Virus record (IMG/VR): IMGVR_UViG_3300028920_002946
Span: 64,001-128,000 of that record
Direction: 5' to 3' (one strand)
DNA length: 64,000 nt
From: a virus
The first letter of the stretch is position 1. Each line of letters opens with the position of its first letter. The notes under the pieces were generated by a model. That model did not search any database and was not told the origin of the DNA. It worked only from the letters and a program-made list of their open reading frames with translations. Both the position numbers and the translations under genes were made by a program. This document shows, piece after piece, positions 1 through 64,000 of this stretch.

Positions 1-218
1 ACCCCCTCGAAGTCCAGGCCGTTGTTCTCGGCGTATATGGACGGGTCGTCCCACCGCACGTCGAGCACGCCTATCATGTAGGGGCTCGTGACCATGAGGT
101 TCTTGGGCGCGAGCGGCAGCGACAGGGGCGTGTCGTCGTTCGTGCGGTACGGCAGCCTGTAGTCCGGCGCGCCGTAGTTGTAGATGAAGTTGTGCGGGCC
201 CTCTGCCATGGCCTCCCC

Positions 219-2636
219 CTACTCTATCCCCGTCCACCCGGGCATCCCGGTGGCCCCTATCACGCCGTACCCGTGCCTCTCCGTGTGCGTGGACGACACC
301 CCCGTGGCCCCCGACACCGCCCCGCCCGAGAACCACAGGTCCGACAGCACGGTCGTGCCCGTCTCCGTCGTCCGGGCGAAGAACCACCACGGGCCCGTCC
401 ACAGGGAGGGCAGTTCCATGGCGACCGTCCGCCGCGGCACCGAGCCGCCCACCGTCACGCGGGCCAGATCGCCCTGCAGCGACACGTTGAGGTTCACCGC
501 GCCGTACGTGCTGCCCGTCGTGCCGAACAGCCAGTCGTAGTCCGCGCCGCTCGTGCCGATGCGCAGCGTCACCGTGTCGTTGACCGTGTCCACGATGGCC
601 CCGGCCCGGTTGTCGCCGTTGTCGGCGCCGAGGTACAGGGTGTCCGCCCCCACGTCGCCGCGCACCTTCAGGTCGAAGTCGGGCGTCACCTCGTACTCGC
701 CGACGATGTCGATCTCGTTCGTGGCGGTCAGGCTCCTCGCGACCGTGTACGTCCCCGTCCCGGTGTAGCCCCCGTCCGAGAACCTCGCCACGGCCGGGCT
801 GGCCAGCGCCTGCGTCGCCGACTGCGGCACCCCCACGAGGGTGGCCCCGCTCGCGCCCTGGAAGGACGGGTAGTACCCGGGCCTGACGGCGACGTACCGG
901 GCGCCCGAGGCGAGGGCGGCCTGTATCGACCTGTACGGCCCGGTCTCCGAGCCGTCGTTCGAGTCGTCGCCGTCCGGGGACACGAAGACCGCCCCCGTCT
1001 CGTAGACGGAGAGGTCGGGGTGCACGATGATCGTGTCGACCGTCCGGCCGCCCTGCACCAGCAGGAGCCCGTCGGTCACGGTCATCCCCCGGCTTCTGTA
1101 CACCCCTCGCCTCGCCGCACCCGTGTACCCCGTCCAGGACCCTCCCCCCGTGGACCCCGACAGGGCCGGCACCTCGTGGGTGCCCGCGTCCAAGGGGCCG
1201 CCGTCGGAGTGGCTGTACGCGTAGTCCGGCGTCCAAAACGGCCCCGTCTCCGTGCCTTGGTAGATGACGTCGTAGCCCCGATCCGAGAACCAGCTGCCCG
1301 TCGACCCCTCGTTTGGGTTGCGCTCGTGGGCGCCGACGTCGCCGTAGCCGTCCAGCACGTACCTGTGGGCGCCCGCGATGTCGACATCCCTCCCGAAGGG
1401 GGTCACGTTGCCGCGCGTGTCCGGCCCGATGCTTGTCCACCCGCCCGCCGTGAGGCCCACCCCCATCTCGCCGAGTATGTCCGTCCACCGCCCCGGGTCG
1501 CCCGCGTCGATGTCCGGCGACCCGGACTCGAGCCTGTAGTCCCCCACCGAGGCGTCCGCGTACATGGGCGCCCCCGTGAAGTTGCCCGCATCATCTGTCG
1601 GGACGGCGCCGGTATAACCAACGTCGGCATGCCAGAAGTTGTTGTATCGGATGTTTATGGGCTGGTTGAAGTAGACGCCCAGGCTGATGTTGTCGACGTC
1701 GTTGCCCGTGATGTTGTTGGAGTCCACCCTGCTGTCGGGGGACACGGTGACCCCAAATATCTTCACCGTGTTTGAGGTGGCCGCGTAGCCCGCCTCGGAG
1801 TACATGACTCGCACGACATCCCCCACGGCGAACTCGTCCTCCAGCCGCAGGCCCTCCCACTTCACGATAGAACCGCTGCCGACGACTATGTAGTCCTCGC
1901 CGTACGCGAACGACGGCCCGTTCACCACGTTCATGGCCACGTCGTACTGCCCGTTCTGGTCGACGGAGGCCCAGCCGGGCAGCGCTATGACCATGTTCGT
2001 GATGTTCGCCGCGGTCAGGGTGCGGTAGATGACCCGCATGTCCTGGTCGAGCTGCGCGGGGGGCGGCGCCCCGTCCTTGGCGTATATGGTGTTGCGCCAC
2101 AGGTCTATCCAGTCGACGGTCTCGACATCCACGGCCTTGTATCCGTCGTCGAAGACATTCTGGGCGATGGACACCTCCTCGGCGTCCCTGAGGTAGATGC
2201 CGGAAAGGTGCCGCACCATCCTGTTTCGCAGGATGGACACATAGGCCGCGTTGTCGATGATGACCGGGTTGTCCACGTCCTCGAAGACGCAGTCGACGAC
2301 GGACACCCCGCCGATGTGGTCGCCGCCCATGGGGGGCTCGTTGTCGAGGGTGATGCCCGTGTCGAGGTTCTCGAAGTGGAGGTGCTCGAAGGTGCCCTGG
2401 CAGTCGTCGACGGTGAGCGTGCCGACCCGCGGCCTGGCGCCCGGGGTGCCGATGACGCTCACGCTCCTGGACACCGCGAGGTCGCCGTAGGACGCCCCGT
2501 CCCCCGGCTGCACGGACATGACGCCCCCGTCGGAAACAAGCGAGTACCCCTGCGCCAGCGTCCGCACCGGCTTGAGGAGGCTGCCCTCGCTCGAGTCGGA
2601 GCCGTTGAGGGAGTCAATGTAGACGACGGGACGCAT
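219..2636 (-). CDS. Virion structural protein with parallel beta-helix (pectin-lyase-like) repeats, 805 aa
   Basis: Two copies of the 'YIDSLNGSDSSEGSLLKPVRTL' / 'FVSPDGDDSNDGSETGPYRSIQAA' beta-helix cap motif; N/D-rich beta repeats; 'YRLESGSPDIDAG...DVGAHE' C-cap; nine G-x-T-G motifs. Confidence 0.7.
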   Translation of the reverse strand: MRPVVYIDSLNGSDSSEGSLLKPVRTLAQGYSLVSDGGVMSVQPGDGASYGDLAVSRSVSVIGTPGARPRVGTLTVDDCQGTFEHLHFENLDTGITLDNEPPMGGDHIGGVSVVDCVFEDVDNPVIIDNAAYVSILRNRMVRHLSGIYLRDAEEVSIAQNVFDDGYKAVDVETVDWIDLWRNTIYAKDGAPPPAQLDQDMRVIYRTLTAANITNMVIALPGWASVDQNGQYDVAMNVVNGPSFAYGEDYIVVGSGSIVKWEGLRLEDEFAVGDVVRVMYSEAGYAATSNTVKIFGVTVSPDSRVDSNNITGNDVDNISLGVYFNQPINIRYNNFWHADVGYTGAVPTDDAGNFTGAPMYADASVGDYRLESGSPDIDAGDPGRWTDILGEMGVGLTAGGWTSIGPDTRGNVTPFGRDVDIAGAHRYVLDGYGDVGAHERNPNEGSTGSWFSDRGYDVIYQGTETGPFWTPDYAYSHSDGGPLDAGTHEVPALSGSTGGGSWTGYTGAARRGVYRSRGMTVTDGLLLVQGGRTVDTIIVHPDLSVYETGAVFVSPDGDDSNDGSETGPYRSIQAALASGARYVAVRPGYYPSFQGASGATLVGVPQSATQALASPAVARFSDGGYTGTGTYTVARSLTATNEIDIVGEYEVTPDFDLKVRGDVGADTLYLGADNGDNRAGAIVDTVNDTVTLRIGTSGADYDWLFGTTGSTYGAVNLNVSLQGDLARVTVGGSVPRRTVAMELPSLWTGPWWFFARTTETGTTVLSDLWFSGGAVSGATGVSSTHTERHGYGVIGATGMPGWTGIE

Positions 2637-2639
2637 CCG

Positions 2640-3461
2640 CTACACCCCCAGGGCCGCCGCGTCCGCGGCCATCAGTTCGCGCACCCAGGCGGGGTGCAGG
2701 TACAGGTCGCTCGCGTAGCGCCAGTTGTACAGCCCGACCGCCTGCCCGGCCTTGTCGAGGTACGGCACCCACACGTAGCCCGAGCCGCTCCTCGTGGCGT
2801 AGGACCGGGGGCGCGAGTACAGGATGCCGTCGGAGTCCGCGCCGGACCTCGCCGGGCACTCGACGCCGTCCACGTAGAAGGTGATGCGCCCGTCGGTGCC
2901 GCACACCCAGCAGAGCATGTGCCAGCCCTCGTCCGCCAGGCTCACCCCTGTGGTCGCCTCGACGAGGTTGGACTGCGAACCCTTGAATCCGAGCCGGTGG
3001 TCGCCAGCCGCGGCGTCCCACTGCAGTTCGAAGCACACGGCCTGGTCGGCGCCGCGCACGTCGCCATCGGGGTCCGACACCGCAAGCGGGATGATCGAGT
3101 ACCCCTCCGGGCCGAAGATCGGGTTCCTGACCCACCCCATGCACGTCAGCGCCCCGCAGTACTTCACCGACGGCCCCGAGAGCGACACCGCCGGGGACTC
3201 CGAGTGCGACGCGGACACGTAGGTGTCCACCACGCCCGTGGCGACCCCGTCCCCGTCCCCGTTGGAGGCCGTGAGGACGACGTCGAAGCTGTCCACGCCC
3301 GTGTAGAGGTGCGACGGGCTCGCGTCGCCGCCGGTGGTCCCGTCCCCGAACTCCCACAGGTAGGATGTCGGGAGGCCCGTGCTCAGGTCCGTGAACTGGA
3401 CGGTGAGCGGGATCTCGCCGTAGTCGGGCGCCCCGGTGAATCCGGCAATGGGTGCCGCCAT
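2640..3461 (-). CDS. PKD-domain plus LamG/ConA-like virion protein
   Basis: N-terminal 'PLTVQFTDLSTGLPTSYLWEFGDGTT...HLYTG...VVLTASN' is a canonical PKD domain; C-terminal 'DEGWHMLCWV...ITFYVDG' is LamG-like. Confidence 0.75.
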   Translation of the reverse strand: MAAPIAGFTGAPDYGEIPLTVQFTDLSTGLPTSYLWEFGDGTTGGDASPSHLYTGVDSFDVVLTASNGDGDGVATGVVDTYVSASHSESPAVSLSGPSVKYCGALTCMGWVRNPIFGPEGYSIIPLAVSDPDGDVRGADQAVCFELQWDAAAGDHRLGFKGSQSNLVEATTGVSLADEGWHMLCWVCGTDGRITFYVDGVECPARSGADSDGILYSRPRSYATRSGSGYVWVPYLDKAGQAVGLYNWRYASDLYLHPAWVRELMAADAAALGV

Positions 3462-3481
3462 CTCAGCCGCCTTTCAGCCTA

Positions 3482-3790
3482 TCAAGAGCCGGTTTCGCCA
3501 TAGTTGTACACCACGCGCAGCGTCAGCGGCCCGGTCACGCCGTGGGACGTGTCGTTCATGACATCCTTGACATCCGAGTTCGCCAGGTCGAGGGCGATGA
3601 GGCCCGTCCAGCCGTGGTGCGTGACGCCGAAGTCCACGCCGTTGCGCTGGGCCGGCCCGTCGGTGGGGTCGAGGGCGACGTCGTAGTTGCCGTCCGGCCC
3701 CGTGGTCGGTGGGTACTTCAGGACGAGGTAGTCGTTGCTGCCCGGGCCGACCTGCCCCGTGATGCTGTAGAATTCGACCTCGATCGCCAT
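3482..3790 (-). CDS. Small virion-associated hypothetical protein
   Basis: SD GGGAG upstream; high third-position GC; three G-x-T-G motifs; preceded by the late motif at 3833. Confidence 0.7.
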   Translation of the reverse strand: MAIEVEFYSITGQVGPGSNDYLVLKYPPTTGPDGNYDVALDPTDGPAQRNGVDFGVTHHGWTGLIALDLANSDVKDVMNDTSHGVTGPLTLRVVYNYGETGS

Positions 3791-3832
3791 GTTATCTCCC
3801 TTTCAAGGGGCGCCATACATCATAGCGCGTCT

Positions 3833-3847
3833 ATTAAGAGAGAATTA
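3833..3847 (-). promoter_or_regulatory. Late-promoter-like motif TAAT-N3-CT-N2-TAAT
   Basis: Minus strand reads TAATtctCTctTAAT; intergenic, upstream of the gene starting at 3790. Confidence 0.65.
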
Positions 3848-3859
3848 TGGCATCCCCGG

Positions 3860-6115
3860 TTACTTCCGCCAAACGTAGAGGGGTTCCCCCTCCTTCTGCC
3901 TGCTGCGGGTGTTCCAATACCGGGTGGGCAGCCCCTCGAGGCGCGTGCGCGGAAGGGCGCAATGCAAATTGCGCGGGAGATTGAGGACCAGGTAGCCGCC
4001 CGGCTCCAAAGCCGATTCGGCATACTGGAAAATCAGCCCCATAAGATCCCTCCACTCCCCGCGGCCCATTTTCCTGCCGTACACCTCCAAATCGATGTAC
4101 GGGGGCGAGGTAAACACAAGATGGCACCTTTCGGGGGCGCCCTCCAATGAGAACCCGCCGTGAACGAGGTCGCACCGGGCCGCGGACACGAAATCCCTCA
4201 TGGCGCACAAACCCTTGTGGGTCTTGCCCCAAGGCTCGAACCCCACGTAGGACCTCCCGCTGGAAACGGCCCCCAGCATCCGGCCGCCCCATCCCGCGCA
4301 CGGGTCAACGACAACGCCCCCAGGGGGGCTGTAGCGCTCGACGACAGCCTTGGCCACCACGCTCGGAAACGCGGTGACGCCCCCGCTGTACTGTATCAAC
4401 GCGTTCCGGACGAATTTGGGAAGTATGCTTTTCTTGGACTTCAGGCAATACTGCAGGGTCGAATGAAGCGTGGAGTGCCCGGAGAAGGTGTCAGCCGGCG
4501 AAACCCCGCGATATGTGGCCTCGCTCATATGGGGCATGTAGTGCTTGAACAACTCATCACCCACGTTTGCATACCTCAAGACCGTATCGGACTTCCACAG
4601 GTATCTGCTCTGAAACGACTCTATCAACTTCCAGGATCGGCGAAGATACTCGTCCCCGTACCGGGGAGCCGGGAACCCCTTGGAATGATAGTAGGCAACC
4701 GCGTCGTGCAGCACCTCCGGATTCAAGTCAACCACGTACTTGTTTACAAAAGACAAATCCAGGTCGGTGTTGACGGCGGGCTTGAACAACTCCGGAAAAT
4801 AGGTTTCCCAATAGGAGCCCAAATAACCCTCATCGGACGACTTGTACCAAAAGCCGGGCAGTATATACTCACCGGGCACAGGCTCGATGCGCAACGTCCT
4901 TCTGGCGGCGTTCTTGAAGAAGAATCGATTCTCCAACGACCCTATAATGGACTTCCCGGCAGTGACTATGTCCCCTTGTGAACCGTCATCCATGAAATAG
5001 CACGCCCGGCCGAGGTCATTCAATTCGGCGGCGATCATCTCGAAATTCCTGGACCCATCCGGGTTCAGATACCTGCAGTATTCATCGAACCCCGGGCACG
5101 AGAGGCCTATCTGCTCCTCGGACACTATCACACAGTCCTCATAGGCCTGGCCCTTCCTCGGCACCGTAACCACATTGGACAGATGATCCCGCAGTATCTG
5201 CGCCTTCACGTAGAGGTAGCTCAGCTGCGCCAAGGAATGGTTGACCACAAAGCGGCCGTTGAAGTCCAAATGGCCGTCGCCCATCAGCCATCCAAGCAGC
5301 ATCTGATGCACATCCTCGTCGCGGGGGGGCGTCTCCATCGGGGGGCGCCCCACGAGAAGATCCCGTATGGCCTCCAAGTCGCCGCTCCAGGCGACCCTTC
5401 TTTCAGGCAGCGCTATGCCCGCCTGCGCGATCCTGCGATGAAGGACGGTTTCCGAAACCCCCCTCTCCCGGCTGAGGGCCGCAACGCTGCCGGCCTTTTT
5501 CAAGGACTCCTCAAACTCCTCGTCGCTTCCGGAGTTGGCGATGCCCCTGGCCCTGTGTATCCGGTGCCACCTCGGGCCATCGAGGCCGATGCTCTTGATG
5601 TGGATCAAGAGGTCATCATCGTTTACACGGACGCCGTGGATGCGCTCTATCTCACCCGCCATGTCGACAACGCGCATGTCGCGGGACAGCATATCCTCCA
5701 CATCGCTCTTCTTGACATGCCCCCTGAGCCATGTCCGGTTATCCAATGACTTGATGCCGAACCTCCGGAGCCACCACCCAGCCGTATGTCTCGTAAGGGC
5801 CAGCCCGAATTCCTCATTCAAGGCCAAGGCGACCTGTTCGTAGCCGAACTTCTTGGTCTCGCACAGATACCGGGCCCGGTCTTTCATCGCCGCCGTCCAC
5901 GACGACTCCCCGAGAACCTGGGAAGCGGCGGCGCGCTTGGGCTGGATAAGGCCCTTTTTCTTGAGGAGGGAGATCTGCCTCTTGACCCAACGAGGCGTCT
6001 GACCGAGACGCTCAGCCATCTCGGCATTCTTCATCGATGAGTAGTTTTCGACGATAAACTTGAGGTTCTCGGGGGTCTTGCGGTCGGCGGTGACGCCCCT
6101 CTTTGGCGTGCTCAT
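3860..6115 (-). CDS. HTH + LAGLIDADG endonuclease + amino-methyltransferase (SPPY) fusion, copy 1
   Basis: HTH-like N-terminus; 'LLGWLMGDGHL' and 'YFMDDGS' LAGLIDADG motifs; motif I 'VVDPCAGWGGR' and motif IV 'FTSPPY'. Start re-called to the ATG at 6115, 6 nt after a -10 box. Confidence 0.8.
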   Translation of the reverse strand: MSTPKRGVTADRKTPENLKFIVENYSSMKNAEMAERLGQTPRWVKRQISLLKKKGLIQPKRAAASQVLGESSWTAAMKDRARYLCETKKFGYEQVALALNEEFGLALTRHTAGWWLRRFGIKSLDNRTWLRGHVKKSDVEDMLSRDMRVVDMAGEIERIHGVRVNDDDLLIHIKSIGLDGPRWHRIHRARGIANSGSDEEFEESLKKAGSVAALSRERGVSETVLHRRIAQAGIALPERRVAWSGDLEAIRDLLVGRPPMETPPRDEDVHQMLLGWLMGDGHLDFNGRFVVNHSLAQLSYLYVKAQILRDHLSNVVTVPRKGQAYEDCVIVSEEQIGLSCPGFDEYCRYLNPDGSRNFEMIAAELNDLGRACYFMDDGSQGDIVTAGKSIIGSLENRFFFKNAARRTLRIEPVPGEYILPGFWYKSSDEGYLGSYWETYFPELFKPAVNTDLDLSFVNKYVVDLNPEVLHDAVAYYHSKGFPAPRYGDEYLRRSWKLIESFQSRYLWKSDTVLRYANVGDELFKHYMPHMSEATYRGVSPADTFSGHSTLHSTLQYCLKSKKSILPKFVRNALIQYSGGVTAFPSVVAKAVVERYSPPGGVVVDPCAGWGGRMLGAVSSGRSYVGFEPWGKTHKGLCAMRDFVSAARCDLVHGGFSLEGAPERCHLVFTSPPYIDLEVYGRKMGRGEWRDLMGLIFQYAESALEPGGYLVLNLPRNLHCALPRTRLEGLPTRYWNTRSRQKEGEPLYVWRK

Positions 6116-6121
6116 GGCATA

Positions 6122-6150
6122 AATATACAGCGACCCAAGAGCCGTGTCAA
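6122..6150 (-). promoter_or_regulatory. Sigma70-type promoter, leaderless
   Basis: TTGACA-N17-TATATT-N6-ATG. Confidence 0.75.
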
Positions 6151-6171
6151 CTAGGGCCTTACATTTTTTCG

Positions 6172-7053
6172 TTACATGGAGCCAATCCAATTACGCCTCG
6201 ATTGAACTCCGGGTTTGGAATAAGGCCCCAAAGCCGAACTGATTCCTATACCGTAACGCGGCTGCTTCAGACCGCGGACGATTTTTATCGATTCCTTGGC
6301 CTGCTCCGCGGCCTCCTTGAACTCGGTCAGGAAGTTGTTCTTCATCGACTCGTACTTCGACGACTTCTCGAGATCCAGGGAGACCCCCGATATGCTGTAG
6401 CCGTATTCGTCGGCGATCCAGTTGAGGGCCACGGCCGCGCAGGCCATGGCGGCCGCGCGCATCAGCACGGTAGTTCTCCACCTGATGGGCATGTCCGTGA
6501 GGCTGACCCCCGTGACGGGCGGGTAGGAGTTGAACAGGTCCACCGCCATGAGGAGGTACTCGTAGAGCTCCTCGTCCTCCCATATGTACCCGAACACCTG
6601 CGTCTGCGCCTGCAGGAACTTCTCGTGGGACGGCGGCCGGAAGCGGTAGTTGCGGTCGGGGTTGTTGTCCCGCAGGATGATGCGCAGCCTGCGGACCATG
6701 AGGTCGGCCGTCTCGTCGCCGGTGACGCTGACCGTGACGCAGTCCTTCACCACGTTGAAGGCCTGGACGGCCTCCACGAGCGGAGAGGTCGGGGTCTCGC
6801 GGAAGTTCCAGCGCACGAGCCAGTCGCCGATGTTCGAGTCCAGGGGCAGCGTGGCATCCACGTAGTACTGCCCGGTGCCGGAGGTCGCCGGCACCCTGTC
6901 CGGCGCCCCTATGAGCACCTCCACGCCCGTGGTGTCGTCGAAGAGGGAGTACCGGATGTAGGCCGGGTCCGTCGGGACCCCGGAGCCGTTCCTTACGGTG
7001 ATTTTCAGGTCGTCCTGCGCGAGGGTCTGCCCCGGCTTGAAGGCAACTGACAT
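6172..7053 (-). CDS. Virion structural protein, possibly neck/head-tail connector
   Basis: SD GGAG; N-terminal Ig-like domain paralogous to the 7110 protein; helical C-terminus with 'YSISGVSLDLEKSSKYESM', reminiscent of head-completion proteins; late motif upstream. Confidence 0.55.
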   Translation of the reverse strand: MSVAFKPGQTLAQDDLKITVRNGSGVPTDPAYIRYSLFDDTTGVEVLIGAPDRVPATSGTGQYYVDATLPLDSNIGDWLVRWNFRETPTSPLVEAVQAFNVVKDCVTVSVTGDETADLMVRRLRIILRDNNPDRNYRFRPPSHEKFLQAQTQVFGYIWEDEELYEYLLMAVDLFNSYPPVTGVSLTDMPIRWRTTVLMRAAAMACAAVALNWIADEYGYSISGVSLDLEKSSKYESMKNNFLTEFKEAAEQAKESIKIVRGLKQPRYGIGISSALGPYSKPGVQSRRNWIGSM

Positions 7054-7097
7054 CTCGAACTCCTTGCTGCTGGCGCCTCCTACGTTAACCCGATGGT

Positions 7098-7112
7098 ATC
7101 AAAAGGGTATTA
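7098..7112 (-). promoter_or_regulatory. Late-promoter-like motif
   Basis: TAATaccCTttTGAT; its first TAA is the stop codon of the upstream gene. Confidence 0.55.
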
Positions 7113-7568
7113 CGGGGTTACAATCAAGGAGGCCGCGAGATCGCGCCAGGGGTCGGTGACGGTGATGGTGCCGGACAGGCTGTGGTATGTCGCGGTGACA
7201 TCCAGGCTGCCCTCGTAAACGCCCGCGCATGCGACGGTGAACATCCTCTCGATGGCCTGGACGCCGGACGCGGCGGACACGCGGTATTTCCAGCGCAGGC
7301 GGTAAGTGCCGGTTGGCCAGTCGTCCGCTATGATGAAGTTGGCCCTGAACAGGCCCGTCCGGAGTTCCTCGGCGCGTCTGTTCAGGGATCCGATGCGCTG
7401 CGGGACGCCCGTGGATGGATCCACCCAGGCGACATCGTAGCGTATCCAGTAGGGCGAGTAGGCGTTGGAAATCCCGTCGGGGTGATAGACCGAGTTGGAC
7501 CAGAACGATACGTTGAGGTCGTCCCTCTCCAGCCTGTAGCCTTGGTAGTAAACGCCCGTCTCGCCCAT
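7110..7568 (-). CDS. Ig-like structural protein, paralog of the N-terminus of 6172-7053
   Basis: 'YYQGYRLERDDLNV...YWIRYDV...GLFRANFII...GTYRLRWKY' parallels 'FKPGQTLAQDDLKI...YIRYSL...GQYYVDATL...GDWLVRWNF'; SD GAGGGAG before ATG 7568. Confidence 0.7.
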   Translation of the reverse strand: MGETGVYYQGYRLERDDLNVSFWSNSVYHPDGISNAYSPYWIRYDVAWVDPSTGVPQRIGSLNRRAEELRTGLFRANFIIADDWPTGTYRLRWKYRVSAASGVQAIERMFTVACAGVYEGSLDVTATYHSLSGTITVTDPWRDLAASLIVTP

Positions 7569-7592
7569 GTCGCCGGCTCCCTCGTACATGAA

Positions 7593-7620
7593 GGGCCGGC
7601 GGCGTCACCGCCGTCGGCCC
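7593..7620. terminator. 12-bp GC-rich hairpin with GUGA loop on the minus strand; terminator or processing site
   Basis: gggccggcggcg-tcac-cgccgtcggccc; no clear U tract. Confidence 0.4.
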
Positions 7621-7643
7621 GAGTTCCCCTCTCAGGGCAACCC

Positions 7644-7793
7644 CTAGCTCTTGACGGAGCTCTTGACCTCGCCCGAAATCAGCCCGCTCTGGGTCACTGC
7701 GACCTTGGACGCATCCTTCTTGTCCTTGTTCTGCAGATGCGGGTATGCGTTGGGCTTGGCCTTGTTCTCATAGATTCCGGATCCGTTTGGCAT
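7644..7793 (-). CDS. 49-aa hypothetical protein not in the ORF track
   Basis: Perfect SD AAAGGAGG; MPNGSGIYENKAKPNAYPHLQNKDKKDASKVAVTQSGLISGEVKSSVKS*. Confidence 0.65.
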   Translation of the reverse strand: MPNGSGIYENKAKPNAYPHLQNKDKKDASKVAVTQSGLISGEVKSSVKS

Positions 7794-7826
7794 AAGTGCC
7801 TCCTTTATTGCGTGCTGAATCGCGGC

Positions 7827-8228
7827 CTATTCCCCGGGGCCGCCCGGTTTTGGTACCTCGTACGGGTTGGCCAGCATAGAGAAGCTGTCCAGCGTGAACT
7901 CCATGCCGGGTGCGTCGAAGTGGCGCAGGTCGATTGTCTTGACCGGCTCGCCCTCGCCGAAGAAGACAAGACGGTGCTTGACAGGCTGCCCGTCCAGCCG
8001 GAGCAGCTGCACGTCGTTGACCTTCACCTTCAACTCGCGCGCGATGCGGCTGTAGTCCGGGTCGGAGATGAATTTCTTCTTCTGACCCGGCGTGAGGTAC
8101 ACTTTTCTCTCCGTACCGGAGACGGCCGCCTCGATGGCGTTGCTGACGGCGTCGATGTCCGCGGCCTCCTTGAGGAGGCCCTTGGACTCCAGATCCGACG
8201 CGATGCGGTCGAGTCTCTCGGTGATCAT
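7827..8228 (-). CDS. Putative head-internal protein with N-terminal targeting-like helix
   Basis: 'LDRIASDLESKGLLKEAADIDAVSNAIEA', a motif shared with the 9878 and 11177 proteins. Confidence 0.7.
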   Translation of the reverse strand: MITERLDRIASDLESKGLLKEAADIDAVSNAIEAAVSGTERKVYLTPGQKKKFISDPDYSRIARELKVKVNDVQLLRLDGQPVKHRLVFFGEGEPVKTIDLRHFDAPGMEFTLDSFSMLANPYEVPKPGGPGE

Positions 8229-8686
8229 TCCCCGTCCTCCGGCTCGTCTATGTCGAGCACGAGTTCTATTTCGAAGTCGATGGTGCCTTTCCCCTCGTCG
8301 ACATCCGGCATGTAGTCCACCTGGTCCTCCCAGATGTAGTCGTCGAAGTCCTCGTCAAGGTCGCTGGTGTCGAGGTCGGAGTACGTCTTCTTGAGGTAGG
8401 GGATCAGCTTCGGGTTGATCTCCTTCTTGAGATCCCCCTCGTGCTCCTCCACCCAGTCCATGATGGCGGCGTTGAGGACGCGGTAGCTCTCGGGGATCGC
8501 CCCGTCGAACGACAGCCTCATCTTCGCCCACACGTCGACCTGGGCGAACATGTCCCGCTCGCCGTCCGCGACGGCCTCGACGGTCGTCTCGTCGACGCTC
8601 TCGAAGCCGAGGAACTCGACGTCCTTGAGCCGGAGGTTGCGCGAGGCCGCCACCTTCATGGCCTGTACAGCTGAAAGCCTGAGCAT
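8225..8686 (-). CDS. Acidic hypothetical protein
   Basis: Clean ORF with ATGA overlap to the next gene; 'MKVAAS' K-x-A site near the N-terminus. Confidence 0.7.
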   Translation of the reverse strand: MLRLSAVQAMKVAASRNLRLKDVEFLGFESVDETTVEAVADGERDMFAQVDVWAKMRLSFDGAIPESYRVLNAAIMDWVEEHEGDLKKEINPKLIPYLKKTYSDLDTSDLDEDFDDYIWEDQVDYMPDVDEGKGTIDFEIELVLDIDEPEDGE

Positions 8687-8694
8687 CGTCGAAC

Positions 8695-8922
8695 CTACCT
8701 GTAGGTTTTACCGAACTCGCCGTCGTCGGTGTTGGTGAAGTTGGCCCCGTCGATCCCCGTCACGCCCTGGTCCCAGTCGGTCGGCTGCAGGGGGGCCTCG
8801 TACACCTCACCCATGATGCCGGTGTACCCCACGGCGATGTCGATGTCGGTCGATATCTTGTACGGCCCCATGGCGGGGGAAACCGACCCTATGGTGCCCT
8901 GGTTCGTCTTTTCCGTTGCCAC
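8695..8922 (-). CDS. Small hypothetical protein
   Basis: GTG start, phage-like codon usage, two G-x-T-G motifs. Confidence 0.6.
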   Translation of the reverse strand: MATEKTNQGTIGSVSPAMGPYKISTDIDIAVGYTGIMGEVYEAPLQPTDWDQGVTGIDGANFTNTDDGEFGKTYR

Positions 8923-8940
8923 TTTGCGGCCCCCGTCCGG

Positions 8941-9225
8941 TTATCCCCTGCGCACGTCGCTTCCCATGATGCTCGCGCAGAGGCTCTTGAGAGACTTGAT
9001 GTTGTCCGCGTGGGAGAGGGCGTCGATGGGCGCCTGCCTCATGAAGTACGCGTCCTTGAGCTTCTGGAGGATTTCGTTGTTCTCGAAATGGAAGAACACC
9101 TTCCTGGTATCCCTCGTCGTCCTCTTGATCTTGTTGCCCGCCGTGGTGAGGAAGGCGGCCAGGTACAGGTCGCAGGTCTTGTAGCCGTCCTCCGTGGCTA
9201 TCAGGTCGCCGTGGATGTTTCCCAT
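8941..9225 (-). CDS. DUF5659-like protein
   Basis: 'YKTCDLYLAAFL...G...RKVFFHF' matches the motif I recall for DUF5659. Confidence 0.65.
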   Translation of the reverse strand: MGNIHGDLIATEDGYKTCDLYLAAFLTTAGNKIKRTTRDTRKVFFHFENNEILQKLKDAYFMRQAPIDALSHADNIKSLKSLCASIMGSDVRRG

Positions 9226-9280
9226 GCTGTTCCCCTATCGCTATCTTCGATTTGGCCCCGGAACGGCCCATTTAAGCGAA

Positions 9281-9311
9281 AGGTTGCCGAGGCTCCGAAC
9301 CCCGACAACCT
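9281..9311 (-). terminator. Hairpin, probable weak terminator
   Basis: Minus strand AGGTTGTCGGGG-7 nt-CCTCGGCAACCT: 12 bp with two G-U pairs, followed by TTCGCTT. Confidence 0.45.
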
Positions 9312-9341
9312 CGCGATGTCACTCCTGATGTCGGACGACCA

Positions 9342-9785
9342 CTACAGGTCGCTGTTGCCGTAGTAGTAGCCGGTCTCGCCCGAGGCGGGCGCGCCCGTGA
9401 CGCCGGACTGGTCGTTGGCCAGATTCGCCATCACCGCATCGGTGAAGAGGCCGGAGCCGGTGTCGCCGATGTCCTGCCGCGGCCACTCGTCGGCCAAGGT
9501 GAACGTGCCCTCGGTGAGCACCAGCGGCGCGCCGTTGTGCCCGGTGAACACTGCCGAACTCGCGGCCGTCGAAAAGTACTTGAGGACCCCCTGCAGCATG
9601 CTGAACTGCACCTCGTCCGTGATCTCGAGCACGATCGTCTGTCCCCAGACGATGTATTGGTCCTGCCCGATGTTGTATCCGCCCTCCTGGCCGCCGCCGA
9701 GGCCGAGCCTCTTCGTGCAGTCCCTCAGGTAGATCTTGCCGACGTTCGTGCCGAAGTATTCGACCTTGAGCTGATTGTCTGCCAT
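9342..9785 (-). CDS. Virion-associated hypothetical protein
   Basis: SD AAGGAGG; three G-x-T-G motifs; late motif upstream. Confidence 0.7.
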   Translation of the reverse strand: MADNQLKVEYFGTNVGKIYLRDCTKRLGLGGGQEGGYNIGQDQYIVWGQTIVLEITDEVQFSMLQGVLKYFSTAASSAVFTGHNGAPLVLTEGTFTLADEWPRQDIGDTGSGLFTDAVMANLANDQSGVTGAPASGETGYYYGNSDL

Positions 9786-9860
9786 CTCATCCTCCTTGGA
9801 TGTGCCTCTCTCTGTTGCTGTTGTTGGCCCCGTGCGGGGCCTGACGTTATTTCAATCCCT

Positions 9861-9875
9861 ATTACTAGATAATTA
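9861..9875 (-). promoter_or_regulatory. Late-promoter-like motif
   Basis: TAATtatCTagTAAT. Confidence 0.65.
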
Positions 9876-9877
9876 CA

Positions 9878-11173
9878 CTACATAATCATAGCGTGGCTGT
9901 TCCAGAAGGCCTCCGACTGCGACAGCTCCTCGGGGGTGTGCTGGTGGCCTGACCCGCCGCCCTTGATGCCCTTGATGTTTCTTCTGATGGTCTCCGGCGC
10001 CATGGGCGTGCCCGCCGGGGTCGGTTCCGCGTTGAAGGTGATGATGTCCCAGTCCGCCCCTGTCGGCCTGCCGTCCGGCTCCTTCTCGAGCTGTGCCTTG
10101 GAGTACAGCACGACATCGACGTGGTCGGAGGGGATGGGTTGGACGTCCTTGGCCTCGAAATACCTCTGCTCGTACTCCTCCTCGAAGTCGCGCCTCTTCG
10201 TCGTCCTGGTCTTGAGGAGGGGTTCGTTCTGGGGCGTTATCTTGGCGATGGGGCACTTGATGTTCGGATCCTTCACCCTTGCTATCCTCACGAAGTCCGC
10301 ATAGCCCAATTTGGCCTGCCCCGTGCGGATCTGCCTCTCGGCCTCCTTGCGGAGGCTCTCCATCTGCGCGCGCGAGAGTTTCGTGCCGACGAAGTCCGGC
10401 TTCGCCTGCCTGAGCGCGAACTTGTTGATGCCCACCGCCGCCTCCGCATCCTGCTGCGCGGCTGCTGCCTCTATGGTGTTCGAGACGATGTCCAGCTCCT
10501 CGGCCTCCCGGACCAGGCCCTTCGACTCCAACCTTCCAGCTATTTTGTCGATAGCCTCGGCGCATGCATATTTCAAGCCGCTGTATTTGTCCGCCAGGGA
10601 TTCCGAGCCGCCATACTTCTCCATCTGCTCGGTCTCCTCCTGTTTGTCCCATGCGGCGCGCTGCTGCTGCGCCCGCTGCACCATGGCCTTGACCTCGTTG
10701 GGGCCGAGCCTCTTGGCCGTCTGGAACATCTGCTCCACCTTCGCGGCGGGAAGACGACTTAAGATGTTCTGCGTCCAGCGGCCCATCCCGCCGGGCTGCT
10801 CGAAACCGGGCACCACCAGCCAATCGCGGAGTTGCTTACCCTTAAGGCCGACTGCGACCTCGTAGGCATCGTAATCCCCGGGATTGGGGAGATCCTTCTG
10901 TGGGATGCAGTTATGCTTCTGCGAAGCCTGTATCGAGAATGAAAGGCCGTTGGGAAGGTCTATCGGCTCGTTCATCTGAGGGTCGTCGGTTCTTCTTTTG
11001 AGTCTTCTGATGAACTCGTAGTTCGCCTTGCGCGCCTGCGGGGCGCGGGGGTCGATAGCATACGCTTCAACCGTATTGGACACGGTGTCCAGCTCCTCGG
11101 CTTCCTTAAGGAAACCCTTCGACTCGAGGGAGTTGGCGATCCCGTCAATCTTCGAAGCTATCCTGTCGTACAT
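9878..11173 (-). CDS. Two-module head-cargo-like protein with C-terminal DUF3228-like domain
   Basis: Two targeting-like helices; C-terminal 'AKITPQNEPLL...RRDFEE...DVVLYSKAQLEKE...WDIITFNAE...PMAPETIRRN...GGSG...AFWNSHA' fits DUF3228 as I recall it. Confidence 0.7.
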   Translation of the reverse strand: MYDRIASKIDGIANSLESKGFLKEAEELDTVSNTVEAYAIDPRAPQARKANYEFIRRLKRRTDDPQMNEPIDLPNGLSFSIQASQKHNCIPQKDLPNPGDYDAYEVAVGLKGKQLRDWLVVPGFEQPGGMGRWTQNILSRLPAAKVEQMFQTAKRLGPNEVKAMVQRAQQQRAAWDKQEETEQMEKYGGSESLADKYSGLKYACAEAIDKIAGRLESKGLVREAEELDIVSNTIEAAAAQQDAEAAVGINKFALRQAKPDFVGTKLSRAQMESLRKEAERQIRTGQAKLGYADFVRIARVKDPNIKCPIAKITPQNEPLLKTRTTKRRDFEEEYEQRYFEAKDVQPIPSDHVDVVLYSKAQLEKEPDGRPTGADWDIITFNAEPTPAGTPMAPETIRRNIKGIKGGGSGHQHTPEELSQSEAFWNSHAMIM

Positions 11174-11176
11174 CGG

Positions 11177-11896
11177 TCACCCCAAGTATGAGTTGGTTTC
11201 GTACTTGCCGGACGGCATCTTGAACCACGACACCACGAGCTTCGCGTTCTCGATCGGCGTGCGCATGCCGTCCCTCGGCACTTCCCCCAGAGACGCCACG
11301 TCCATGATCGCGCGCCCCTCCCTGCCGGTAAGGAACCCCTCCCACTTCGTGCCGTCCTCGGCTATCGCGACGAGGCCGTTGTCCTCGAGTGCCTTGAATA
11401 TCTCGTCCAACGGTATCTGCGGCCGGTATTCCTTCGACACCTGGCTCAGGATACTGTTGACGCGCTTGCGGCGCGGATCCGATGCCTTCAACATAGGCTT
11501 CGTCTCGCCGGCGTCGATGGTGTTCGCGACGATATCCACCTGCTCGGCCTCGGCGAGGAGCCCCTTGGACTCGAGGTCGTTCGCGATTCTGTCCAAGGCG
11601 CGAGCCACGGACGCTTGAACCGCTTGCGCGGGCCCGCCGATCATGTTCAGCATCTCCGGCGTGATCGGCTTATCGTAAAAGGTGTCAGCTTCATCCTTCG
11701 CGATCTCCCTCGCTTGGGCCACAGACGTTACCACGGAACTGCGTGACACACCGTATCTCGCGTATGTGGTGCCCTCGGCCTCGCGTATTTTGTCCAAGAC
11801 TTGGGCGACGCTGTCGGCAAGTTGTTTGCTGGCGAAGACACCAATAGTCCTAGAACCCTCGTAGTCTCGGGAGAGATAGACCTCATAGATATCCAT
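11177..11896 (-). CDS. Hypothetical protein with internal targeting-like helix
   Basis: 'LDRIANDLESKGLLAEAEQVDIVANTIDA' separates two small domains. Confidence 0.7.
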   Translation of the reverse strand: MDIYEVYLSRDYEGSRTIGVFASKQLADSVAQVLDKIREAEGTTYARYGVSRSSVVTSVAQAREIAKDEADTFYDKPITPEMLNMIGGPAQAVQASVARALDRIANDLESKGLLAEAEQVDIVANTIDAGETKPMLKASDPRRKRVNSILSQVSKEYRPQIPLDEIFKALEDNGLVAIAEDGTKWEGFLTGREGRAIMDVASLGEVPRDGMRTPIENAKLVVSWFKMPSGKYETNSYLG

Positions 11897-11910
11897 GGTC
11901 GATCTCCGGC

Positions 11911-12345
11911 CTACGGCGTGACATCCAAGACGCCGGCGATGCTCGGGTCGGTATCCTTCTCGACCTTGATCGGGCGCCAGATGTCGGTGTCGGGGTCGAA
12001 CCCGTAGATCTTCTGGCGAAGGGTCGGATCGATCTCGTCGAGGCGCGGCACGATTATCACCGGGCCGGCCGCCCCCTCCGCTCCCGCCGGCGTGACACCC
12101 TTGAGCCAGAGATAGACGGGCGTGATGCTGTTGAAGGGCCTCGGGAAAGCCACAACCACGTGGTGCTTGCTGTAGTACGCGTCGGCCACGTTGGGGATGT
12201 CCCCGATCAGCAAGGCATCATCGATGCCGAAGTTGCTGGCCCTGTACAGGTTCCAACGCGCGTAGGAGCCATCGAGGTTGAGGTCCCAGAAGACCTCCGT
12301 CTTGTCCCCGTTGAATGCGATCTGGACGGTCGGGGCAACAGCCAT
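11911..12345 (-). CDS. Beta-rich (FN3/Ig-like) hypothetical protein
   Basis: 'VFWD...WNLYRAS...YLWLKGV...EG' pattern; SD-like AAAGGTGG. Confidence 0.6.
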   Translation of the reverse strand: MAVAPTVQIAFNGDKTEVFWDLNLDGSYARWNLYRASNFGIDDALLIGDIPNVADAYYSKHHVVVAFPRPFNSITPVYLWLKGVTPAGAEGAAGPVIIVPRLDEIDPTLRQKIYGFDPDTDIWRPIKVEKDTDPSIAGVLDVTP

Positions 12346-12422
12346 GTGGGGCCACCTTTATTGTCTGTTCGAGGGGGCGAAGCGCCCTCCGCAAGGCATG
12401 CCGGATGAAAAGATTATTCGAG

Positions 12423-13301
12423 TCAGCGGCCCGGGTTGCCGCGGCGGTCGCCGCGCTTGAAGTCCCGCACCCTCTTGAAGGCGCGCCCGAGGTGCCTGCG
12501 GTACTCCTCCGTGTCCGCCACGTCGATGTGCTCGCGGACGTACCCCATGATGGCCCTGAAGGCCGTCACCGTGGACTCGACGTCCGACATCGCCGCGTGC
12601 CACCCCTCTATCTTCACCCCCAGGGCCTGCAGGACCCTCTCCAGCGTCGCCGAGGGCCTCCCCTCGGCGTTGCGTATGCCCGACAGCACCTTGGCCGCTG
12701 TGGCGTCCCCAGAGGCCTCCAGCGCCTCGAGCATGGGGTAGAAGAAGAACCTGGCGAACAGCATGGTGTCCCAGACGCCGCGGTTGGGGATCCTCCCCAC
12801 CTTCGTGGCGACCATGCGCAAATCGAACTCCGGGTTGTGGCCCACGAGCAGGGCGTTGTGCCTCGCGCAGAAGTCCTTGAACTCCCGCAGAACCTCCATC
12901 TCGGGCCGGGCCTCGAGGCCGCTCTCCTCGTACCTGGTCATCTTGAGCACGTCCTCGACCGTCATGTGCCGCTTGTCGGCGGGCGTATTCTCGCCAACCT
13001 TCTGCTGCTCGATCTGCCTCCGCGTCTGATCCGTGAGCGCTGCCCGGGCGTGCATCGAGTCGATCTTCTTAAGGTCGGGGCCGCGGACGGCGACGGCGGC
13101 CACCTCGGTCACTTGGTGCGTGTGCTGGTCGAGGCCGGTCGTCTCCGTGTCGAAGAAGATGAAGGTCTCACTCGACAGGCGGTCGAGAAGCTCCCTGAGA
13201 GGCCCAAGATACTTCGCCTTGCCCGTGCCCGCCATCCTCTCCAGATAGGCTTCCACGACCCTCAGGCGCCTGCTCCCCATCCTGTGCATGCTCATCGACA
13301 T
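12423..13301 (-). CDS. DEDDh 3'-5' exonuclease (DnaQ-like)
   Basis: ExoI 'FFDTETTGLD', ExoII 'GHNPEFDLRM', ExoIII 'WHAAMSDV'. Confidence 0.9.
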   Translation of the reverse strand: MSMSMHRMGSRRLRVVEAYLERMAGTGKAKYLGPLRELLDRLSSETFIFFDTETTGLDQHTHQVTEVAAVAVRGPDLKKIDSMHARAALTDQTRRQIEQQKVGENTPADKRHMTVEDVLKMTRYEESGLEARPEMEVLREFKDFCARHNALLVGHNPEFDLRMVATKVGRIPNRGVWDTMLFARFFFYPMLEALEASGDATAAKVLSGIRNAEGRPSATLERVLQALGVKIEGWHAAMSDVESTVTAFRAIMGYVREHIDVADTEEYRRHLGRAFKRVRDFKRGDRRGNPGR

Positions 13302-13315
13302 ACACAGATAAGGGC

Positions 13316-13330
13316 ATTAGTAGGAAATTA
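13316..13330 (-). promoter_or_regulatory. Late-promoter-like motif
   Basis: TAATttcCTacTAAT, 15 nt upstream of the exonuclease ATG. Confidence 0.65.
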
Positions 13331-13486
13331 CTTCCGGATGGGTTCGACGATTTTGCAGAGGTAGCACTCCGTCCAATTCACGGACATATCCTCGTAGAGA
13401 GCGCGGGCGTCGAGTTCGTCCCCGAACGGAATCACCTCGACGGGCGCGTCATCGCGCTTGCGGATCACGATCCACTTGGGTTCCAC
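13328..13486 (-). CDS. 52-aa hypothetical protein not in the ORF track
   Basis: GTG start; MEPKWIVIRKRDDAPVEVIPFGDELDARALYEDMSVNWTECYLCKIVEPIRK*; fills the intergenic gap. Confidence 0.5.
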   Translation of the reverse strand: MEPKWIVIRKRDDAPVEVIPFGDELDARALYEDMSVNWTECYLCKIVEPIRK

Positions 13487-13505
13487 GGGATCTCGAATGC
13501 GAAAT

Positions 13506-13577
13506 TAATATTAGTTAATATTAAAACGGCTGCCATCGGCATCCGACGGTGCAAAACTAATATTAGTTAATATTAAA
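13506..13577. repeat. 20-bp AT-rich direct repeat (x2), each made of two TAATATTA palindromes
   Basis: taatattagttaatattaaa at 13506-13525 and 13558-13577. Confidence 0.9.
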
Positions 13578-14133
13578 TCAGAGACAGGTCCACATCACAG
13601 TCAATCTCGTCACCCCACACATCCCATCCGACAGACTTCTGCCTAGCGAACAGCTCTATTCGCGGAACATCGCCGCAAACATCAACAATCTTTCCCCGTA
13701 TGTCATCAGGCTTTTTAGAATGACCGCCTCTTTGATGCATAAACACATTAGGAATTCTACTCACGGTATCAACCGTAAACCTTCCTCGAGTACCAAACAG
13801 AATATGCTCAGTCGCACCCCTGAAATAAAATCCCATGCCATTGTTAATGACATTTCCTTGCTTATCAACCTTCACCCAGGTAAGAGTTGTTTTGTAACTG
13901 AATCCCCAAGCACTCATAACCTCAAAACCATACACTATCTTAGGATTCGTAACCCACAGAAAAAGGGCGCTGTTGTCGTCCGCTATCTCCGAAACAGGTA
14001 GCCGACAGATCTTCTCAACCGTCATCGTACCGTAATGGGCCTGCGGATTTCCCCCACGAGCGGCTTTTCTCCGCTTCTTCATCTTACCGTAATCCCAAGG
14101 GGGGTCGGCGTAAATAACGCTATACCTCTTCAC
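13573..14133 (-). CDS. MT-A70 family adenine methyltransferase
   Basis: 'YSVIYADPPW', 'ALFLWVT', 'FYFRGATEHILFG', 'HSKKP', 'RIELFAR...GWDVWG'; GTGA overlap with the upstream stop; markedly AT-rich. Confidence 0.9.
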   Translation of the reverse strand: MKRYSVIYADPPWDYGKMKKRRKAARGGNPQAHYGTMTVEKICRLPVSEIADDNSALFLWVTNPKIVYGFEVMSAWGFSYKTTLTWVKVDKQGNVINNGMGFYFRGATEHILFGTRGRFTVDTVSRIPNVFMHQRGGHSKKPDDIRGKIVDVCGDVPRIELFARQKSVGWDVWGDEIDCDVDLSLI

Positions 14134-17100
14134 CCCTTGAACTTCTCGATCCACCCGTCCGCGATCTTCTCCCACGAGTACTCCTTCATCTTCGCCTGCG
14201 CCTTGTCAGCCCACTCTCTTCGATAGTTGGCATCCGTGAGTAGCTTGATCGACTCCTCCACAAATCTATCCGTGTACTCCTTCGGATAGTCGGCGTCCAT
14301 GGGCAGGCCGTCGCCCGGAATGAGTATCCCGGACGGCCCAACGGTCGTCTTGAGGCCCGCGCGGTCGGTGGAGAGTATCGCATTGTGGGACAGGCCGTTC
14401 TCGACGGCGCCTATGCAAAATGTCTCGTCAAACCAACAGGGATAAAGCCAGACGTTGGCCCTCTTCTGATGCTCCGCCAATGTGGCCTTGTCGATGCGAT
14501 CAAGATACTCGACGCCCGGCTGCTCCATCGCCGCCTTGATCTTCTGGATGAAAGCCATGCCCCTCTGGTCGTTCCTGCGCTTCACGGCCGACTCCCAGTT
14601 GTAGAAGCCGTAGGCCACCTTCAGCTTGAAGTCCGGGACGGCCTTCCGTATCTCCGGCATCATCTGCAGCAGCTGATACAGGCCCCTGTCCGGACTCGAC
14701 GAATACACGGAGCAGTTCTCCTTCGCGGAGTCGTCGACGTCATTGTACAGATCCTGCACGACGCCGTTGGCGGTGAGGAACATCTTCTCGGGCGGCAGCT
14801 GCTTGTGGTGGCCGCAGAGGAACTCCTTGTGCCAATCGGAGAGGTAGGCGTACCCCTGCACCTTCCACGCCATCACATCGTAGTTGGGGTCGGGGTTCAG
14901 CCATATGTCGTGCACCATGACGTAGTTGCGCCCGCTGTGCAAACTCTGCCTCATGGGCTCGCAGCTACGGGACGATATGAAGTAGTCGATGTAAAGGTAC
15001 TGTATGTCCTCCATCATCTTCGTGTGATCCACGTACCGCACGGCGCCGTAATCGACGCCCCCCTCGACGACCGGGTCGAGGGCCACATCGTCCTTCGAGT
15101 CGGCGAGGAGGTCGTTGTAGACGGTGGCCTCGTAGCCCTTCCTCACGAACGCGCGCGCGAGGTACGCGGCCCACGTCTCCGACCCCGCCATCCCCTCGTC
15201 CACCCTCCGGCGGTTCCACGGCTCCCACGCGGGTCCCGTCCAGATGGCGATGCGCTTCCTCTCCCACTTCCGCTTGAGCATGACATGGTTCTCGCGGTCC
15301 TCGGCGTCGTAGCTCTCGCGGTCCTCGTCCTGGTAGGCGCCGCGGCTCACGCCCCCGAAGTGGAACACGAAGGAGCCGATCGACTGCCCGCACGCGAACC
15401 CGGCCTTCCCAAGCCGCATGCACAGGTCGAGATCCTCGCAGCCGTTCTTGAACCGGGTGTCGAACAGCCCAACCTCGTTGATGGCGCTGCGCGCGAATAT
15501 GGTGGCGTAGGCCGCGACCCACTCCTGCGGCTGGAAGATGTCCCTGTGCCTCCTGTTGGAGGCCTCCATGAACTCGTACAGCTCGTCGATGTGCGGGGTG
15601 ATCTCCTCCAGCTTCATGCCGGGGTGCAGCTCGACCCCCGCCCTCTCCAGGCGCATCGGGTAGGTCGGCTTCCCCGGGGCGCCGTGAAGCCATGACCTGT
15701 CGCAGTTCGACAGGACGCCGCAGGACGCCAGCCGGTGCACGGTTTCCATGTGCCTGACCATGTTGCCGAGCCAGCCCTTGGACACGACGACGTCGGAGTT
15801 CATGATGACGAAGAACTTGCTGCGCGAACTGCGTACCCCCGCGTTGCAGGCCTCCGAGAAGGTCTTTCGGGCCCCCTCCTCGCCGAGGACCGTTATCCCC
15901 TTCAGCGTCCTCAGATACTCCCACACCTCCGGCCCGCTCCCCGCGTCGCTGACGACGATGTGGAACGGGTGCACCGTGTTGAGGCGTATGGAACTGAGGC
16001 ACAGCTTGAGGTACTCGAGGTTGTTGTAGTTCGGGATCACGAGGTCGACGACATCCCGCGCCTTCTCCACGCTCGCGGGTGCCTCCGCGTGCTCCAGCCT
16101 GATGGTGCCATTCACGAGGCTGTCGAAGAGGTTGATGTAGTTCTGGACGTTGTTCTCGAGCCTGTAGGGGGCGACCGACCTCTTCGCGGCCTTGCCCACC
16201 CGGCGTCGCTCGCCCACGTCCCCCAGCTTGCGGAGGGCCTCGCCCCACTCCTCCTTCGTCTCGGCGATGAAGCCGTTCTCGCCGTGGGCGATGATCTCCT
16301 TGTAGGCCTGCAGCGGGCTCGCGATGACGGGCATCCCGAAGGCCATGGCGGTCGTCGCCTTCACGCTGCTCTTGCCGGGCTGCACGTCGACCCTCTGCGG
16401 GCAGAGGGCCACGTCGCAGGCGGCGAGGTCGTCCGGCCACGTGTCCGGGTCCCACTTGATGTCGGCGTTGTCCCACTCGGAGATCACCACCAGGTCGTAT
16501 CCGGCCGACTCGATGGTGTCCCGGAGGTGGTCGGTGACGAGGAAGGAGTTGCCGCCCATCCCCATGAACACGGCCTTCGGCCTCTCCCCCTTGATCTCCT
16601 TGTATTGGTGGGGCTTCCGCGGTTCGCGCTCCTCGACGCTGTCCTTGAGCACGACCGTGTGCAGGAACCCCCGCTCCCGCGTCATCTCCGCCAGCTTCGT
16701 CGAGCAGCAGAGGATGGCGTCGGCCTCGTGCATGCACTCGTCCTCGAGGGGGAACCCGAAGATGCCCTCGCAGTGGTCGAAGCATATCCTGCGGTTCTTG
16801 GCCTTCATGGCCCGCATCAAGTCCAGTTCGGCGGGGCCAAAGCTCGTGAACACGACGACGTTCGCCGTGCCGACGGCCTCCTCGACATCCTCCGCCGACA
16901 TGTTCTGGTACCCCACCACCCTGCGGCTCTCCACCCTCTTGCCCCGAAGCTTCTCGTCGATGATGAGTCGACGCAGTCTCGTGGAGGGGTTGGTGGCGTC
17001 GTCGTTGGGCAGCAGCCACACGACGGACGTCTTGCGGTGCTTGCGCAGTCGAAGGTCGGCGTGCAGTCCGTTGTTGGCGAGCACCTCCACCATGAGATCG

Positions 17101-18257
17101 CGGTTGCGCAGGAGGTTGCCGAGGGCGTCGAGATCCCCCTGCTCGATCGTCGACCCGCCGGTGCCCTTGCGGGTCTCCTCCTCGATGGCCGCCTTCAGCG
17201 CGCGGGCCTCCCTGCTCTCCGGCTTCTTCGATATCGCGTGGTCGACATGCTTGAGCGCCTCGCCCAAGCTCCTCCTCTTGAGCATGATCGTCGCCAGCTT
17301 CATCGAGGGGATGTACCCGTAATAGTCGACCAGCTGGGACATGCCCCCGGAGAGGGTCTTGGTGAGGGCCTCCCTGTAGTACGTGACGGCCTCGTCCTCG
17401 CGCCCCTCCTCCTCGGCTATGAGGCCCAGGACGACATGGTTCTCGGCGTATATGCCGTTGAACCGTATCCCGAGCATCGCGTAGTTGCGGGCCGCCTCCT
17501 TGTTGCCCTGCTTCATGTAGTAGTTGGCGAGCCGGATGCAGCCGACGGTGAGGTTGTCCACGAAGCCCTCGCCCCTCGCCACGAACTTCTCGAGGACGGG
17601 GACGGCCTCCTCCCACTTGCCGATGTCCGCCAGCTCCTTGCCGTAGTAGAAGGCGATCCTGGCGGACGCGGCGCCCGTGTCGTACTCCTGCTTGAGCAAG
17701 GTCAGGTTGCGCTTGGGGTCGTACGGCCGGTTGCGGTAGTGGTCGATCTTGATGTCGAGGCGGCTGATCCGCATCGACCCGTCCATGTTGAGGTACTCGT
17801 GGATGGGATCGTGCCAGCGTATCTTGGGCGTGTTGCGGACGAGCCGCTCCCTCGGGAGAATGAGGACGGGTCGGTCCTTGTCGTCGTGCGAGTAGACGTA
17901 GTCCATGAGGACCACGTCGATCTCCGGCAGCTTCTCGACGAGGGCGTTGATCTTGTCGTGTTCGGACTCCTTGACCACGTCGTCGGAGTCCAGCCAGAGG
18001 ATGTGCGCCGCCTCGCTCTGCTCGAACGAGTAGTTGCGGGCCTTCGAGAAGTCGTCGCACCACTCGAAGAAGGCGACCTTCGTGGCGTACTTCTCGGCGA
18101 CCTTCACGACCTCCTCGTCGCGCATCCTGGTGGCGTGCGTGATGACCACCTCGTCGAAGTTGATTCCCTGCACGCTCTTGAGGCACCGCTCGAGGATGTC
18201 GGCCTCGCCGGATCCCACTATCAGGTTCAGTCCCAGCTTCTTCGTGTGCTCCGCCAT
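14130..18257 (-). CDS. Multi-module glycosyltransferase (GT2 + TPR + GT-B + GT2 + GT-B), 1375 aa
   Basis: GT2 'WCDDFSKARNYS...LWLDSD'; TPR helices; GT-B 'KSSVKATTAMAFGMPVIASP'; second GT2 'VDLVIPNYNN...MNSD...GCEDLDLC'; C-terminal GT-B 'YSSSPDRGL...ETFCIGAVE'. Confidence 0.9.
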   Translation of the reverse strand: MAEHTKKLGLNLIVGSGEADILERCLKSVQGINFDEVVITHATRMRDEEVVKVAEKYATKVAFFEWCDDFSKARNYSFEQSEAAHILWLDSDDVVKESEHDKINALVEKLPEIDVVLMDYVYSHDDKDRPVLILPRERLVRNTPKIRWHDPIHEYLNMDGSMRISRLDIKIDHYRNRPYDPKRNLTLLKQEYDTGAASARIAFYYGKELADIGKWEEAVPVLEKFVARGEGFVDNLTVGCIRLANYYMKQGNKEAARNYAMLGIRFNGIYAENHVVLGLIAEEEGREDEAVTYYREALTKTLSGGMSQLVDYYGYIPSMKLATIMLKRRSLGEALKHVDHAISKKPESREARALKAAIEEETRKGTGGSTIEQGDLDALGNLLRNRDLMVEVLANNGLHADLRLRKHRKTSVVWLLPNDDATNPSTRLRRLIIDEKLRGKRVESRRVVGYQNMSAEDVEEAVGTANVVVFTSFGPAELDLMRAMKAKNRRICFDHCEGIFGFPLEDECMHEADAILCCSTKLAEMTRERGFLHTVVLKDSVEEREPRKPHQYKEIKGERPKAVFMGMGGNSFLVTDHLRDTIESAGYDLVVISEWDNADIKWDPDTWPDDLAACDVALCPQRVDVQPGKSSVKATTAMAFGMPVIASPLQAYKEIIAHGENGFIAETKEEWGEALRKLGDVGERRRVGKAAKRSVAPYRLENNVQNYINLFDSLVNGTIRLEHAEAPASVEKARDVVDLVIPNYNNLEYLKLCLSSIRLNTVHPFHIVVSDAGSGPEVWEYLRTLKGITVLGEEGARKTFSEACNAGVRSSRSKFFVIMNSDVVVSKGWLGNMVRHMETVHRLASCGVLSNCDRSWLHGAPGKPTYPMRLERAGVELHPGMKLEEITPHIDELYEFMEASNRRHRDIFQPQEWVAAYATIFARSAINEVGLFDTRFKNGCEDLDLCMRLGKAGFACGQSIGSFVFHFGGVSRGAYQDEDRESYDAEDRENHVMLKRKWERKRIAIWTGPAWEPWNRRRVDEGMAGSETWAAYLARAFVRKGYEATVYNDLLADSKDDVALDPVVEGGVDYGAVRYVDHTKMMEDIQYLYIDYFISSRSCEPMRQSLHSGRNYVMVHDIWLNPDPNYDVMAWKVQGYAYLSDWHKEFLCGHHKQLPPEKMFLTANGVVQDLYNDVDDSAKENCSVYSSSPDRGLYQLLQMMPEIRKAVPDFKLKVAYGFYNWESAVKRRNDQRGMAFIQKIKAAMEQPGVEYLDRIDKATLAEHQKRANVWLYPCWFDETFCIGAVENGLSHNAILSTDRAGLKTTVGPSGILIPGDGLPMDADYPKEYTDRFVEESIKLLTDANYRREWADKAQAKMKEYSWEKIADGWIEKFKG

Positions 18258-18287
18258 TCCTCTCTCTTCCTGTGCGGGTTCGGGGTG

Positions 18288-18608
18288 CTACAAGGTGTAT
18301 CCGACGACCGTCATGGTCTCATAGTCCGGGATGCCCTCGCCGTAGACCCTCGTCAGCTCCCCGAGGAGGCCACCCCGCGATCTGCAGACGGGGTCGTGCT
18401 CCATGTCCAGCAGCCACTGCGGGATGTCCTCCAGACTGCATCTGTGGATAAAGGACACCGTGGCCACCTTTATCGTGTTCCCCCCGAGCGCCCTGATCCC
18501 GACCTCCGTGCCGATTTGGAGATCCGACCATTTCGTCCCCCGGCGGATCGTGACCTGTGTCTTGCCCTCCTCGTGCACGTTGTTGCCGTCGAACAATAGC
18601 ACCCTCAT
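18288..18608 (-). CDS. ASCH/PUA-like domain protein
   Basis: 'EGKTQVTIRRG' resembles the ASCH G-x-K-x-x-T-x-R motif. Confidence 0.6.
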   Translation of the reverse strand: MRVLLFDGNNVHEEGKTQVTIRRGTKWSDLQIGTEVGIRALGGNTIKVATVSFIHRCSLEDIPQWLLDMEHDPVCRSRGGLLGELTRVYGEGIPDYETMTVVGYTL

Positions 18609-18617
18609 ACCACCTCC

Positions 18618-19061
18618 TCAAGCCTTGTCGGCCTTGTCCTTCGCGGCTTTCCACTTCTTGTCGTTCACGCCGCTTTCCTTCGATGTGTGCCTCTCCTCGT
18701 ACACCTTCCTGGCGTACGAAAGGCTGTCCTTGCCTTTCTCCTTCGCAAGCTTCGCGGCGTCCGACCAGCTCCCCGTGACCTCGCCGCCGACGTTCGGGAC
18801 GAGGGGCGTCCCCTCGGACCCGTAGCGCTCCATCTGCCTCAGCTCCAGCTTCGCGTTCCTCTTCATCCTCTGGCGCTTCTCGCGCCACCCCATGGTCTCC
18901 GTGGAGCCGAGGACGAAGCCCGCCCCGCCGGATATGAGGCGCACCATCTCCACCTCCTCGCCCTCGCAGGCGGGGCAGTACACGACGGGATCCGACTTGA
19001 TGCTGTGGACGACTTCCTGGATTGTGCCGCATTTCGGGCACTCGTACTCGTAGGTGGGCAT
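18618..19061 (-). CDS. FmdB-family zinc-ribbon protein
   Basis: 'MPTYEYECPKCG...CPACEG...RLISGGAGF'. Confidence 0.8.
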   Translation of the reverse strand: MPTYEYECPKCGTIQEVVHSIKSDPVVYCPACEGEEVEMVRLISGGAGFVLGSTETMGWREKRQRMKRNAKLELRQMERYGSEGTPLVPNVGGEVTGSWSDAAKLAKEKGKDSLSYARKVYEERHTSKESGVNDKKWKAAKDKADKA

Positions 19062-19103
19062 ATGGTTCCCTATCTGGAATGTGTATCTACCTGATATGCC
19101 CCG

Positions 19104-19118
19104 ATTAGGAGAATATCA
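19104..19118 (-). promoter_or_regulatory. Late-promoter-like motif
   Basis: TGATattCTccTAAT. Confidence 0.55.
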
Positions 19119-19167
19119 GGCCCTTCCAGCCGTATACACTCTAATTTACTAGATGGAACCTGAAATC

Positions 19168-19470
19168 TTAAAGCTCCGGCGCGCGGATTCGCACGACCAT
19201 GTCGCCGTCGTGGCTGAGCAGGCGCATCTCGCGGTCGGTGGGGAGGTTGCGGTACTTGAGGTACACGGTGCGGAGCCTTCCGATGCCCTCGGGGATGTAG
19301 TCGAACTCGACCTCCTCCGGCATCGCCAGGACGATGGCCTTGACCATCTTGGGCGTCGCGTACAGGATGCCCGGTATGTGGTCCCTCGACTCCATCAAGT
19401 CGAAGGCGCCGAGTATCGCGGCTCTGACATCCGCGCCGTCCCATTCGAAGTCGACAACATCGAAGGCCAT
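19168..19470 (-). CDS. 100-aa hypothetical protein (MAFDVVDFEW...)
   Basis: ATG overlaps the stop of the 19470 gene; protein-like tail of an otherwise spurious 866-aa ORF. Confidence 0.7.
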   Translation of the reverse strand: MAFDVVDFEWDGADVRAAILGAFDLMESRDHIPGILYATPKMVKAIVLAMPEEVEFDYIPEGIGRLRTVYLKYRNLPTDREMRLLSHDGDMVVRIRAPEL

Positions 19471-20930
19471 CAGAGGTTCTCGTTCTGGTTGGGCTCCGAG
19501 GACGGCCCGCCCCCCGGCTCCCCGTGCTCCGCGCCCTCGCCGGCGGACTCCTGGGTCTCCTCGGGGGGCTGGTTCGGGAGAACGGCCCGCGTGCCGGGCC
19601 TCTTGTAGGTCGGGCCCTCCGGCTCCCGCCCGTTTTCGGGCTGGACGACCTTGCTCATGAGCTCGTACGCCCTCTCCACCAGGCGCGGGCTCGGGGGCTT
19701 GCCCTCCATCGCGTCCTTGACCAGAAGGTAGAATATCTCCTCGGGATGCTCGACGAGCGTCTCGAGGACCCGGATCTTGGCCGCGTCGTCGCGGTCGGTG
19801 TATGTCTCGCGGAACCACTGGTCGAGCTGGACGTTCTGCTGGCGGTTCCTGAAGAAGTTCGTGTAGTAGAACCTCGGGAGCCTGGGCCTGCGCGAGGACA
19901 GCCTGCGCTTGATCTCGTCCAGGTCGAACGGGAACCCCATGAGGCGCTCCCACTCCCTGGCGTTCATGACCTTCGCCGGGGGCCCCACGCGGGGATACCG
20001 CCTGTAGTGCATCAGTATCCGAAGGTTCCGGGACTCCAGCCAGTTGTAGCACGCCAGGACATGCTTGCAGACCCTGAAGTTCAGACCCCTGCCCGGGTTC
20101 GCGCGGCCCCCCTTGAAGCTGGACACCATGTCCTGCGGCACCGGCGGGACGAGCGACGGCCTGAACCCCGGCATCCACATGTACTTGCCGTTCACGGCGT
20201 AGTACTGCGCGCCGAAGAAGAGGAAGGACGGGCAGGAGCAGCTCAGCTGGACCGGGTACTGCAGATAGCTCCGCGGCCTCGCCCGGCCCTTGGGGCGCAG
20301 GAACTGCATCGTCACCGTGCGGATGTCCGGGCTCGACTGCGACTGGCAGCGGAACCGGAACAGGCCCTTGAGCATCGAATCCTGCTCCGAGTCCATGAGC
20401 GTGACGCTGACCCTCCCGGCGCGCCGGATCTTCTGGTCGTTCTTGTAGTGGTAGTCGTGGTTCACGACCTCGTCGAGCGTGGCGGCCTCCCTCCCCATCG
20501 ACGCGAACTTGCGGTCGATGCTGATGGCGGGCCTCTGCTCGCTCGGGTCGGCCGTCCAATCCTTGTCCCTCGCCTTGAACCACTCCTCGAGCACGCCCTG
20601 CGGCCCGTACCTGTTCGGGCTGTTGAAGATGCCGTACTCGGCGTCCGGCTCGTAGGGCCAGTCGTTCGAGAAGGGCGGGGAGCCCCTCATGTCCTTGGGC
20701 TTGTCGCTGGGGTCGCGGTAGTCGTACGGGTTGTACGCCGTGAAGGTGGGCCGGGGGCGCTCGCCCCTGCGCCGCATGTCGCGCAGCATCTCGGAGACGA
20801 CCTCGGGCTCTTTCGCCTTGCTGCCCTCGTTCCTCTCCTCCATGTACTCCAGCCACGACAGGTCGTCCGTCGGCCCCTGGTCCTCCAGGTACCGGGAAAC
20901 GACCTCCATGGGTGCTGCGGCGAGCGCCAT
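19470..20930 (-). CDS. SWIM zinc-finger-containing protein
   Basis: 'LSCSCPSF...VCKHVLA' gives the CxC...CxH SWIM pattern; 'RKFAS' K-x-A site. Confidence 0.7.
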   Translation of the reverse strand: MALAAAPMEVVSRYLEDQGPTDDLSWLEYMEERNEGSKAKEPEVVSEMLRDMRRRGERPRPTFTAYNPYDYRDPSDKPKDMRGSPPFSNDWPYEPDAEYGIFNSPNRYGPQGVLEEWFKARDKDWTADPSEQRPAISIDRKFASMGREAATLDEVVNHDYHYKNDQKIRRAGRVSVTLMDSEQDSMLKGLFRFRCQSQSSPDIRTVTMQFLRPKGRARPRSYLQYPVQLSCSCPSFLFFGAQYYAVNGKYMWMPGFRPSLVPPVPQDMVSSFKGGRANPGRGLNFRVCKHVLACYNWLESRNLRILMHYRRYPRVGPPAKVMNAREWERLMGFPFDLDEIKRRLSSRRPRLPRFYYTNFFRNRQQNVQLDQWFRETYTDRDDAAKIRVLETLVEHPEEIFYLLVKDAMEGKPPSPRLVERAYELMSKVVQPENGREPEGPTYKRPGTRAVLPNQPPEETQESAGEGAEHGEPGGGPSSEPNQNENL

Positions 20931-20939
20931 TGCGGCCCC

Positions 20940-21998
20940 CTACAGTATGTCGGAGACGTCCAAATCGTCCCCGAGGTCTATGCCCTCGTCCGCCGACCCG
21001 GACGTCAGCTTGCTCCTCATGGCCCCCTTGGACATATCCTCCTCGGGGCGCCTCGTCACCTTGGCGACCTCCCGGGCCTCCGGGTTGCCGACCACCTCCA
21101 CCTGCGGGCTGTTCGGGGCGGAAACCGTCCCCTTCTTGCTCGCGGGCGTGGAGGCCTTCTTCGCAACCGTGTTCTGCTGCACCACCTGGCGCTTTCGGGC
21201 CTCGGCGTTCTGCTTCGCGCGCGCCTTGGGGCCGCGGTCGGTGACCTTCGCCACCTCCACGCCGCCGGCCTCGCCCTCGACCACCAGGTGCTTGCGCCCC
21301 TTCTCGGCGGGCTCGGGCGGCGGGGCGGTCTCCTTGACCACCCTCTGGCCCTCCACCACCGGAAGGTGGCCCTCCTCGATGTCCTCGGCGAGGGTTATCG
21401 CCCCGTCGGACGACTCGGCAGCCTGCCGCGTGCTCTCGGAAACGGTAGCCGCCACGCGAGCGTCCCCGTTTTGGGCGCGGATTTCGCCGCGGATGTCGTC
21501 CATGTCGCTCTGGACCACGGTATCCTTGTCGGAGTAGCTCTGGCTCTCGTACTCGCGCACGATCTGCCCGAGGTCGTCCGTCTCGACGCGCGCCGCGCCG
21601 GCGCCGCGCCCCGTGCGGCCCTTGTAGAAGTTCTGCTCGATCGCGGGGTCGCTCTGCTCGACCTGCCTGCCGCCCATGGCGTTGTACGTCCTCGCCGGGT
21701 TCACGACAGGCCGATCGTGCATGTCGGGATCCTCCGCCTCCTCGTCGCCGTCGGCCTCCTGCAGCCACTCGCCCTCGCGGACGGCGACCTTGAGGGAGGA
21801 CGACGACCCGCGCACGTCGCCCACCTGGAAGTTGACCCCGTCGTAGTCGATCATGTCGCCGGGGCCGACCTCGAGATTCTGCTTGCCGCCCTCATAGCTG
21901 ATGCTGAACGGCTGCGTCACGATGTACCTCTTCATCCTGTTGGCCACGTGGCCCTCCTTTTGGATAGGGATGTCCTTTGTTCTGTATATGGCGCTCAC
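20940..21998 (-). CDS. Charged low-complexity hypothetical protein
   Basis: Clean ORF with ATGA overlap; repeated 'VAKV' motifs in the C-terminal half. Confidence 0.7.
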   Translation of the reverse strand: MSAIYRTKDIPIQKEGHVANRMKRYIVTQPFSISYEGGKQNLEVGPGDMIDYDGVNFQVGDVRGSSSSLKVAVREGEWLQEADGDEEAEDPDMHDRPVVNPARTYNAMGGRQVEQSDPAIEQNFYKGRTGRGAGAARVETDDLGQIVREYESQSYSDKDTVVQSDMDDIRGEIRAQNGDARVAATVSESTRQAAESSDGAITLAEDIEEGHLPVVEGQRVVKETAPPPEPAEKGRKHLVVEGEAGGVEVAKVTDRGPKARAKQNAEARKRQVVQQNTVAKKASTPASKKGTVSAPNSPQVEVVGNPEAREVAKVTRRPEEDMSKGAMRSKLTSGSADEGIDLGDDLDVSDIL

Positions 21999-23239
21999 GC
22001 CGCGGATCCCCGCAGCGGTATCTCCTCCACGTCCTTGTCCGAGTTCTTGAAGACCACCTTGTCCACCTTGAACGTCCTGCCCCTGAAGGAGTCGTCGCCC
22101 AGCACCCTGTCGCCCCTGCCCTTCTTCACGTAGGCGATGGTGATGTGCGGGACGTACGTCGGGTAGGAGTTCTCGTTCGGGACCGCCTTCTCTATGGCGT
22201 AGTGCAGGTCCTGCAGCTCCGGGGACTCGGCGTCTATCTTCACCACGTCCTGCTTGTCCGAGTCCTTGAAGACGGTCACCAGGCCGAGCCTGACCTCGAA
22301 CGGCCCCACCTTCCCGACCTCCGACCGCAGCGTGTCCGTGACCCTCCTGGGCTTCAGCCCGTAAAGCAGGGTGATGTGCATCTCGTCCTCCCTGCCGGCC
22401 GTCCCGTCGTCGTCCTCCTTCAAGTCGGCGTCGGGGACGTTCTTTTTGCCCCAGGCGATGATCTGGTCGCCCAGATCCTTCGGGAGGTCCACCTGCGTGG
22501 TGGAGTGGTCGTACTCCCCCTCGCTGTTCGCCTTCTTGTTGCGCGGGAGCGCGGGCTTTCTCGGCCTCTTGCCGTCGCGCACGTCGCGCAGGAACTTGAA
22601 CAGCGCGTCAAGGCTGTCGAACTCCTCGTAGGAGCCGCCGGAGCCTATGTCGTCCAGGAACCTCTTCTCCCTCTCCGAACCCTTGCCCCCGCGGTAGAAC
22701 AGCACGTGGTCGACGTTCAGGACGCAGGCGAGCTCGTCGTATATGTTCTCCTCCGGCTCCCAGTCCTCGTCCGTGGGGTCGATGAAGGCGAAGTCGCCCC
22801 CGAACTCCTCGACGACGGCCCTGCGCCATTTGTCGCCGTCCGAACACCGGCCGCCCAGGAAGACGGACGGCTTGTCTGACTCGATGGCCTTGAACATCCT
22901 CCCGCGGAGATCCGACGCGAACTTGGCCACGACCGACTCGGGGGAGGCACCCTCGTGCATGGGCACGTACTCCCCGCCGACGTACCTGAACTTGGGGTTC
23001 AAGGACTCCATCCTATCCCAGGGATAGGCTTCCAAGACACCCTTGAAGTCCGGCCCCAGGTCGTTGATCGAGATGACGCGCGCCGGATCCCCGCGCATCG
23101 GGGGGAGCCTGACGCTCCTGCCGTCCCTCAAATCCTGGATGACCCGTTTGACATCGCCCCCGGGCAGACACTCGAAACAGAGATCCACGGTTTTCCCGCC
23201 GTGGGAGGCCCATGGGGCGGCGGTGCGGTCAGTCATCAA
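21995..23239 (-). CDS. Nucleoside-deoxyribosyltransferase-like domain + 2H phosphodiesterase (Acb1/T4 gp57B-like) fusion
   Basis: 'KPSVFLGGRC...WRR...FIDP..EDW...E' is NDT-like; two HxT motifs, 'MHITLLYG' and 'PHITIAY'. Confidence 0.8.
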   Translation of the reverse strand: MMTDRTAAPWASHGGKTVDLCFECLPGGDVKRVIQDLRDGRSVRLPPMRGDPARVISINDLGPDFKGVLEAYPWDRMESLNPKFRYVGGEYVPMHEGASPESVVAKFASDLRGRMFKAIESDKPSVFLGGRCSDGDKWRRAVVEEFGGDFAFIDPTDEDWEPEENIYDELACVLNVDHVLFYRGGKGSEREKRFLDDIGSGGSYEEFDSLDALFKFLRDVRDGKRPRKPALPRNKKANSEGEYDHSTTQVDLPKDLGDQIIAWGKKNVPDADLKEDDDGTAGREDEMHITLLYGLKPRRVTDTLRSEVGKVGPFEVRLGLVTVFKDSDKQDVVKIDAESPELQDLHYAIEKAVPNENSYPTYVPHITIAYVKKGRGDRVLGDDSFRGRTFKVDKVVFKNSDKDVEEIPLRGSAA

Positions 23240-23307
23240 GCCCTCCCCTCTCCGGGGACTCCCGCTTTGTAGACAATATAATGGCTCGGAGCCCCATTCT
23301 TAACCCT

Positions 23308-23517
23308 TCAAAGTTCGATAAGGGCTTGGGCGGCGCACCTGACGGCCTCGGAGGCGCATTTCCTGGACTTCTTGCCCTTCTTCTTGTCCCTCCGGCGCCA
23401 CATGCTCAGGCAGATGGCGACCGACTGGTCCTGCGGCCTGTCCTCCTCCTTGCGCATGGTGTGCATGCACTCGTCCATGAAGGCCGGCTGGCTCTTGAAC
23501 CTCTTGGGGTCGGGCAT
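23308..23517 (-). CDS. Small phage protein
   Basis: 'MPDPKRF...FMDECM...QSVAICLSMW', a motif I recall from phage head gene clusters; ends in 'RKCASEAVRCAAQ'. Confidence 0.65.
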   Translation of the reverse strand: MPDPKRFKSQPAFMDECMHTMRKEEDRPQDQSVAICLSMWRRRDKKKGKKSRKCASEAVRCAAQALIEL

Positions 23518-23526
23518 CTCGTCCTC

Positions 23527-23805
23527 CTACTGCGTCTTGTCCACGGGCACGTCGTCCGTCCTCGGCGCCGGCGCCCCCTTGCCGTTGCGCGTCTCGCCGA
23601 AGTGCTGGGCCGCCTTGGCGCCCAGAGTCAGGGCGACGAGCATCGCCTCCTCGGCGCCCATGCTCACAAACCCCCCGCCGTTCACCATCGCGACGACGTT
23701 GTGCGCCACAAAGACGCCCATGATGGACGTCACGACCATGGCCGTGGCGACCCTCATCATGCTGACCTTGCCGTTCGCATCGCCCTTCAACACGTGACCC
23801 ATCAT
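23527..23805 (-). CDS. Two-TM membrane protein, holin-like
   Basis: Two hydrophobic segments, 'G..S.MRV' N-terminal motif, charged C-terminus. Confidence 0.55.
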   Translation of the reverse strand: MMGHVLKGDANGKVSMMRVATAMVVTSIMGVFVAHNVVAMVNGGGFVSMGAEEAMLVALTLGAKAAQHFGETRNGKGAPAPRTDDVPVDKTQ

Positions 23806-25247
23806 CTCTGGCCCCCCTTGATGACCTCCCCGACCTCCAGAAGCTTCTGCATCATCAGGCCGCTCGGTATCATGACCTCCCTCACGGCCTCCTCGAGGTC
23901 GGAGGGGTCCTGCATGTCAGCCTTCGCCTTCCTCAGCAGCGCCGCGGCGCCCTCGAACACCCTGATGTACTTGTCGTACATCTCGTCGAACAGGTTCTTG
24001 GTGTTCGTGACCTCGGCCTTGGAGTCCGCGATGTGCTCCGGCAGCGACTTGATGCGGACGCCGTCGCCCTGCCTGAAGATGCCGGCCGCCACCTTGCCCT
24101 CGAGGCGCGACGCCAGGGCCTCGTAGCCCCTCCCGCGTAGGTTGGCGGCGCACCTCCGCACGAGGGAGGAGGCCGAGGAGGCGACGATGCGCTTGTGGCC
24201 GCGCTCGTACTTGTCGATCAGCTCGTAGATGACATCCCTTTTCGCCGTGTCCCTCTCGGACATCGCCTGCGACTCCAGGAACCGCAGCGTCGGGTCAGCC
24301 CGCGCCGGGATCCCCTTCCGCAGGGCGCCGGCGGGGGACGGCTGCGAAAGCCAATGCTTCCCCTCCGCAGCCTGGCGGCCCGCCGGGGAAACCTCGCCGG
24401 CCTTGGCCGCGTCTATCAGCTCCCGGAACCACCGCTTGCGCTCGGGGTCGGTTTCCCTCTGCATCTCCCTCGTGAGGTAGTCCGACACGAGGACGCCGAC
24501 GACGCGCGGCGAATAGGTGGCAGGCGACTCCCGGCCCGTCCCCGGCTCGATTTCGGTGTACGGCTCGCCCCTCCGCAGCATGGGAGCGCCGTACGGCACC
24601 TCGCGGGGCTCCCTTCCCGGCGGCGCGCCCCGGCCCCTCGGCCTCCTCGCCGGCGGGGTCCACAGCGGGGGCAGCGAGGCGGCCACCTCCTTCACGAGGG
24701 AGGCGTATTTCTCAAGGCCCCTCTGTTCCAGATCGCCCATCAGATCCTCGAGCGAGGGCGCGGGCCCGGCCGCGCTGCGGTCCGCCCTCTCCTCCGTCCA
24801 ATTTCTCCTGTCCCCGAGGTAGTCTTCGATGTACCCCTTGGCGGCCTCGGAGAGCCACCCCTTGATTTCGGCGTCCGACTTGAACGCGCCCAGCTCGCGG
24901 AAGGTGACATTCCCCCCGCCGGCCTCGTCGACCGACAGGAGGGCCCTGTCAGGCGGGACCCCGGCCGCCTTGGCCTTTTCGGTCAGCGACGCGAGGCTCG
25001 GTGCGGGGATGTCCACCCTGTCCAGAACGTCGCCGGCGCCGGCGCCCCCGGCGCCCGCATAGAGCCTCATCCCCTTGTTTCCGAACCGACCGACGCCCGG
25101 GCCGATATTCCTGTCCCGCGCCGAGTCATAAAGGTTGGCCACGAGGGCGTTCTCCGGGAAATCCACCACATCGTAACGGCCCGTCGGCTTCGGCGTCGGC
25201 GGCTCCGGAACATCGTGGGGGGACCAGACGGCTGCGCGCTCGCTCAT
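23802..25247 (-). CDS. Multi-module hypothetical protein with K-x-A linkers
   Basis: 'LEQRGLEKYASLVKEVAASL' and 'RRCAANLRGRGYEALASRLEGKVAA' linkers. Confidence 0.65.
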   Translation of the reverse strand: MSERAAVWSPHDVPEPPTPKPTGRYDVVDFPENALVANLYDSARDRNIGPGVGRFGNKGMRLYAGAGGAGAGDVLDRVDIPAPSLASLTEKAKAAGVPPDRALLSVDEAGGGNVTFRELGAFKSDAEIKGWLSEAAKGYIEDYLGDRRNWTEERADRSAAGPAPSLEDLMGDLEQRGLEKYASLVKEVAASLPPLWTPPARRPRGRGAPPGREPREVPYGAPMLRRGEPYTEIEPGTGRESPATYSPRVVGVLVSDYLTREMQRETDPERKRWFRELIDAAKAGEVSPAGRQAAEGKHWLSQPSPAGALRKGIPARADPTLRFLESQAMSERDTAKRDVIYELIDKYERGHKRIVASSASSLVRRCAANLRGRGYEALASRLEGKVAAGIFRQGDGVRIKSLPEHIADSKAEVTNTKNLFDEMYDKYIRVFEGAAALLRKAKADMQDPSDLEEAVREVMIPSGLMMQKLLEVGEVIKGGQR

Positions 25248-25260
25248 GAGTCTTCACCTT

Positions 25261-25980
25261 TCATGCGGGAAAGTATCCCCCGATCCTGTCGTCGAAATAC
25301 TTGACCTTCCGCGGCGGCAGAAACGACTTCAGCCCGCCCACGTAGTAGGAGAAGGAGTCCGCCCAGTCGTCCCACGGGTTGCGGCGGGCGTAGAACCTCG
25401 TGTACCCGGCGTCCGGGTCGTACCACCACTCGCCCGTCATCTCGGGGGCGCCTCGCTCCCTTATGCGGAGCCTCCTCAGCCCCGGCGCGGGCTTCTCGGA
25501 CCATTTCGAAAGCCCCGTCCAATCCGGCCGCTTGCTCAGTTCCAGCCCGCCGGCCCCCCGCGCCTCGTCCCAGCCGTGCCCCAGCTCGTGGAACAGCGTC
25601 TGGTCGAACTTGTCGAGGCTCGCGCCCGCGTCGGGATCCACCTCGAAGAGGCCGTCGTCCAGCAGCCTGCTGTTCAACACCAGGGCGCCGTTGCTGTAGA
25701 CACCGTGGTTGGGGAAGTACTCGCGCGACTCGCCCATGTCCTCGAAGCCGATCGACGTGACGCCGCAGTCCCGCACGAGCGTTGGCGGCAGCCTCGATAT
25801 GCTCTCCCCCAAATGGCGCAGGCAATCAATGCCGGGGTGGCCGGTAACGGTGATGCCGTACCTGCCCTTGAGCATGGACAGTATCTCGCCGCGGTCGACG
25901 GAGTCGTCGAGGTCCGCCGCGACGCGCCTCAGCTTCCTGGCGATTTTGACGGTAAGCAAATGTCCCTCCACAGACACCAT
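25261..25980 (-). CDS. Zincin-like metallopeptidase
   Basis: HExxH in 'LFHELGHG'; downstream 'YARRNPWDDWADSF' at the third-ligand position. Confidence 0.7.
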   Translation of the reverse strand: MVSVEGHLLTVKIARKLRRVAADLDDSVDRGEILSMLKGRYGITVTGHPGIDCLRHLGESISRLPPTLVRDCGVTSIGFEDMGESREYFPNHGVYSNGALVLNSRLLDDGLFEVDPDAGASLDKFDQTLFHELGHGWDEARGAGGLELSKRPDWTGLSKWSEKPAPGLRRLRIRERGAPEMTGEWWYDPDAGYTRFYARRNPWDDWADSFSYYVGGLKSFLPPRKVKYFDDRIGGYFPA

Positions 25981-25998
25981 ATGTGCTATGGACGGAAC

Positions 25999-26013
25999 AT
26001 TAACAGAGTATTG
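25999..26013 (-). promoter_or_regulatory. Late-promoter-like motif
   Basis: CAATactCTgtTAAT. Confidence 0.5.
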
Positions 26014-26048
26014 GATTTAGGGCAGTAGGCGGCACCCCGCCGGCGCGG

Positions 26049-26276
26049 TCAGTACCCCTGTTGCTGGCTTCTGCCGTACGGGTAGAAAAACGTCGTGCCT
26101 GCGCCCTGCAGGTTGCGCTGGTGCTGGAAGTCTATGTCGCGGACAAGATTCCCCGAAACGTTGATGACGGCGTCGCCGTCGGCGCCGCCCATGTCGGAGT
26201 CGCGGAGGTTGTAGAGGCCCCCGGTCCCGCCCGTGCTCTGGTTCGCGCCCTCCTGCCCGACCCTTCTGTCTGACAT
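26049..26276 (-). CDS. Small Gly-rich hypothetical protein
   Basis: SD AGGAG before ATG 26276. Confidence 0.6.
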   Translation of the reverse strand: MSDRRVGQEGANQSTGGTGGLYNLRDSDMGGADGDAVINVSGNLVRDIDFQHQRNLQGAGTTFFYPYGRSQQQGY

Positions 26277-26315
26277 GTCGCCGACTCCTATGCTGTGTGG
26301 CACATAGGATCCGGC

Positions 26316-26330
26316 ATGAGAAGAATATTA
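26316..26330 (-). promoter_or_regulatory. Late-promoter-like motif
   Basis: TAATattCTtcTCAT. Confidence 0.55.
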
Positions 26331-26351
26331 CCTGAAAGGAAGTCCGCGGGA

Positions 26352-28946
26352 CTACCGGAACATACCCAGGAACGAGTCCCTCAAGCCCTTGTCCCGGGCG
26401 GCCGCGAAGAGACTCGCCTTGAGGTGCGCGTACGGTTTGCCCGCGTTGAAGAGGCGCTTCATCCTCGATGCAGGATTGCCTGTCGCACTTTCATAGGCGC
26501 CGAACCCCAACGCATCGCCCGCCAAATCGCAAGCATCAAAATACTCCCGTATCCTGTCGACGGGCTTCTTCACGACCCGCCCCGGCTTAAACCCGCACGA
26601 TTCAACGAACTTGTTCCATGAGCCGAATCTGCGCTCCAACACGTGTGCGGGCACGCCGTTGATGCCGTGCCCCTCATAATTGCCCCGTGCAAGCCCGATG
26701 GACGGCGCATTTTCCTTGAACCAACAAACCGCGCCGTCCAAGTCATACCTTTCACGGAAGACACGACGTCCCCTTCTTCTCCTCACCCCTCGAGGCGGGC
26801 GCTGTGTGTGCCTGTCAGGGGGCTCCCAAGTGATAGGGGGGGCCTCGTCAACCGAACAGAAGGACAGAATATCCTCATGGGCCCCGCCATTGAAGTTTCT
26901 GACAGGAACGGCAAACTTCTCAAACAGATGAAACCCCACAGACTTGCAGAGTCGTATGGTGTCCTCTATCAAAGGCGCGCAGGAGCGCTCCGAAAGACAC
27001 ACGGAGAACACCCCGCCGGGCGCAAGCGACCCTATGCAGTTGCGGACGGTGGGATCCCAATAACCCTCTATCCACCGCCGATAGTCGGGGAACTTCGCCA
27101 CACTCTGGGTGCTCTCGTCGCTGTACCTTTCGTAATCGAAGTACGGGGGGCTCGAGAAGGCGACGCTAAAGGCCCCGGGTTTGGGGCCGAAACCCTCCGA
27201 TCCGGATTTGACCACATCAAACCTCCCCCCGACCACGGGACGAAGAAACGACCCGAAGCGCTCCAAGTTGGAGGCCGTCTCCGAACAGGGTTCGACGCAC
27301 ACATAGTCCATGCCCAGAGACATGGCCCCGAGCATGCGGGACCCGTACCCGCCGCTGTAGTCCAGCACCCGCCCGTTGGCGCCATACCTGTAGAACACAA
27401 ACCTCGCCACGGAGGGCTTGAAATTGCTCACGCATAGCCGCATGGCCTTGAATCCCCTGCGCATCGAAGCCTCGCCCACGCGGTCCGCATGCTCAAGGCG
27501 GTTTCTGACATAGCCCCGCATGAAGGACTCGTCCCGCCACAAATCAACAGGCGAGGCGTGGCCCTTGCGGCTCGCGGAGTACATGTTCGGAAAAAAGCCC
27601 TCGCACAGTATCATGCCCGCCGAACTATGAGCCAAAACGCCCCCCTCGTCCCTGATAATCGATGAACGCTTGAAAGACGAAGCCAGATACTCGGCCCTCT
27701 TCGCGCTGAGGGACATATAGGGAAACGGTTTGCCCCAATATCTTCTGAACAGGGTGTCCTCCATCGCCGACTTCACGGGATCCGGGGACAGCCGATAGAA
27801 TTTCGGGCGCGGGTCGCCGACGAGCGCGGACACCCGGGCGACCTCCTCCGCGGACAGGAAATCCTCGGGTATCTTGTAGTACATGTCGGGGGTGGCGACC
27901 CCAAGCACGATGCGGAAAAAATCGCGGTAGTGGCTTTTCGACACTGTCACGTTATGGCCCGAAAGGGAAAACCCCCATCCGTATCTGTCCTCCAACCAAC
28001 CGACGAAGCGCTCAATCTGCGAGCGGTCGCCGCAGAAGTTGGCTATGGACATCTGCCTCCTCTCGTCGTCGTAACTGCCGTCGTCCAGGAACCAATAGCC
28101 CAAAATGCGGTCATCCCAATTCTCCTCGATGAACTTAAGAGGGACTGCCTTGCCCGGCACACCATCGGTGTAGAAGGCTTCTCGAAACTCCGCGAAAGCG
28201 GGATGCGTGACCGTATTAATTCTGAACTCATTTCTATCGTGATCCTTCATAATTCTATTTGAGTAGGGCTCAAGGGCAACCATCTTGCTTCTTAAGTAGT
28301 CTTTTTGTTTTGCCGAGTGAGTTTCATAATATCTCGGTGACCTGTCGATGCCGCCGTCGCCGAGGAGGCCCCCTATGATGAGGAAACGCTGCTCTTTGGT
28401 AAGAGCGGGATATTGACCCTGTCGCCAATCCTCCTTTGGCCCTATGCCCCTCTGACGTAGAACAGGAAGCCAAACGGTCTTCGACAACCCCACCTTCTCC
28501 GAAAAAGCGTCGTTCGTCATGGAGTGGTACATGGATCGCAATTCATCGGTCGACATGGAAACCAGACGTTCGGACGCGTTCCGCGTCTTTGAAAATTTGT
28601 CCGTAGCGAGCAGACCTATCCTTTTTCGTCGGTATGCCACACCCGGGCCTGTCAAGCCGAAACGACGCCCAATTTCCTCGTCGGAAAGTCCCTGCTCGCA
28701 AAATCCCTTGAGGACATCATCCGTCAATAGCTTTCTCAGCCCCTTTTTCTTGCCCGTGTACGCAACACGGACATCAGAGCGACCAACGCTCTTGGGGTTT
28801 GTGGGAATGCCGTATTTCCTCAAGAGCTTAAAAACGGCGTCCTCAGTCACTCCGACCAACGAACCTATCTCCCGGCACCGAAGACCGTGTGTGGAGTACA
28901 GCTGCCTAAGACTCTCTTCATCGAGTTTGTCAAACGAATAGTTCAT
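26352..28946 (-). CDS. HTH + LAGLIDADG endonuclease + amino-methyltransferase (SPPY) + homing-endonuclease-associated repeat fusion, copy 2
   Basis: 'LIIGGLLGDGGI' and 'GYWFLDDGS'; 'VLDYSGGYGSRMLG' and 'FSSPPYFDYERYS'; C-terminal 'LERRFGSWNKFVESCGFKP' repeat; start re-called to ATG 28946. Confidence 0.8.
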   Translation of the reverse strand: MNYSFDKLDEESLRQLYSTHGLRCREIGSLVGVTEDAVFKLLRKYGIPTNPKSVGRSDVRVAYTGKKKGLRKLLTDDVLKGFCEQGLSDEEIGRRFGLTGPGVAYRRKRIGLLATDKFSKTRNASERLVSMSTDELRSMYHSMTNDAFSEKVGLSKTVWLPVLRQRGIGPKEDWRQGQYPALTKEQRFLIIGGLLGDGGIDRSPRYYETHSAKQKDYLRSKMVALEPYSNRIMKDHDRNEFRINTVTHPAFAEFREAFYTDGVPGKAVPLKFIEENWDDRILGYWFLDDGSYDDERRQMSIANFCGDRSQIERFVGWLEDRYGWGFSLSGHNVTVSKSHYRDFFRIVLGVATPDMYYKIPEDFLSAEEVARVSALVGDPRPKFYRLSPDPVKSAMEDTLFRRYWGKPFPYMSLSAKRAEYLASSFKRSSIIRDEGGVLAHSSAGMILCEGFFPNMYSASRKGHASPVDLWRDESFMRGYVRNRLEHADRVGEASMRRGFKAMRLCVSNFKPSVARFVFYRYGANGRVLDYSGGYGSRMLGAMSLGMDYVCVEPCSETASNLERFGSFLRPVVGGRFDVVKSGSEGFGPKPGAFSVAFSSPPYFDYERYSDESTQSVAKFPDYRRWIEGYWDPTVRNCIGSLAPGGVFSVCLSERSCAPLIEDTIRLCKSVGFHLFEKFAVPVRNFNGGAHEDILSFCSVDEAPPITWEPPDRHTQRPPRGVRRRRGRRVFRERYDLDGAVCWFKENAPSIGLARGNYEGHGINGVPAHVLERRFGSWNKFVESCGFKPGRVVKKPVDRIREYFDACDLAGDALGFGAYESATGNPASRMKRLFNAGKPYAHLKASLFAAARDKGLRDSFLGMFR

Positions 28947-28953
28947 GATAGGT

Positions 28954-28982
28954 AATATAGCATTTGGAGATGCTACTGTCAA
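28954..28982 (-). promoter_or_regulatory. Sigma70-type promoter, leaderless, with overlapping inverted repeat
   Basis: TTGACA-N17-TATATT-N7-ATG; TAGCAT-N6-ATGCTA at 28958-28975. Confidence 0.75.
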
Positions 28983-29040
28983 TAGTTCTTTTCCCTATTT
29001 CCCAAATGCATATGTTTGCGCTAACGACCCTATAAGTAGA

Positions 29041-29072
29041 CAAAAAAGAGTCGGGGACGAATCCCCGACTCT
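29041..29072 (-). terminator. Rho-independent terminator after the major capsid gene
   Basis: AGAGTCGGGGA-TTCG-TCCCCGACTCT followed by TTTTTG. Confidence 0.9.
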
Positions 29073-29094
29073 CTAATCTGCAACTCGACTGCTA

Positions 29095-29976
29095 CTAGCG
29101 AGCAATCTTCACGCGGCACAGCGCCAGCGGGTTGTAGCAACCAATCCCAAGGTGTTCGAAAATGCTGAACCCTATCCTTCTTGCCCGGGGATCGTCTGCG
29201 CTCAGAACTGTGAGTTCTGTACGGACGGGAATACGCCCGAAGAACTCCGGCTCCGCGCACACGTAGGCGTACCCACGCGCGACCTTACGAGAGACGATGA
29301 CCTGCGCGCCCCAGAGGGTGGCGAGCATGCCGCTCTTCAGCAGCGTGGCCTGGCTCTCGAGGTCGAGGACATCGCGGCCCCACTTCCTCAGGTCGGCGAA
29401 GTCCAGCGCGTTCATGAACACGCGGGCGACCCTGAGGTCGTGCGTCTCGATGCGCGCGTAGGCGTCGATGAGGTTGGAGGGGGTGAGCGGCGCCACGGCG
29501 TTGACCTGGGCGTTGGTGTAGCTGCTGTCCAGGTTGTCGAAACCGTTCGCAGCGACGGCGTCCATGACGTCGAAGATGCGTCCGTCCTCAGCGGCCTGGA
29601 TCTGCGCCTTGCCGAGGTCCTGGGCGCGCTCGATGATGTCGAAGCGGCGCTCCTTGACCTGGGTCAGCGGGATCTCAGGGTTCGAGGCGAGCTCGAAGAG
29701 CGGGAAGGTCACCCTGCGGCCCTTGACCACGGCCAGGATGTTCTCGCCCTCTTCGCCGACCACGAATGCGGTGACGTTGGGGTCCTTGTCGTAGATGGGC
29801 AGTGCGCCATCCGGGAGCTGCTCGACCAGGAATGCCTTCCTGGCGACCGACGTGTAGTCTCTCCGCAGACGGAGAGGCTGGATCATCGACGCAGCGATCT
29901 TCGCACGGCCGGAGGCCGTCTTCAGATACTCGTTGATGATTTGCTGCTTGACCTCGTTGCTGATAGTGTCAGGCAT
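29095..29976 (-). CDS. Major capsid protein (HK97 fold, no delta domain)
   Basis: Order protease-scaffold-decoration-MCP-terminator; SD AGGAGG; extreme codon bias. 'SMIQPLRLRRDY...VEQLPDGALPIYD...FELASNP' resembles, from memory, Bxz1-type MCPs. Confidence 0.85.
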   Translation of the reverse strand: MPDTISNEVKQQIINEYLKTASGRAKIAASMIQPLRLRRDYTSVARKAFLVEQLPDGALPIYDKDPNVTAFVVGEEGENILAVVKGRRVTFPLFELASNPEIPLTQVKERRFDIIERAQDLGKAQIQAAEDGRIFDVMDAVAANGFDNLDSSYTNAQVNAVAPLTPSNLIDAYARIETHDLRVARVFMNALDFADLRKWGRDVLDLESQATLLKSGMLATLWGAQVIVSRKVARGYAYVCAEPEFFGRIPVRTELTVLSADDPRARRIGFSIFEHLGIGCYNPLALCRVKIAR

Positions 29977-30043
29977 GTTCCTTCCTCCTGTGTGTCACCC
30001 GATCCCCACGAGGGGCGGGATAGTGGTCTTTTCCTCTCCGCCC

Positions 30044-30580
30044 CTAGATGCGCATCTGGACGGCCATGAACGGATCCGACGTCGACGGGGCGATCAGGCA
30101 GATGCCCACGACGACGCTGCCGCCGGACTCCCTCGTCAGCAGGCCGTTCGGGGACACGTACAGCCGGTCGCCAGCCAGATATGTCTGCGCGGCGGCCGCC
30201 TCGGTGTGCGTCTCGTACAGGTCGGTCGTGAACACCGAACTCGCACCGTGCAGGTACGGGCACTTGCCGCTGGCCACGCCCGAGCTGGACTCGAACGGGT
30301 AGCCGACGGCGTTGTTCAGCACGACCCCGATCACGTCGTAGTCGGCTTTCGCCGCCTTGACGGCCACGCCGCTGTCGCCGACGGACACGACCGATCCCGC
30401 CAGCAGACCCTTCGGGGTGTCGGCGCTGAGGCGCGTGTTGGCCATCGCCTGGGCGTTGGTGGCGGGGCGGTTGTCCTGGGTGAGGTCATCCTCGTTCAGG
30501 TTCATCAGCGTGTTGAGGTTCCCGCGAGACAGGACGTTCATGCCTCTGTCAGGGACGATCCCACTTGCTTCTCCGATCAT
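30044..30580 (-). CDS. Capsid decoration/cement protein
   Basis: Between scaffold and MCP; 'SGKCPYLHG...FTTDLYET...YLAGDRLYVSPNGLLT...VVGIC...P'. Confidence 0.7.
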   Translation of the reverse strand: MIGEASGIVPDRGMNVLSRGNLNTLMNLNEDDLTQDNRPATNAQAMANTRLSADTPKGLLAGSVVSVGDSGVAVKAAKADYDVIGVVLNNAVGYPFESSSGVASGKCPYLHGASSVFTTDLYETHTEAAAAQTYLAGDRLYVSPNGLLTRESGGSVVVGICLIAPSTSDPFMAVQMRI

Positions 30581-30667
30581 GCGAAGCCTCCTGTTTTTTC
30601 ACCCAATCCCCAACCCGGGGCGGGTAGTCGTTCACATGCGCCCCCTCGCGGGGGCGCGGAGTTCCCT

Positions 30668-31879
30668 CTACTGCTGGAAGAGGTGGTTGATGTCCGGCGG
30701 CGTCCCGGCCATCAGGACCGAGTCCAGGTCGGCCGCGGCGCCCTCGCTGGCCTGCTTCCTCACCAGGCCGCTGAGCTTCGACGCGCCCTTCTTGTCCGCC
30801 GAGGCGGTCACGTTCGAGAAGATCTGGCTGAGGATGTCGTCGCTGGCGTCCTTGCCCTCGTCCTCGTCCTCGCCGAAGGAGATGTCCATCTCGTCGTCGT
30901 CCTTCTTCTCCTCCTTCTTCTCTTCCTTCTCCTCCTTCTTCCCGTCGCCCTCGTCGTCCTTGCCGTCGTCGCCCGTCATCGGGCACTCGTCGGTGCCGCC
31001 GCGCGGGCCGGTGCCGTCGGGTATACCGGGACCCTTCTTCGATCCGGCGGTCTTCTCGGCAGTCTCCTCATCGGCGGCCTCGGACTCCTTCGGCTCCTCC
31101 TCCTCCGACGCGTTGCTGATGTTCATCTCCGGGTCGTTGGTGTTGATGGAGGACACGCCCTTCTTGGCGGCTTCCTTCACGATCTCCTGCGCCAGTTCCA
31201 TGGCCATCGAGGCGAGCTTCTTCTGCAGGAACGGGGGAAGTTCCTCCTTCTCCTTTTCCTCCTTCTTCGCCTCCTTGTCGTCGGACGCCTCCGCCTCGGC
31301 GGGGGCCTCGGCGGCTGCCTCGGCGGGGGCCTCGGCGGCTGCCTCGTCGGGGGCCTCGGCGGCCTCCTCCGCGTCATCGGCGGACTTCTCGGCGGCGGCG
31401 GCGATCTCGCGGGCCAGCTTCTCCTGGCGGGCGAGCGTGCCGTTCAGGCAGTCGTCGGGCATGTGCATGAACGCGGCCGACTGGGCCTCGATGTCCTTCT
31501 TCGAGGCGCCGGGGAGCGCGCGCTGTGACGCGACGATGGCCCGCACGGCCTTTTCCTCGAGCCTGCGGACGTTCGCGATCGCCTCGGCGGCGTCCTTCTC
31601 GGTGTCGCCGGCGTACTTGTGCTTGTCGATGAGGGGCGCGTGGCCGGTCTCCTCGCGCTTGCTGTCGTCCGCGGCCGGGTTCTTCGTGTTCGGGTCCTCG
31701 GCCCAGGCGGAGGGGTCGCCCTTGGCGTACTCCTCGCGGGACGGATCGTTCCTCTCGTGATCCGTGTCGTTCATGTCGTAGACATCGTTGTCGATGCCGG
31801 AGCCCTTGGACTCCTTGGTTGCGCCGCGGCCCTGCACCGTGAGATCCTCGGCGACGCGGGTAGTCAGTCGTTGCCTCAT
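30668..31879 (-). CDS. Scaffolding protein
   Basis: Acidic, coiled-coil and low-complexity; C-terminal 'GTPPDINHLF' anchor; located between protease and MCP. Confidence 0.7.
   Translation of the reverse strand: MRQRLTTRVAEDLTVQGRGATKESKGSGIDNDVYDMNDTDHERNDPSREEYAKGDPSAWAEDPNTKNPAADDSKREETGHAPLIDKHKYAGDTEKDAAEAIANVRRLEEKAVRAIVASQRALPGASKKDIEAQSAAFMHMPDDCLNGTLARQEKLAREIAAAAEKSADDAEEAAEAPDEAAAEAPAEAAAEAPAEAEASDDKEAKKEEKEKEELPPFLQKKLASMAMELAQEIVKEAAKKGVSSINTNDPEMNISNASEEEEPKESEAADEETAEKTAGSKKGPGIPDGTGPRGGTDECPMTGDDGKDDEGDGKKEEKEEKKEEKKDDDEMDISFGEDEDEGKDASDDILSQIFSNVTASADKKGASKLSGLVRKQASEGAAADLDSVLMAGTPPDINHLFQQ
31294..31365. repeat. 24-bp tandem repeat x3 encoding (EAAAEAPA)n
   Basis: cctcggcgggggcctcggcggctg at 31294 and 31318, with a degenerate copy at 31342. 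Confidence 0.85.
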
Positions 31880-31957
31880 GCTGTTCCTCCTGTGTCCTGT
31901 AGGAAGTCTCCCTCACGGGGGGACCGGACCATGTACATTCGACACTAATTTTCCTAC

Positions 31958-31972
31958 ATGAATAGATTATTA
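31958..31972 (-). promoter_or_regulatory. Late-promoter-like motif
   Basis: TAATaatCTatTCAT, upstream of the scaffold-MCP genes. Confidence 0.6.
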
Positions 31973-31990
31973 GAATTGCGCCGCCGGATT

Positions 31991-34885
31991 CTATCCGCCG
32001 GTCGACGGATTCCGCACCTTGTTCAGGATCCCCGCCCACTTCAGGAGCTTCCTCGACTCCGATTTGGATGGCCTCCTGCCCGTTTCCACTATGATTTCGG
32101 TGAAGAACCGCCGCGCGTCGCCGTCGGACGCCAGGCGCACCTTGCTGAGCGCCCTGACCGCGTCGGGCCCGACAGGCTCCCTTGAGAGCTTTCCGTCCAC
32201 GTACCACAGGATTCCGAGCACGTCGTCCCTCGAGTACCCGTAGCGGGCCATGCGCCCCCAGTCCCGCAGGTTGGACATGATGAGCATGGCGTTCGCGAGC
32301 CTCTCGCCTATCTCGCCCGACGCCTCCCTGAGCATCCTGGGGAACGAGGCCTCCTTGACGAGGTCGTCGTTCGAGGCGAGGTCGGACTCCGCCGGCCTCT
32401 GGTCGGGCCTCGTGGCCGACTGGGCGCCGCCCTCCATGAGGTCGTGCCTTATCTCGTTGAGGACCGTGCGCTTGAGCATGTCCTTCACTTCCTTGGCGGT
32501 CGCGTCCTGCGGGGGCTCCTCGACCTGCGGCTGCGGGGGCTGGTCGGGCGCCCCTCCCGGGGCCGCTCCGCCCAGTCCGGCGGCGTCCCCGCCGGGGGCC
32601 GCGCCCTCCGCGGGCGGCGGCGCGTCCTCGCCGAGCGGCTTCTCCGCGTCGGCGGGGGCCTCCGGGAAGCGCGTGTCGTCCGTCGGCGCGGGGGGCGCGT
32701 CGGCGGGCGGCGCCTCGGGCGCCGGGGCCGGGGCCGGATCCTGCGCCTCGATCTCGGTGACTATCTCGTTGGCCGCCTGCTCGGCGGCGGCCTTCACGTA
32801 CATGCCGTCCGTCTTCACGAACTCCGGCACGGCGAATGCCTTGGTGAACTTCTCGGACAGGTCGAAGTCCGGCTCCACGAGGTTGCGGAGCACGGCCCCG
32901 CCGAAGGCGGGCTTGCGGACCCAGCTCGCGTCGATGAACCTGCAGCTCTCGGGGTCCTCCACGCGCCCGCACAGCTCCGCGACGATGCGCCTGACACCGT
33001 TGGGGTCGTAGAAGAAGTTCCGCTTGAAGAAGCGCACGTGCTTGCAGGCCTTCGACTCGTCCTCGGCGATCTGCCCGCACTGGCTGCACTGCGAGTATTT
33101 TATCAGGCAGCCCATGCTGGTGGCGTTGTACTCGCCTGAGGTGATCTTGTTGATCAGATCCTCGTGCTTGCGGTTCGTGGCGATGAGGATGTCGACGTAG
33201 AGCGTAGTGAGGTCCTTGCCGTCCTTGTCCTTCACGAAGGGCACCTCACGCAAAGCGACGTCTATGACCTTGCCCTTAGCGAGCTCGGGTATCTGCACGT
33301 GTTCACAGTTATGCACCGCCACACCCTCGGCGATGTACGAATTATCGCCCTCGACCTCGATGTTATGCACGGTGAAGGAACCTTCGACAGGCCCCACTCC
33401 TTCGATTTTGGACAGAAGCCACGACCCGTCATCATTGGAGAATTTGTACGTGAACCTGTTGTCCCTCTTGCCGAACATCAACGAGGAAGAATCACCCGCG
33501 GCGGCATCCAGGGCCTTGGAATCGCGACAGGAGTACCTAATCATGTACCCGGGACGGGATTTCTTTCCTGTCTCCGGATCCGTATACACATCATACCCAT
33601 CGACAACATTGCACTCAGCGTATCGACCCAAGACACCCGTTTCCTTGTAGGTCGGCAACAGCCCCAAACGCCATGAAATCCACATGAATTGCTGCACAAG
33701 CTGGCGCGACTTCAACTCCATGATGTACCCGCGAGACTTGAGCACCCCGCACCCATCACCGGAAATGCAGGATCTCAAAATCCTCGTTTGCAAACCCTTC
33801 GGAAGCCACATGGCCTCCTCAGGTAGCTTTTTGGCCCACGCATACTCGCCGCACCATTTCTTGAAGAAATCAGCCACGACCTTATTGCTAACACACAACG
33901 TGTAACTTCCGCTGTGCGTCTCACGCACGCGAGGCGAACACCCGGTCCTGAAGCCCTCCCCGAACTCTTTTTCCAACAGATCCTTCAGCATCACGGCGAC
34001 GTCGTACTCGTCATTTCCAAGGGCAAAGCAAACCCCGGACTCCTCGTCGGAGGAGTTGTTCGTCCGCATGTAGAAACCCTCGGCGAGGAACCAACCTATT
34101 AGAGTCGCGCGATTCTCGTTGACCTCCTCGTTCGGCACCTCAAGATCTGAGACAGGATGCGTCAGAAAATCGCGATCAGGGTCAATGCAGCCCGCGTCCT
34201 TCCAAGATCCGGATATCCCACATGGAAAGCTTTCCCCAGCGGCTTTGTGCACGCCCACCGAAAAACCAAGCCACTTATCGAGGCGGCAGAAGTCCTTGTC
34301 CTTGTCAAAGCGGTTCGGCCGGCCTGTCTTGGGACACGTCTTCCGTGCGCTGTACACCCAAAATGGGTGGTTAGCAGTAACGAAAAGGCTCCTCGACATA
34401 ATCGCGCGCGACTTGATTTCCACCAAATCATTTGCCTCATGCACAAATGTTCTCAACACGGCTGCTGGCTTTCCAAGCCTGTTGATCACCTTGTCACCGA
34501 CTTGTATCTCATCTATTGGCTTGTACGTTCCATCGGACATTAGCACGCGCGTACCAGCCGTGAAACAGTAGTTGTTCGCGCCCAAGAAGGACTTGTAGCA
34601 GGCGCGGAGCATGTCGCGCTCCCACGAGTCCCCGTTGTTGTTCACGAAGACGGAGTACTCGGGCTTGATCAGGTAGTTGGACTTGGGATCCTCGGGGTCG
34701 GCGCGGTCGGTGTCGACGGAGGCGATGATGGTCACGTGGCTGAGCAGCCACTGCGACGGGTCATAGGTGGCGATGACATTCTTGGCCACCTTGATCCTTC
34801 CCGCCGGGACCACCTTGTCGACCCACTTGCCGGGGTCGACCATCGCCGTCGTGACGGCAGCGTGTCCGTATTTCAACATCGCCAT
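31991..34885 (-). CDS. Prohead (capsid maturation) protease with intein
   Basis: 'NNGDSW...GANNY|CEHVQIP...GKVID' His motif and 'YNATSMGC' Ser motif; Pro/Ala linker; position upstream of the scaffold gene. Confidence 0.8.
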   Translation of the reverse strand: MAMLKYGHAAVTTAMVDPGKWVDKVVPAGRIKVAKNVIATYDPSQWLLSHVTIIASVDTDRADPEDPKSNYLIKPEYSVFVNNNGDSWERDMLRACYKSFLGANNYCFTAGTRVLMSDGTYKPIDEIQVGDKVINRLGKPAAVLRTFVHEANDLVEIKSRAIMSRSLFVTANHPFWVYSARKTCPKTGRPNRFDKDKDFCRLDKWLGFSVGVHKAAGESFPCGISGSWKDAGCIDPDRDFLTHPVSDLEVPNEEVNENRATLIGWFLAEGFYMRTNNSSDEESGVCFALGNDEYDVAVMLKDLLEKEFGEGFRTGCSPRVRETHSGSYTLCVSNKVVADFFKKWCGEYAWAKKLPEEAMWLPKGLQTRILRSCISGDGCGVLKSRGYIMELKSRQLVQQFMWISWRLGLLPTYKETGVLGRYAECNVVDGYDVYTDPETGKKSRPGYMIRYSCRDSKALDAAAGDSSSLMFGKRDNRFTYKFSNDDGSWLLSKIEGVGPVEGSFTVHNIEVEGDNSYIAEGVAVHNCEHVQIPELAKGKVIDVALREVPFVKDKDGKDLTTLYVDILIATNRKHEDLINKITSGEYNATSMGCLIKYSQCSQCGQIAEDESKACKHVRFFKRNFFYDPNGVRRIVAELCGRVEDPESCRFIDASWVRKPAFGGAVLRNLVEPDFDLSEKFTKAFAVPEFVKTDGMYVKAAAEQAANEIVTEIEAQDPAPAPAPEAPPADAPPAPTDDTRFPEAPADAEKPLGEDAPPPAEGAAPGGDAAGLGGAAPGGAPDQPPQPQVEEPPQDATAKEVKDMLKRTVLNEIRHDLMEGGAQSATRPDQRPAESDLASNDDLVKEASFPRMLREASGEIGERLANAMLIMSNLRDWGRMARYGYSRDDVLGILWYVDGKLSREPVGPDAVRALSKVRLASDGDARRFFTEIIVETGRRPSKSESRKLLKWAGILNKVRNPSTGG
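33308..34567 (-). mobile_element. Intein with LAGLIDADG homing endonuclease, 420 aa
   Basis: Block A 'CFTAGTRV', block B 'VTANHPF', LAGLIDADG 'IGWFLAEG' and 'CISGDG', blocks F/G 'VHNIEVEGDNSYIAEGVAVHN' followed by +1 Cys; lower GC than the exteins. Confidence 0.95.
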
Positions 34886-34888
34886 ACG

Positions 34889-35680
34889 CTACTTCCCCTT
34901 GCGCATCCTGTCCCATGCCGCCTGCGGCATGGCCTTGAGGCCATGGTCGTTGGCGTATTCGACGAGTTCCTCGTGCCATTTCCCCGGGTTTCGGCCGAGG
35001 AAGCCGCTCTCGGACATGTCGTCCACCTCGTCGTCCCACCACTGTATGATGGAGTTGCCGGTCTTCTTGTCGTCCAGCCCAACGAATTTGCGGTCGCGCT
35101 CGAACCACTTGTCGAAGGTGGTGTTGTAGGTGTCCCATTTCTGGGGGCCGGCGGCCGCGTACACCCTCCTCACGGCGCCGCGCAGGAACGCGTCGGAGCA
35201 GCGGGAGGCGTATTTGGGGTAGATCTCCTGGTAGGCGCGGGCGTCGTTCATCCCCTCGCCCATGCAGGAGAGGACGTCGGAGGCGAGGTCGCCCACGACA
35301 TCGGAGGCGAACTTCCTCGCTATGGCGGAGGCCATCCCCGCCAGTTCGTCTGACGCGCTCCTCATCGACAGGCCGCGCAGGTTCTGCTTGAGCGTGCCGT
35401 ACGAGTCGCCCGACCGCCCCTTGTCGTAGCTGTCGTACCCCGAGTCGCCCGTGAGCGCGGTCTGGCCCGTGAACCTCGTCACGAGTATGAGATCCTCCGG
35501 GGCCAGCCTCTGGTTGCCGCCCACCGGGAACTCGACATCGACCTTCTGTATGCCGGGGTGCACCTCGGTGACCACCCCCACGTAGGGGGACACGTGCGCC
35601 TCGCCTATGTACCAGCGCACCTGGTCGCCGGGCCTGAGGGCCTCGGGCGCCGCCGACGGGTTCGGGAAAAGTCCCGGCAT
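34889..35680 (-). CDS. Head-associated hypothetical protein
   Basis: SD AGGGGG; 'RKFASDVVGDLAS' site followed by an appended C-terminal domain. Confidence 0.7.
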   Translation of the reverse strand: MPGLFPNPSAAPEALRPGDQVRWYIGEAHVSPYVGVVTEVHPGIQKVDVEFPVGGNQRLAPEDLILVTRFTGQTALTGDSGYDSYDKGRSGDSYGTLKQNLRGLSMRSASDELAGMASAIARKFASDVVGDLASDVLSCMGEGMNDARAYQEIYPKYASRCSDAFLRGAVRRVYAAAGPQKWDTYNTTFDKWFERDRKFVGLDDKKTGNSIIQWWDDEVDDMSESGFLGRNPGKWHEELVEYANDHGLKAMPQAAWDRMRKGK

Positions 35681-35698
35681 CTTGAAACCCCCTATGGG

Positions 35699-36847
35699 CT
35701 AGTCCCTCTTGACGGGGTACGGCAGCGACGCGGCGGTCTTGCCGACCACCCCGGCCACCTGCGTGGTCAGGTCGGTGTCGTACTCCTTCATGTACGGCTC
35801 GTCGGCGTCCTTCTCCGGCGCGCCGGCGTGGAAGGCCTTGCGCATGAAGTCCTCGTCGGGATCCGACTGCAGGACGGCCGCGTCCTTCTCGCCGCTCAGG
35901 TAGTCGGACACGCAGTCCAGCTGGAAGGCGATGCGGAACAGGTCGAGATCCTCCTTGTCGCGCGCCTCCTTCTCGACCATCTCGGCGATCTCGTCGATGG
36001 CGCCGACGACCGAGGCCTCAGCCGTCTCCGGCTCTTCCTTGGACTTTTCGGACTCCTTTGACTCGTCCTCCCCGGGCTCCTCGGGCTCCTTCCCGGACTC
36101 CTTCTTCGACATCTGGCACTCGTCGGTGCCGCCGAACGGGCCGGTGCCGTCGGGGACCCCGGGACCCTTCTTGGATCCGGCGAACTTCTCGCAGGCCTCG
36201 ACGTCGTCCCCGTCGCCTTCGTCGTCGAGCAGTACCTTCAGAGCGTCCAGCTTCTTGCTGAGACTCGCTGCCTCCTTGCGGAGAGCTTCCTTGTCCATCA
36301 TGGCCTCCTTGGGGGGTGCCGCCTCCTGCGGCGCCTTGCCCTTGGGTTGACCGCCACCGGCGCCTCCGCTGGTGACGGGTATTGATTCGATAAGGGTGTC
36401 TATGTCGGCCGCCTCCGCATCGTCGGAGGCCTCCTTCGACTTTTTGCCGCCGCCCTTCATGACATCCAGGATGAGCGCCTGGGTGCTGGCGCCGACGCGG
36501 TTCTGGTACATGCCGTCGCCCATGGACCACACGGCCTTCATCATGGCGTCCTGCATCGCCGCGTCGCTGTCGTACTTCTCCAGCAGCGGGTCGATTCTGG
36601 ACTTGGCCTCCTTGGCGATCTTGCGGATGTCATCGTCCGTCAGGTCGGCCTCGGTGCGCGGCATGATGACGGCGTCCTGCGGAAGGTCGCCTCTCGGCAC
36701 CCTCTCCTGGACGATGGTCTTGCCGTTCTCGTTGCGGAAGTAGCCCCGCGCGTTGCTGCGCACGTCGGGGTGCCGCTCGAGCACGCCCTCCAGCTTCTTC
36801 TCGGCGGGCTTGACCTCTTTCTTTTTCTTGGCTTTCTTGTCGGCCAT
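35699..36847 (-). CDS. Acidic scaffold-like head protein
   Basis: Shares a 27-aa motif with the scaffold; several K-x-A sites; late motif upstream. Confidence 0.7.
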   Translation of the reverse strand: MADKKAKKKKEVKPAEKKLEGVLERHPDVRSNARGYFRNENGKTIVQERVPRGDLPQDAVIMPRTEADLTDDDIRKIAKEAKSRIDPLLEKYDSDAAMQDAMMKAVWSMGDGMYQNRVGASTQALILDVMKGGGKKSKEASDDAEAADIDTLIESIPVTSGGAGGGQPKGKAPQEAAPPKEAMMDKEALRKEAASLSKKLDALKVLLDDEGDGDDVEACEKFAGSKKGPGVPDGTGPFGGTDECQMSKKESGKEPEEPGEDESKESEKSKEEPETAEASVVGAIDEIAEMVEKEARDKEDLDLFRIAFQLDCVSDYLSGEKDAAVLQSDPDEDFMRKAFHAGAPEKDADEPYMKEYDTDLTTQVAGVVGKTAASLPYPVKRD

Positions 36848-36902
36848 AGTCGATCCTCGGCGCGCGGGGCGCGGCAGTCACGGTGTTCGACAACGCCACC
36901 GT

Positions 36903-36917
36903 ATTAACAGAAAATTA
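36903..36917 (-). promoter_or_regulatory. Late-promoter-like motif
   Basis: TAATtttCTgtTAAT. Confidence 0.65.
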
Positions 36918-36929
36918 GAGTTTCCGGGA

Positions 36930-37226
36930 TCACTCGTCGTTCGGGCCGGCGAGAAAGCCGTCCAAAACCCTCTCGCGCGACGCGAACCTGGCGCTCTCGT
37001 AGAACTTGTACGTGGCGGCCTCCTCCATCTTGTTCTTGAAGACCTCCAGCCTCCCCCTGAGGGCCATCGCCTCCTTCTGCATCTCCACGAGCGGCTCGAG
37101 GAACTCCTCCCCGTAGTACTGCATCTGCACCTTGTCCGTGCTCGTGAAGTCGCTGAGGGACTTGATGACGTCCTCCATGATCGATATCTGCCTGGTGAGC
37201 TCGCGCGGCACTTTGTTTTTCGCCAT
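36930..37226 (-). CDS. Helical hypothetical protein
   Basis: SD GAGGGG; coiled-coil-like. Confidence 0.7.
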   Translation of the reverse strand: MAKNKVPRELTRQISIMEDVIKSLSDFTSTDKVQMQYYGEEFLEPLVEMQKEAMALRGRLEVFKNKMEEAATYKFYESARFASRERVLDGFLAGPNDE

Positions 37227-37230
37227 GTTG

Positions 37231-37596
37231 CTACGCCCCTCTCGTCTGCGGTTTCCGCTCGTTTATCCTGCCGGTGCCCCTGTATTCCTGCATATACCCG
37301 CGCATCAGCGGCTTGCGGGTGTCCGGGTTCCACTTCCGCCTGTGCGAGGGCTTGCGCCTCGGCGCCTTGATGTCGGGGGCGGCGGTCGTCCTGTGCTCCT
37401 CCGTCTGGCCCGTGGTTCGCGGGGCACCCGGCCCCCCGGGGGCCTCGACGGGGTCCCCGTCCCCCCGCGCCGGGTTTTCGGCATCAGGCTCCTCGATCGG
37501 ATCCCCGTTGATGTCCACCTTGTTCCGGAGGGCCTTCCTCCGGGGCTCCATCTCGGCGGCCGACCGCCTGAGGTAGTCGGAGACGCGGCTACGCAT
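37231..37596 (-). CDS. Basic hypothetical protein
   Basis: SD AGGAGGAGG; 'RVSDYLRRSAA' N-terminus; 'LMRGYMQEYR' C-terminus. Confidence 0.65.
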   Translation of the reverse strand: MRSRVSDYLRRSAAEMEPRRKALRNKVDINGDPIEEPDAENPARGDGDPVEAPGGPGAPRTTGQTEEHRTTAAPDIKAPRRKPSHRRKWNPDTRKPLMRGYMQEYRGTGRINERKPQTRGA

Positions 37597-39535
37597 TCCT
37601 CCTCCTGATCTTTCCGCCGGTTTTGGGGTTGGCCTTCATCTTGTCGATCACCATATCCAGCTTCGAGGGGTCGGCCGTGAGCGTCCGTATGACGCTGTTC
37701 AGGGCCGCCTGCCTCTTCGGCGTCAGCCCCGCCGACGAGAACCTCCCCATCGGGCCGCCGAGCCCGCCCATGCCGCCCATGCCGCCCTCCTGGCCCGGCT
37801 GCGGCGGCACCTCGCTGAGATCCAGGTACTGCGCGATCCTCTGGAGGACGTCGTACCTCTCGACGGCGGCGTTGCCCGCGGCCTGGTAGACGCCCACCAT
37901 GAACTGGTTGAAGGCGGGGTCGTTCGTGGTGAACAGGTCGGCCTCGACCTTGCGGCGGGTCGATATCGGGTCGATGTTCATCATCTCGAGGATGATGTCC
38001 ACGGACACGCTGCCCTTGTTGAACAGCTGCATGGCCTGGTCGAAGAAGCTGTCGTTGTCCCTGATGGCCAGCCGCGTGAAGCTGAGCCGCGGGTACAGCA
38101 GGCGCTCGCGGCCGTACTTGTCCTTCTCGACGAAGCCCTTCTTCTTGGCGACGGGCTTGAACAGGTAGTTCTCGACGTACTCCTGCAGGGTCTCCCGGAA
38201 GAGGAGGTACTGCGTGTTGAGGATCTCGAGGGTCAGCCTGTTGCCCTGGTAGGTGGACTCGCCGGTCATCAGCTCGCGCGTGACGCCGAGCCCCGCGAAC
38301 AGGGCGTTCTCGCACTGCTCGTACTCGGCCGTCAGGTTCATGAGCCTGCCGTCCGACCCCTGCTCCTCCCAATGTATCTCGTAGTTGGCGATGATCGAGT
38401 AGTCGGGGTCGACCAGCGCGAGGTCCACCTGCTCCCGGAGGTCGTTCACGTCGGCCTCGGAGAGGTTCGGGGACCACACGATCCGGAACGGGGTCATGTG
38501 GCGGCTGGCGATGGACGTCTGCGCCTGGCGCAGCTTGTCCCAGAACAGCAGGGTGTTGACGCAGCGCTCGAGGATGGACACGCCGTACGTCTGGTAGGGG
38601 CTCTTCTGGTTGCACATGTGGTACACGTGCGAGCCGCTGTAGGGGTCGGTGTCCAGCGGTATGGCGCCGTTGTCCTGCAGCTTGTCGAGGATCTCGGGGG
38701 GCACGTCCGGCTTCGGGCCGAGCGGCTGCCTGCCGTCCTGCGTGAAGACGAAGTCGCTCTCCTGGGAGCGCAGTATCGCCTTGCGCGTCTCGGTGTCGGG
38801 CACGAACTCGATGTACGGCTCGTCCGAGAGCACCACCCTCTTGACCGTCACCTGGTCGGGCGGGAGGACGTAGAGCCGCTTCCAGCCCCTGTAGTTGGGG
38901 TCGCGGTCGATGACCCCGAATTCCTTGAAGAGCCTCTCGGACTCGAGGCGCCCCTTCTCCTTCAGCTCCCCGATGACGTCCTCGTTGTCGCTCTCGTAGG
39001 GGTTGTCCTCCTCAGCATACACAAAACAATTCCCGAGGAGATTCTTCTCGTGGCTGATATCGAGCAGGCTCTTGAACAGCTTGACCTCCTCGCACATCTC
39101 CTCGAAGAAGTCGAACATGTAGTCGATCTGCTCCTGGTTGGAGCCCTTGGGCTTCTCCAGGCGGATCTTCGACATGGGCATCATCGTGTGGAGGTCGATG
39201 GCCCTGCCCACGTACTCGTTCTGCTCGTAGAAGTGGCGGTACCAGGCCCTGCGCTCGCGGAGGTTCTGGGGCTTCTCGAGGAAGTCGGTCGACAGCTGCG
39301 GCGAGTAGAAGTTGCCGTACTGCGACATCGCGGTGCCGCCGGTGCCGTAGGCGTCGAACGCGGCCCTGCTGTGGAACCCGAAGGTCGTCGTGGCGTACTT
39401 GCGCACGGCGCGGGCCTGCCTCTCGCGGGCCGTCAGCTTGGTCGAGGCCTCCACCGAATCCGTCTCGGTGACCTTAATGGCCTTGTTCGCGGCCGTCTTG
39501 ACCACCCTCGTGCGCGGTCGCTTCTTGTTAGCCAT
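37589..39535 (-). CDS. Portal protein
   Basis: Size and position upstream of the protease; 'WYRHFY...VGRAIDLH', 'GNCFVY', 'LPPDQV', 'YGVSILERC', 'LFAGLGVTRELMTGE'. Confidence 0.8.
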   Translation of the reverse strand: MANKKRPRTRVVKTAANKAIKVTETDSVEASTKLTARERQARAVRKYATTTFGFHSRAAFDAYGTGGTAMSQYGNFYSPQLSTDFLEKPQNLRERRAWYRHFYEQNEYVGRAIDLHTMMPMSKIRLEKPKGSNQEQIDYMFDFFEEMCEEVKLFKSLLDISHEKNLLGNCFVYAEEDNPYESDNEDVIGELKEKGRLESERLFKEFGVIDRDPNYRGWKRLYVLPPDQVTVKRVVLSDEPYIEFVPDTETRKAILRSQESDFVFTQDGRQPLGPKPDVPPEILDKLQDNGAIPLDTDPYSGSHVYHMCNQKSPYQTYGVSILERCVNTLLFWDKLRQAQTSIASRHMTPFRIVWSPNLSEADVNDLREQVDLALVDPDYSIIANYEIHWEEQGSDGRLMNLTAEYEQCENALFAGLGVTRELMTGESTYQGNRLTLEILNTQYLLFRETLQEYVENYLFKPVAKKKGFVEKDKYGRERLLYPRLSFTRLAIRDNDSFFDQAMQLFNKGSVSVDIILEMMNIDPISTRRKVEADLFTTNDPAFNQFMVGVYQAAGNAAVERYDVLQRIAQYLDLSEVPPQPGQEGGMGGMGGLGGPMGRFSSAGLTPKRQAALNSVIRTLTADPSKLDMVIDKMKANPKTGGKIRRRNA

Positions 39536-39538
39536 GGC

Positions 39539-39832
39539 TTAGTTGCCCTCCTCCGCCAGTTCCTCGAAGTCGTACCCGGCGGCGGCCGAAACCCGGTTGG
39601 CGATTATGGCGCGGGCCCCGTTCGCGGCCGCGGCATCCTTCATCAGCGACCGTGAAAGGGTCTGGTAGTCGTCCAGGCCGACCGTGTTGCCGTCGGCCCT
39701 CGCGACCTCCTCGTGGTAGAGCCTCTTCACCTCGTTGCTCATCTCGGAGCACATCCCGCCGAGCTTCTGGAGGTCAGCCGCGACCCTCTTCTGGAGGCTT
39801 TGTATCTCGTCGCGCTTCCTGGTCAGGTTCAT
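39539..39832 (-). CDS. Coiled-coil hypothetical protein
   Basis: SD GGAGG before ATG 39832 (MNLTRK). Confidence 0.6.
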   Translation of the reverse strand: MNLTRKRDEIQSLQKRVAADLQKLGGMCSEMSNEVKRLYHEEVARADGNTVGLDDYQTLSRSLMKDAAAANGARAIIANRVSAAAGYDFEELAEEGN

Positions 39833-40046
39833 TCTCGTCGCCCTCCGTGTCATCTCGATGTATATCCTTGAGGCGCCTCATGATGCGGCTGATCATGCCC
39901 CTGAGGGGCGACCTCTTCCGCCACTCCTTGAAGGCGCCCACGTTCCCGTAGTTGGCGGTCATCCACTCGCCGCCCGACTGGGGGTACCGCCGCTCGTAGT
40001 AGCCCACCCACGGCTGCAGTTCCTCGTTCCCAAGCTCTCCCGGCAT
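39774..40046 (-). CDS. Hypothetical protein
   Basis: SD GGGGGAG before MPGELG; overlaps the next gene by about 59 nt. Confidence 0.5.
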   Translation of the reverse strand: MPGELGNEELQPWVGYYERRYPQSGGEWMTANYGNVGAFKEWRKRSPLRGMISRIMRRLKDIHRDDTEGDENEPDQEARRDTKPPEEGRG

Positions 40047-40085
40047 GGATCTCCCCCAAGGTGGTTCCGATGCCATGCTCGCGCT

Positions 40086-40100
40086 AATAGTAGTTTATTA
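40086..40100 (-). promoter_or_regulatory. Late-promoter-like motif
   Basis: TAATaaaCTacTATT, upstream of the portal operon. Confidence 0.55.
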
Positions 40101-40286
40101 GGTCCCGCCGGCTTCGCTCGCCTCGGACGCCGCCGACTCCCCCTGGCTCCAGGAGACTTGGATAGGGCCGAGGTGGTCGTCGAGCACCCTCCGTATCAGT
40201 TCCGAAACGGAGATTCCGATCTTCCTGGCCTCCTTGGTCAGTTCCTCTATCTGCCTCTCGGTCAGGTGCACCAGCTTCGCCTTCAT
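40098..40286 (-). CDS. Ribbon-helix-helix (CopG-like) DNA-binding protein
   Basis: 'KLVHLTERQIEELTKEARKIGISVSELIRRVLD'; SD AGGAGG. Confidence 0.8.
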   Translation of the reverse strand: MKAKLVHLTERQIEELTKEARKIGISVSELIRRVLDDHLGPIQVSWSQGESAASEASEAGGT

Positions 40287-40353
40287 GCCCCCTCCTATAT
40301 CATCTGCATATCCATCGGATATAGGAAATTCACATGAAGAGATCATTCGAGGC

Positions 40354-40382
40354 TTGACGGCGGCGTTGTAAAAACGTATATT
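40354..40382 (+). promoter_or_regulatory. Sigma70-type promoter
   Basis: TTGACG-N17-TATATT. Confidence 0.7.
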
Positions 40383-40398
40383 ATGATTGGAGGGCGCC

Positions 40399-41103
40399 AT
40401 GATAGCTTTGGTGAAAGACGGATGGAACGCCCTGTGTCCAGCGCCGAACCGTTGGTATGTGGCAATGGAGTGCTACAAGCCACATTTCTGGTCGAAACCC
40501 GGCTGCTACGTGGTCTTGGCCACGGACTACGAGTTCGACATGCATCACTTCTCGGACGTGGACGGTGGCTGGGTCGTGCGCCTGGGGAGAGTGGTGGCGC
40601 CCTACGAGCGCCACTATCAGCATGGCGAACATGATCGGTTGAAAGCCCTGCTTGAGGCGATGCCGCCAGAGGACGTGGTCAAGGTGGCCCGGGACCACGA
40701 ATACGACGCGAGTCACATCAGGCAGTTCGCCGTGGAGGCCGCGGAGAGGCGCGGTTTCGGGGATCTCATGCGTGAGGCCGGCATATGGCCGCGCCGGGTC
40801 GAATGGGTCGTAGGCAGAGAGATATCGAGCATATTCCGGCGGAAGATCCCGTACATCGCGGACAAGAGGCTCGAATACTACGCGCGCCGCAGGATCGCGA
40901 TGAATCACGGGTCGATGTGGCTACCGCCTATCAACCAAGCGCTAAACGCGTCCAGGGGCCTCACGACAAGGGAAACGAGGCGGCGCGACAGCTGGACAGC
41001 GGACAACGTCGAACTCTACGAGCGCAAAGCCGTCAGGCGCGCCTTCCGATTGGGCCATTTCACCGGTTACAGGGCCTCGATCTCGGACGACTTGGGGTTC
41101 TGA
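40399..41103 (+). CDS. Hypothetical protein (plus-strand island gene 1)
   Basis: Own promoter, SD GGAGG, protein-like composition. Confidence 0.7.
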   Translation: MIALVKDGWNALCPAPNRWYVAMECYKPHFWSKPGCYVVLATDYEFDMHHFSDVDGGWVVRLGRVVAPYERHYQHGEHDRLKALLEAMPPEDVVKVARDHEYDASHIRQFAVEAAERRGFGDLMREAGIWPRRVEWVVGREISSIFRRKIPYIADKRLEYYARRRIAMNHGSMWLPPINQALNASRGLTTRETRRRDSWTADNVELYERKAVRRAFRLGHFTGYRASISDDLGF

Positions 41104-41169
41104 AACGCGTTTGACAAGAGGATTCCACATACGCGCTCCAAGCCATAACCAACTTTTTTCAAAAAACTG

Positions 41170-41198
41170 TTGACAGAGGCTTTTGAAAAAAGTATATT
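41170..41198 (+). promoter_or_regulatory. Sigma70-type promoter
   Basis: TTGACA-N17-TATATT. Confidence 0.75.
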
Positions 41199-41247
41199 AG
41201 ACTGTGAGAGGAAGTGGGAGGCAATCAACCGAGAAGGAGGACTTCCC

Positions 41248-42111
41248 ATGAGAAAGACGGCACTCGCAGTCATCGCGCTGGTTGGCATGGCCCTGGCGCA
41301 GCCGAACCCGATGATCCCGACGGACGGGCTCCTTGCCCGGTACGACTTCACGAACGGGAGCCTCGAGGACGGTTCCGGCAACGGACGGACGCTCGAGAAC
41401 TTCGCGGGTACATCAAATCTGCCGGAACTCACGGCCGACCGCGACCTTTCCCCGAACAGCGCATATCATTGGAAGGGATCGATTTCGGATCCTTGGATGA
41501 CAGACGATGCGGGGATGCCCGCGGGCTCGGCGGATCGGTCAATCTGCGCGTGGGTATCACTCGTTTCCTGGGATTCGTGCCAATACATTGTTTCGTGGGG
41601 ACTCACCCGGTGGGGTGAGCCAAAGGATGGGTCGTTCAGCCTTGCGTTCCTCTACGACTCCATCGCAGTCCTGCAAGGCGACACGCGCCTCGGGGGCGTG
41701 AGGGTTGCCCATTCGGAGATACCCGCGGACGGATCATATGACGAGCCTTGGGCGCACGTCGCCGTGACCATCGAGGGCACCACGGCCAAGTTCTTCATCG
41801 GCGGGTCGTTGAAGGGGACGGTGACCATACCCGAACTGGCGACGGCCACGGACAACACCAAGCTGATGGTCGGGGGTTCCTTGGGGCACAACATCGACGC
41901 CAAAATGGACGAGATTCTAATCTACGACCGCGCCCTTACCGACAACGAGGTGCTGAACGTCTACGAGCCGCAGGTAGGCATATCGAAGTCTGCCTCAAGG
42001 ATCGTCCATATGACTCCGGCGCGATCAGTCGCCGGATACTACGACTTGAGCGGGCGTCGCATGGCACGTCGGCCGGACGGCGAATTCGCCGTGCGCTACT
42101 TGCGCAGATAG
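41248..42111 (+). CDS. Secreted LamG/ConA-like protein with possible C-terminal sorting domain
   Basis: SD AAGGAGG; signal peptide MRKTALAVIALVGMALA-Q; LamG 'WAHVAVT...FFIGG...MDEILIYDRALT'; tail 'YYDLSGRR'. Confidence 0.8.
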   Translation: MRKTALAVIALVGMALAQPNPMIPTDGLLARYDFTNGSLEDGSGNGRTLENFAGTSNLPELTADRDLSPNSAYHWKGSISDPWMTDDAGMPAGSADRSICAWVSLVSWDSCQYIVSWGLTRWGEPKDGSFSLAFLYDSIAVLQGDTRLGGVRVAHSEIPADGSYDEPWAHVAVTIEGTTAKFFIGGSLKGTVTIPELATATDNTKLMVGGSLGHNIDAKMDEILIYDRALTDNEVLNVYEPQVGISKSASRIVHMTPARSVAGYYDLSGRRMARRPDGEFAVRYLRR

Positions 42112-42133
42112 TCGCCTTTGCCGCGCGGTGAAC

Positions 42134-42159
42134 GGGGGTGGGCATCACTGCCCTCCCCC
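42134..42159. terminator. Hairpin between convergent genes
   Basis: gggggtgggca-tcac-tgccctccccc (GUGA loop on the minus strand). Confidence 0.6.
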
Positions 42160-42163
42160 TCTG

Positions 42164-45100
42164 TTATGCCTGGACGTAACTGATGTAGAGCCTGCCCGTC
42201 AAATTCGCCAATCTGCCGACAACCTCCGGGAAGAACACCACGTCGAGATCCCACTCGCCGTTGTACATGCGCTCAAGGTTGCTCCCCGCGCTCGTGTCGA
42301 ACGGCAGGCGTGTCTGCTTCACCAAGCGAGGATAGACCGCAGCCTTCCACGTCGCGGCGGAGATGTAGCCGCCACACAGCGTCTGCTGCGTGACGTTGAG
42401 GATGTTGAAGTTCTCCGTCACGTTCTCGTAGGGATACCACAGGACGAAGGAGCGGTAGTCTCCGGATTTCGGCCCGTACCCCCTCCAATTGACCTTCGGG
42501 ATATACACCGCCAGATTGCCCTCGACGCTGTATATCCTGGGGAAGTCGGGGTGCGTGTCGATGAGGTTGCCCTCCACGTGCACGATGAAGTTCTCGTCCC
42601 CGAAGCGCGATCCCGGCATCCAGTTGATGACCGACCCGCCGTCGCGGTTTCGGAAGTACGGGGACTCGAACGTGTACGACTGTATGACGTCATCCGCGTT
42701 GATGTGGATAGGGGTTGGGTCATAGGCATACCCCGTCCACTCGACCTTCAGCGTGCCGAGCGTGCACACGTTCACATGTTTGAAGGCGTACCGCTTCTTG
42801 GACTCCTCCGTGATCTCGTCGATGTAGAGGTCGTTCTCCGTGGACCCCACGAGGTCGGTGATCTCGTCCTCCCTGAACGTGAGGGTGTCGTGCCCGAACC
42901 AACCTTTTAGAGGCGGGGTGGTATCCGTCATCACCTCGTAATACTCTTTCGCCCCCGTGACCCCGGCATAGTCAAGCTTGTTCTCGTTGTTGAGGTACAC
43001 GCGCTCGGTGATTGTGAACTTCTTGTCACGGAGGATGACCTCGTTGTTGTGGAAGTTCAACTGGTCGTTGTCTACCACCACCACGTTCACCGGCGTGACG
43101 ATGTCCGTGTCCCCGGACGGCGCCTCCGCCCCCACGAATCGAAGCGACTCGACCGACAGCTCGCCGTTCACGTAGCCCCGGCCCTCGATGTACAGGGGGT
43201 AGTCTGTGTCGATGTTCGTCGTGTCGCCCGCGGCCAAATACGGCACGATGATGCCGCGCTGCGCCTTCACGTCCCCGCGAACGTCCAGCGTCGCCTGGCC
43301 CGTCGAGCCGATGCCGCCGCTGAAGTCGATCACGAATGTGCTCAGCGGAGTGTTCGTCGTCCTGCGGTCGTAGAGGTGTATGCCGACGGGGTCGCTGGAA
43401 CTTCCGGCGGTGCCTCCGAACCGCACATACATGGGTGCCCGCGCCGCCGCGTTCCTGAGGTACACGTCGCCGACCTTGTTGCCGTCCGACGCCTCGGACT
43501 CCGCCACCAGCGGGTTGCCCTGTATGCCGCCCCTCACGAAGCACTTGATCCTGGGGTCGCTGTTCGGGTTGCTGCCGGCCATCCCGTCCAGGGTCGTCCT
43601 GGCGTCCTGACCCACCGCCAACGTCTCGCCGAACGTGCCGTCGCGGTCGACTATGATGTCGTTGTCGACGAGCAGGCGCCCCACCCTGGCGAAGTTGAAC
43701 CTCAGCTGGTCCGCGAACAGCGTGCCGTAGATGTAGACGTCGTCACGGCAGATGACGTTCGGGGAGAACACGACCCGGTTGAGGTTGCCGCCGACGGAGT
43801 TGAAGAACACGTCCCCGTTGAACAGCCACGCGTCCGCGCCCTCGCCGAGGTCCAGCTTGGCGAAGCGGATGCCGCTGACGTCGCCGCCGTAGGTCCCCGA
43901 CCCGTAGTAGTGGTACTTCGTGAACGGTATGTCCAGCGTGGCCAGGAGGGCCCTGCTGACGCTCACGGACTCTATCGAGCGGATCTCCGCGTTCACGGGA
44001 TCCTCGGGCATCTCCTTGATGATGATGCTGCCGTGGCTGTCGTCGATGGCCCCCGTGTAGCCCGCACCGGTGAACCCGTAGACGTTCTCCACGACCTGGA
44101 CGCCGAAGGCCTCGCCGATGCCCGTGGACACCGTGTAGGGGTCCGTCAGCGAGCCGGTCGTCCCCCGGTAGTCCGTGTACACGAACTGCCTGTAGAGGCC
44201 CGTGGGGGCTCCCCAGCCCGTGTTGTATATGATGTCGTCCCTGACCTCCTCGGCGCCGTCCAGGGCGCTCTGCGTGACTGTCACGGCGCCCGTGACGTGT
44301 CCGCCGTCCTCCTTGAGGATGTCGTAGGAGACCGTGTCCCCGGCCTGCAGGTAGTCGTAGCCGCCCGGCAGGGCGAGGAAGCTGTAGTCGGAGTGGTACG
44401 CCTCGCGCAGGCCCGCGCCGTAGAGGGTCTTGATGATCCTGTCGAACTCCGGCCCGAGGTCGCCGATGGTGAACATGCGGCGCCCGAGAAGGTCGTAGCA
44501 CTCGTACTGCCCCGCCACGCCCGTGTAGCCGTAGCCGGAGATCCCCGACTCCCCGACGACCGCGACCCCGCGCTTCACAAGCACGGCCGACACGGCCCCG
44601 GTGACCCCGAAGGCGCCCGTCGCCCCGAAGACGGCGGGGTTGAGCTCGCTCAGCTCGGCGGGGACCACCCATGTGCGGCCCCCCACGCTCGCGTCGAACC
44701 TGGCGTCCCCTTCGGCGATGAAGTCGCCGCGCACGCGCGCGGAGTCGTTCACGTCGAGCACGATGTTGCTACCGCTGAGGCCGTACGAGTCCTTCGGCGG
44801 CTCCCACCCCGGCTCCATGGTGTTGAGGCCCACGCGGCCCATGTGGTCCACCGACACGTAGTTCCGGGGCAGGCCCGTCTCACGCGCCCTGACAAGCGCC
44901 GCGTAGGCGCCGGTCTCGCCGTCCTCCATGACCACCTCGACGCCGACGGTGCCGCTCTCGCCACGCGCGTAGACGCTGACGTTGTGGCGGTACTCCCTGG
45001 CGCCGGTCGAGCCGGCCATGCCGGTGTAGCCGCGGTCGTAGCCCACGTAGACGCTGCCGGCGGACAGCTCCGAGGAGACTATCTCGCCGTCGTGCAGCAT

Positions 45101-46192
45101 CTCCGGGCCCGTCTCGTAGGTGACGAGGCCCGTCGCGTGGCCCGCCATGAGCGAGCCGACCATGAACTTGCCGTCCTGGTCGACGACCCTGGGGGTCACC
45201 GACTCGGAGTTGAGGGCCTCGGTCCCGAGGCCCTGGTTCAGCCCGGTCGCGAAGGCGCCCTCGTCGACGACGGCCCCCGGGAACCTGCCGTCGAACCCGG
45301 TGAGGCCGAGCTGATCGACATCCCGCTGCGTGTAGCCGCCGTGCTCCGTCCTCCAGGACAGCTCGTCGACGCTCTTTACCCGCTTGTCGTAGGTCGAGAG
45401 CAGGTCGACGATGTCGGCGTCCGCGATGTTGTCGCTGAAGGCGTGCCTGTAGATGACCGCGATGGGCACCTTGTAATCGTTGTCGGTCGGGTCGGTGTCG
45501 TCGGGGGACACGCCGCCGAGGAACTCGGTGTGCGTGAATATGTTCCCGTTGATCGGGTCCGTCCAGCCCTCGCGGACCCGGATGTCGATGACCGCGCGGA
45601 GCCTGTTGGCCGTGTCCGTGCCGACCATCGGGCTCTTCATGCTCGTGTCCTTGTAGACATCGAGGTCGGTGCCCGACACCGAGGAGACCTCCTCGAAGTG
45701 GAGGTGCACGTAGACGATGTCGATGCGCTCGGCGTCCGGCGTGGTCAGCGCCGGTATGGGCGTGATCGTCTTGTACTTGTCCGTCTCGGTGGCGAGGTCG
45801 GGATCGGCGCCGTACATCTGCTGGTTGTACTCGACGTCCCCCGCCAAAAAGACGTAGAAGCCCTTCACGTAGAGCGCCGAGGCGTGGTCGAGGCTGCCCC
45901 CGCCCGCGTTGCCGCCCGTCACCGTGAAGTTGCGCACGGTGGTGACCCCGGACTCCTTGACCTTGAAGGCCTCGGCCGTCGACACCGCCGACGCGGCGTA
46001 CGGGTTGTACGGGGCCGCGACATCCCCCCAGGCGCGCTGGACGCCGCGCCGGGCCTGGTCGAGCAGGCCGATGCCCATGTCGCGCACCTCGTCGTCGAGG
46101 AGCGGCCTGTTCCGCTGGGGCCACATGTAGAAGTAGCGCCTGCGCTCGTCGTAGACTATCACGTTCGAATAGTTGCCGGACTTTCCTGCCAT
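42164..46192 (-). CDS. Large tail/baseplate or fiber-like structural protein, 1342 aa
   Basis: N-terminal 'QRNRPLLDDEVRD' domain as in baseplate/fiber proteins; beta-rich Gly/Thr/Val body; 12 G-x-T-G motifs. Confidence 0.65.
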   Translation of the reverse strand: MAGKSGNYSNVIVYDERRRYFYMWPQRNRPLLDDEVRDMGIGLLDQARRGVQRAWGDVAAPYNPYAASAVSTAEAFKVKESGVTTVRNFTVTGGNAGGGSLDHASALYVKGFYVFLAGDVEYNQQMYGADPDLATETDKYKTITPIPALTTPDAERIDIVYVHLHFEEVSSVSGTDLDVYKDTSMKSPMVGTDTANRLRAVIDIRVREGWTDPINGNIFTHTEFLGGVSPDDTDPTDNDYKVPIAVIYRHAFSDNIADADIVDLLSTYDKRVKSVDELSWRTEHGGYTQRDVDQLGLTGFDGRFPGAVVDEGAFATGLNQGLGTEALNSESVTPRVVDQDGKFMVGSLMAGHATGLVTYETGPEMLHDGEIVSSELSAGSVYVGYDRGYTGMAGSTGAREYRHNVSVYARGESGTVGVEVVMEDGETGAYAALVRARETGLPRNYVSVDHMGRVGLNTMEPGWEPPKDSYGLSGSNIVLDVNDSARVRGDFIAEGDARFDASVGGRTWVVPAELSELNPAVFGATGAFGVTGAVSAVLVKRGVAVVGESGISGYGYTGVAGQYECYDLLGRRMFTIGDLGPEFDRIIKTLYGAGLREAYHSDYSFLALPGGYDYLQAGDTVSYDILKEDGGHVTGAVTVTQSALDGAEEVRDDIIYNTGWGAPTGLYRQFVYTDYRGTTGSLTDPYTVSTGIGEAFGVQVVENVYGFTGAGYTGAIDDSHGSIIIKEMPEDPVNAEIRSIESVSVSRALLATLDIPFTKYHYYGSGTYGGDVSGIRFAKLDLGEGADAWLFNGDVFFNSVGGNLNRVVFSPNVICRDDVYIYGTLFADQLRFNFARVGRLLVDNDIIVDRDGTFGETLAVGQDARTTLDGMAGSNPNSDPRIKCFVRGGIQGNPLVAESEASDGNKVGDVYLRNAAARAPMYVRFGGTAGSSSDPVGIHLYDRRTTNTPLSTFVIDFSGGIGSTGQATLDVRGDVKAQRGIIVPYLAAGDTTNIDTDYPLYIEGRGYVNGELSVESLRFVGAEAPSGDTDIVTPVNVVVVDNDQLNFHNNEVILRDKKFTITERVYLNNENKLDYAGVTGAKEYYEVMTDTTPPLKGWFGHDTLTFREDEITDLVGSTENDLYIDEITEESKKRYAFKHVNVCTLGTLKVEWTGYAYDPTPIHINADDVIQSYTFESPYFRNRDGGSVINWMPGSRFGDENFIVHVEGNLIDTHPDFPRIYSVEGNLAVYIPKVNWRGYGPKSGDYRSFVLWYPYENVTENFNILNVTQQTLCGGYISAATWKAAVYPRLVKQTRLPFDTSAGSNLERMYNGEWDLDVVFFPEVVGRLANLTGRLYISYVQA

Positions 46193-46206
46193 TCACGTTC
46201 CCCGTT

Positions 46207-48192
46207 CTAGCGGTGTAACATCGCCCCGCGGCCCCCGAATCTGCTGCCGAACCTGACGCCCCTCTGCGCCCGGAACCTCCCGGACGGCCTGTTGAGCTCG
46301 GCCTTCACCCTCTCGGAGTGGCTCCGTATCCTCTGCGCCCGCATGGTCGCGACCCTGCCCGACGAGGCGGCCGTGCTGGTGCTGTATCCCTTGTTGCGGT
46401 ACTCCACGGCGAGCAGCGCCGCGCGGCCCAAGGAGTCGCTCAGGTCGTTGTGCATCCCCTTGCGTTCGGGTTCGTGGACGCGTATGATGTACTTCGACCT
46501 CTGCTCCGCCTGCAACGTCAGCAGCTCCCTCACGAGGACGCTGTCCTTCTCCACCCTGTCGCCGACCATGACGGGGTCGCCCTCCGGGAGGCGAAGCTCG
46601 GATCCGACGAAGAGGCTGAGCAGATTCTGGTAGACGTACGAGTTGAGGCCCTCGTGGAAGTTCCTGTACTCGATCTGCTTGATGCCCTTCTTTATGAGCA
46701 TGGGCTCTATGCTGAACCCGTAGTATTGGTCCATCAGCCCGTGCACGACGAAGAACCTCTTCGTGAACTCCTCGATCCAGTCGGCGATCTCCTGGGGGTC
46801 GAAGTACGACAGCTTGATCCTCTGCTCCGCCTCCCGGCCCTCCTCGCCGTCGACGTGGTCGATAACGGGCTCCTGCGCCTCCTCGCCGTCGGCGTCGTCG
46901 GATATGTCCTTGTACCGGACGTCCGACGCGTCCACCTCGAGCCTGTCGGTCTGCGCGCCGTGGACTGCCTCCTTCACCCAATGGGCCACGGTTATCGCGG
47001 TGCCGTCGTTCTTGAAGCCGACGTCGATGCCCATGAAGTGCGGCACGCGCAGCATGCTGGTGGACTTGTACTTGAGCCCCGGCACCACGCACTGCCTGAC
47101 GATCTCGGCGTCCTCTATCCACCCGAAGAGCCTGTCCGAGAACTGCGCCCCGAACTCGCCCCGGAACGATATGGGGTTCTGCTTGTACTTGTTGCGGAGG
47201 TAGCTGGACGACAGGCTCGGGTCCAGCTCCCAGGACGGGGCCTGGATGACCAAAAGGTCGTCGCAGTCGTCCTCGAACCCGCGCTCGAACTCCTCGTAGA
47301 ACTTGCCGGACTTCGGCCCCGGGGACGAGATGGCTATGATCTTCCCGTCCGGCTCCCCGGTGACGGGATCCTTGAACTTCGCCACCGACGGGGTGACGGC
47401 CTCGTACACCGCCTTGTCGTCGTGACCCGTGCCGGCGCCCTTCTTCTTGCCGCTGCTCTCGTCCGTGAAGAAGAAGGCCATCTCGTCGAGGCCGACGATC
47501 ATGTTGCCGGGGCCGCGGAGGCCCTTGGCGTTGCAGGGCGCGATGCGGACGTTGATGGACGGCCGCCCGCGCACGCCGTACCGGTCGATGTCCCTCTGCG
47601 TGCGGAACTTCAGCCATTGCGACGTGGGCTTGGTCCTGAACTTGCGGAAATACTCCGACCGCTCTATGTGGCCCACGACCATGTTGTAGAGGATGGAGGC
47701 AGTCTCGCGGCTGGTCGACAGGCACGTGAACCGGATCTCGTCCTCCGGCATGATGCCGTAGTGCTCCTGCGGGGAGAACTTGTTGAGCAACCTGTACGTC
47801 TCGTAGGCGATGATGCAGCTGGTGAGCATGGTCTTCCCGCCCCTCCGACCGACGACCATGATGATGTTCGGGAAGAACTTATCGATGCGGCGGTTGAGGC
47901 GCCCCTCGTTGTACAGGTAGTCGGCATACTCGACCTCGTTGAACCTGTACAGCTGCTTCTCGTTGAACTTGTCGTTGATGATGATGTCGCGGTTGGAGCC
48001 GCCATCGAGTTCGAGGCCGTAATAGACATTCAGAATGAAGCGCTGGACGGGATAGAGCGGGGGCACCTCGTTCACCCCGAGGGCGAGCCCCCAGGGGGCG
48101 GTGATGAACTCGAGCGCGTTCTTGTCAAGAAGCTTGGAGTGCTCGGAGTCCTTCTTCGTCACCATGTTGGCGCATATTTCCGAAAGGCTCAT
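46207..48192 (-). CDS. terL: Terminase large subunit
   Basis: Walker A 'VVGRRGGKT', Walker B 'VGLDEMAFF', coupling motif 'ISSP', nuclease 'MGIDVG..NDGTA' and 'HNDLSDS'. Confidence 0.9.
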   Translation of the reverse strand: MSLSEICANMVTKKDSEHSKLLDKNALEFITAPWGLALGVNEVPPLYPVQRFILNVYYGLELDGGSNRDIIINDKFNEKQLYRFNEVEYADYLYNEGRLNRRIDKFFPNIIMVVGRRGGKTMLTSCIIAYETYRLLNKFSPQEHYGIMPEDEIRFTCLSTSRETASILYNMVVGHIERSEYFRKFRTKPTSQWLKFRTQRDIDRYGVRGRPSINVRIAPCNAKGLRGPGNMIVGLDEMAFFFTDESSGKKKGAGTGHDDKAVYEAVTPSVAKFKDPVTGEPDGKIIAISSPGPKSGKFYEEFERGFEDDCDDLLVIQAPSWELDPSLSSSYLRNKYKQNPISFRGEFGAQFSDRLFGWIEDAEIVRQCVVPGLKYKSTSMLRVPHFMGIDVGFKNDGTAITVAHWVKEAVHGAQTDRLEVDASDVRYKDISDDADGEEAQEPVIDHVDGEEGREAEQRIKLSYFDPQEIADWIEEFTKRFFVVHGLMDQYYGFSIEPMLIKKGIKQIEYRNFHEGLNSYVYQNLLSLFVGSELRLPEGDPVMVGDRVEKDSVLVRELLTLQAEQRSKYIIRVHEPERKGMHNDLSDSLGRAALLAVEYRNKGYSTSTAASSGRVATMRAQRIRSHSERVKAELNRPSGRFRAQRGVRFGSRFGGRGAMLHR

Positions 48193-48198
48193 GACCGC

Positions 48199-48945
48199 TC
48201 ATTTCTTGCCGTAGTAAATCTTCTCGGCCTTCTTCTCGAAGCCGTCGAAGTCCTTCGCGAGCTGCGTGAAGAAGATGTCCTCGTACTGCGGCGGTATCTT
48301 CACCTTGTTGAAGGTCTTGTTTATGACCTGCATGAAGAACTTCAGCACCTGCTGGAAGTTCTCGCTGTGGAAGTCGACCTTCCCAACCGCCTTCTCGCGC
48401 TTCATCTTCTCGCGCTCCACCAGCGTGTCGACGAGGTTCTTGAGCATCTTGATGCGCGACAGGGTCGAATCAGAGATGTCCGTCTCCCCGTTCCACACGG
48501 CGTTGCGCCACGCCTTAAGGTAAGCCGCCTCCTCGGCTATCTCCTCCATGACAACGTTGAGTATCCCGAGGGTCGAGTCGTCCCTCCGGACGGTTTCCAC
48601 CAGCTTGTCGTTCGCGGCCGGGTTGGCGAGGGCCTTCTTGATCTCGGAGGCCTCCGGCAGGTTCGCCGCCGCCTGCGCCTCCTCGTCACCCATGGCGTTC
48701 ACTATCACGGAGGTGGTCGGCATCGGGTTGCAGTTCCCGGAGTCGTGGAGGGTGGGCATCTCTATAATGGGGTCGCCCCCGCCAGCCTCGGCCTCGCGCC
48801 CCTCCGGCTCCGGCGCCGGCCCGGACTTCGCCCCGGGATCCCGTTTCCCTACGACGGGGGGCTTTTCCTCCCCGGGGCCTCCCCCGGCCGCGTCCGCGTC
48901 GTCGGCGGCGTACCCGTCCATGACCTCGTCAATCTCGTCTGCCAT
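48199..48945 (-). CDS. Putative terminase small subunit
   Basis: Directly upstream of terL; helical acidic core; SD GGAGAG. Confidence 0.45.
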   Translation of the reverse strand: MADEIDEVMDGYAADDADAAGGGPGEEKPPVVGKRDPGAKSGPAPEPEGREAEAGGGDPIIEMPTLHDSGNCNPMPTTSVIVNAMGDEEAQAAANLPEASEIKKALANPAANDKLVETVRRDDSTLGILNVVMEEIAEEAAYLKAWRNAVWNGETDISDSTLSRIKMLKNLVDTLVEREKMKREKAVGKVDFHSENFQQVLKFFMQVINKTFNKVKIPPQYEDIFFTQLAKDFDGFEKKAEKIYYGKK

Positions 48946-48974
48946 GCTCTTCTCTCCATATGGATGTGCCACCG

Positions 48975-51212
48975 CTATTTGCCGCCGAACTCCCTCTTGA
49001 GGGACTCATACATCATCGACGCGACCTCCCCCTCGTCCTTCACGGACTTGTGCGCCGGACCCGGCTTGAACTTCGACGTGGACAGCGCGCTGTAGAGATC
49101 CGATGCCTGGCCCCCGTGGAAGTCGTTGGCGTACCAATAGATGGCGGCCTCGATATCGAAGTCGCCGCCCTCCTCGCCGGGATGCTCCTTCTTCAGGAAG
49201 GCGCGCATCTCCTGGGCGGATGGATCCTGCGAGGCGGTCTTCACCTTCTTTCCCCTCCCGCCCTTCTTCTCGCCCTTCTCCGCCGGCACGGCCTTGTCGG
49301 CCTCGCGCATGGCGTCGAGGGTCTTGTTGCCGCCGCTACCGTGCACGGTCGAGACATCGTAGGGCTGCTTCATGTCCTCCCGCTCGACATCGGGGTTCTC
49401 GTCCTGGAGGACGGCCTTCATGTGCGGCTCGATGTCCTTGCTCGGGTCGCTCTTGGGCTTATCGCCGCCCCCGGACTTCCCCTCGCCCTTCTTCGTTTCC
49501 TCATCCGCCCCGAGCTTGGACATGTCGAAGAACGCCTTGTCGAGGTCGACCTCGCCGGCGAACTTCGCGCCCTGCTTCATGCAGCCGCTGCCGACGTTGT
49601 TGACGCACCCGCCGCACTTGGACGCCTTCTTCAGCCTGGCGCCCTTCATGATCGGGTAGGTCTCGACGACGCACCGGTCGAGGCAGTTCGCGTCCACCTC
49701 GGGCATCTTGTAGAGCAGGCTCTGCACGATGCCGGCCGCCTCGCCGGCGGTCACGAAACTCGCGATCTTCGACTGCACCTTCTTGAGCGAGACGCCGCTT
49801 TCCAGCGCCTTCTGGGCCGCCTCGTGGATCTGCGTGCGATCCTCGTGTCCCTTGATATCGCCCGTGTGCCACGACCCCTGCACTCCACCGACCCTCTTCT
49901 CGGGACGATACTCGGACGCCGACTTGAACGCGTCCTGCAGGACAGCCAGCAGACTTTCGCCAGCCTGTATCCTCTTCATATACGCATCGGAGGCGTCCCG
50001 CGACAGCCTGTTGGCCACGCGGAGGTTGGTAATGTACTTGGCTGCGACCTTCTCGCTGAACTTTCCGTCCATGGGGAGTGGCACACAGCCGGTCGCCCTG
50101 GCGACCTTCTCCAGCCTCGTGTCATACTCGCCCTGTGGGTGAGAGTTAACAAGGAAGGACGGATCGGTAGAGGCGCCCTTGATAGCCTGGATGGCCTCTT
50201 CGGCTGTCTTGTAGTAGCCAACGTCGATGTAGACGTTGCCCAGGAGCCCCTGCAGGGAGGCAACCTTTCTGAGTTCGTCGCTGTGGGCCTTGATATCACT
50301 CGATGAAAACTTGCCCCCCAGGGACTCGACGATGTCCTTGCCCATGCGACCCTTGAGCGTCTCGCCCTGGACGTACGCCAGGATGGGGCGCGCCTTGGCA
50401 AACTTGAGATCGGACGCCGTGCGCTCGGCCTTCTCCGCAGCGTTGAGGAGCTGATCCCCCAAGGCCTCTGCGGTCGCCTGGACGTCGATGGGCTTGTCAG
50501 CCTCCTTCTCCGGCCCCTCGCCCTTGCTCGGGATGCGGAGAAGGGCATCCCTCAGCGTCTCCTTGTCGGTCACCGACTCGTCGGCGGCCAGCTTTCCCGC
50601 CACGCGGAGGTGCTTGGTGTACTCCGCGAAGAGCTCATCGCCGTAAGGCACTTCGGAGACGACCCTCTTGCCGAGTTCCTTGCAATACCCCTCGTGGTGG
50701 CTCGAGCAGACCTTGCGGCGCGGCTCGCCCACGACGTACTGCGCCAGGCGCACCCGATTCGGGCCAAGCTTCTCGGCGGCCTCGCGGCAACTGTCGAAGC
50801 ACGACAGATCCACGTAGACGTTGCCGAGGAGCCCCTGCTCCTCCGCCGCCTCCTTCAAGCGCGGCGCCGCCTCCCTGATGAGTGACGGCGGGTAGAGCGA
50901 CGCGAGCTTTTTTCCGAGCTCGTCGCCCCTGACGCCCATCATCATCTCCCTGCGGGCGCGCTCCACGACGCCGTCCACCTCGGCGGCGACGTCGAACGAC
51001 TTTTTGGAGACGGGGGCGGCGACTTGCCCGGACAGGCGGGTGCCCACCTCGGGCCTGTTGCTCCACTGCTCAACCAGCTGAGGGACCACCTCAACCGGGT
51101 TCTCCGTCGGTATGTTGTCGACATCCTTCGCTTCCAGGCTCGCCCAGTCGAGGTCGGGCACCTTCGCCTCGTATCCGTTGCCGAGCACCCTGTCCAGATC
51201 CTGCATGGCCAT
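48975..51212 (-). CDS. 745-aa head-associated protein with internal duplication
   Basis: 'GLLGNVYVD' and 'GLLGNVYID' repeats; Cys cluster; C-terminal domain after 'KKVKTAS'. Confidence 0.75.
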   Translation of the reverse strand: MAMQDLDRVLGNGYEAKVPDLDWASLEAKDVDNIPTENPVEVVPQLVEQWSNRPEVGTRLSGQVAAPVSKKSFDVAAEVDGVVERARREMMMGVRGDELGKKLASLYPPSLIREAAPRLKEAAEEQGLLGNVYVDLSCFDSCREAAEKLGPNRVRLAQYVVGEPRRKVCSSHHEGYCKELGKRVVSEVPYGDELFAEYTKHLRVAGKLAADESVTDKETLRDALLRIPSKGEGPEKEADKPIDVQATAEALGDQLLNAAEKAERTASDLKFAKARPILAYVQGETLKGRMGKDIVESLGGKFSSSDIKAHSDELRKVASLQGLLGNVYIDVGYYKTAEEAIQAIKGASTDPSFLVNSHPQGEYDTRLEKVARATGCVPLPMDGKFSEKVAAKYITNLRVANRLSRDASDAYMKRIQAGESLLAVLQDAFKSASEYRPEKRVGGVQGSWHTGDIKGHEDRTQIHEAAQKALESGVSLKKVQSKIASFVTAGEAAGIVQSLLYKMPEVDANCLDRCVVETYPIMKGARLKKASKCGGCVNNVGSGCMKQGAKFAGEVDLDKAFFDMSKLGADEETKKGEGKSGGGDKPKSDPSKDIEPHMKAVLQDENPDVEREDMKQPYDVSTVHGSGGNKTLDAMREADKAVPAEKGEKKGGRGKKVKTASQDPSAQEMRAFLKKEHPGEEGGDFDIEAAIYWYANDFHGGQASDLYSALSTSKFKPGPAHKSVKDEGEVASMMYESLKREFGGK

Positions 51213-51216
51213 ATGA

Positions 51217-51927
51217 CTACTCTCCCCTCAATAGGTTTGCCATAATGCTTTTGCCGAGGCCGGCCGCCACCTTGTCCGTGGCCCCGCCCCTGATGAGATC
51301 GCCGTAGCGGGCGAGGGCCAGCGCGTCGGTCGAGTCCACGACGTCCGACGGTTTGATCTCGTCGATCTCCGGGGGCACCTCGTCGCGCTGCTGCTCAAGG
51401 CGCTTGCGGACCTCGCTCTCCTTCTTCTCCTCGCCATCCCCGGTCGACTTATTCGGCTTGGCCTTCGCCTCGAGCCCCTCGGCGGTGTCCTCGACCTCGT
51501 CGACCCTCTCCTCTATCTGCGCCTTCTCCTTCTTCACGGATGCCCTCGCCTTGGTGCTGAGGCCCCATTTGGGGTTCGTCAGCTCGTCGGCGATGGTGTC
51601 CGTGATGTCGGAGAGGCTGCCGATGGACTCCGTGATGCGGGTCTTGATCTCCCTGAAGGGCATCACGAACCCGCGGCCGCCCAGCATCCCGTCCGGCGTG
51701 ACGTCGGATCCGCGCAGGAGCGCGAGATCCTTGACCGCCGCCAAAAGCGTCCCGAGCGACACGTTTATGTTGTGGAGGGCGCGCTTCAAGTGCTTGGCCT
51801 TGGACGGGTCGTACTCGAACCCAGACAGGTTCCTCGCCGGGGCCTCCTCCTTCGCCTTCGCCTTGGTCTTCCCGGCGGCCGCTGTCTTGGCCATGCCGAG
51901 CCGTGCGGTGATTCTCTGTCTCGCCAT
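51217..51927 (-). CDS. Helical hypothetical protein (MARQRITARL...)
   Basis: Start re-called at 51927; the upstream in-frame extension overlaps another gene and is not protein-like. Confidence 0.65.
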   Translation of the reverse strand: MARQRITARLGMAKTAAAGKTKAKAKEEAPARNLSGFEYDPSKAKHLKRALHNINVSLGTLLAAVKDLALLRGSDVTPDGMLGGRGFVMPFREIKTRITESIGSLSDITDTIADELTNPKWGLSTKARASVKKEKAQIEERVDEVEDTAEGLEAKAKPNKSTGDGEEKKESEVRKRLEQQRDEVPPEIDEIKPSDVVDSTDALALARYGDLIRGGATDKVAAGLGKSIMANLLRGE

Positions 51928-51932
51928 GTGCG

Positions 51933-52583
51933 TTACCCCTTGATTGGTTCGCCGTTGCCGTCGAACAGCCTGGTTATGCGCACGCCGTCGCCGTCCGCCT
52001 CGATGGTCCACAAATCCTTCGTGGACTTGTGGATGAGGTGCTTGTCCCCGGCCCTGTGGAACGCAAACAGGTCGTCGATGCTCGCGACCTTCACGGTGTT
52101 CACGTTGAAGAACGGGTCGACCCCGCTCGTCACCGCCATGCCGGCCACTGACGACGCATTGGGCTTGCCCTGCAAATCCTCGTACAGCCTGTCGGACACC
52201 GCGCGGTCCCACTCACGCAGGGACGCGCATTTCCTGTTGACCCTCTCGACGGCTTCCTTGAAGTCCATATCCCTTCCCTTCTTGAAACCCGGACATCTGC
52301 TGTCGTACTTCATCGGATATTCCCTGCACTGCCTCGGCCGAGCCGCATAGACGCCGCACTCGTTGCCCCGCAGGAAGACGCAATCGCTGCCCCCGCCCCT
52401 GTTCCGAAGGACCGTGAAGCCGGCCTCCGGCCTCGTGTAGCCTTTCAGAAACCGGCCGACGCCGATTCCCAAATGAGCCGCGAGCGACTTGATGTCGCCC
52501 GGTTCCAGCCTCACGACGCCGCCCCACCGGCAGCACTCGCCGCATCTCACGCACTCGAAAGGGCGGCCGTCCACGACGCGCAC
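51933..52583 (-). CDS. YkgJ-like Cys-cluster domain fused in frame to a second protein (internal start 52268)
   Basis: 'FECVRCGECC...CVFL...CGVY..RP.QC..YP'; internal SD AAGGGAAGGG before ATG-DFKEAV. Confidence 0.7.
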   Translation of the reverse strand: MRVVDGRPFECVRCGECCRWGGVVRLEPGDIKSLAAHLGIGVGRFLKGYTRPEAGFTVLRNRGGGSDCVFLRGNECGVYAARPRQCREYPMKYDSRCPGFKKGRDMDFKEAVERVNRKCASLREWDRAVSDRLYEDLQGKPNASSVAGMAVTSGVDPFFNVNTVKVASIDDLFAFHRAGDKHLIHKSTKDLWTIEADGDGVRITRLFDGNGEPIKG

Positions 52584-52586
52584 GGG

Positions 52587-53009
52587 TCACTCCACCAATT
52601 GCCCGCCCGGACCCTCCGAACGGTAGGTTTCCCGATTCAGCTGCTCCCAGTTCTCCCCGAGCCCGCGGGCCGGGACGTTATCCCTCGGCTCCCCCTGCGC
52701 GTCCGTCTTGCCATCGTCCTGGATGATCGTCACCTCGACGGGCAGTTGCTGCTGCTCGTCGAATATGTCCCTGTGCGGCCTCGGACCCTGCCTCCGTATG
52801 TCCTTGATGTTCTTGATCCTGTCCTTGCGCTCCAGGTCGTTGTACATGCTCGGGGGCCCCAGGCCCACCTCGCCGCCGGGGTCGGACGGATCCATTCTCG
52901 TCTGGTAAATCGGGATGTTCACGTAGGGTGACTCGCTGTAGCCCGCCAGGGCGTCCTTGTCGATGAGGGACGCGCACTTCCGTAGTCTGTCGGAGACTCT
53001 TGCCAGCAT
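52587..53009 (-). CDS. Hypothetical protein
   Basis: 'RVSDRLRKCAS' N-terminus; late motif upstream. Confidence 0.65.
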   Translation of the reverse strand: MLARVSDRLRKCASLIDKDALAGYSESPYVNIPIYQTRMDPSDPGGEVGLGPPSMYNDLERKDRIKNIKDIRRQGPRPHRDIFDEQQQLPVEVTIIQDDGKTDAQGEPRDNVPARGLGENWEQLNRETYRSEGPGGQLVE

Positions 53010-53065
53010 GCGGAATCCCGTGGCAAAGGTTACTGGGATAAATCCAAACTCATCGAAGGATGTGT

Positions 53066-53080
53066 AATACTAGATCATTA
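53066..53080 (-). promoter_or_regulatory. Late-promoter-like motif
   Basis: TAATgatCTagTATT; first copy in transcription order, upstream of the terminase cluster. Confidence 0.6.
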
Positions 53081-53128
53081 TGCCCCCGCGCCGGCGGGGG
53101 CCTCGCAACCTAACGGCGCATAAGGGGA

Positions 53129-54037
53129 TTAAGCGCCGCGGAGCCAGCGGTCGAAGCGGAGGAGGATGCGCCTCAGATCCTTGGTGAGCATCCCGTAGGC
53201 CGTGTGGGCGATGTGAAGCGGCACGTAGTCGTAGTACGCCTGCGCTATGGCCCCGGCGAGGCACCCGAGGCTGTCGGCGTCGCCGCCGAGCGACACCGCC
53301 CGGCGCACGCAGTCCTCGTACGACGTGGAGCAGAGGAAGCATATGACGGCGTGGGGGACGGTGACCTGGCACGAGACGTCGAAACCGTTGGCGGGCCTTA
53401 TGTCGTCGTCGGTCTTGGACAGATCGTAGCCGTAGGACAGCTCCATGTAGCTTTTCAGGATGTCCTTGCTCGCCCCCATGCGGGCGAGGCTCACGGCCTG
53501 CACCGCCGCGTCGGCCCCCTTAAGGCCCTCGTCGTGGTTGTGGGTGACCTCCGCGGAAAGCCGGGACTGCCTGTGGAGCGAGTCGTGGTCCTTGTAGATC
53601 CAGCCAAGGGCGATGGCCCTGACCGCGCTCCCGTTGCCCCAGCTTTTGTACGGGCCGGCGACGCTCGACCCCACCCAGGACGAAAAGAGCCTCCCGTACC
53701 CCGCCCCCGGGTGGCGCTTGCAGACTTTCCTCAGATGCGAGGCGTAGTCCCCGTTCGACATGGCGGCCTCGGCGACCGCGAGGAGCATCACGGTGTCATC
53801 CGTGAACCGCGAGCCCTCCTTGAACAGGTCGAGTCCGTAATCCTTCTCCGGATGCCTCTCGCGCGTGGATCCTATGATATCCCCGGCGATGGCCCCTATG
53901 AGAGGGGTTTTGGACAGATCGACGCGCGTTTTGGGGGCGCGCCTATTCCCTGTATCTGCGGTAGATGATCGAGAGGACGCCGGTCGGGTTCCAATGCTGG
54001 CTTCCAGTATGCTTGCCGAGTTTGAGTTTTTGCGCAA
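53129..54037 (-). CDS. ADP-ribosylglycohydrolase (DraG/ARH family); start uncertain
   Basis: 'GAIAGDIIG', 'FTDDT', 'SWGNGSAVR', 'VTHNH', 'GGDADSLGCLAGAIA'. Confidence 0.9.
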   Translation of the reverse strand: MRKNSNSASILEASIGTRPASSRSSTADTGNRRAPKTRVDLSKTPLIGAIAGDIIGSTRERHPEKDYGLDLFKEGSRFTDDTVMLLAVAEAAMSNGDYASHLRKVCKRHPGAGYGRLFSSWVGSSVAGPYKSWGNGSAVRAIALGWIYKDHDSLHRQSRLSAEVTHNHDEGLKGADAAVQAVSLARMGASKDILKSYMELSYGYDLSKTDDDIRPANGFDVSCQVTVPHAVICFLCSTSYEDCVRRAVSLGGDADSLGCLAGAIAQAYYDYVPLHIAHTAYGMLTKDLRRILLRFDRWLRGA

Positions 54038-54140
54038 CTACATCCACCTTCCCCTTGTTCTCCGCCATCCATTTGCCAGCGGCCTCCCGAATGTCGTTCG
54101 GAGTGCCGGAGAACACCTTGAGTTCCCTGGACCCTTCCAT
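53943..54140 (-). CDS. 65-aa hypothetical protein
   Basis: SD AAGGGGG; protein-like. Confidence 0.55.
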   Translation of the reverse strand: MEGSRELKVFSGTPNDIREAAGKWMAENKGKVDVVAQKLKLGKHTGSQHWNPTGVLSIIYRRYRE

Positions 54141-54152
54141 GCCGTGCCCCCT

Positions 54153-54280
54153 TTCAAGAGGGCGCGGAGGTTAGCACTTACCTTTCGCCGCCGGCGAACG
54201 CCCTGCACCTAGCCGCGGGACGACTACTAGTGGCTTGACCGTATGTAGCAGGGATACAGCTCCTCCGCGCCTACCTTGAA
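54153..54280. ncRNA. Candidate structured RNA
   Basis: Nested stems: ggcgcggagg (54161-70) with cctccgcgcc (54262-71); ttcaag/cttgaa; ccctgc/gcaggg; agccgc/gtggct; side hairpin ttcgcc-gcc-ggcgaa. Confidence 0.5.
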
Positions 54281-54325
54281 TATACTATCTAGCGCCCATT
54301 TTGTTGAGCAAAGGCCGGAGGATAG

Positions 54326-54955
54326 TCATGAAACCTCGTCGTATTTCACCCGCTTGCCGCGGTTGAAGTGCGGGAGGATGACCTCGTGCATCATGTAGAG
54401 GTTCCCCTTGACGTAGACGGCGAGGTCGTGGACGGTCGCAAGCTCCTTGTGGTCCTCCTTGAGGGAGGCCAGCTTGCCGATGGCCCGCTCGAAGCGGTGG
54501 CGGACCTTCACCTGCGTCATCCGCTTGTCGCCGCGGAGCCTGTGCCTCTTGTTGAGTATCGCGGCGGTGCGCGACTGGCACGTGGTCTCTATCATCGTCT
54601 GGATGACGTCTATGTCGAAGGGGTCGAAATGGCCGGCGAGGAGTTCGCCGAGGTCGCCCTCGACCTTGGGCATGTCCCTGAGGAACTCCAGCCTCCGGAT
54701 GGCCCTGCAGAGCCTGTGGCTGACGGCCCCCTGGGTGACGCCGAAGAACGCGGCGATCTCCTTCTGCTTCTTCCTGGCGCGGCAGTACATCTCGATGAGG
54801 TCCTGCTCGCGCTGCGGCAGCCGGCTGATGAACTCCTGGTAGTCCTCCAGCCTGAACTGGCTGCTCTGCAGCTTGTAGAAGGAGTACTTCTCGGAGGAGA
54901 AGCGGTTCTGTATCTCGAGCGGGTCCATGCTGCGATAGCGCCTTGATGACATCAA
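54326..54955 (-). CDS. Sigma-70 region-4-like HTH protein (candidate phage sigma or late activator)
   Basis: 'LPQREQDLIEMY...KQKEIAAFFGVTQGAVSHRL.RAIRRL'; a second HTH-like segment follows. Confidence 0.7.
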   Translation of the reverse strand: MMSSRRYRSMDPLEIQNRFSSEKYSFYKLQSSQFRLEDYQEFISRLPQREQDLIEMYCRARKKQKEIAAFFGVTQGAVSHRLCRAIRRLEFLRDMPKVEGDLGELLAGHFDPFDIDVIQTMIETTCQSRTAAILNKRHRLRGDKRMTQVKVRHRFERAIGKLASLKEDHKELATVHDLAVYVKGNLYMMHEVILPHFNRGKRVKYDEVS

Positions 54956-54965
54956 CCACCACCTT

Positions 54966-55892
54966 TCAGAACAGCGAGTACGTCTCCACCTTCTCGGCCG
55001 TGACGGATTCCCCGTATCTCACATTGAGGGACGAGGCGAACAGATCCCCCACGGCATCCGGATCCACTGACTTGACGCTGTAGGATTTCAGCACCTCGGC
55101 CATAACCCCCTTGTCCACGGACCCCGGCGTCTCGACGATGCCGCCGACGTCCTCCCTCAGCTTCATAAGCGCCATATTTCGGTAGGCCGCGTCCCTGAAT
55201 CCCTTGAAAGCCGCCCTCTCCCTCTCGGTAAGCGACGCAGCCCCCAACGCGGAGTAGAGCGCGTCAATCCCCTTGTGTTCGGAGATGAGCGACGCCACGA
55301 CCTTGCGCCTCACGCGGGGTATCCCGCCGAGGCCGTCGCTCTGGTCGCCGTCGAAGCTCCTGAACTGCGCCAGGAGAGCCGGCGGGACGCCGAACCGTTC
55401 GACCACGGCCGACTCGTCGTAGAACCTTTCGGGCTTCTGGCCGCTTTTGGGCCTGAACACGATTATCTTGCCGTCCTCGACCAACTGAAGGAAGTCTTTG
55501 TCGTTTGAATATACCACTATATGGCCGTCCTGGCAACGCCAACGCGAAACCAAGGTCGCGACGACATCGTCGGCCTCCTCGTCCGGGCATCTGTATTGGT
55601 CGACGCCGCAAGCGGTTAGGAACCTTTCCAGATCCCTGACCTCGTCCATCACAGGGTTCGGGAGGCGGGTGCGGTCGGCCTTGTAGTCAGGCTTGATCTC
55701 CAGCTTCCGCCTCGAGCGGCTGTCCCACACGACGGCAAACTTGTAGCCCCGGTATCGTTTCTTCAAAGAAACGATGGTGCGCACGAAGCCGAAGAACATG
55801 CCGGACGGCCTGCCATCCGCCGTCTTCAGTTCGAAGTTGGCGTTGTGCGACCTGTGGGCCAGGTTCATGCCGTCTATGACGAATCTGTTCAT
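54966..55892 (-). CDS. 5'-3' exonuclease / flap endonuclease (PolA N-terminal-like)
   Basis: 'VIDGMNLAHR', 'VVWD', 'YKADR', 'EEADDVVATL', 'SNDKDFLQL', H3TH 'GDQSDGLGGIPRV'. Confidence 0.9.
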   Translation of the reverse strand: MNRFVIDGMNLAHRSHNANFELKTADGRPSGMFFGFVRTIVSLKKRYRGYKFAVVWDSRSRRKLEIKPDYKADRTRLPNPVMDEVRDLERFLTACGVDQYRCPDEEADDVVATLVSRWRCQDGHIVVYSNDKDFLQLVEDGKIIVFRPKSGQKPERFYDESAVVERFGVPPALLAQFRSFDGDQSDGLGGIPRVRRKVVASLISEHKGIDALYSALGAASLTERERAAFKGFRDAAYRNMALMKLREDVGGIVETPGSVDKGVMAEVLKSYSVKSVDPDAVGDLFASSLNVRYGESVTAEKVETYSLF

Positions 55893-55900
55893 ACCGCCCC

Positions 55901-56605
55901 TCACTGTTGCTGTATCTCCATGTTGAGGACGCTGATCGGGGCCTGCACGGTGCGCGAGGACCGCTTGAACACCACGCTCGCCGTTCTCCTGTCCCGCGCG
56001 ACCGACTTGACCTTCCCCTCGAGATTCTTGAACGTGCCGACCTTCGGGACGATGATATCGCCCCTCTTCGGGGCGAGATCCTTGATGGAGGAGACGATTT
56101 GCCTCTTGAACTTGTTGATCTCCCCGCCGGTGACGGTGTCCGGGCGGTTGCCCCGTATCTCGCCCCTCAGGTACGGGCTCTGCATCTTGGCGAGCATCGA
56201 CTCGGATTCCTCCGTCTTCTCGATGAAGACGTACCCCGCTATGAGGTCTATCCCGACGCACTTGTCCTTGACCCTCTCCACGTAGGCCGGTATGAAAAAG
56301 CCGGTGCGATCGCCGAATATGCGGACGATCTCGCACTCCAGGAGGTCGTACATCGTGTGCGTGTCGGACTCCTGATCGTGCAACTCGACGATCATCCACA
56401 CACCGTCGCGCCTGTGCTTGGAGGACAGGTCGCGCGAGGCCGCCACATTCGCCGGCACCGCCTTCGGCCTCGTCCTCGAGCCCTTCGGCCTGCCCCTCCT
56501 TCTCTTGGGGGGGCCCGCCCCGATCGCCCTGCGCCCCCTTTTTCTCGCCACCTTCTTGGCCGGCCTGCGGCCCCGCGCCGGAGCGCGGTCAGATTTTCTC
56601 CCCAT
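55901..56605 (-). CDS. NusG-like transcription factor
   Basis: NGN 'WMIV...FFIP...AGYVFIE'; KOW 'GDIIVPKVGTFKNLEGKV'; basic N-terminal extension. Confidence 0.75.
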   Translation of the reverse strand: MGRKSDRAPARGRRPAKKVARKRGRRAIGAGPPKRRRGRPKGSRTRPKAVPANVAASRDLSSKHRRDGVWMIVELHDQESDTHTMYDLLECEIVRIFGDRTGFFIPAYVERVKDKCVGIDLIAGYVFIEKTEESESMLAKMQSPYLRGEIRGNRPDTVTGGEINKFKRQIVSSIKDLAPKRGDIIVPKVGTFKNLEGKVKSVARDRRTASVVFKRSSRTVQAPISVLNMEIQQQ

Positions 56606-57950
56606 CTGTGCTTCCCTTGAGAACGCGTTCCACGTCATCCCTCGAAACCGGCCGCCTGTGCGGCAGCTCCTCGATTTTCTCTTTTTGCTCGGGTCCCCAA
56701 ATCTTGGACACCCTCTCCGGGACGCGTTCATCGACCCTCTGCCTTCTCCTGCCCTCCTTGTACCCTCTGACGACATCCTCCCTCTTGCCGCTCGGCAACT
56801 GCGCCAGTTCGCTTATGGACGGCGCGCGCGACACGCCAGCCTCCGGCCCCTCCTCCCGCCGGCCCTTGGCCTGCGGCCGCTCCTGCCGCGCCGGGACCTC
56901 CTGAGGCACGAACGAACCCCTTCTGAACCTGTAATGTATGATCAATAGGTCGCTCTGGAACATGGGGAGGTCGTTCAGCCTGTTCCTCGAAACTATGTAG
57001 TCCAGTACCTCGAACGCCATGGCCCCGTACTTGCGGTTCACGGCCTCGACGAGATCGCGGTACCGCCCGGGGGCGAAGGGGAGCCCGTTCGCCAGCTTCA
57101 CGGCGTCGATCAGTATCCTCACGGCGAGAGCGTATATGCGGTGCACCGACATCTTGGACACGAGATAGTTGGCAAAGGTGAGCGCCTTCGCGAGATCGTC
57201 CGGGATGGTCATCAGCATACCCGCCGTCTCGTCCGTGTACATCGCCACGGCCTTCTTGACGTTGTCGCGGGTGATGTCGCCGAGCATCGACACCTGCCGC
57301 AGCCTGTTCTCGGCGTCGCGGTAGTGCCTCCCGACTGCCCTGACGATCTCGTCGAGCGCGCCGTCCTCGTGCTCCAGGCCCTTCGCCACGCATATCATCT
57401 CCAGCTTCGACCGGATGTTCCCGTCGCTCGGCTCCTGGATGGAGAACTCCATGCACCTCGACCGCAGGGTCTGGTGCATCTTCTCCGGGGCCGTGGTGCA
57501 GAATATGATGATGACATTGGGGTCGCGTTTCTCCAAATGCGTCAGGAGCGCGTCCTTGCCCGCGTCCGATATGTCGTGCGCCTCGTCGAAGAGGATTATC
57601 TTGCGGCTGGACAGGGTTTCGTAGCGGAGGCTGTCCTTGATGTCCTGGATCCTCTCCTTGGTGCCCTGGTTGGCGGCGTCTATCTCGAGGTAGGCCGAGT
57701 TCCTGTCCTCCAAGAACTCCCGGCAGGATCGGCACTCGTTGCAGGGGGACATGTCCCCGCGCCGGTTCTCGCACAGCACGGCCCGCGCGAATATCCTCCC
57801 GAGCGTGGTCTTCCCCGTGGCGTGCGACCCGCCGAAGATGTAGCCCTGGTCGTAGTCCTGCCTGCGCAGGATGTTGCGCAGTATCTCCTTGACGTCCTCC
57901 AACCCGAGGACCTCGTCGAACACCAGCGGTCTGAACTCTACACCGAACAA
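56589..57950 (-). CDS. dnaX: DNA polymerase III gamma/tau-like clamp-loader subunit
   Basis: 'FRPLVFDEVLG', Walker A variant 'GSHATGKTT', Zn 'C...PCNECRSC', 'EIDAA', 'DEAH', 'LRSRC'. Confidence 0.9.
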   Translation of the reverse strand: MFGVEFRPLVFDEVLGLEDVKEILRNILRRQDYDQGYIFGGSHATGKTTLGRIFARAVLCENRRGDMSPCNECRSCREFLEDRNSAYLEIDAANQGTKERIQDIKDSLRYETLSSRKIILFDEAHDISDAGKDALLTHLEKRDPNVIIIFCTTAPEKMHQTLRSRCMEFSIQEPSDGNIRSKLEMICVAKGLEHEDGALDEIVRAVGRHYRDAENRLRQVSMLGDITRDNVKKAVAMYTDETAGMLMTIPDDLAKALTFANYLVSKMSVHRIYALAVRILIDAVKLANGLPFAPGRYRDLVEAVNRKYGAMAFEVLDYIVSRNRLNDLPMFQSDLLIIHYRFRRGSFVPQEVPARQERPQAKGRREEGPEAGVSRAPSISELAQLPSGKREDVVRGYKEGRRRQRVDERVPERVSKIWGPEQKEKIEELPHRRPVSRDDVERVLKGSTDGEKI

Positions 57951-58522
57951 GTGTCACCCCGTTTCTTCTTTTTTCGCACCATCTCGCATCGGCCCGTGCC
58001 CTCCCCGGGCAGCGAGCCGACCCCAACATACCCGCCCACGGTCTCCGAAGCCGGCCTGCTGAGCATCACGACCTTGTACTCCCGAAGCCGGTTGGACTTT
58101 ATCACGTCGGAGATGGAGGCTGCGAAATCCTTCGGCTTGACGTACATGTCGACAAGCACGGGCCTCAAGGTTTTCCATTCGCCGCCTTTGAAACTGATGG
58201 AGGGCTTCTTGACGCTTTCGCCCACGGTGTACGTTCTCCTGAACCACCTCGTGTAGAGGGGGATCTCCGCCCACCCGACGCGCTGCAGGTCAATCTTGCC
58301 CCGATCCACCCCGAACCCCGACACATAGTCGGCAATGGACTCGGCGTCCCAGCCGAACTTTGACACATAGTGGCCATAACTCGACCTATCGAGGGCTTTG
58401 AGCGCCGTCCGAAGGAGGCTCCTGCCGGGCCGAAAGGCGAAATCAATGCTCCATTCGCCCGACTTCGTGCACCTCAAGCCGGTGGATTCCATGATTTTGA
58501 CCACCTCGGACTGTGACTTCAT
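57938..58522 (-). CDS. Hypothetical protein (MKSQSEVV...)
   Basis: ATGA overlap with the primase stop. Confidence 0.6.
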   Translation of the reverse strand: MKSQSEVVKIMESTGLRCTKSGEWSIDFAFRPGRSLLRTALKALDRSSYGHYVSKFGWDAESIADYVSGFGVDRGKIDLQRVGWAEIPLYTRWFRRTYTVGESVKKPSISFKGGEWKTLRPVLVDMYVKPKDFAASISDVIKSNRLREYKVVMLSRPASETVGGYVGVGSLPGEGTGRCEMVRKKKKRGDTCSV

Positions 58523-59220
58523 GCGGCGTCCTCCTGCAGCACGCGGGGGACGCGCGACTTGACATGCCTCACGAACCTGTCCGGCCCCATCACCTTGAGA
58601 AGGTCGTTGGCGTCCGAGTCCCCCATGCTCACGAACTCCAGCCTCGACGTCCCGTACTCCTGGGCCAGCTTGTACCGCCCTATGTCTCCGGCCTTGTCCT
58701 GGTCGAACACGACGATGACGAGGTCCACCAGGAACGTGAGCAGTTCGTACTGGGCCTTCCCGAGGAAGGATGTCAGGCAGGCGACGGAGTTGGGGAACGC
58801 CTTGGAGAAGGCCATGCAGTTGAACGCGCCCTCGTGCACGAACACCCTCCTCGTCCTGCGGATTTCCGGCAGCGCCTCGCGCAGCCCGAAGAAGGCGCCG
58901 ATGGCCTTCGCCTCGGACAGCAGGAACTGCACGTACCTCTTCTCCGACAGCGCGCGCGTCTGCAGCCCGTTCACGTTGCCGAGGATGTTGCGCAGCGGGA
59001 TGAGGATGCGGTTCTCGAGCCCCTTGAACCCGTAGCTGGCCTCCTTGAGGTCCTCGTAGTCGGGCGACTTCGACTTGGGGGGCCGCGCCACACGGGTGTA
59101 CCCGATGCCCCACTTGGACATGTCCCCCGTGGAGAAGCCGCGCGACGCCATGTAGCGCACCGCCTCCTCGTGCTCCAGGGCGGACCGGGAGGCCCTATCG
59201 ACCAGACCGTCGAGATACAC
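58519..59220 (-). CDS. DnaG-like primase catalytic core (Toprim) without a zinc-binding domain
   Basis: 'YMASRGF', 'RILIPLR...G...GLQTR', 'FFGL', Toprim 'VHEGAFN' and 'VFDQDKAG'. Confidence 0.8.
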   Translation of the reverse strand: MYLDGLVDRASRSALEHEEAVRYMASRGFSTGDMSKWGIGYTRVARPPKSKSPDYEDLKEASYGFKGLENRILIPLRNILGNVNGLQTRALSEKRYVQFLLSEAKAIGAFFGLREALPEIRRTRRVFVHEGAFNCMAFSKAFPNSVACLTSFLGKAQYELLTFLVDLVIVVFDQDKAGDIGRYKLAQEYGTSRLEFVSMGDSDANDLLKVMGPDRFVRHVKSRVPRVLQEDAA

Positions 59221-59689
59221 GTCCCTTGCCTTTCTTCCCTGAGGGCTTCCCGGCGGCCCGCCTTGCGGGCTTTTTGGCCGTTTTCGCCCCCGGTTTCTCG
59301 AGCCTGAACAGAGCCTGCTTCCTCTCCTTGAGAATGTCGTCCAAAACCCATGCCGGCATGGGCGAGAAAAGTTCGAGCTCGGTCCCCGGGAACCTCCGCG
59401 GCATGACCTCCTCGATCACCATGCCACGCTGGCCGTCATTGACCAGCTCGGGGTAGAATATGGACAGGACGAACTTGAAGTCGCGCGGATCCAGCTTGCC
59501 CCACTTGCCCGACTTCTCCCGGGCCTCCAGAAGCATCCGGCCCTCCTCGGTGTCCCAATCGAACACCTTCGACACGCGGGCCAGCCTGTTGGCCATCGGG
59601 ATGTTGAAACGGGGGTTCGCGTCGCGGAGCCACCTGTCGGCGTGCGCCGTGATGAATACGACCCTGTTGAGAAGTTCGCTGTCCTCCAT
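59195..59689 (-). CDS. Hypothetical protein, possibly leaderless
   Basis: TATATT 5 nt upstream of ATG 59689. Confidence 0.6.
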   Translation of the reverse strand: MEDSELLNRVVFITAHADRWLRDANPRFNIPMANRLARVSKVFDWDTEEGRMLLEAREKSGKWGKLDPRDFKFVLSIFYPELVNDGQRGMVIEEVMPRRFPGTELELFSPMPAWVLDDILKERKQALFRLEKPGAKTAKKPARRAAGKPSGKKGKGRVSRRSGR

Positions 59690-59754
59690 GCCTAAATATA
59701 ACGGCATGGCAGGCGGAAATTAAACGGGATCCTCAGGTTCGGTCGCATTAACCG

Positions 59755-60084
59755 CTAAAGCGAGCGTATGATGTCGAGGACGTCGATATCCCTCTGAAGC
59801 AGATGGTGCAGCTCCTCCATGCTCCTCGTGCTCACGATATCCTTCGCCTCGGCGCTCAGCTTGGTGGCCGTGATGTTGCCGCACGGGCGCACCCTGTGCA
59901 GCCTCATCAGTTCCGTGACCGCGGAAACGGGCACCGTGAACAGCCTGTTCTGGTGCATGACGAGCACCCTGCCGCACCCGGCGCATATGATCATGACCGG
60001 GCTGGCCTCCTCGCACACCATCTTCGTCTGCGTCTGGCACGTGGGGCACTTCACCAGGTATTCGGACATTTCGACTTCATTCAT
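59755..60084 (-). CDS. Zinc-ribbon protein
   Basis: CPTC...CAGC. Confidence 0.65.
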   Translation of the reverse strand: MNEVEMSEYLVKCPTCQTQTKMVCEEASPVMIICAGCGRVLVMHQNRLFTVPVSAVTELMRLHRVRPCGNITATKLSAEAKDIVSTRSMEELHHLLQRDIDVLDIIRSL

Positions 60085-60097
60085 GAGCCATCCCCCT

Positions 60098-60610
60098 TCA
60101 GCTGACCACGACCGACAGCGAATTCGCCAACAGGTTGACGCCGAGCGCGTGAAGGTACTCGTCGGAGGAGGATGTCAGCGCCTCCGGCACAACCACCTCG
60201 TAGTCCCTGTTCCTCAGCTCCTCCGCCGTGAAAAGCACGGCCATGTGCGTCTCGAGGCCGACGACGTGCACCCGCTCCGGCCTCGCCTTACCCAACTCCG
60301 AGTCGAGCATCGTCGCGAAGAAGGCGCTCGGCCTGGTGGCGTTCACGATGAGCTTCAAGTGGGGCTTGAACGCCTCCGGTATGTCCACGTCGTGCGACCC
60401 GACGACCGAGTGGCTCCTGCCCCTGCGGTAGAAGGTGTCGCTGGCGTGGTGCACCTCCCGCACCCCGAATATCAACCCCCCGCGCGCCCTCTGCTCGCGC
60501 AGGTAGGACTCCATCCTCACCTTCAGCACGTCCGCCCGGTCCCCGAGGTACATCGAGCCCTTCTTCGAGAACCACGCGTTCTGCAGCCCGCAGGCTATCA
60601 CCGCATCCAC
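60098..60610 (-). CDS. Isochorismatase/nicotinamidase-fold protein lacking the catalytic triad
   Basis: 'LQNAW', 'REVH', 'HSVVGS', 'RPSAFFATML', 'VHVVGLETHMAV', 'YEVVVPEALTSS'. Confidence 0.75.
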   Translation of the reverse strand: MDAVIACGLQNAWFSKKGSMYLGDRADVLKVRMESYLREQRARGGLIFGVREVHHASDTFYRRGRSHSVVGSHDVDIPEAFKPHLKLIVNATRPSAFFATMLDSELGKARPERVHVVGLETHMAVLFTAEELRNRDYEVVVPEALTSSSDEYLHALGVNLLANSLSVVVS

Positions 60611-60750
60611 GACGACACCGCCCGGACGACCCCCGACCACCATATCCGGATCCGGCACCAGAGCGAAAGCCTTATGACGGCCCGCCTGTCGGGTGGCGAC
60701 GCGACGAACGAAAAGTCCACGAGCCTGTAGCCCTCCGAAACTTCGGCCAT
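60598..60750 (-). CDS. 50-aa hypothetical protein
   Basis: TGATG coupling to the upstream gene; fills the gap. Confidence 0.45.
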   Translation of the reverse strand: MAEVSEGYRLVDFSFVASPPDRRAVIRLSLWCRIRIWWSGVVRAVSSWMR

Positions 60751-60983
60751 CACCAGTCCTCCTCCGGATCCTCCCCGAGCACCTCTATGCACGCCTGGCG
60801 GAACGCCTGCTGGCGGACGTCGGCGAGGGCCTTCATCTCCTCATTGTACCGCCGCCTCTCCCTCCAGGTCAACCTCCCGAACTTGGGCTTCAGCATCCTG
60901 TCGCCATGCCCACCGAAACCGACCTCGCACGACACCTTGTCGATCACCTTCTTCAGCTTCCTCGGGACCTTCGGCCGCCTCAT
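60750..60983 (-). CDS. Basic hypothetical protein (MRRPKV...)
   Basis: ATGA overlap with the upstream stop. Confidence 0.55.
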   Translation of the reverse strand: MRRPKVPRKLKKVIDKVSCEVGFGGHGDRMLKPKFGRLTWRERRRYNEEMKALADVRQQAFRQACIEVLGEDPEEDW

Positions 60984-61468
60984 CTCGCCCCCGCCTGCTT
61001 GCAGTTGTCGGAGCAATACTTCGCGTACTTCCCCTTGTGGGAGAAAAACCTCTTGCACACGGGGCAGCGCTTCAACTCACGGATGCCGTACATCTTCAGG
61101 TAAAGGCACATGTTGTAGCACACCACGGCCTCCGGCCACGGGGCGTCGGCCGCCTTTATGGCCACATTCCTCTTCTCCCCCGCCCTGCCGCCCTGCAGCG
61201 GCTCCACGAACTCCTCCAGGGACGGCTTCATGTAGGAGTCGACGTAGTTGACGACCCGCCTGGACACGCCGTTCTCGACGAGGTCCACGAGCATCTTTTT
61301 GAAGTCGGCCCTGAACTGCGACATGTCCGGCAGGCTCTCGACCGCCCTCCCGGCCGTCTCCGCCGTGAACCCGTGGTCTGACTCGGACAGCGCGGAAACG
61401 ACGTCCTGCGCGCCCGCGTCGCCGTTGGCGAACCTCACGAAGAGTGGCTCGACCCTTCCCGCCGGCAT
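60980..61468 (-). CDS. CGNR-like zinc-finger protein
   Basis: 'LKRCPVCKRFF...KYCSDNCK'. Confidence 0.7.
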   Translation of the reverse strand: MPAGRVEPLFVRFANGDAGAQDVVSALSESDHGFTAETAGRAVESLPDMSQFRADFKKMLVDLVENGVSRRVVNYVDSYMKPSLEEFVEPLQGGRAGEKRNVAIKAADAPWPEAVVCYNMCLYLKMYGIRELKRCPVCKRFFSHKGKYAKYCSDNCKQAGAR

Positions 61469-61472
61469 CGCG

Positions 61473-61793
61473 CTACCCCAGTATCCTCATGAACCTGTTC
61501 ATCCTCGCCGCCCTCTTCTTCTGCGCCGAGAGGAGATGGACCTTCCTGCGCTTCGGGTCAACCCTCAGCCGGAGATCCGGCACCTTTTCGCAGCCGATCG
61601 GTATCACGAACACGGCCGCCGTGATGCCCGCCGCAATCTGCCTCTCGAGGTGGCCCAGGACATCCCCCTTGCCGACGAGCATCCCGGATCCGACGTGCTC
61701 CTCGACCATGCGGTAGGCCTCGGACACCACCTCCCGGAGCCTGTCGACGTCGAGATCCAGCCTCGGCCTTGGAACTTCGGAACCCACGGGCAC
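61473..61793 (-). CDS. Hypothetical protein
   Basis: GTG start with SD GAGGGG. Confidence 0.6.
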   Translation of the reverse strand: MPVGSEVPRPRLDLDVDRLREVVSEAYRMVEEHVGSGMLVGKGDVLGHLERQIAAGITAAVFVIPIGCEKVPDLRLRVDPKRRKVHLLSAQKKRAARMNRFMRILG

Positions 61794-61857
61794 CCCCTCA
61801 TGGGCGCAGACTAAATCAACTCGTTATTACGTGTTTGACCTGCGCGACACGGCCCCG

Positions 61858-62853
61858 TCACGTAACACTTTGGTATCCCGCGGCCGCGAGGGCCCGGCGC
61901 ATGCCCGAAACCAGGAACCTGCTCCCCCCGAACACCACGAGCACGGACGGGAACGGGGCGCTGTTGCTCATGCCCCCGAACTTGAGCCGGCCCTTTATGT
62001 ATATGCGATATCCGTTAGAAGCGTACTCGTGCCACCACTTCGTGTCTGTACGTGAGGGTACAAGACAAACAACCATACATCCCTGCAAACTTTCCTCATA
62101 AGCTTTCTGCATCCACTTCACCACACTTCTACCATAAGGAGGATTAAGCCACAAGGATATCTTGTCCGTCATTAAAGATTTGATGAACCCGCCAAAAATG
62201 GGTATAATAGCGTTATGAACAACACAACCATCGCTTACTGCGCCGGGCTTTTCGATGGTGAGGGCTGTATTCACATCAAGAAAAGAATTTCCAAGGCCCC
62301 CAGCCGAAAAGAGAGGTCTCCCAACTACATGCTTACTGTCAAGCTGAAAATGGTGCACAAACCAACGATTGAACTGTTCAAGAAAGTATTCAAGGTTGGG
62401 ACAATAACATTCGAGAAACCTGGAAAGAACAACAAGCGCATTGCATGGAGATGGAATGTCGCCGCCCATGATGCCATCACAGTTCTCACAACAATGCGGC
62501 CCTACCTCAAAATCAAAGTCGGAGAAGTCGATACTGCCCTTGAATTCATCAAGATTAACACCAGATCCGTCTACGGAGTCAGAACCGTCCCTTCTCACAT
62601 CCTTGCTGAAAGAGAACGACTTTACCAGAAAATGCGCTTTCTCAAGAAATTCGAATGGAAAGTGCCTGTTTGCCAATGACCAACTACAAGACAACCCATC
62701 ATCTCGTTCTGTGTAATATCGGCCACATTTGGAGTTGTCGTGCGACGCGCAGACGTCGATGTCGAAGTGGCACACGGAGTCCACGGCCTTGTAGAAGTCA
62801 TCCGGGGTCTCCCACTCCGTGCTGTTGCTGCTGAACATGACCTTGGTGTCCAT
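61858..62853 (-). CDS. Phage Dam-type N6-adenine methyltransferase carrying an in-frame insert of about 170 codons
   Basis: 'EWETP', 'FDIDVCAS', 'DDGL..SW' [insert] 'WLNPPYG', 'LVPSRTDTKWW', 'GRLKF', 'APFPS'. Confidence 0.9.
   Translation of the reverse strand: MDTKVMFSSNSTEWETPDDFYKAVDSVCHFDIDVCASHDNSKCGRYYTERDDGLSCSWSLANRHFPFEFLEKAHFLVKSFSFSKDVRRDGSDSVDGSGVNLDEFKGSIDFSDFDFEVGPHCCENCDGIMGGDIPSPCNALVVLSRFLECYCPNLEYFLEQFNRWFVHHFQLDSKHVVGRPLFSAGGLGNSFLDVNTALTIEKPGAVSDGCVVHNAIIPIFGGFIKSLMTDKISLWLNPPYGRSVVKWMQKAYEESLQGCMVVCLVPSRTDTKWWHEYASNGYRIYIKGRLKFGGMSNSAPFPSVLVVFGGSRFLVSGMRRALAAAGYQSVT
62180..62208 (+). promoter_or_regulatory. Sigma70-type promoter of the antisense endonuclease, leaderless
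   Basis: TTGATG-N17-TATAAT-N6-ATG. Confidence 0.75.
62215..62679 (+). mobile_element. Single-motif LAGLIDADG homing endonuclease gene, antisense inside the Dam gene
   Basis: 'IAYCAGLFDGEGCIHI', 'LKMVHKPTIE', 'WRW', 'MRPYLKIK'; AT-rich. Confidence 0.9.
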
Positions 62854-62856
62854 AGG

Positions 62857-63834
62857 CTACCCCTTGAGCAACGCCTTGATGTCTATGGCCCCCGCGTCAA
62901 TCCTGCCCCTGTCGTAGTACCTCCAGCGGGCCTTCCAGTTGTCCATCGCGTCCAGCTTCCTCGGCATGTGGGGCCACGTTATGTGCTGGAAGGTCAGCTT
63001 GCCCTGTCCGTCGGTGCCCGTGTAGGACTTGGCGTTGAACTGCATCTCGCGGATCTGCTCCATGGTGCACATCGCCCGGGCGCCGCCGCCCTCGCCGGGG
63101 TTCACGAAGAACTTCATCCCCTTGAGGGCCCTACCGATTCCCGTCCGAAGGCGCTTGTACTTGCCGTAGGGCGTGCCGTAATACGCGTATCCGCTGCATA
63201 TCGCGAGGATGTGCGTGTGGTGCCCCTCGTTCAGCCACCCGTTCGCGCGCGCCTGGACATACGCCTTGGTGAGCGGGAGGTTGAATATGCCCACCCCGCC
63301 GTCGGTCCATATCTTCCCGCGGTCGGTGTCGAGCATCTCGCCGAAGAACCACATGGCGGCGAACGACCTGCAGGCCGCCTCCGCCATCCCGAGGCCGCCG
63401 TCCTTGGCCTCCCAACTCTTGAAGAAATGCGTCCTGCCCCCTACCTCGTCCACGCTGGTGCATATGAACGGCACGACGGAGTCGCCCAAGAGGGCCCCGC
63501 CGCCGAAATGCTTCGCATGAACGTCAACATACGGCTTGCGCGGGTACAGCGGCACCTTCAGGAATCCCCGCTTGGTAAACATCCTCTTGATGACGGCGGC
63601 GGTTTTCCTGTCAGACTCCCCGCGCCTGCCCATCAGAATGCCATTGAATTCCTCGCACGCCATGCCGAGCGAGAGGCAGCTCATGACAACCGAGCCGGCG
63701 GACGTCGTGACCGCCATGTCAATGAGATCCGTGATCCTCTTGTTCGTCTGGCGCTCGATGTGCTCTATCTGGGCCGTCTCGTAGGGCATCTTCGCCCCGC
63801 CGCCCTCGACGACCAAAACCACGTGCCTCTCCAT
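62857..63834 (-). CDS. Patatin-like phospholipase
   Basis: Oxyanion 'VEGGGAK', nucleophile elbow 'TTSAG', catalytic 'DGG'; SD GGGAGG. Confidence 0.8.
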   Translation of the reverse strand: MERHVVLVVEGGGAKMPYETAQIEHIERQTNKRITDLIDMAVTTSAGSVVMSCLSLGMACEEFNGILMGRRGESDRKTAAVIKRMFTKRGFLKVPLYPRKPYVDVHAKHFGGGALLGDSVVPFICTSVDEVGGRTHFFKSWEAKDGGLGMAEAACRSFAAMWFFGEMLDTDRGKIWTDGGVGIFNLPLTKAYVQARANGWLNEGHHTHILAICSGYAYYGTPYGKYKRLRTGIGRALKGMKFFVNPGEGGGARAMCTMEQIREMQFNAKSYTGTDGQGKLTFQHITWPHMPRKLDAMDNWKARWRYYDRGRIDAGAIDIKALLKG

Positions 63835-63859
63835 GCCCAACCCTCCCCGGGGACGGCGG

Positions 63860-64000
63860 TCACAGCCTGTCGCCCCTCTTCATGTCGATCCGCATGCTGC
63901 CGAACGCCACGTCGCCGTCCCGCCCGTAGGCCAGGATGTCGCCGGGCCGCACGGACACCTTGCGTATGGCGCATTTTCTCACGGGGTCCATGAACCGGAG
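63860..64000 (-). CDS. 3' end of a hypothetical protein (truncated by the window edge)
   Basis: Open frame LRFMDPVRKCAIRKVSV...RGDRL*. Confidence 0.5.
   Translation of the reverse strand, partial: LRFMDPVRKCAIRKVSVRPGDILAYGRDGDVAFGSMRIDMKRGDRL

What the first reader, a model, noticed from the sequence alone, without database searches (positions are those of the whole stretch)
3860..6150. HTH-LAGLIDADG-methyltransferase fusion, copy 1: possible self-protecting mobile unit
Seen: HTH-like N-terminus, paired LAGLIDADG motifs with acidic residues intact (MGDG, MDDG), then an amino-methyltransferase (DPCAGWGG...SPPY). There are no Hint splicing motifs, so it is not an intein. It has its own promoter, lower GC, and sits between structural genes. 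Inference: a single-chain nuclease plus methylase resembling a homing or restriction-modification hybrid that protects its own genome while cutting competing phage alleles.
Basis: partly seen in the sequence, partly recalled or inferred. Interest (0 to 1): 0.72.

Follow-up and report, generated by a model that had tools for sequence, protein, structure and literature searches.

The report
Mobile nuclease-methylase gene in megaphage
A giant uncultured phage carries an optional, self-contained gene that joins a rare-cutting "homing" DNA nuclease to a DNA methylase in one protein; relatives gain and lose it at one fixed spot, so it is probably a selfish mobile gene that may mark its own genome as safe, a combination I found no published account of.

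Summary
Minus-strand gene 3860-6115 encodes 751 aa in four parts:
- an N-terminal helix-turn-helix array;
- a single-chain LAGLIDADG domain closest to I-SceI and I-WcaI, with both catalytic Asp residues intact;
- a helical linker;
- an S-P-P-Y amino-methyltransferase.

A perfect TTGACA-17-TATATT promoter ends 6 nt before the ATG.

It is not a core gene. It lies just downstream of the head-tail connector gene. Of 80 related megaphage loci, only 2 carry it there. Two essentially complete relatives of about 467-470 kb lack any such gene. On the connector tree it needs at least 5 gains or losses within a 21-member clade.

In other relatives the same site holds a different gene on the opposite strand: a homing endonuclease fused to a Mom-like DNA-modification domain, which shares the first HTH module.

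Copy 2 lies downstream of the major capsid gene and behaves the same way.

The architecture is common in metagenomes. In 138 of 145 fusions both active sites are intact.

Best reading: a free-standing homing-type gene fused to a probable N4-cytosine DNA methylase. Self-protection by that methylase is plausible but untested, and four lineages have lost the methylase motifs while keeping the nuclease ones. I rate it a new variant of known kinds. I found no literature describing it.

The parts
6122..6150 (-). Sigma-70-type promoter TTGACA-17-TATATT. The -10 box ends 6 nt before the ATG, so the mRNA is probably leaderless.
   Evidence: The window has 5 matches against 0.02 expected. Copy 2 has the same arrangement.
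3860..6115 (-). The HTH-LAGLIDADG-methyltransferase gene: 751 aa plus stop.
   Evidence: There are 22 full-length homologues at 29-64% identity.
5930..6103 (-). HTH1 module, residues 5-62. It is also found as the C-terminal module of the Mom-type homing gene that occupies the same site in relatives.
   Evidence: HTH1 scores 63-84 bits in L012, L013, L016, L021 and L086. It is unique in the window's own genome.
5366..5929 (-). Further helix-turn-helix array, residues 63-250.
   Evidence: helices at pLDDT about 75-90. (the array recurs in L086). (HTH_23 in 23 of 65 relatives).
4871..5353 (-). Single-chain LAGLIDADG nuclease domain, residues 255-415. The catalytic Asp codons are D280 at 5276-5278 and D377 at 4985-4987.
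4406..4870 (-). Helical linker domain, residues 416-570. It travels with the methyltransferase in the stand-alone homologues of about 330 aa.
3863..4405 (-). Amino-methyltransferase core, residues 571-751. Motif I is D-P-C-A-G-W-G-G (604-611) and motif IV is T-S-P-P-Y (669-673). There is no recognition domain after it.
6172..7053 (-). Upstream flank: the conserved head-tail connector gene, which anchors the insertion hot spot.
   Evidence: 80 related loci at 42-82% identity. (33% identical to the annotated connector of Tunturiibacter phage Tunturi_5).
3482..3790 (-). Downstream flank: a conserved 102-aa gene. In the empty-site relatives L019 and L024 it follows the connector gene after a short intergenic gap.
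26352..28946 (-). Copy 2: a paralogous HTH-LAGLIDADG-methyltransferase gene of 864 aa. Detectable similarity to copy 1 is 30% identity across the linker and methyltransferase part.
   Evidence: (LAGLIDADG_2 at E 1e-13).
28954..28982 (-). Copy 2 promoter, TTGACA-17-TATATT, 7 nt before its ATG. A hairpin followed by a T run lies just upstream at about 29040-29070.
29095..29976 (-). Major capsid (HK97-type) gene, directly upstream of copy 2.
   Evidence: Phage_capsid. (48% identical to the Tunturi_5 major head protein and 39% to Bacillus phage G gp27).

Best explanation
This is a free-standing, homing-type selfish gene of a roughly 460-kb megaphage related to Bacillus phage G. It is transcribed from its own host-type promoter as a probably leaderless mRNA.

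**What the protein is (shown or inferred from sequence and fold)**
- An N-terminal HTH array anchors the protein on a long DNA site at or near the junction downstream of the head-tail connector gene. This is inferred, because a different homing gene at the same site shares the first HTH module.
- A monomeric, I-SceI-like LAGLIDADG domain with both catalytic Asp residues intact would make a double-strand break in genomes that lack the element. Repair from the carrier genome during co-infection would then copy the gene in. This is inferred from what is known of LAGLIDADG and free-standing phage homing endonucleases.
- The C-terminal module is a compact SPPY amino-methyltransferase, most likely an N4-cytosine DNA methylase, with no recognition domain of its own. 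It must therefore be aimed by the HTH and LAGLIDADG parts (inferred).

**Most likely role of the methylase (inferred, about 40-50%)**
It methylates the element's own recognition region, so the carrier genome can keep the conserved target sequence and still be immune. In logic this is a single-chain, very-rare-cutting restriction-modification enzyme.

**What is shown**
- The architecture.
- Intact motifs under purifying selection.
- Accessory status.
- Presence/absence polymorphism at a fixed site.
- Atypical composition.

**What is not shown**
Cleavage, the methylation target, and protection.
For: **Architecture and fold**
-.

**Mobility and accessory status**
- Only 2 of 80 loci that hold the connector gene carry this gene downstream.
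- Homologues found by protein search always sit in this same synteny.
- On the connector tree, a 21-row clade holds 7 carriers, 6 with the Mom-type gene and 8 with neither. At least 5 changes are forced by well-supported branches. The window is sister (99) to L010, which lacks the gene.
- The 98%-complete 466,729-bp nearest relative and a 100%-complete 469,617-bp relative have no LAGLIDADG-methylase gene anywhere.
- The cultured relative Tunturi_5 has both sites empty.
- GC3 is 0.78 against 0.86-0.96 in neighbouring genes.
- The gene has its own consensus promoter.

**Active sites kept**
- D280 and D377 are invariant in 23 homologues.
- G-D-x ... x-D-G is kept in about 165 of 175 relatives.
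- Both sites are intact in 138 of 145 fusions.

**Same logic in another gene**
- At the same site, on the opposite strand, relatives carry a homing-endonuclease (DUF7487, phrog_3339, phrog_12131) + Mom-like fusion that shares HTH1.

**Copy 2**
- It lies behind the major capsid gene and shows the same patchiness.

**DNA methylase assignment**
- N6_N4_Mtase is found in 53 of 65 relatives.
- Stand-alone homologues in cultured phages are annotated as N4-cytosine or DNA methylase.
- Motif IV is S-P-P-[YF] in nearly all members.
Against: - No activity was tested.
- The gene tree is broadly congruent with the connector tree: the most distant carrier, L009, is the most distant in both. Ancient presence with repeated loss or replacement is therefore not excluded.
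- No close pair of carrier and non-carrier genomes was available, so no co-conversion tract or exact insertion boundary could be shown. DNA identity to the nearest relative is only about 74%.
- Four lineages (P0024, the P0025 group, P0070, P0199) have lost methylase motifs while keeping the nuclease Asp pair. This argues against obligatory self-protection.
- The closest solved folds to the methyltransferase domain are RNA m2G/m6A enzymes (TrmN, Trm11). The Pfam DNA-methylase hit on this protein is marginal and partial. The DNA substrate is therefore inferred from the fusion partners and from annotations of homologues.
- The motif census is biased towards sequences that resemble a profile containing those motifs.
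Confidence: 0.6

Rival explanations
1. This is a phage-encoded single-chain restriction-modification weapon, not a homing element. Its nuclease would cut unmethylated host or competitor DNA at many sites, while the fused methylase protects phage DNA. It would work like a Type IIG enzyme, but with a LAGLIDADG nuclease.
For: - The order nuclease, helical linker, then methylase with motif I before motif IV parallels Type IIG enzymes. Pfam Eco57I methylase hits occur in 4 of 65 relatives.
- It has a host-type promoter of its own.
- Both active sites are conserved.
- It is an accessory gene, as defence or offence genes usually are.
Against: - The closest folds to the nuclease domain are long-target homing enzymes (I-SceI, I-WcaI).
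- The large HTH array suggests a long, rare recognition site.
- The gene always sits at one fixed position next to a highly conserved structural gene, and alternates there with other homing-endonuclease genes. That is the signature of homing, not of a freely placed defence gene.
- Lineages with a dead methylase but an intact nuclease exist. That combination would be lethal for a frequent cutter.
Confidence: 0.15
2. This is a domesticated, nuclease-inactive protein. The LAGLIDADG and HTH parts serve only as a sequence-specific DNA-binding platform, as in WhiA, for a site-specific methylase or regulator that benefits the phage.
For: - LAGLIDADG scaffolds have been recruited as DNA-binding regulators. 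WhiA is among the fold hits, Z 8.3-8.7.
- Forms with HTH plus methylase but no LAGLIDADG exist in the wider family, so DNA-binding modules alone can aim this methylase.
- The methylase has no recognition domain of its own.
Against: - The metal-binding Asp of both LAGLIDADG helices is invariant in the subfamily and kept in about 165 of 175 relatives.
- Several lineages lose the methylase motifs but keep the nuclease motifs. Only 1 in 145 does the reverse.
- The gene is dispensable, patchy and compositionally foreign.
Confidence: 0.12
3. This is an active homing endonuclease that carries the methylase only as cargo. The methylase would benefit the phage, for example by escape from host restriction, and so slow loss of the selfish gene. 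It would play no part in immunity to its own nuclease.
For: - Methylase-dead but nuclease-intact lineages persist.
- The same genome carries several other methylases, according to earlier notes of this scan.
- Stand-alone versions of the methylase module occur in cultured phages away from any nuclease.
Against: - This methylase module is fused specifically to LAGLIDADG and HTH modules, and to no other nuclease type, in the sample examined.
- Lacking a recognition domain, it would be confined to the nuclease's long site, which is a poor design for general anti-restriction.
- A Mom-type modification domain is fused to an unrelated homing nuclease at the same site. That suggests a functional coupling of cutting and modifying.
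Confidence: 0.13

Closest known systems
Monomeric LAGLIDADG homing endonucleases (I-SceI, I-WcaI, I-DmoI; Pfam LAGLIDADG_2)
   Same: - Two LAGLIDADG helices in one chain, each ending in a catalytic Asp-Gly.
- Same fold: Foldseek E 8e-5 to I-SceI, Z 11.4 to I-WcaI.
- Sporadic presence next to highly conserved genes.
   Different: - Not in an intron or intein. It is free-standing with its own promoter.
- It carries about 250 aa of HTH modules at the N-terminus and about 335 aa of linker plus methyltransferase at the C-terminus.
- Sequence identity to solved enzymes is only 11-17%.
Free-standing homing endonuclease genes of T4-like phages (Seg and Mob proteins; GIY-YIG and HNH types with separate DNA-binding modules)
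   Same: - Intergenic genes with their own promoters.
- Patchy among relatives.
- Modular: a nuclease plus DNA-binding domains.
- They sit beside conserved genes and spread by cutting the element-free allele during co-infection (my knowledge of the field, not tested here).
   Different: - The nuclease is LAGLIDADG.
- A DNA-modifying domain is fused to it. I know of none in Seg or Mob proteins.
Type IIG / IIC single-chain restriction-modification enzymes (Eco57I, MmeI, BpuSI)
   Same: - One polypeptide with an N-terminal nuclease, a helical connector and an amino-methyltransferase with motif I before motif IV.
- Self/non-self logic by methylation.
   Different: - The nuclease is LAGLIDADG, not PD-(D/E)XK. 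A 2014 review of Type II enzymes (PMC4081073) lists the PD-D/EXK, HNH and GIY-YIG catalytic sites and never mentions LAGLIDADG.
- There is no C-terminal target-recognition domain; an HTH array takes its place.
- It is phage-borne and site-fixed.
ShiLan-type elements: HNH homing endonucleases nested in actinophage DNA methylase genes (PMC11855218, PMC9957025)
   Same: A homing endonuclease physically tied to a phage DNA methylase gene.
   Different: In ShiLan elements the nuclease is a separate, out-of-frame ORF inserted into a pre-existing methylase. Here both domains are read in one frame as one protein, and the whole gene is the mobile unit.
DUF7487 homing endonuclease + Mom-like fusion found here in relatives (L012, L013, L014, L016, L021, L086)
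   Same: - Same insertion site.
- Same HTH1 module.
- Same plan: a homing nuclease plus a DNA-modifying domain in one protein.
   Different: - Unrelated nuclease.
- A Mom-type (acyltransferase-like) modification domain instead of a methyltransferase.
- Opposite strand.

Membership tests
LAGLIDADG homing endonucleases (single-chain) | Two LAGLIDADG helices, each ending in an acidic residue followed by Gly. | tested here: met
   M-G-D-G (D280) and M-D-D-G (D377) are invariant in 23 homologues. They are kept in about 165 of 175 wider relatives.
LAGLIDADG homing endonucleases (single-chain) | Pseudo-dimeric alpha-beta-beta-alpha-beta-beta-alpha fold. | tested here: met
   The domain model has pLDDT 78. 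Foldseek gives I-SceI at E 8e-5. VIA gives I-WcaI at Z 11.4 (rmsd 5.0, 166 aligned) and I-Tsp061I at Z 10.6. The top 15 rows are all LAGLIDADG proteins, followed by a drop to Z below 4.5.
LAGLIDADG homing endonucleases (single-chain) | Pfam LAGLIDADG_2 score above the curated cut-off. | tested here: inconclusive
   The score is 22.9 bits in hmmscan (cut-off 25) and 26.1 bits in the genome scan (above the cut-off). Copy 2 scores 51.9-56.3 bits. 52 of 65 relatives match, with best E 2e-44.
LAGLIDADG homing endonucleases (single-chain) | Site-specific double-strand cleavage of a long target. | not testable with these tools
   This needs biochemistry.
LAGLIDADG homing endonucleases (single-chain) | Sporadic, mobile-element-like distribution at a fixed site. 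| tested here: met
N4-cytosine / N6-adenine amino DNA methyltransferases | AdoMet-binding motif I and catalytic motif IV (S/D/N)-P-P-(Y/F). | tested here: met
   D-P-C-A-G-W-G-G and F-T-S-P-P-Y are present. Across the family, motif IV is TSPPY in 120 members, SSPPY in 64 and SSPPF in 17.
N4-cytosine / N6-adenine amino DNA methyltransferases | Class I Rossmann methyltransferase fold. | tested here: met
   TrmN gives Z 17.2 (rmsd 2.6, 170 aligned) and Trm11 gives Z 16.5. Foldseek agrees.
N4-cytosine / N6-adenine amino DNA methyltransferases | Pfam N6_N4_Mtase membership. | tested here: inconclusive
   The score is 27.3 bits against a cut-off of 26.7, but only 48 residues around motif I match. 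The motif order here (I then IV) is permuted relative to that family. 53 of 65 relatives match.
N4-cytosine / N6-adenine amino DNA methyltransferases | The substrate is DNA; the identity of the modified base. | not testable with these tools
   There are only indirect pointers: fusion to DNA-binding and nuclease domains, and homologues annotated as N4-cytosine or DNA methylase. The nearest solved folds are RNA methylases.
Type IIG single-chain restriction-modification enzymes | Nuclease and methyltransferase in one polypeptide. | tested here: met
Type IIG single-chain restriction-modification enzymes | PD-(D/E)XK nuclease domain. | tested here: not met
   The nuclease domain is LAGLIDADG.
Type IIG single-chain restriction-modification enzymes | C-terminal target-recognition domain after the methyltransferase. 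| tested here: not met
   Only 78 residues follow S-P-P-Y, and they complete the Rossmann core.
Inteins | Hint splicing blocks flanking the endonuclease, inside a host protein. | tested here: not met
   No Hint or intein family appears at E <= 1. The gene is intergenic, with its own promoter and a conserved start.
WhiA-like nuclease-dead LAGLIDADG regulators | Loss of the catalytic acidic residues. | tested here: not met
   Both Asp residues are retained and invariant.

The most novel reading that the evidence does not exclude
Megaphages may harbour a general, undescribed class of "self-immunising" homing genes. In these, a homing nuclease is fused to a DNA-modifying enzyme (an m4C-type methylase here, a Mom-like domain in the alternative occupant), and both are aimed by shared HTH modules at one long site.

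The fused enzyme would mark the carrier's copy of a conserved structural-gene target, so that only unmarked, element-free genomes are cut. That would be the first restriction-modification-like system built on a LAGLIDADG nuclease. It would also be a natural pairing of a meganuclease with a site-specific methylase.
Probability: 0.35. Interest if true: 0.85.

Novelty: new variant of a known kind. Interest (0 to 1): 0.7.

Why it matters
- **A new route to self-immunity.** Homing endonucleases and restriction-modification systems are the two classic selfish nuclease systems, and they are usually treated as separate solutions. Homing genes avoid cutting their own genome because the target is disrupted or mutated. 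Restriction systems avoid it by methylation. A gene that fuses a LAGLIDADG meganuclease to a methylase, and that behaves as a mobile element at a fixed site beside essential structural genes, would join the two. It would explain how a homing gene can target a sequence too constrained to mutate.
- **Scale.** The family is large: 5,777 cluster representatives at E <= 0.001 in the profile search, and LAGLIDADG-methylase fusions dominate the long forms sampled. It is essentially unannotated.
- **Practical value.** It could supply naturally paired meganucleases and long-site DNA methylases.
- **Annotation.** The result flags both genes in this window as accessory selfish elements, not virion genes.

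Tried and rejected
- **Intein:** rejected. There are no Hint families, and the gene is intergenic.
- **Intron-encoded gene:** rejected. There is no Rfam hit in 2500-7500 at E <= 0.1.
- **ShiLan-like nested endonuclease inside a methylase:** rejected. This is one frame and one protein, and the nuclease lies N-terminal to the whole methylase module.
- **Core or fixed gene:** rejected.
- **Flanking genes:** PHROG searches of nine flanking genes gave nothing. PDB sequence search of the connector gene gave nothing.
- **Nuclease core of the Mom-type gene:** Pfam and PDB searches found nothing. Its nuclease assignment rests on the DUF7487 and PHROG "homing endonuclease" labels only.
- **Whole-model fold searches:** these were filled by the methyltransferase domain. 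The LAGLIDADG domain therefore had to be modelled separately. The HTH array and the linker were not searched as separate folds.
- **ESM Atlas search of the linker:** no usable hit.
- **Insertion boundaries:** DNA alignment with the nearest relative (about 74% identity) could not define them. A shared 12-mer (GGCCCTAGTTGA) at the left junction and an 8-mer (TCTCTTAA) at the right junction may be chance.
- The contexts of the closest homologues (P0004-P0006, 58-64% identity) were therefore not seen.
- **Literature:** nine full-text searches found no description of a natural LAGLIDADG-methyltransferase or homing-endonuclease-Mom fusion. Absence from that library is not proof of novelty.
- **Tree:** it used the quick method. 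L004 and L005, duplicates of L003, were left out. L006 did not enter the tree.
Full report
**What is there**

The window is bases 64,001-128,000 of a 182,677-bp IMG/VR virus record. The identical protein also occurs on a 463,769-bp contig. The capsid gene in the window is 72% identical to that of a 485-kb uncultured phage, 48% to Tunturiibacter phage Tunturi_5 and 39% to Bacillus phage G gp27. This is therefore a G-like megaphage with about 63% GC.

The finding's coordinates cover a minus-strand ORF, 3860..6190. The true start is the ATG at 6115, because 22 full-length homologues at 29-64% identity all begin at the same conserved N-terminus. A perfect TTGACA-17-TATATT promoter lies at 6150-6122, 6 nt before that ATG. 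Only five such matches exist in the 64 kb, against 0.02 expected, and one of them sits in the same way before the paralogue, copy 2. There is no Shine-Dalgarno spacing, so both mRNAs are probably leaderless (inference).

Several homologues were called with five extra residues such as M-Y-I-W-D before the conserved Met. This suggests that a TATAT-like -10 box is conserved at that distance (inference).

**Anatomy**

AlphaFold2 on the 23-sequence alignment gave mean pLDDT 87. The 751-aa protein has five parts:
- **HTH1**, residues 5-62.
- **A further helix-turn-helix array**, residues 63-250. Pfam HTH hits on this protein are weak, but HTH_23 is found in 23 of 65 relatives.
- **A LAGLIDADG domain**, residues 255-415.
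- **A helical linker**, residues 416-570.
- **A methyltransferase core**, residues 571-751.

*LAGLIDADG domain.* Modelled alone (pLDDT 78), it matches I-SceI (Foldseek E 8e-5), I-WcaI (Z 11.4) and I-Tsp061I (Z 10.6). The top 15 rows are all LAGLIDADG proteins, followed by a sharp drop. Both LAGLIDADG helices end in Asp-Gly. D280 and D377 are invariant in the subfamily.

*Methyltransferase.* Motif I is D-P-C-A-G-W-G-G and comes before motif IV, F-T-S-P-P-Y. The protein ends 78 residues later, with no recognition domain. The fold is closest to the amino-methyltransferases TrmN, Trm11 and Trm14 (Z 15-17). The Pfam N6_N4_Mtase hit is marginal (27.3 against 26.7 bits, motif I only). From my own knowledge, S-P-P-[YF], and in particular [LIVMF]-T-S-P-P-[FY], is the signature of N4-cytosine methylases. 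Stand-alone homologues of about 330 aa in a Vibrio phage and in Twort-like Staphylococcus phages are annotated as N4-cytosine or DNA methylase.

*What it is not.* No intein or Hint family and no intron RNA is present.

**Is it a core gene or an accessory one?**

Homologues found by protein search always lie in the same place. The order is: a protein of about 295 aa, this gene, a protein of about 100 aa, a PKD/LamG protein, then a beta-helix protein of about 800 aa. On its own, that looks like a fixed gene.

Searching from the neighbour tells a different story. The upstream 293-aa gene matches an annotated head-tail connector. It was found in 80 viral contigs at 42-82% identity. Only L017 and L022 carry this gene downstream of it.
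- In L024 and L019 the connector gene is followed by the 100-aa gene after a short intergenic gap.
- The nearest relative, L010 (82% connector identity), runs from the connector straight into the PKD/LamG gene.
- That relative's genome (466,729 bp, 98% complete) and another (469,617 bp, terminal repeats, 100% complete) contain no LAGLIDADG-methylase gene at all.
- The cultured relative Tunturi_5 is empty at both sites.

On a tree of the connector protein, one well-supported 21-row clade holds 7 carriers, 6 genomes with a different insert and 8 with neither. Well-supported branches force at least 5 gains or losses. The window is sister (99) to the element-free L010.

The gene's GC3 is 0.78, and copy 2's is 0.705. 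Flanking genes have GC3 of 0.86-0.96.

**The alternative occupant**

In L012, L013, L014, L016, L021 and L086 the same gap holds a gene of about 700-970 aa on the opposite strand. It matches DUF7487, PHROG "homing endonuclease" families (E 4e-23 and 2e-21), and the Mom / Mom-like DNA-modification family.

In five of these six genes the C-terminus is an HTH1 module 51-55% identical to residues 7-61 of the gene studied here. L086 also has part of the HTH array. HTH1 occurs nowhere else in the window's genome.

Two unrelated nuclease-plus-DNA-modifier fusions therefore share a DNA-binding module and an address. The simplest reading is that HTH1 recognises DNA at this locus (inference).

More distant relatives carry other DUF7487 genes just after the connector gene. 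In several, the connector gene itself holds an intein. The locus is a homing hot spot.

**Copy 2**

Gene 26352-28946 (minus strand) has the same architecture, with LAGLIDADG_2 at E 1e-13 and S-S-P-P-Y. It lies directly downstream of the HK97-type major capsid gene, after a hairpin with a T run.

Among 80 capsid loci, the two closest (93% and 90% capsid identity) lack it. About 30 carry LAGLIDADG-methylase fusions of several subtypes at that site, some in tandem. Others carry LAGLIDADG-only or LAGLIDADG + ParB_N genes.

**The wider family**

A profile of the subfamily found 5,777 cluster representatives at E <= 0.001 and 2,073 at E <= 1e-10, among 1.84 billion. The linker-plus-methylase module occurs in three settings:
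- alone, at about 330-420 aa;
- after HTH modules;
- after HTH plus LAGLIDADG.

Of 65 long relatives, 52 match LAGLIDADG_2 and 53 match N6_N4_Mtase. Of 40 further proteins in which my own model saw no LAGLIDADG, 15 still match LAGLIDADG_2 or LAGLIDADG_3. None matches HNH or GIY-YIG.

In 145 fusions with both domains aligned:
- 138 keep both the Asp pair and methylase motifs I and IV;
- 6, from four lineages, have lost methylase motifs but keep the Asp pair;
- 1 has lost an Asp.

This census is biased towards motif-bearing sequences. It still argues that both activities are normally under selection, and that the nuclease is the more persistent of the two.

**Mechanism**

Shown:
- The architecture.
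- Intact, conserved active sites.
- An autonomous promoter.
- Accessory status.
- Gain and loss at a fixed site.
- Foreign composition.
- A parallel nuclease-modifier fusion at the same address.

Inferred:
- The protein binds a long site near the connector junction through its HTH and LAGLIDADG parts.
- It cleaves element-free genomes during co-infection and is copied in by recombinational repair, as free-standing homing genes of T4-like phages are.
- The methylase, lacking a recognition domain, is aimed by the same modules and most likely methylates (m4C) the element's own site, making the carrier immune without mutating a constrained structural-gene sequence.

I put about 0.75 on [quoted passage not shown] and about 0.4-0.5 on the self-protection step.

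The rivals are a frequent-cutting RM-like weapon, a nuclease-dead binding platform, and a methylase carried as mere cargo. Each is weighed in its own section of this report.

**Comparison with what is known**

This works like a free-standing homing endonuclease gene, and in logic like a Type IIG restriction-modification fusion.
- It passes the structural tests for LAGLIDADG enzymes and amino-methyltransferases.
- It fails two defining features of Type IIG enzymes: a PD-(D/E)XK nuclease and a C-terminal recognition domain.
- A comprehensive review of Type II enzymes never mentions LAGLIDADG.
- A review of homing endonucleases and their host relatives describes no methylase fusion.
- ShiLan elements tie HNH endonucleases to phage methylases, but as nested, out-of-frame genes.
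- Nine literature searches found no account of this architecture.

I class it as a new variant of known kinds.

**Limits**
- No biochemistry was done.
- No close pair of carrier and non-carrier genomes was available.
- Exact insertion boundaries were not defined.
- The methylase substrate is inferred.
- The look-up of encoding contigs closed, so the contexts of the closest homologues were not seen.

Noticed in passing
L012:6950-9085 (-), L014:6892-8970 (-), also L013, L016, L021, L086: Relatives carry a homing-endonuclease (DUF7487; phrog_3339, phrog_12131) + Mom-like DNA-modification fusion at the same intergenic site. In five of the six it ends in the same HTH1 module as the gene studied here. 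I found no literature on DUF7487 or on Mom fused to a homing endonuclease.
   Followed up: partly
window 26352-28982 (-): Copy 2 of the architecture sits directly behind the major capsid gene, with its own terminator and consensus promoter. The two closest relatives lack it. About 30 of 80 capsid loci hold diverse LAGLIDADG-methylase fusions there, some in tandem (L104, L122, L123, L124, L126).
   Followed up: yes
L094:6890-8647 (+), L107:6876-8627 (+): At the capsid-downstream site, some relatives carry LAGLIDADG_2 fused to a ParB_N domain (with a weak GmrSD_N match) instead of the methylase. L118 has three LAGLIDADG ORFs in a row.
   Followed up: no
L009:4211-6445 (protein P0025), also P0070, P0024, P0199: These are full-length family members in which methylase motifs I and/or IV are destroyed (for example T-I-P-G in place of S-P-P-Y) while both LAGLIDADG Asp residues are kept.
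   Followed up: partly
window 41170-41198 (+), 40354-40382 (+), 55508-55536 (-): There are three further TTGACA-17-TATATT promoters (one perfect, two with one mismatch). The one at 41170 precedes a LamG-domain protein gene.
   Followed up: no
L008:8404-9957; L022:3069-5421; L027, L029, L030-L032, L040, L046, L052, L066 (matches of 1.2-2.4 kb to a 0.88-kb gene): The head-tail connector gene is itself interrupted in many relatives. Intein_splicing is recorded in L008, where the product is 517 aa. The capsid gene match is likewise stretched in L111, L116 and L125.
   Followed up: no
window 6151-6201 and L010:6808-6880: A 12-mer, GGCCCTAGTTGA, overlaps the -35 box. It is shared by the window and the element-free nearest relative, immediately before their sequences diverge. 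It may mark the left insertion boundary, or it may be chance.
   Followed up: partly
window 12423-13301 (-) and 54966-56399 (-): The first is a protein like a DNA polymerase exonuclease subunit (phrog_192, E 1.5e-21). The second is a 5'-3' exonuclease / FEN-type protein (E 1.2e-33).
   Followed up: no
L003:410-5755; L006/L007 genes with PF25216: Relatives encode a 1,781-aa multi-glycosyltransferase with a faint intein match. They also encode a Volactin-family (actin-like) protein a few genes downstream of the element.
   Followed up: no

Follow-up and report, generated by a model that had tools for sequence, protein, structure and literature searches.

How can a phage methylase gene house a complete homing endonuclease gene on its opposite strand and still keep its own reading frame open? 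The locus that raises this question lies in a 64,000-nt window (positions 64,001 to 128,000 of the 182,677-nt IMG/VR virus record IMGVR_UViG_3300028920_002946; 62% GC genome). The same Dam protein is also present on a 463,769-nt ENA contig, so the source phage, with its GC content of about 62%, is of jumbo size. The host gene (61858..62853, minus strand) encodes a phage N6-adenine methyltransferase (Dam, PF05869/TIGR01712) in 331 codons that run from 62853 to 61858 without a stop, straight through the insert. The conserved N- and C-terminal motifs of the family are present, including NPPY. Both profile matches are split into two stretches, the Pfam Dam match at E 9e-21 and TIGR01712 at 66.5 bits (cut-off, 97).

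The first-pass annotation had placed the break in Dam homology between two tryptophan codons, W58 (62680-62682) and the one that opens catalytic motif IV, W-L-N-P-P-Y (62134..62151, minus strand; first codon, 62149-62151). These positions are right, and 176 residues separate the two tryptophans. Its figure of five or six residues in insert-free homologs was slightly too high: the interval is mostly 4 (62 homologs) or 5 residues (28), with a range of 4-22 among the 110 scored, and it spans 4-9 residues at 72 viral Dam sites. The insert stretches this loop of Dam from 4-5 residues to 176. The resulting spacer (62152..62679, minus strand; 176 codons, about 171 of them extra) yielded no match in Pfam and NCBIfam comparisons, and no amino-acid constraint was detected in its peptide. 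On either side of it, the near-invariant residues of the Dam family are all retained. In the AlphaFold model, both halves have pLDDT values of 85-97 and the insert is mostly below 70; residues 7-327 superpose on N6-adenine MTases with Z up to 13.4 (about 143 residues, rmsd 2.5). Both halves are thereby predicted to form one N6-adenine MTase domain, a good fold that is partly built in, as insert-free homologs made up the alignment behind the model. A plain Foldseek search with the Dam model returned nothing at E 0.001 and only weaker N6-MTase matches. Natural insertions in Dam homologs reach 22 residues before NPPY and 67 after it, at the two sites that the cassettes described here also use; six homologs (P0026, P0050, P0084, P0090, P0111, and P0119) carry cysteine-rich inserts of 32-67 residues directly after NPPY.

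On the other strand, the insert holds a single-motif LAGLIDADG endonuclease gene of 154 aa (62215..62679, plus strand), antisense to Dam and codon-in-register with it, whose TGA (62677-62679) adjoins the W58 codon as annotated. The protein matches LAGLIDADG_1 (E 7e-6; PF00961, 27.3 bits against a cut-off of 23.1). Its motif acid, E16, is invariant across 15 relatives, and E16 and K101 are both invariant within the subfamily. Foldseek with the nuclease model (pLDDT 88.8) retrieves I-CreI, I-CvuI, and I-MsoI (TM about 0.71, E 1e-7). With one motif, the catalytic acid, a length of about 150 aa, and this predicted fold, the protein would belong to the I-CreI type. Its 10 Leu codons are 5 CTT, 3 CTC, and 2 CTG, and TCA accounts for 0 of its 5 Ser codons, exactly as had been counted. 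The insert had also been described as AT-rich, which holds relative to the 62% GC genome and fails in absolute terms (46% GC).

As the first-pass annotation had proposed, the same cassette was sought in related phages, and it was found. In L001 (ENA ERZ27256810), a nuclease 62% identical to that of the window occupies the same Dam site; the antisense frame is stop-free through all 568 nt, reaching the NPPY motif of Dam, and differs from the window by indels of 15 nt and 3 nt, both in frame. L165 and L251 are one element in two assemblies. Their nuclease, 50% identical to that of the window, lies antisense within a complete 399-aa Dam at a second site, just after NPPYG, and the Dam gene of L251 stands in a different gene neighborhood. 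The Dam-embedded elements number only three distinct ones, two of them on short contigs. A quick tree places all three with the nuclease P0130 in one group (SH-aLRT, 99), within which the three are not resolved as a clade of their own. P0130 itself is free-standing (L166:2575-3371, JGI 3300066008), with no NPP motif upstream; by eye, it lies tail to tail with the 3' end of an apparent methylase ORF that has no Pfam match, and the antisense frame there is open for 248 codons.

Further searches extended this set little. Scanning IMG/VR with the single nuclease sequence gave no match, and alignment-based scans of IMG/VR, JGI metagenomes, and GTDB gave only relatives of at most 40% identity. DNA pattern scans for a nuclease plus NPPY or for the promoter motif returned two irrelevant matches and two blanks. 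No Dam with a long insert was found in cultured phages, whose nucleases are less than 35% identical, and Dam is absent from the gene lists around P0132 and P0133. Close insert-free alleles of the carriers' Dam genes, which have diverged, were not found in these searches. Among the IMG/VR and JGI loci, Dam occurs near a nuclease relative in L007 only, on the same strand. There (L007:1062-2075, IMG/VR 3300031873_000001), an intact Dam is followed by a free-standing LAGLIDADG gene of a different branch and then by a duplicated 3' piece of Dam, an ordinary adjacent arrangement.

Is the open Dam frame an accident? The 331-codon ORF is indeed free of stops and in register with the nuclease, as annotated. 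From its own third-position usage, the window nuclease should contain 3.7 antisense stops, and it contains none (P(0) = 0.014); taken alone, this gene offers moderate evidence for selected openness, the weight that the annotation had assigned. The nucleases of the two diverged relatives likewise have zero antisense stops (P of 0.0003 and 0.008, the three probabilities being partly dependent through shared ancestry). The avoidance of TTA, CTA, and TCA under synonymous change, which had been put forward as a test, is thus seen as 0 occurrences in the three nucleases against 14.6 expected (3.7 in the window; 6.8 and 4.1 in the relatives). Fourfold sites differ by 48-73% among the three elements. 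In the nuclease frame, dN is 0.33-0.56, against a dS that is saturated or close to 2; the nuclease is therefore under purifying selection, and enough time has passed for its synonymous sites to change. For the Dam frame, dN and dS are about equal, so the insert peptide behaves as a passenger of which only the openness is kept. The indels among the elements are all in frame, and neither stops nor frameshifts, which the annotation had named as counterevidence, interrupt the Dam frame in any of the three. Synonymous sites that are saturated and yet devoid of these three codons, together with in-frame indels, point to selection on the open frame, and we consider it well supported by these comparisons that selection holds the Dam frame open across the nuclease.

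In-register frames on the opposite strand frequently lack stops, and the layout could nevertheless be due to chance, in a Dam gene that was merely disrupted recently. Antisense stops are lacking in 12 of 140 distinct nuclease relatives, including a few low-GC ones with no host gene found; three of the 12 are the elements' own clade. The free-standing P0130 is also without one (P 0.06), and relatives of 42-52% GC carry 5.3 on average. However, the frame is open in every one of the three copies inside Dam, which occupy two sites, and their junctions and indels all preserve it at saturated synonymous divergence. These sequence comparisons make chance, in our estimate, the least probable of the readings weighed here, and one already largely refuted. 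Four other LAGLIDADG relatives (L033, L067, L093, and L097; 31-42% GC) have zero antisense stops and frames open for 166-425 codons, with no recognizable host gene in the three tested; they are possibly other embedded elements or possibly a product of codon bias.

A frame kept stop-free by selection suggests that ribosomes probably continue through the insert when they translate the methylase. Against this stands the size of the loop: 171 residues of junk beside a catalytic motif far exceed the natural inserts and could abolish activity. Dam might then be dead and its frame open for another reason, with stops purged because an untranslated stretch would have polar effects on genes further down the operon. 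Indeed, Dam stands in a same-strand run with replication genes, with primase and DNA polymerase III gamma/tau genes downstream; phage orphan methylases are often dispensable (PMC11855218), and the insert peptide is unconstrained. Yet the near-invariant Dam residues are all kept inside the co-converted flanks described below, the LNPPYGR codons of the window and L001 differ by six synonymous and zero replacement changes, and L251 keeps a full Dam in another gene neighborhood. Insert-free alleles could, for their part, refresh the Dam flanks at each homing event. On balance, we judge a dead Dam with a polarity-driven open frame unlikely.

Alternatively, the insert could be removed by unrecognized protein splicing, by proteolysis, or, at the RNA level, by the splicing of a small intron of unknown type. 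Inteins are known to carry antisense LAGLIDADG genes in open frames (10.1101/2025.01.02.630785), and the junction regions of L251 can pair. Conversely, intein and Hint family searches with the insert gave no match, the insert ends differ among the three elements, the signature of a C/S start plus H-N then C/S/T is absent, and only about 23 codons of the insert are left over from the nuclease; an intein with an antisense nuclease was rejected on these grounds. An Rfam scan gave no intron match at E 5 and nothing relevant, about 70 nt of the insert lie outside the nuclease ORF, and junction pairing is at background level in the window and L001. Group I, group II, and bulge-helix-bulge introns were rejected accordingly (pairing in one of three elements), and the annotation's statement that there is neither room for a group I ribozyme nor any intein motif stands. 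Furthermore, RNA splicing needs no open frame. Removal of the insert is, in our view, very unlikely.

The annotation had also offered a C-terminal half restarted at ATG 62172 and a skipping of the insert in translation. A split or bypassed gene of this kind, with a restart or a ribosome hop, would have precedents in mobE in nrdA and T4 gene 60, and split host genes function in T4-like phages (PMC2988022); in the window, ATG 62172 is in frame 7 codons before the motif IV tryptophan. But no restart codon conserved among the three elements was found: L001 lacks an in-frame ATG, GTG, or TTG in the 40 codons before NPPY, and the insert of L251 lies at a different site, after NPPY. The N-terminal half has no terminating stop, and a split of the mobE/nrdA type was rejected. 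Skipping left no visible signal and would need no open frame; neither mechanism explains the stop avoidance. We rate a split or bypassed gene marginally lower than removal of the insert. Read-through into a tolerated loop is the one of the annotation's three options that the evidence favors.

Signs of homing come from codon usage in the host gene. Dam codons 1-41 (62731..62853, minus strand) show native phage usage (GC3, 40/41), as do codons 284-331 (61858..62004, minus strand; 37/40 for codons 284-323), and the neighboring genes have GC3 values of 0.87-0.92. Next to the insert, codons 42-58 (62680..62730, minus strand), which end at the invariant W58, and codons 230-283 (62005..62166, minus strand) form foreign, low-GC3 flanks (5/17 and 26/54). 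This sharp tract in both halves of Dam suggests that the cassette arrived with about 50 nt and about 165 nt of foreign dam, joined seamlessly. The GC3 pattern implies transfer, and from it we infer a co-conversion tract left by homing, co-conversion being a pattern of break-repair homing (PMC2988022). No target-site duplication longer than 5 nt was found at the insert.

What drives the nuclease gene, and what might it cut? A sigma70-like promoter, TTGATG-17-TATAAT, had been annotated at 62180..62208 (plus strand). The site is present; by itself it is no more than chance would give (1 found, 0.9 expected), and it gains weight because it is conserved in the relatives. In both the window and L001, 6 nt separate the end of the -10 box from the ATG, and L165 has a weaker box at the same spacing, which suggests that the nuclease transcript is leaderless. 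A terminator scan found none. Overlapping the -35 box and spacer, the sequence that codes for M-N-P-P in Dam recurs in inverted orientation (62183..62194, plus strand) and forms a putative operator. Its core, TGAAYCCVCCA, is common to the three elements, 18-19 nt before the -10 box (62184-62194 in the window), so that an 11-nt copy of NPP-coding dam sequence overlaps all three nuclease promoters. The motif reads as M/L-N-P-P codons and varies at wobble positions only; its phase in the Dam frame is not conserved. Scored against a profile of 74 insert-free Dam NPPY sites, the motif comes out as the top match within its element in all three cases, ahead of the element's own dam allele. The core occurs in 56 of these 74 sites and in 0 of 3 carriers' own alleles, and it was found upstream of none of 140 other nuclease relatives. 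Shuffling gave P values of 4e-4 to 1e-3 per element in a post hoc test.

Two other roles for the motif were rejected: that of a general phage promoter element (one exact copy in 182 kb) and that of a Shine-Dalgarno or restart signal in dam mRNA (no start codon follows in L001, and the phase differs in L165). By analogy with known autorepression, the motif is probably an operator that mimics the homing site and so points to the target, a reading made post hoc. At its simplest, NPPY-coding DNA would be the target, and the window's NPPY allele, which departs from the operator motif, a putative resistant allele carried along. An alternative is that the motif is a relic of inversion; an inverted repeat spans the junctions in L251, where a weaker NPPY-coding copy pairs with the Dam flank opposite. 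This second, weaker inverted copy lies at the insert junction (L251/L165:28-50).

At the level of sequence, then, an intact LAGLIDADG gene with a predicted promoter of its own sits antisense inside Dam, whose frame selection keeps open. We think it reasonably probable, if well short of certain, that this is a splicing-free homing cassette and that dam is read through it into a working methylase with a tolerated, unconstrained loop. The first-pass annotation's splicing-independent cassette in a selected open frame gains support from the two diverged homologs with the same layout and from the codon test. The nuclease, made from its leaderless antisense transcript, would act as an I-CreI-like homodimer and cut insert-free dam at or near the M-N-P-P-Y coding sequence in co-infecting phages. 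Break repair would copy the cassette together with donor dam flanks (about 17 and about 55 codons), including the resistant NPPY allele, and the nuclease would repress its own promoter by binding the target-mimicking operator. The dam mRNA would be read straight through, the roughly 171 extra residues forming a surface loop beside motif IV with which the methylase may retain at least some activity, and the cassette's only duties would be to avoid TTA, CTA, TCA, and frameshifts. A broader proposal, to which we give slightly less than even chances, is that this LAGLIDADG lineage has repeatedly and independently colonized Dam in antisense, before as well as after the catalytic motif, as a complete homing unit that regulates itself (with a leaderless promoter, an operator that mimics the target, and a resistant host allele), leaving the host enzyme active with a loop of 170 residues.

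Parts of this arrangement are already published. The ShiLan domain is an HNH nuclease hidden in a stop-free insertion of actinophage DNA methylases with no intron or intein detected, for which loop read-through and leaderless translation have both been put forward as proposals (PMC11855218, PMC9957025). The window element works like ShiLan, as a nuclease hidden in a stop-free, in-frame phage methylase insertion with no splicing element, and is not a ShiLan domain. In ShiLan, the HNH gene (about 202 codons) runs along the host strand in another reading frame and is translated from the transcript of the host, whereas the window carries a single-motif LAGLIDADG gene on the opposite strand, in register, with its own predicted promoter, in a PF05869 Dam; its family, moreover, uses two sites flanking NPPY and has an operator-like target copy. 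Antisense or opposite-strand cases are not mentioned in PMC11855218. Some inteins harbor a LAGLIDADG or Vsr-like nuclease gene on the antisense strand, and the sense translation of that stretch is unstructured (10.1101/2025.01.02.630785, which cites Gorbalenya 1998 and Gogarten 2002 for antisense intein nucleases). They share with the window a LAGLIDADG gene antisense to an open host-protein frame, but their splicing domain removes the junk peptide, and the window insert has none.

Free-standing phage nucleases within genes, such as mobE in Aeh1 nrdA, mobA in T4 gene 60, and seg in gene 43 (PMC2988022), also reside in conserved host genes with neither intron nor intein and display co-conversion and marker exclusion; they split the host into two polypeptides on the same strand, unlike the continuous frame of the window. 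The putative operator is reminiscent of the autorepression of I-TevI/II/III, where the promoter of the nuclease gene is overlapped by a second version of the homing site (PMC2988022); the mechanism is demonstrated for the intron-encoded GIY-YIG enzyme I-TevI, and ours would concern a LAGLIDADG protein. Literature searches brought up no paper on LAGLIDADG operators of this target-mimicking kind. Finally, cluster F mycobacteriophage methylases contain a lone in-frame LAGLIDADG domain (PMC9957025), and DotProduct gp64, of this type, was matched in our cultured-phage search. They too combine a phage methylase with LAGLIDADG coding sequence in the absence of splicing elements, but as a protein domain fused in frame and apparently inherited vertically. 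The literature thus already contains nucleases concealed in stop-free stretches of phage methylases (PMC11855218) and LAGLIDADG genes that lie antisense to an open intein frame (10.1101/2025.01.02.630785); no paper on the antisense, splicing-free form was found in a literature search short on subscription journals.

What the present locus adds is population-genetic evidence, lacking in the ShiLan papers, for the active maintenance of an open host frame over an embedded nuclease gene. It also offers a natural example of complete two-strand overlap, with stop avoidance as the only constraint on one of the strands. With a probable target and operator named, one small gene suffices for testing homing, self-immunity, autorepression, and read-through. 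If our reading is correct, an active Dam with an antisense-encoded loop would be a third, splicing-free route by which a nuclease resides harmlessly in a gene. Gene calling on both longer contigs reported only the Dam frame; embedded elements are invisible to gene callers and are therefore likely under-counted.

Several other features of the phage were observed. Within the window, an MT-A70 family methyltransferase gene lies in a low-GC island (approximately 13576-14205, minus strand), and an 880-aa ORF (26355-28994, minus strand) combines repeated HTH-like segments with a LAGLIDADG_2 domain. Outside the window, ARAGORN predicts 23 tRNAs on G000:C1, including an ochre-suppressor-like tRNA with anticodon TTA (G000:C1:182322-182397) and a tRNA-Asp interrupted by an intron of 1,037 nt (G000:C1:56033-57170). 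A low-GC ORF (G000:C1:176248-176814), which by eye resembles a PD-(D/E)XK homing endonuclease, has a promoter-like site and ends at a tRNA-Asn.
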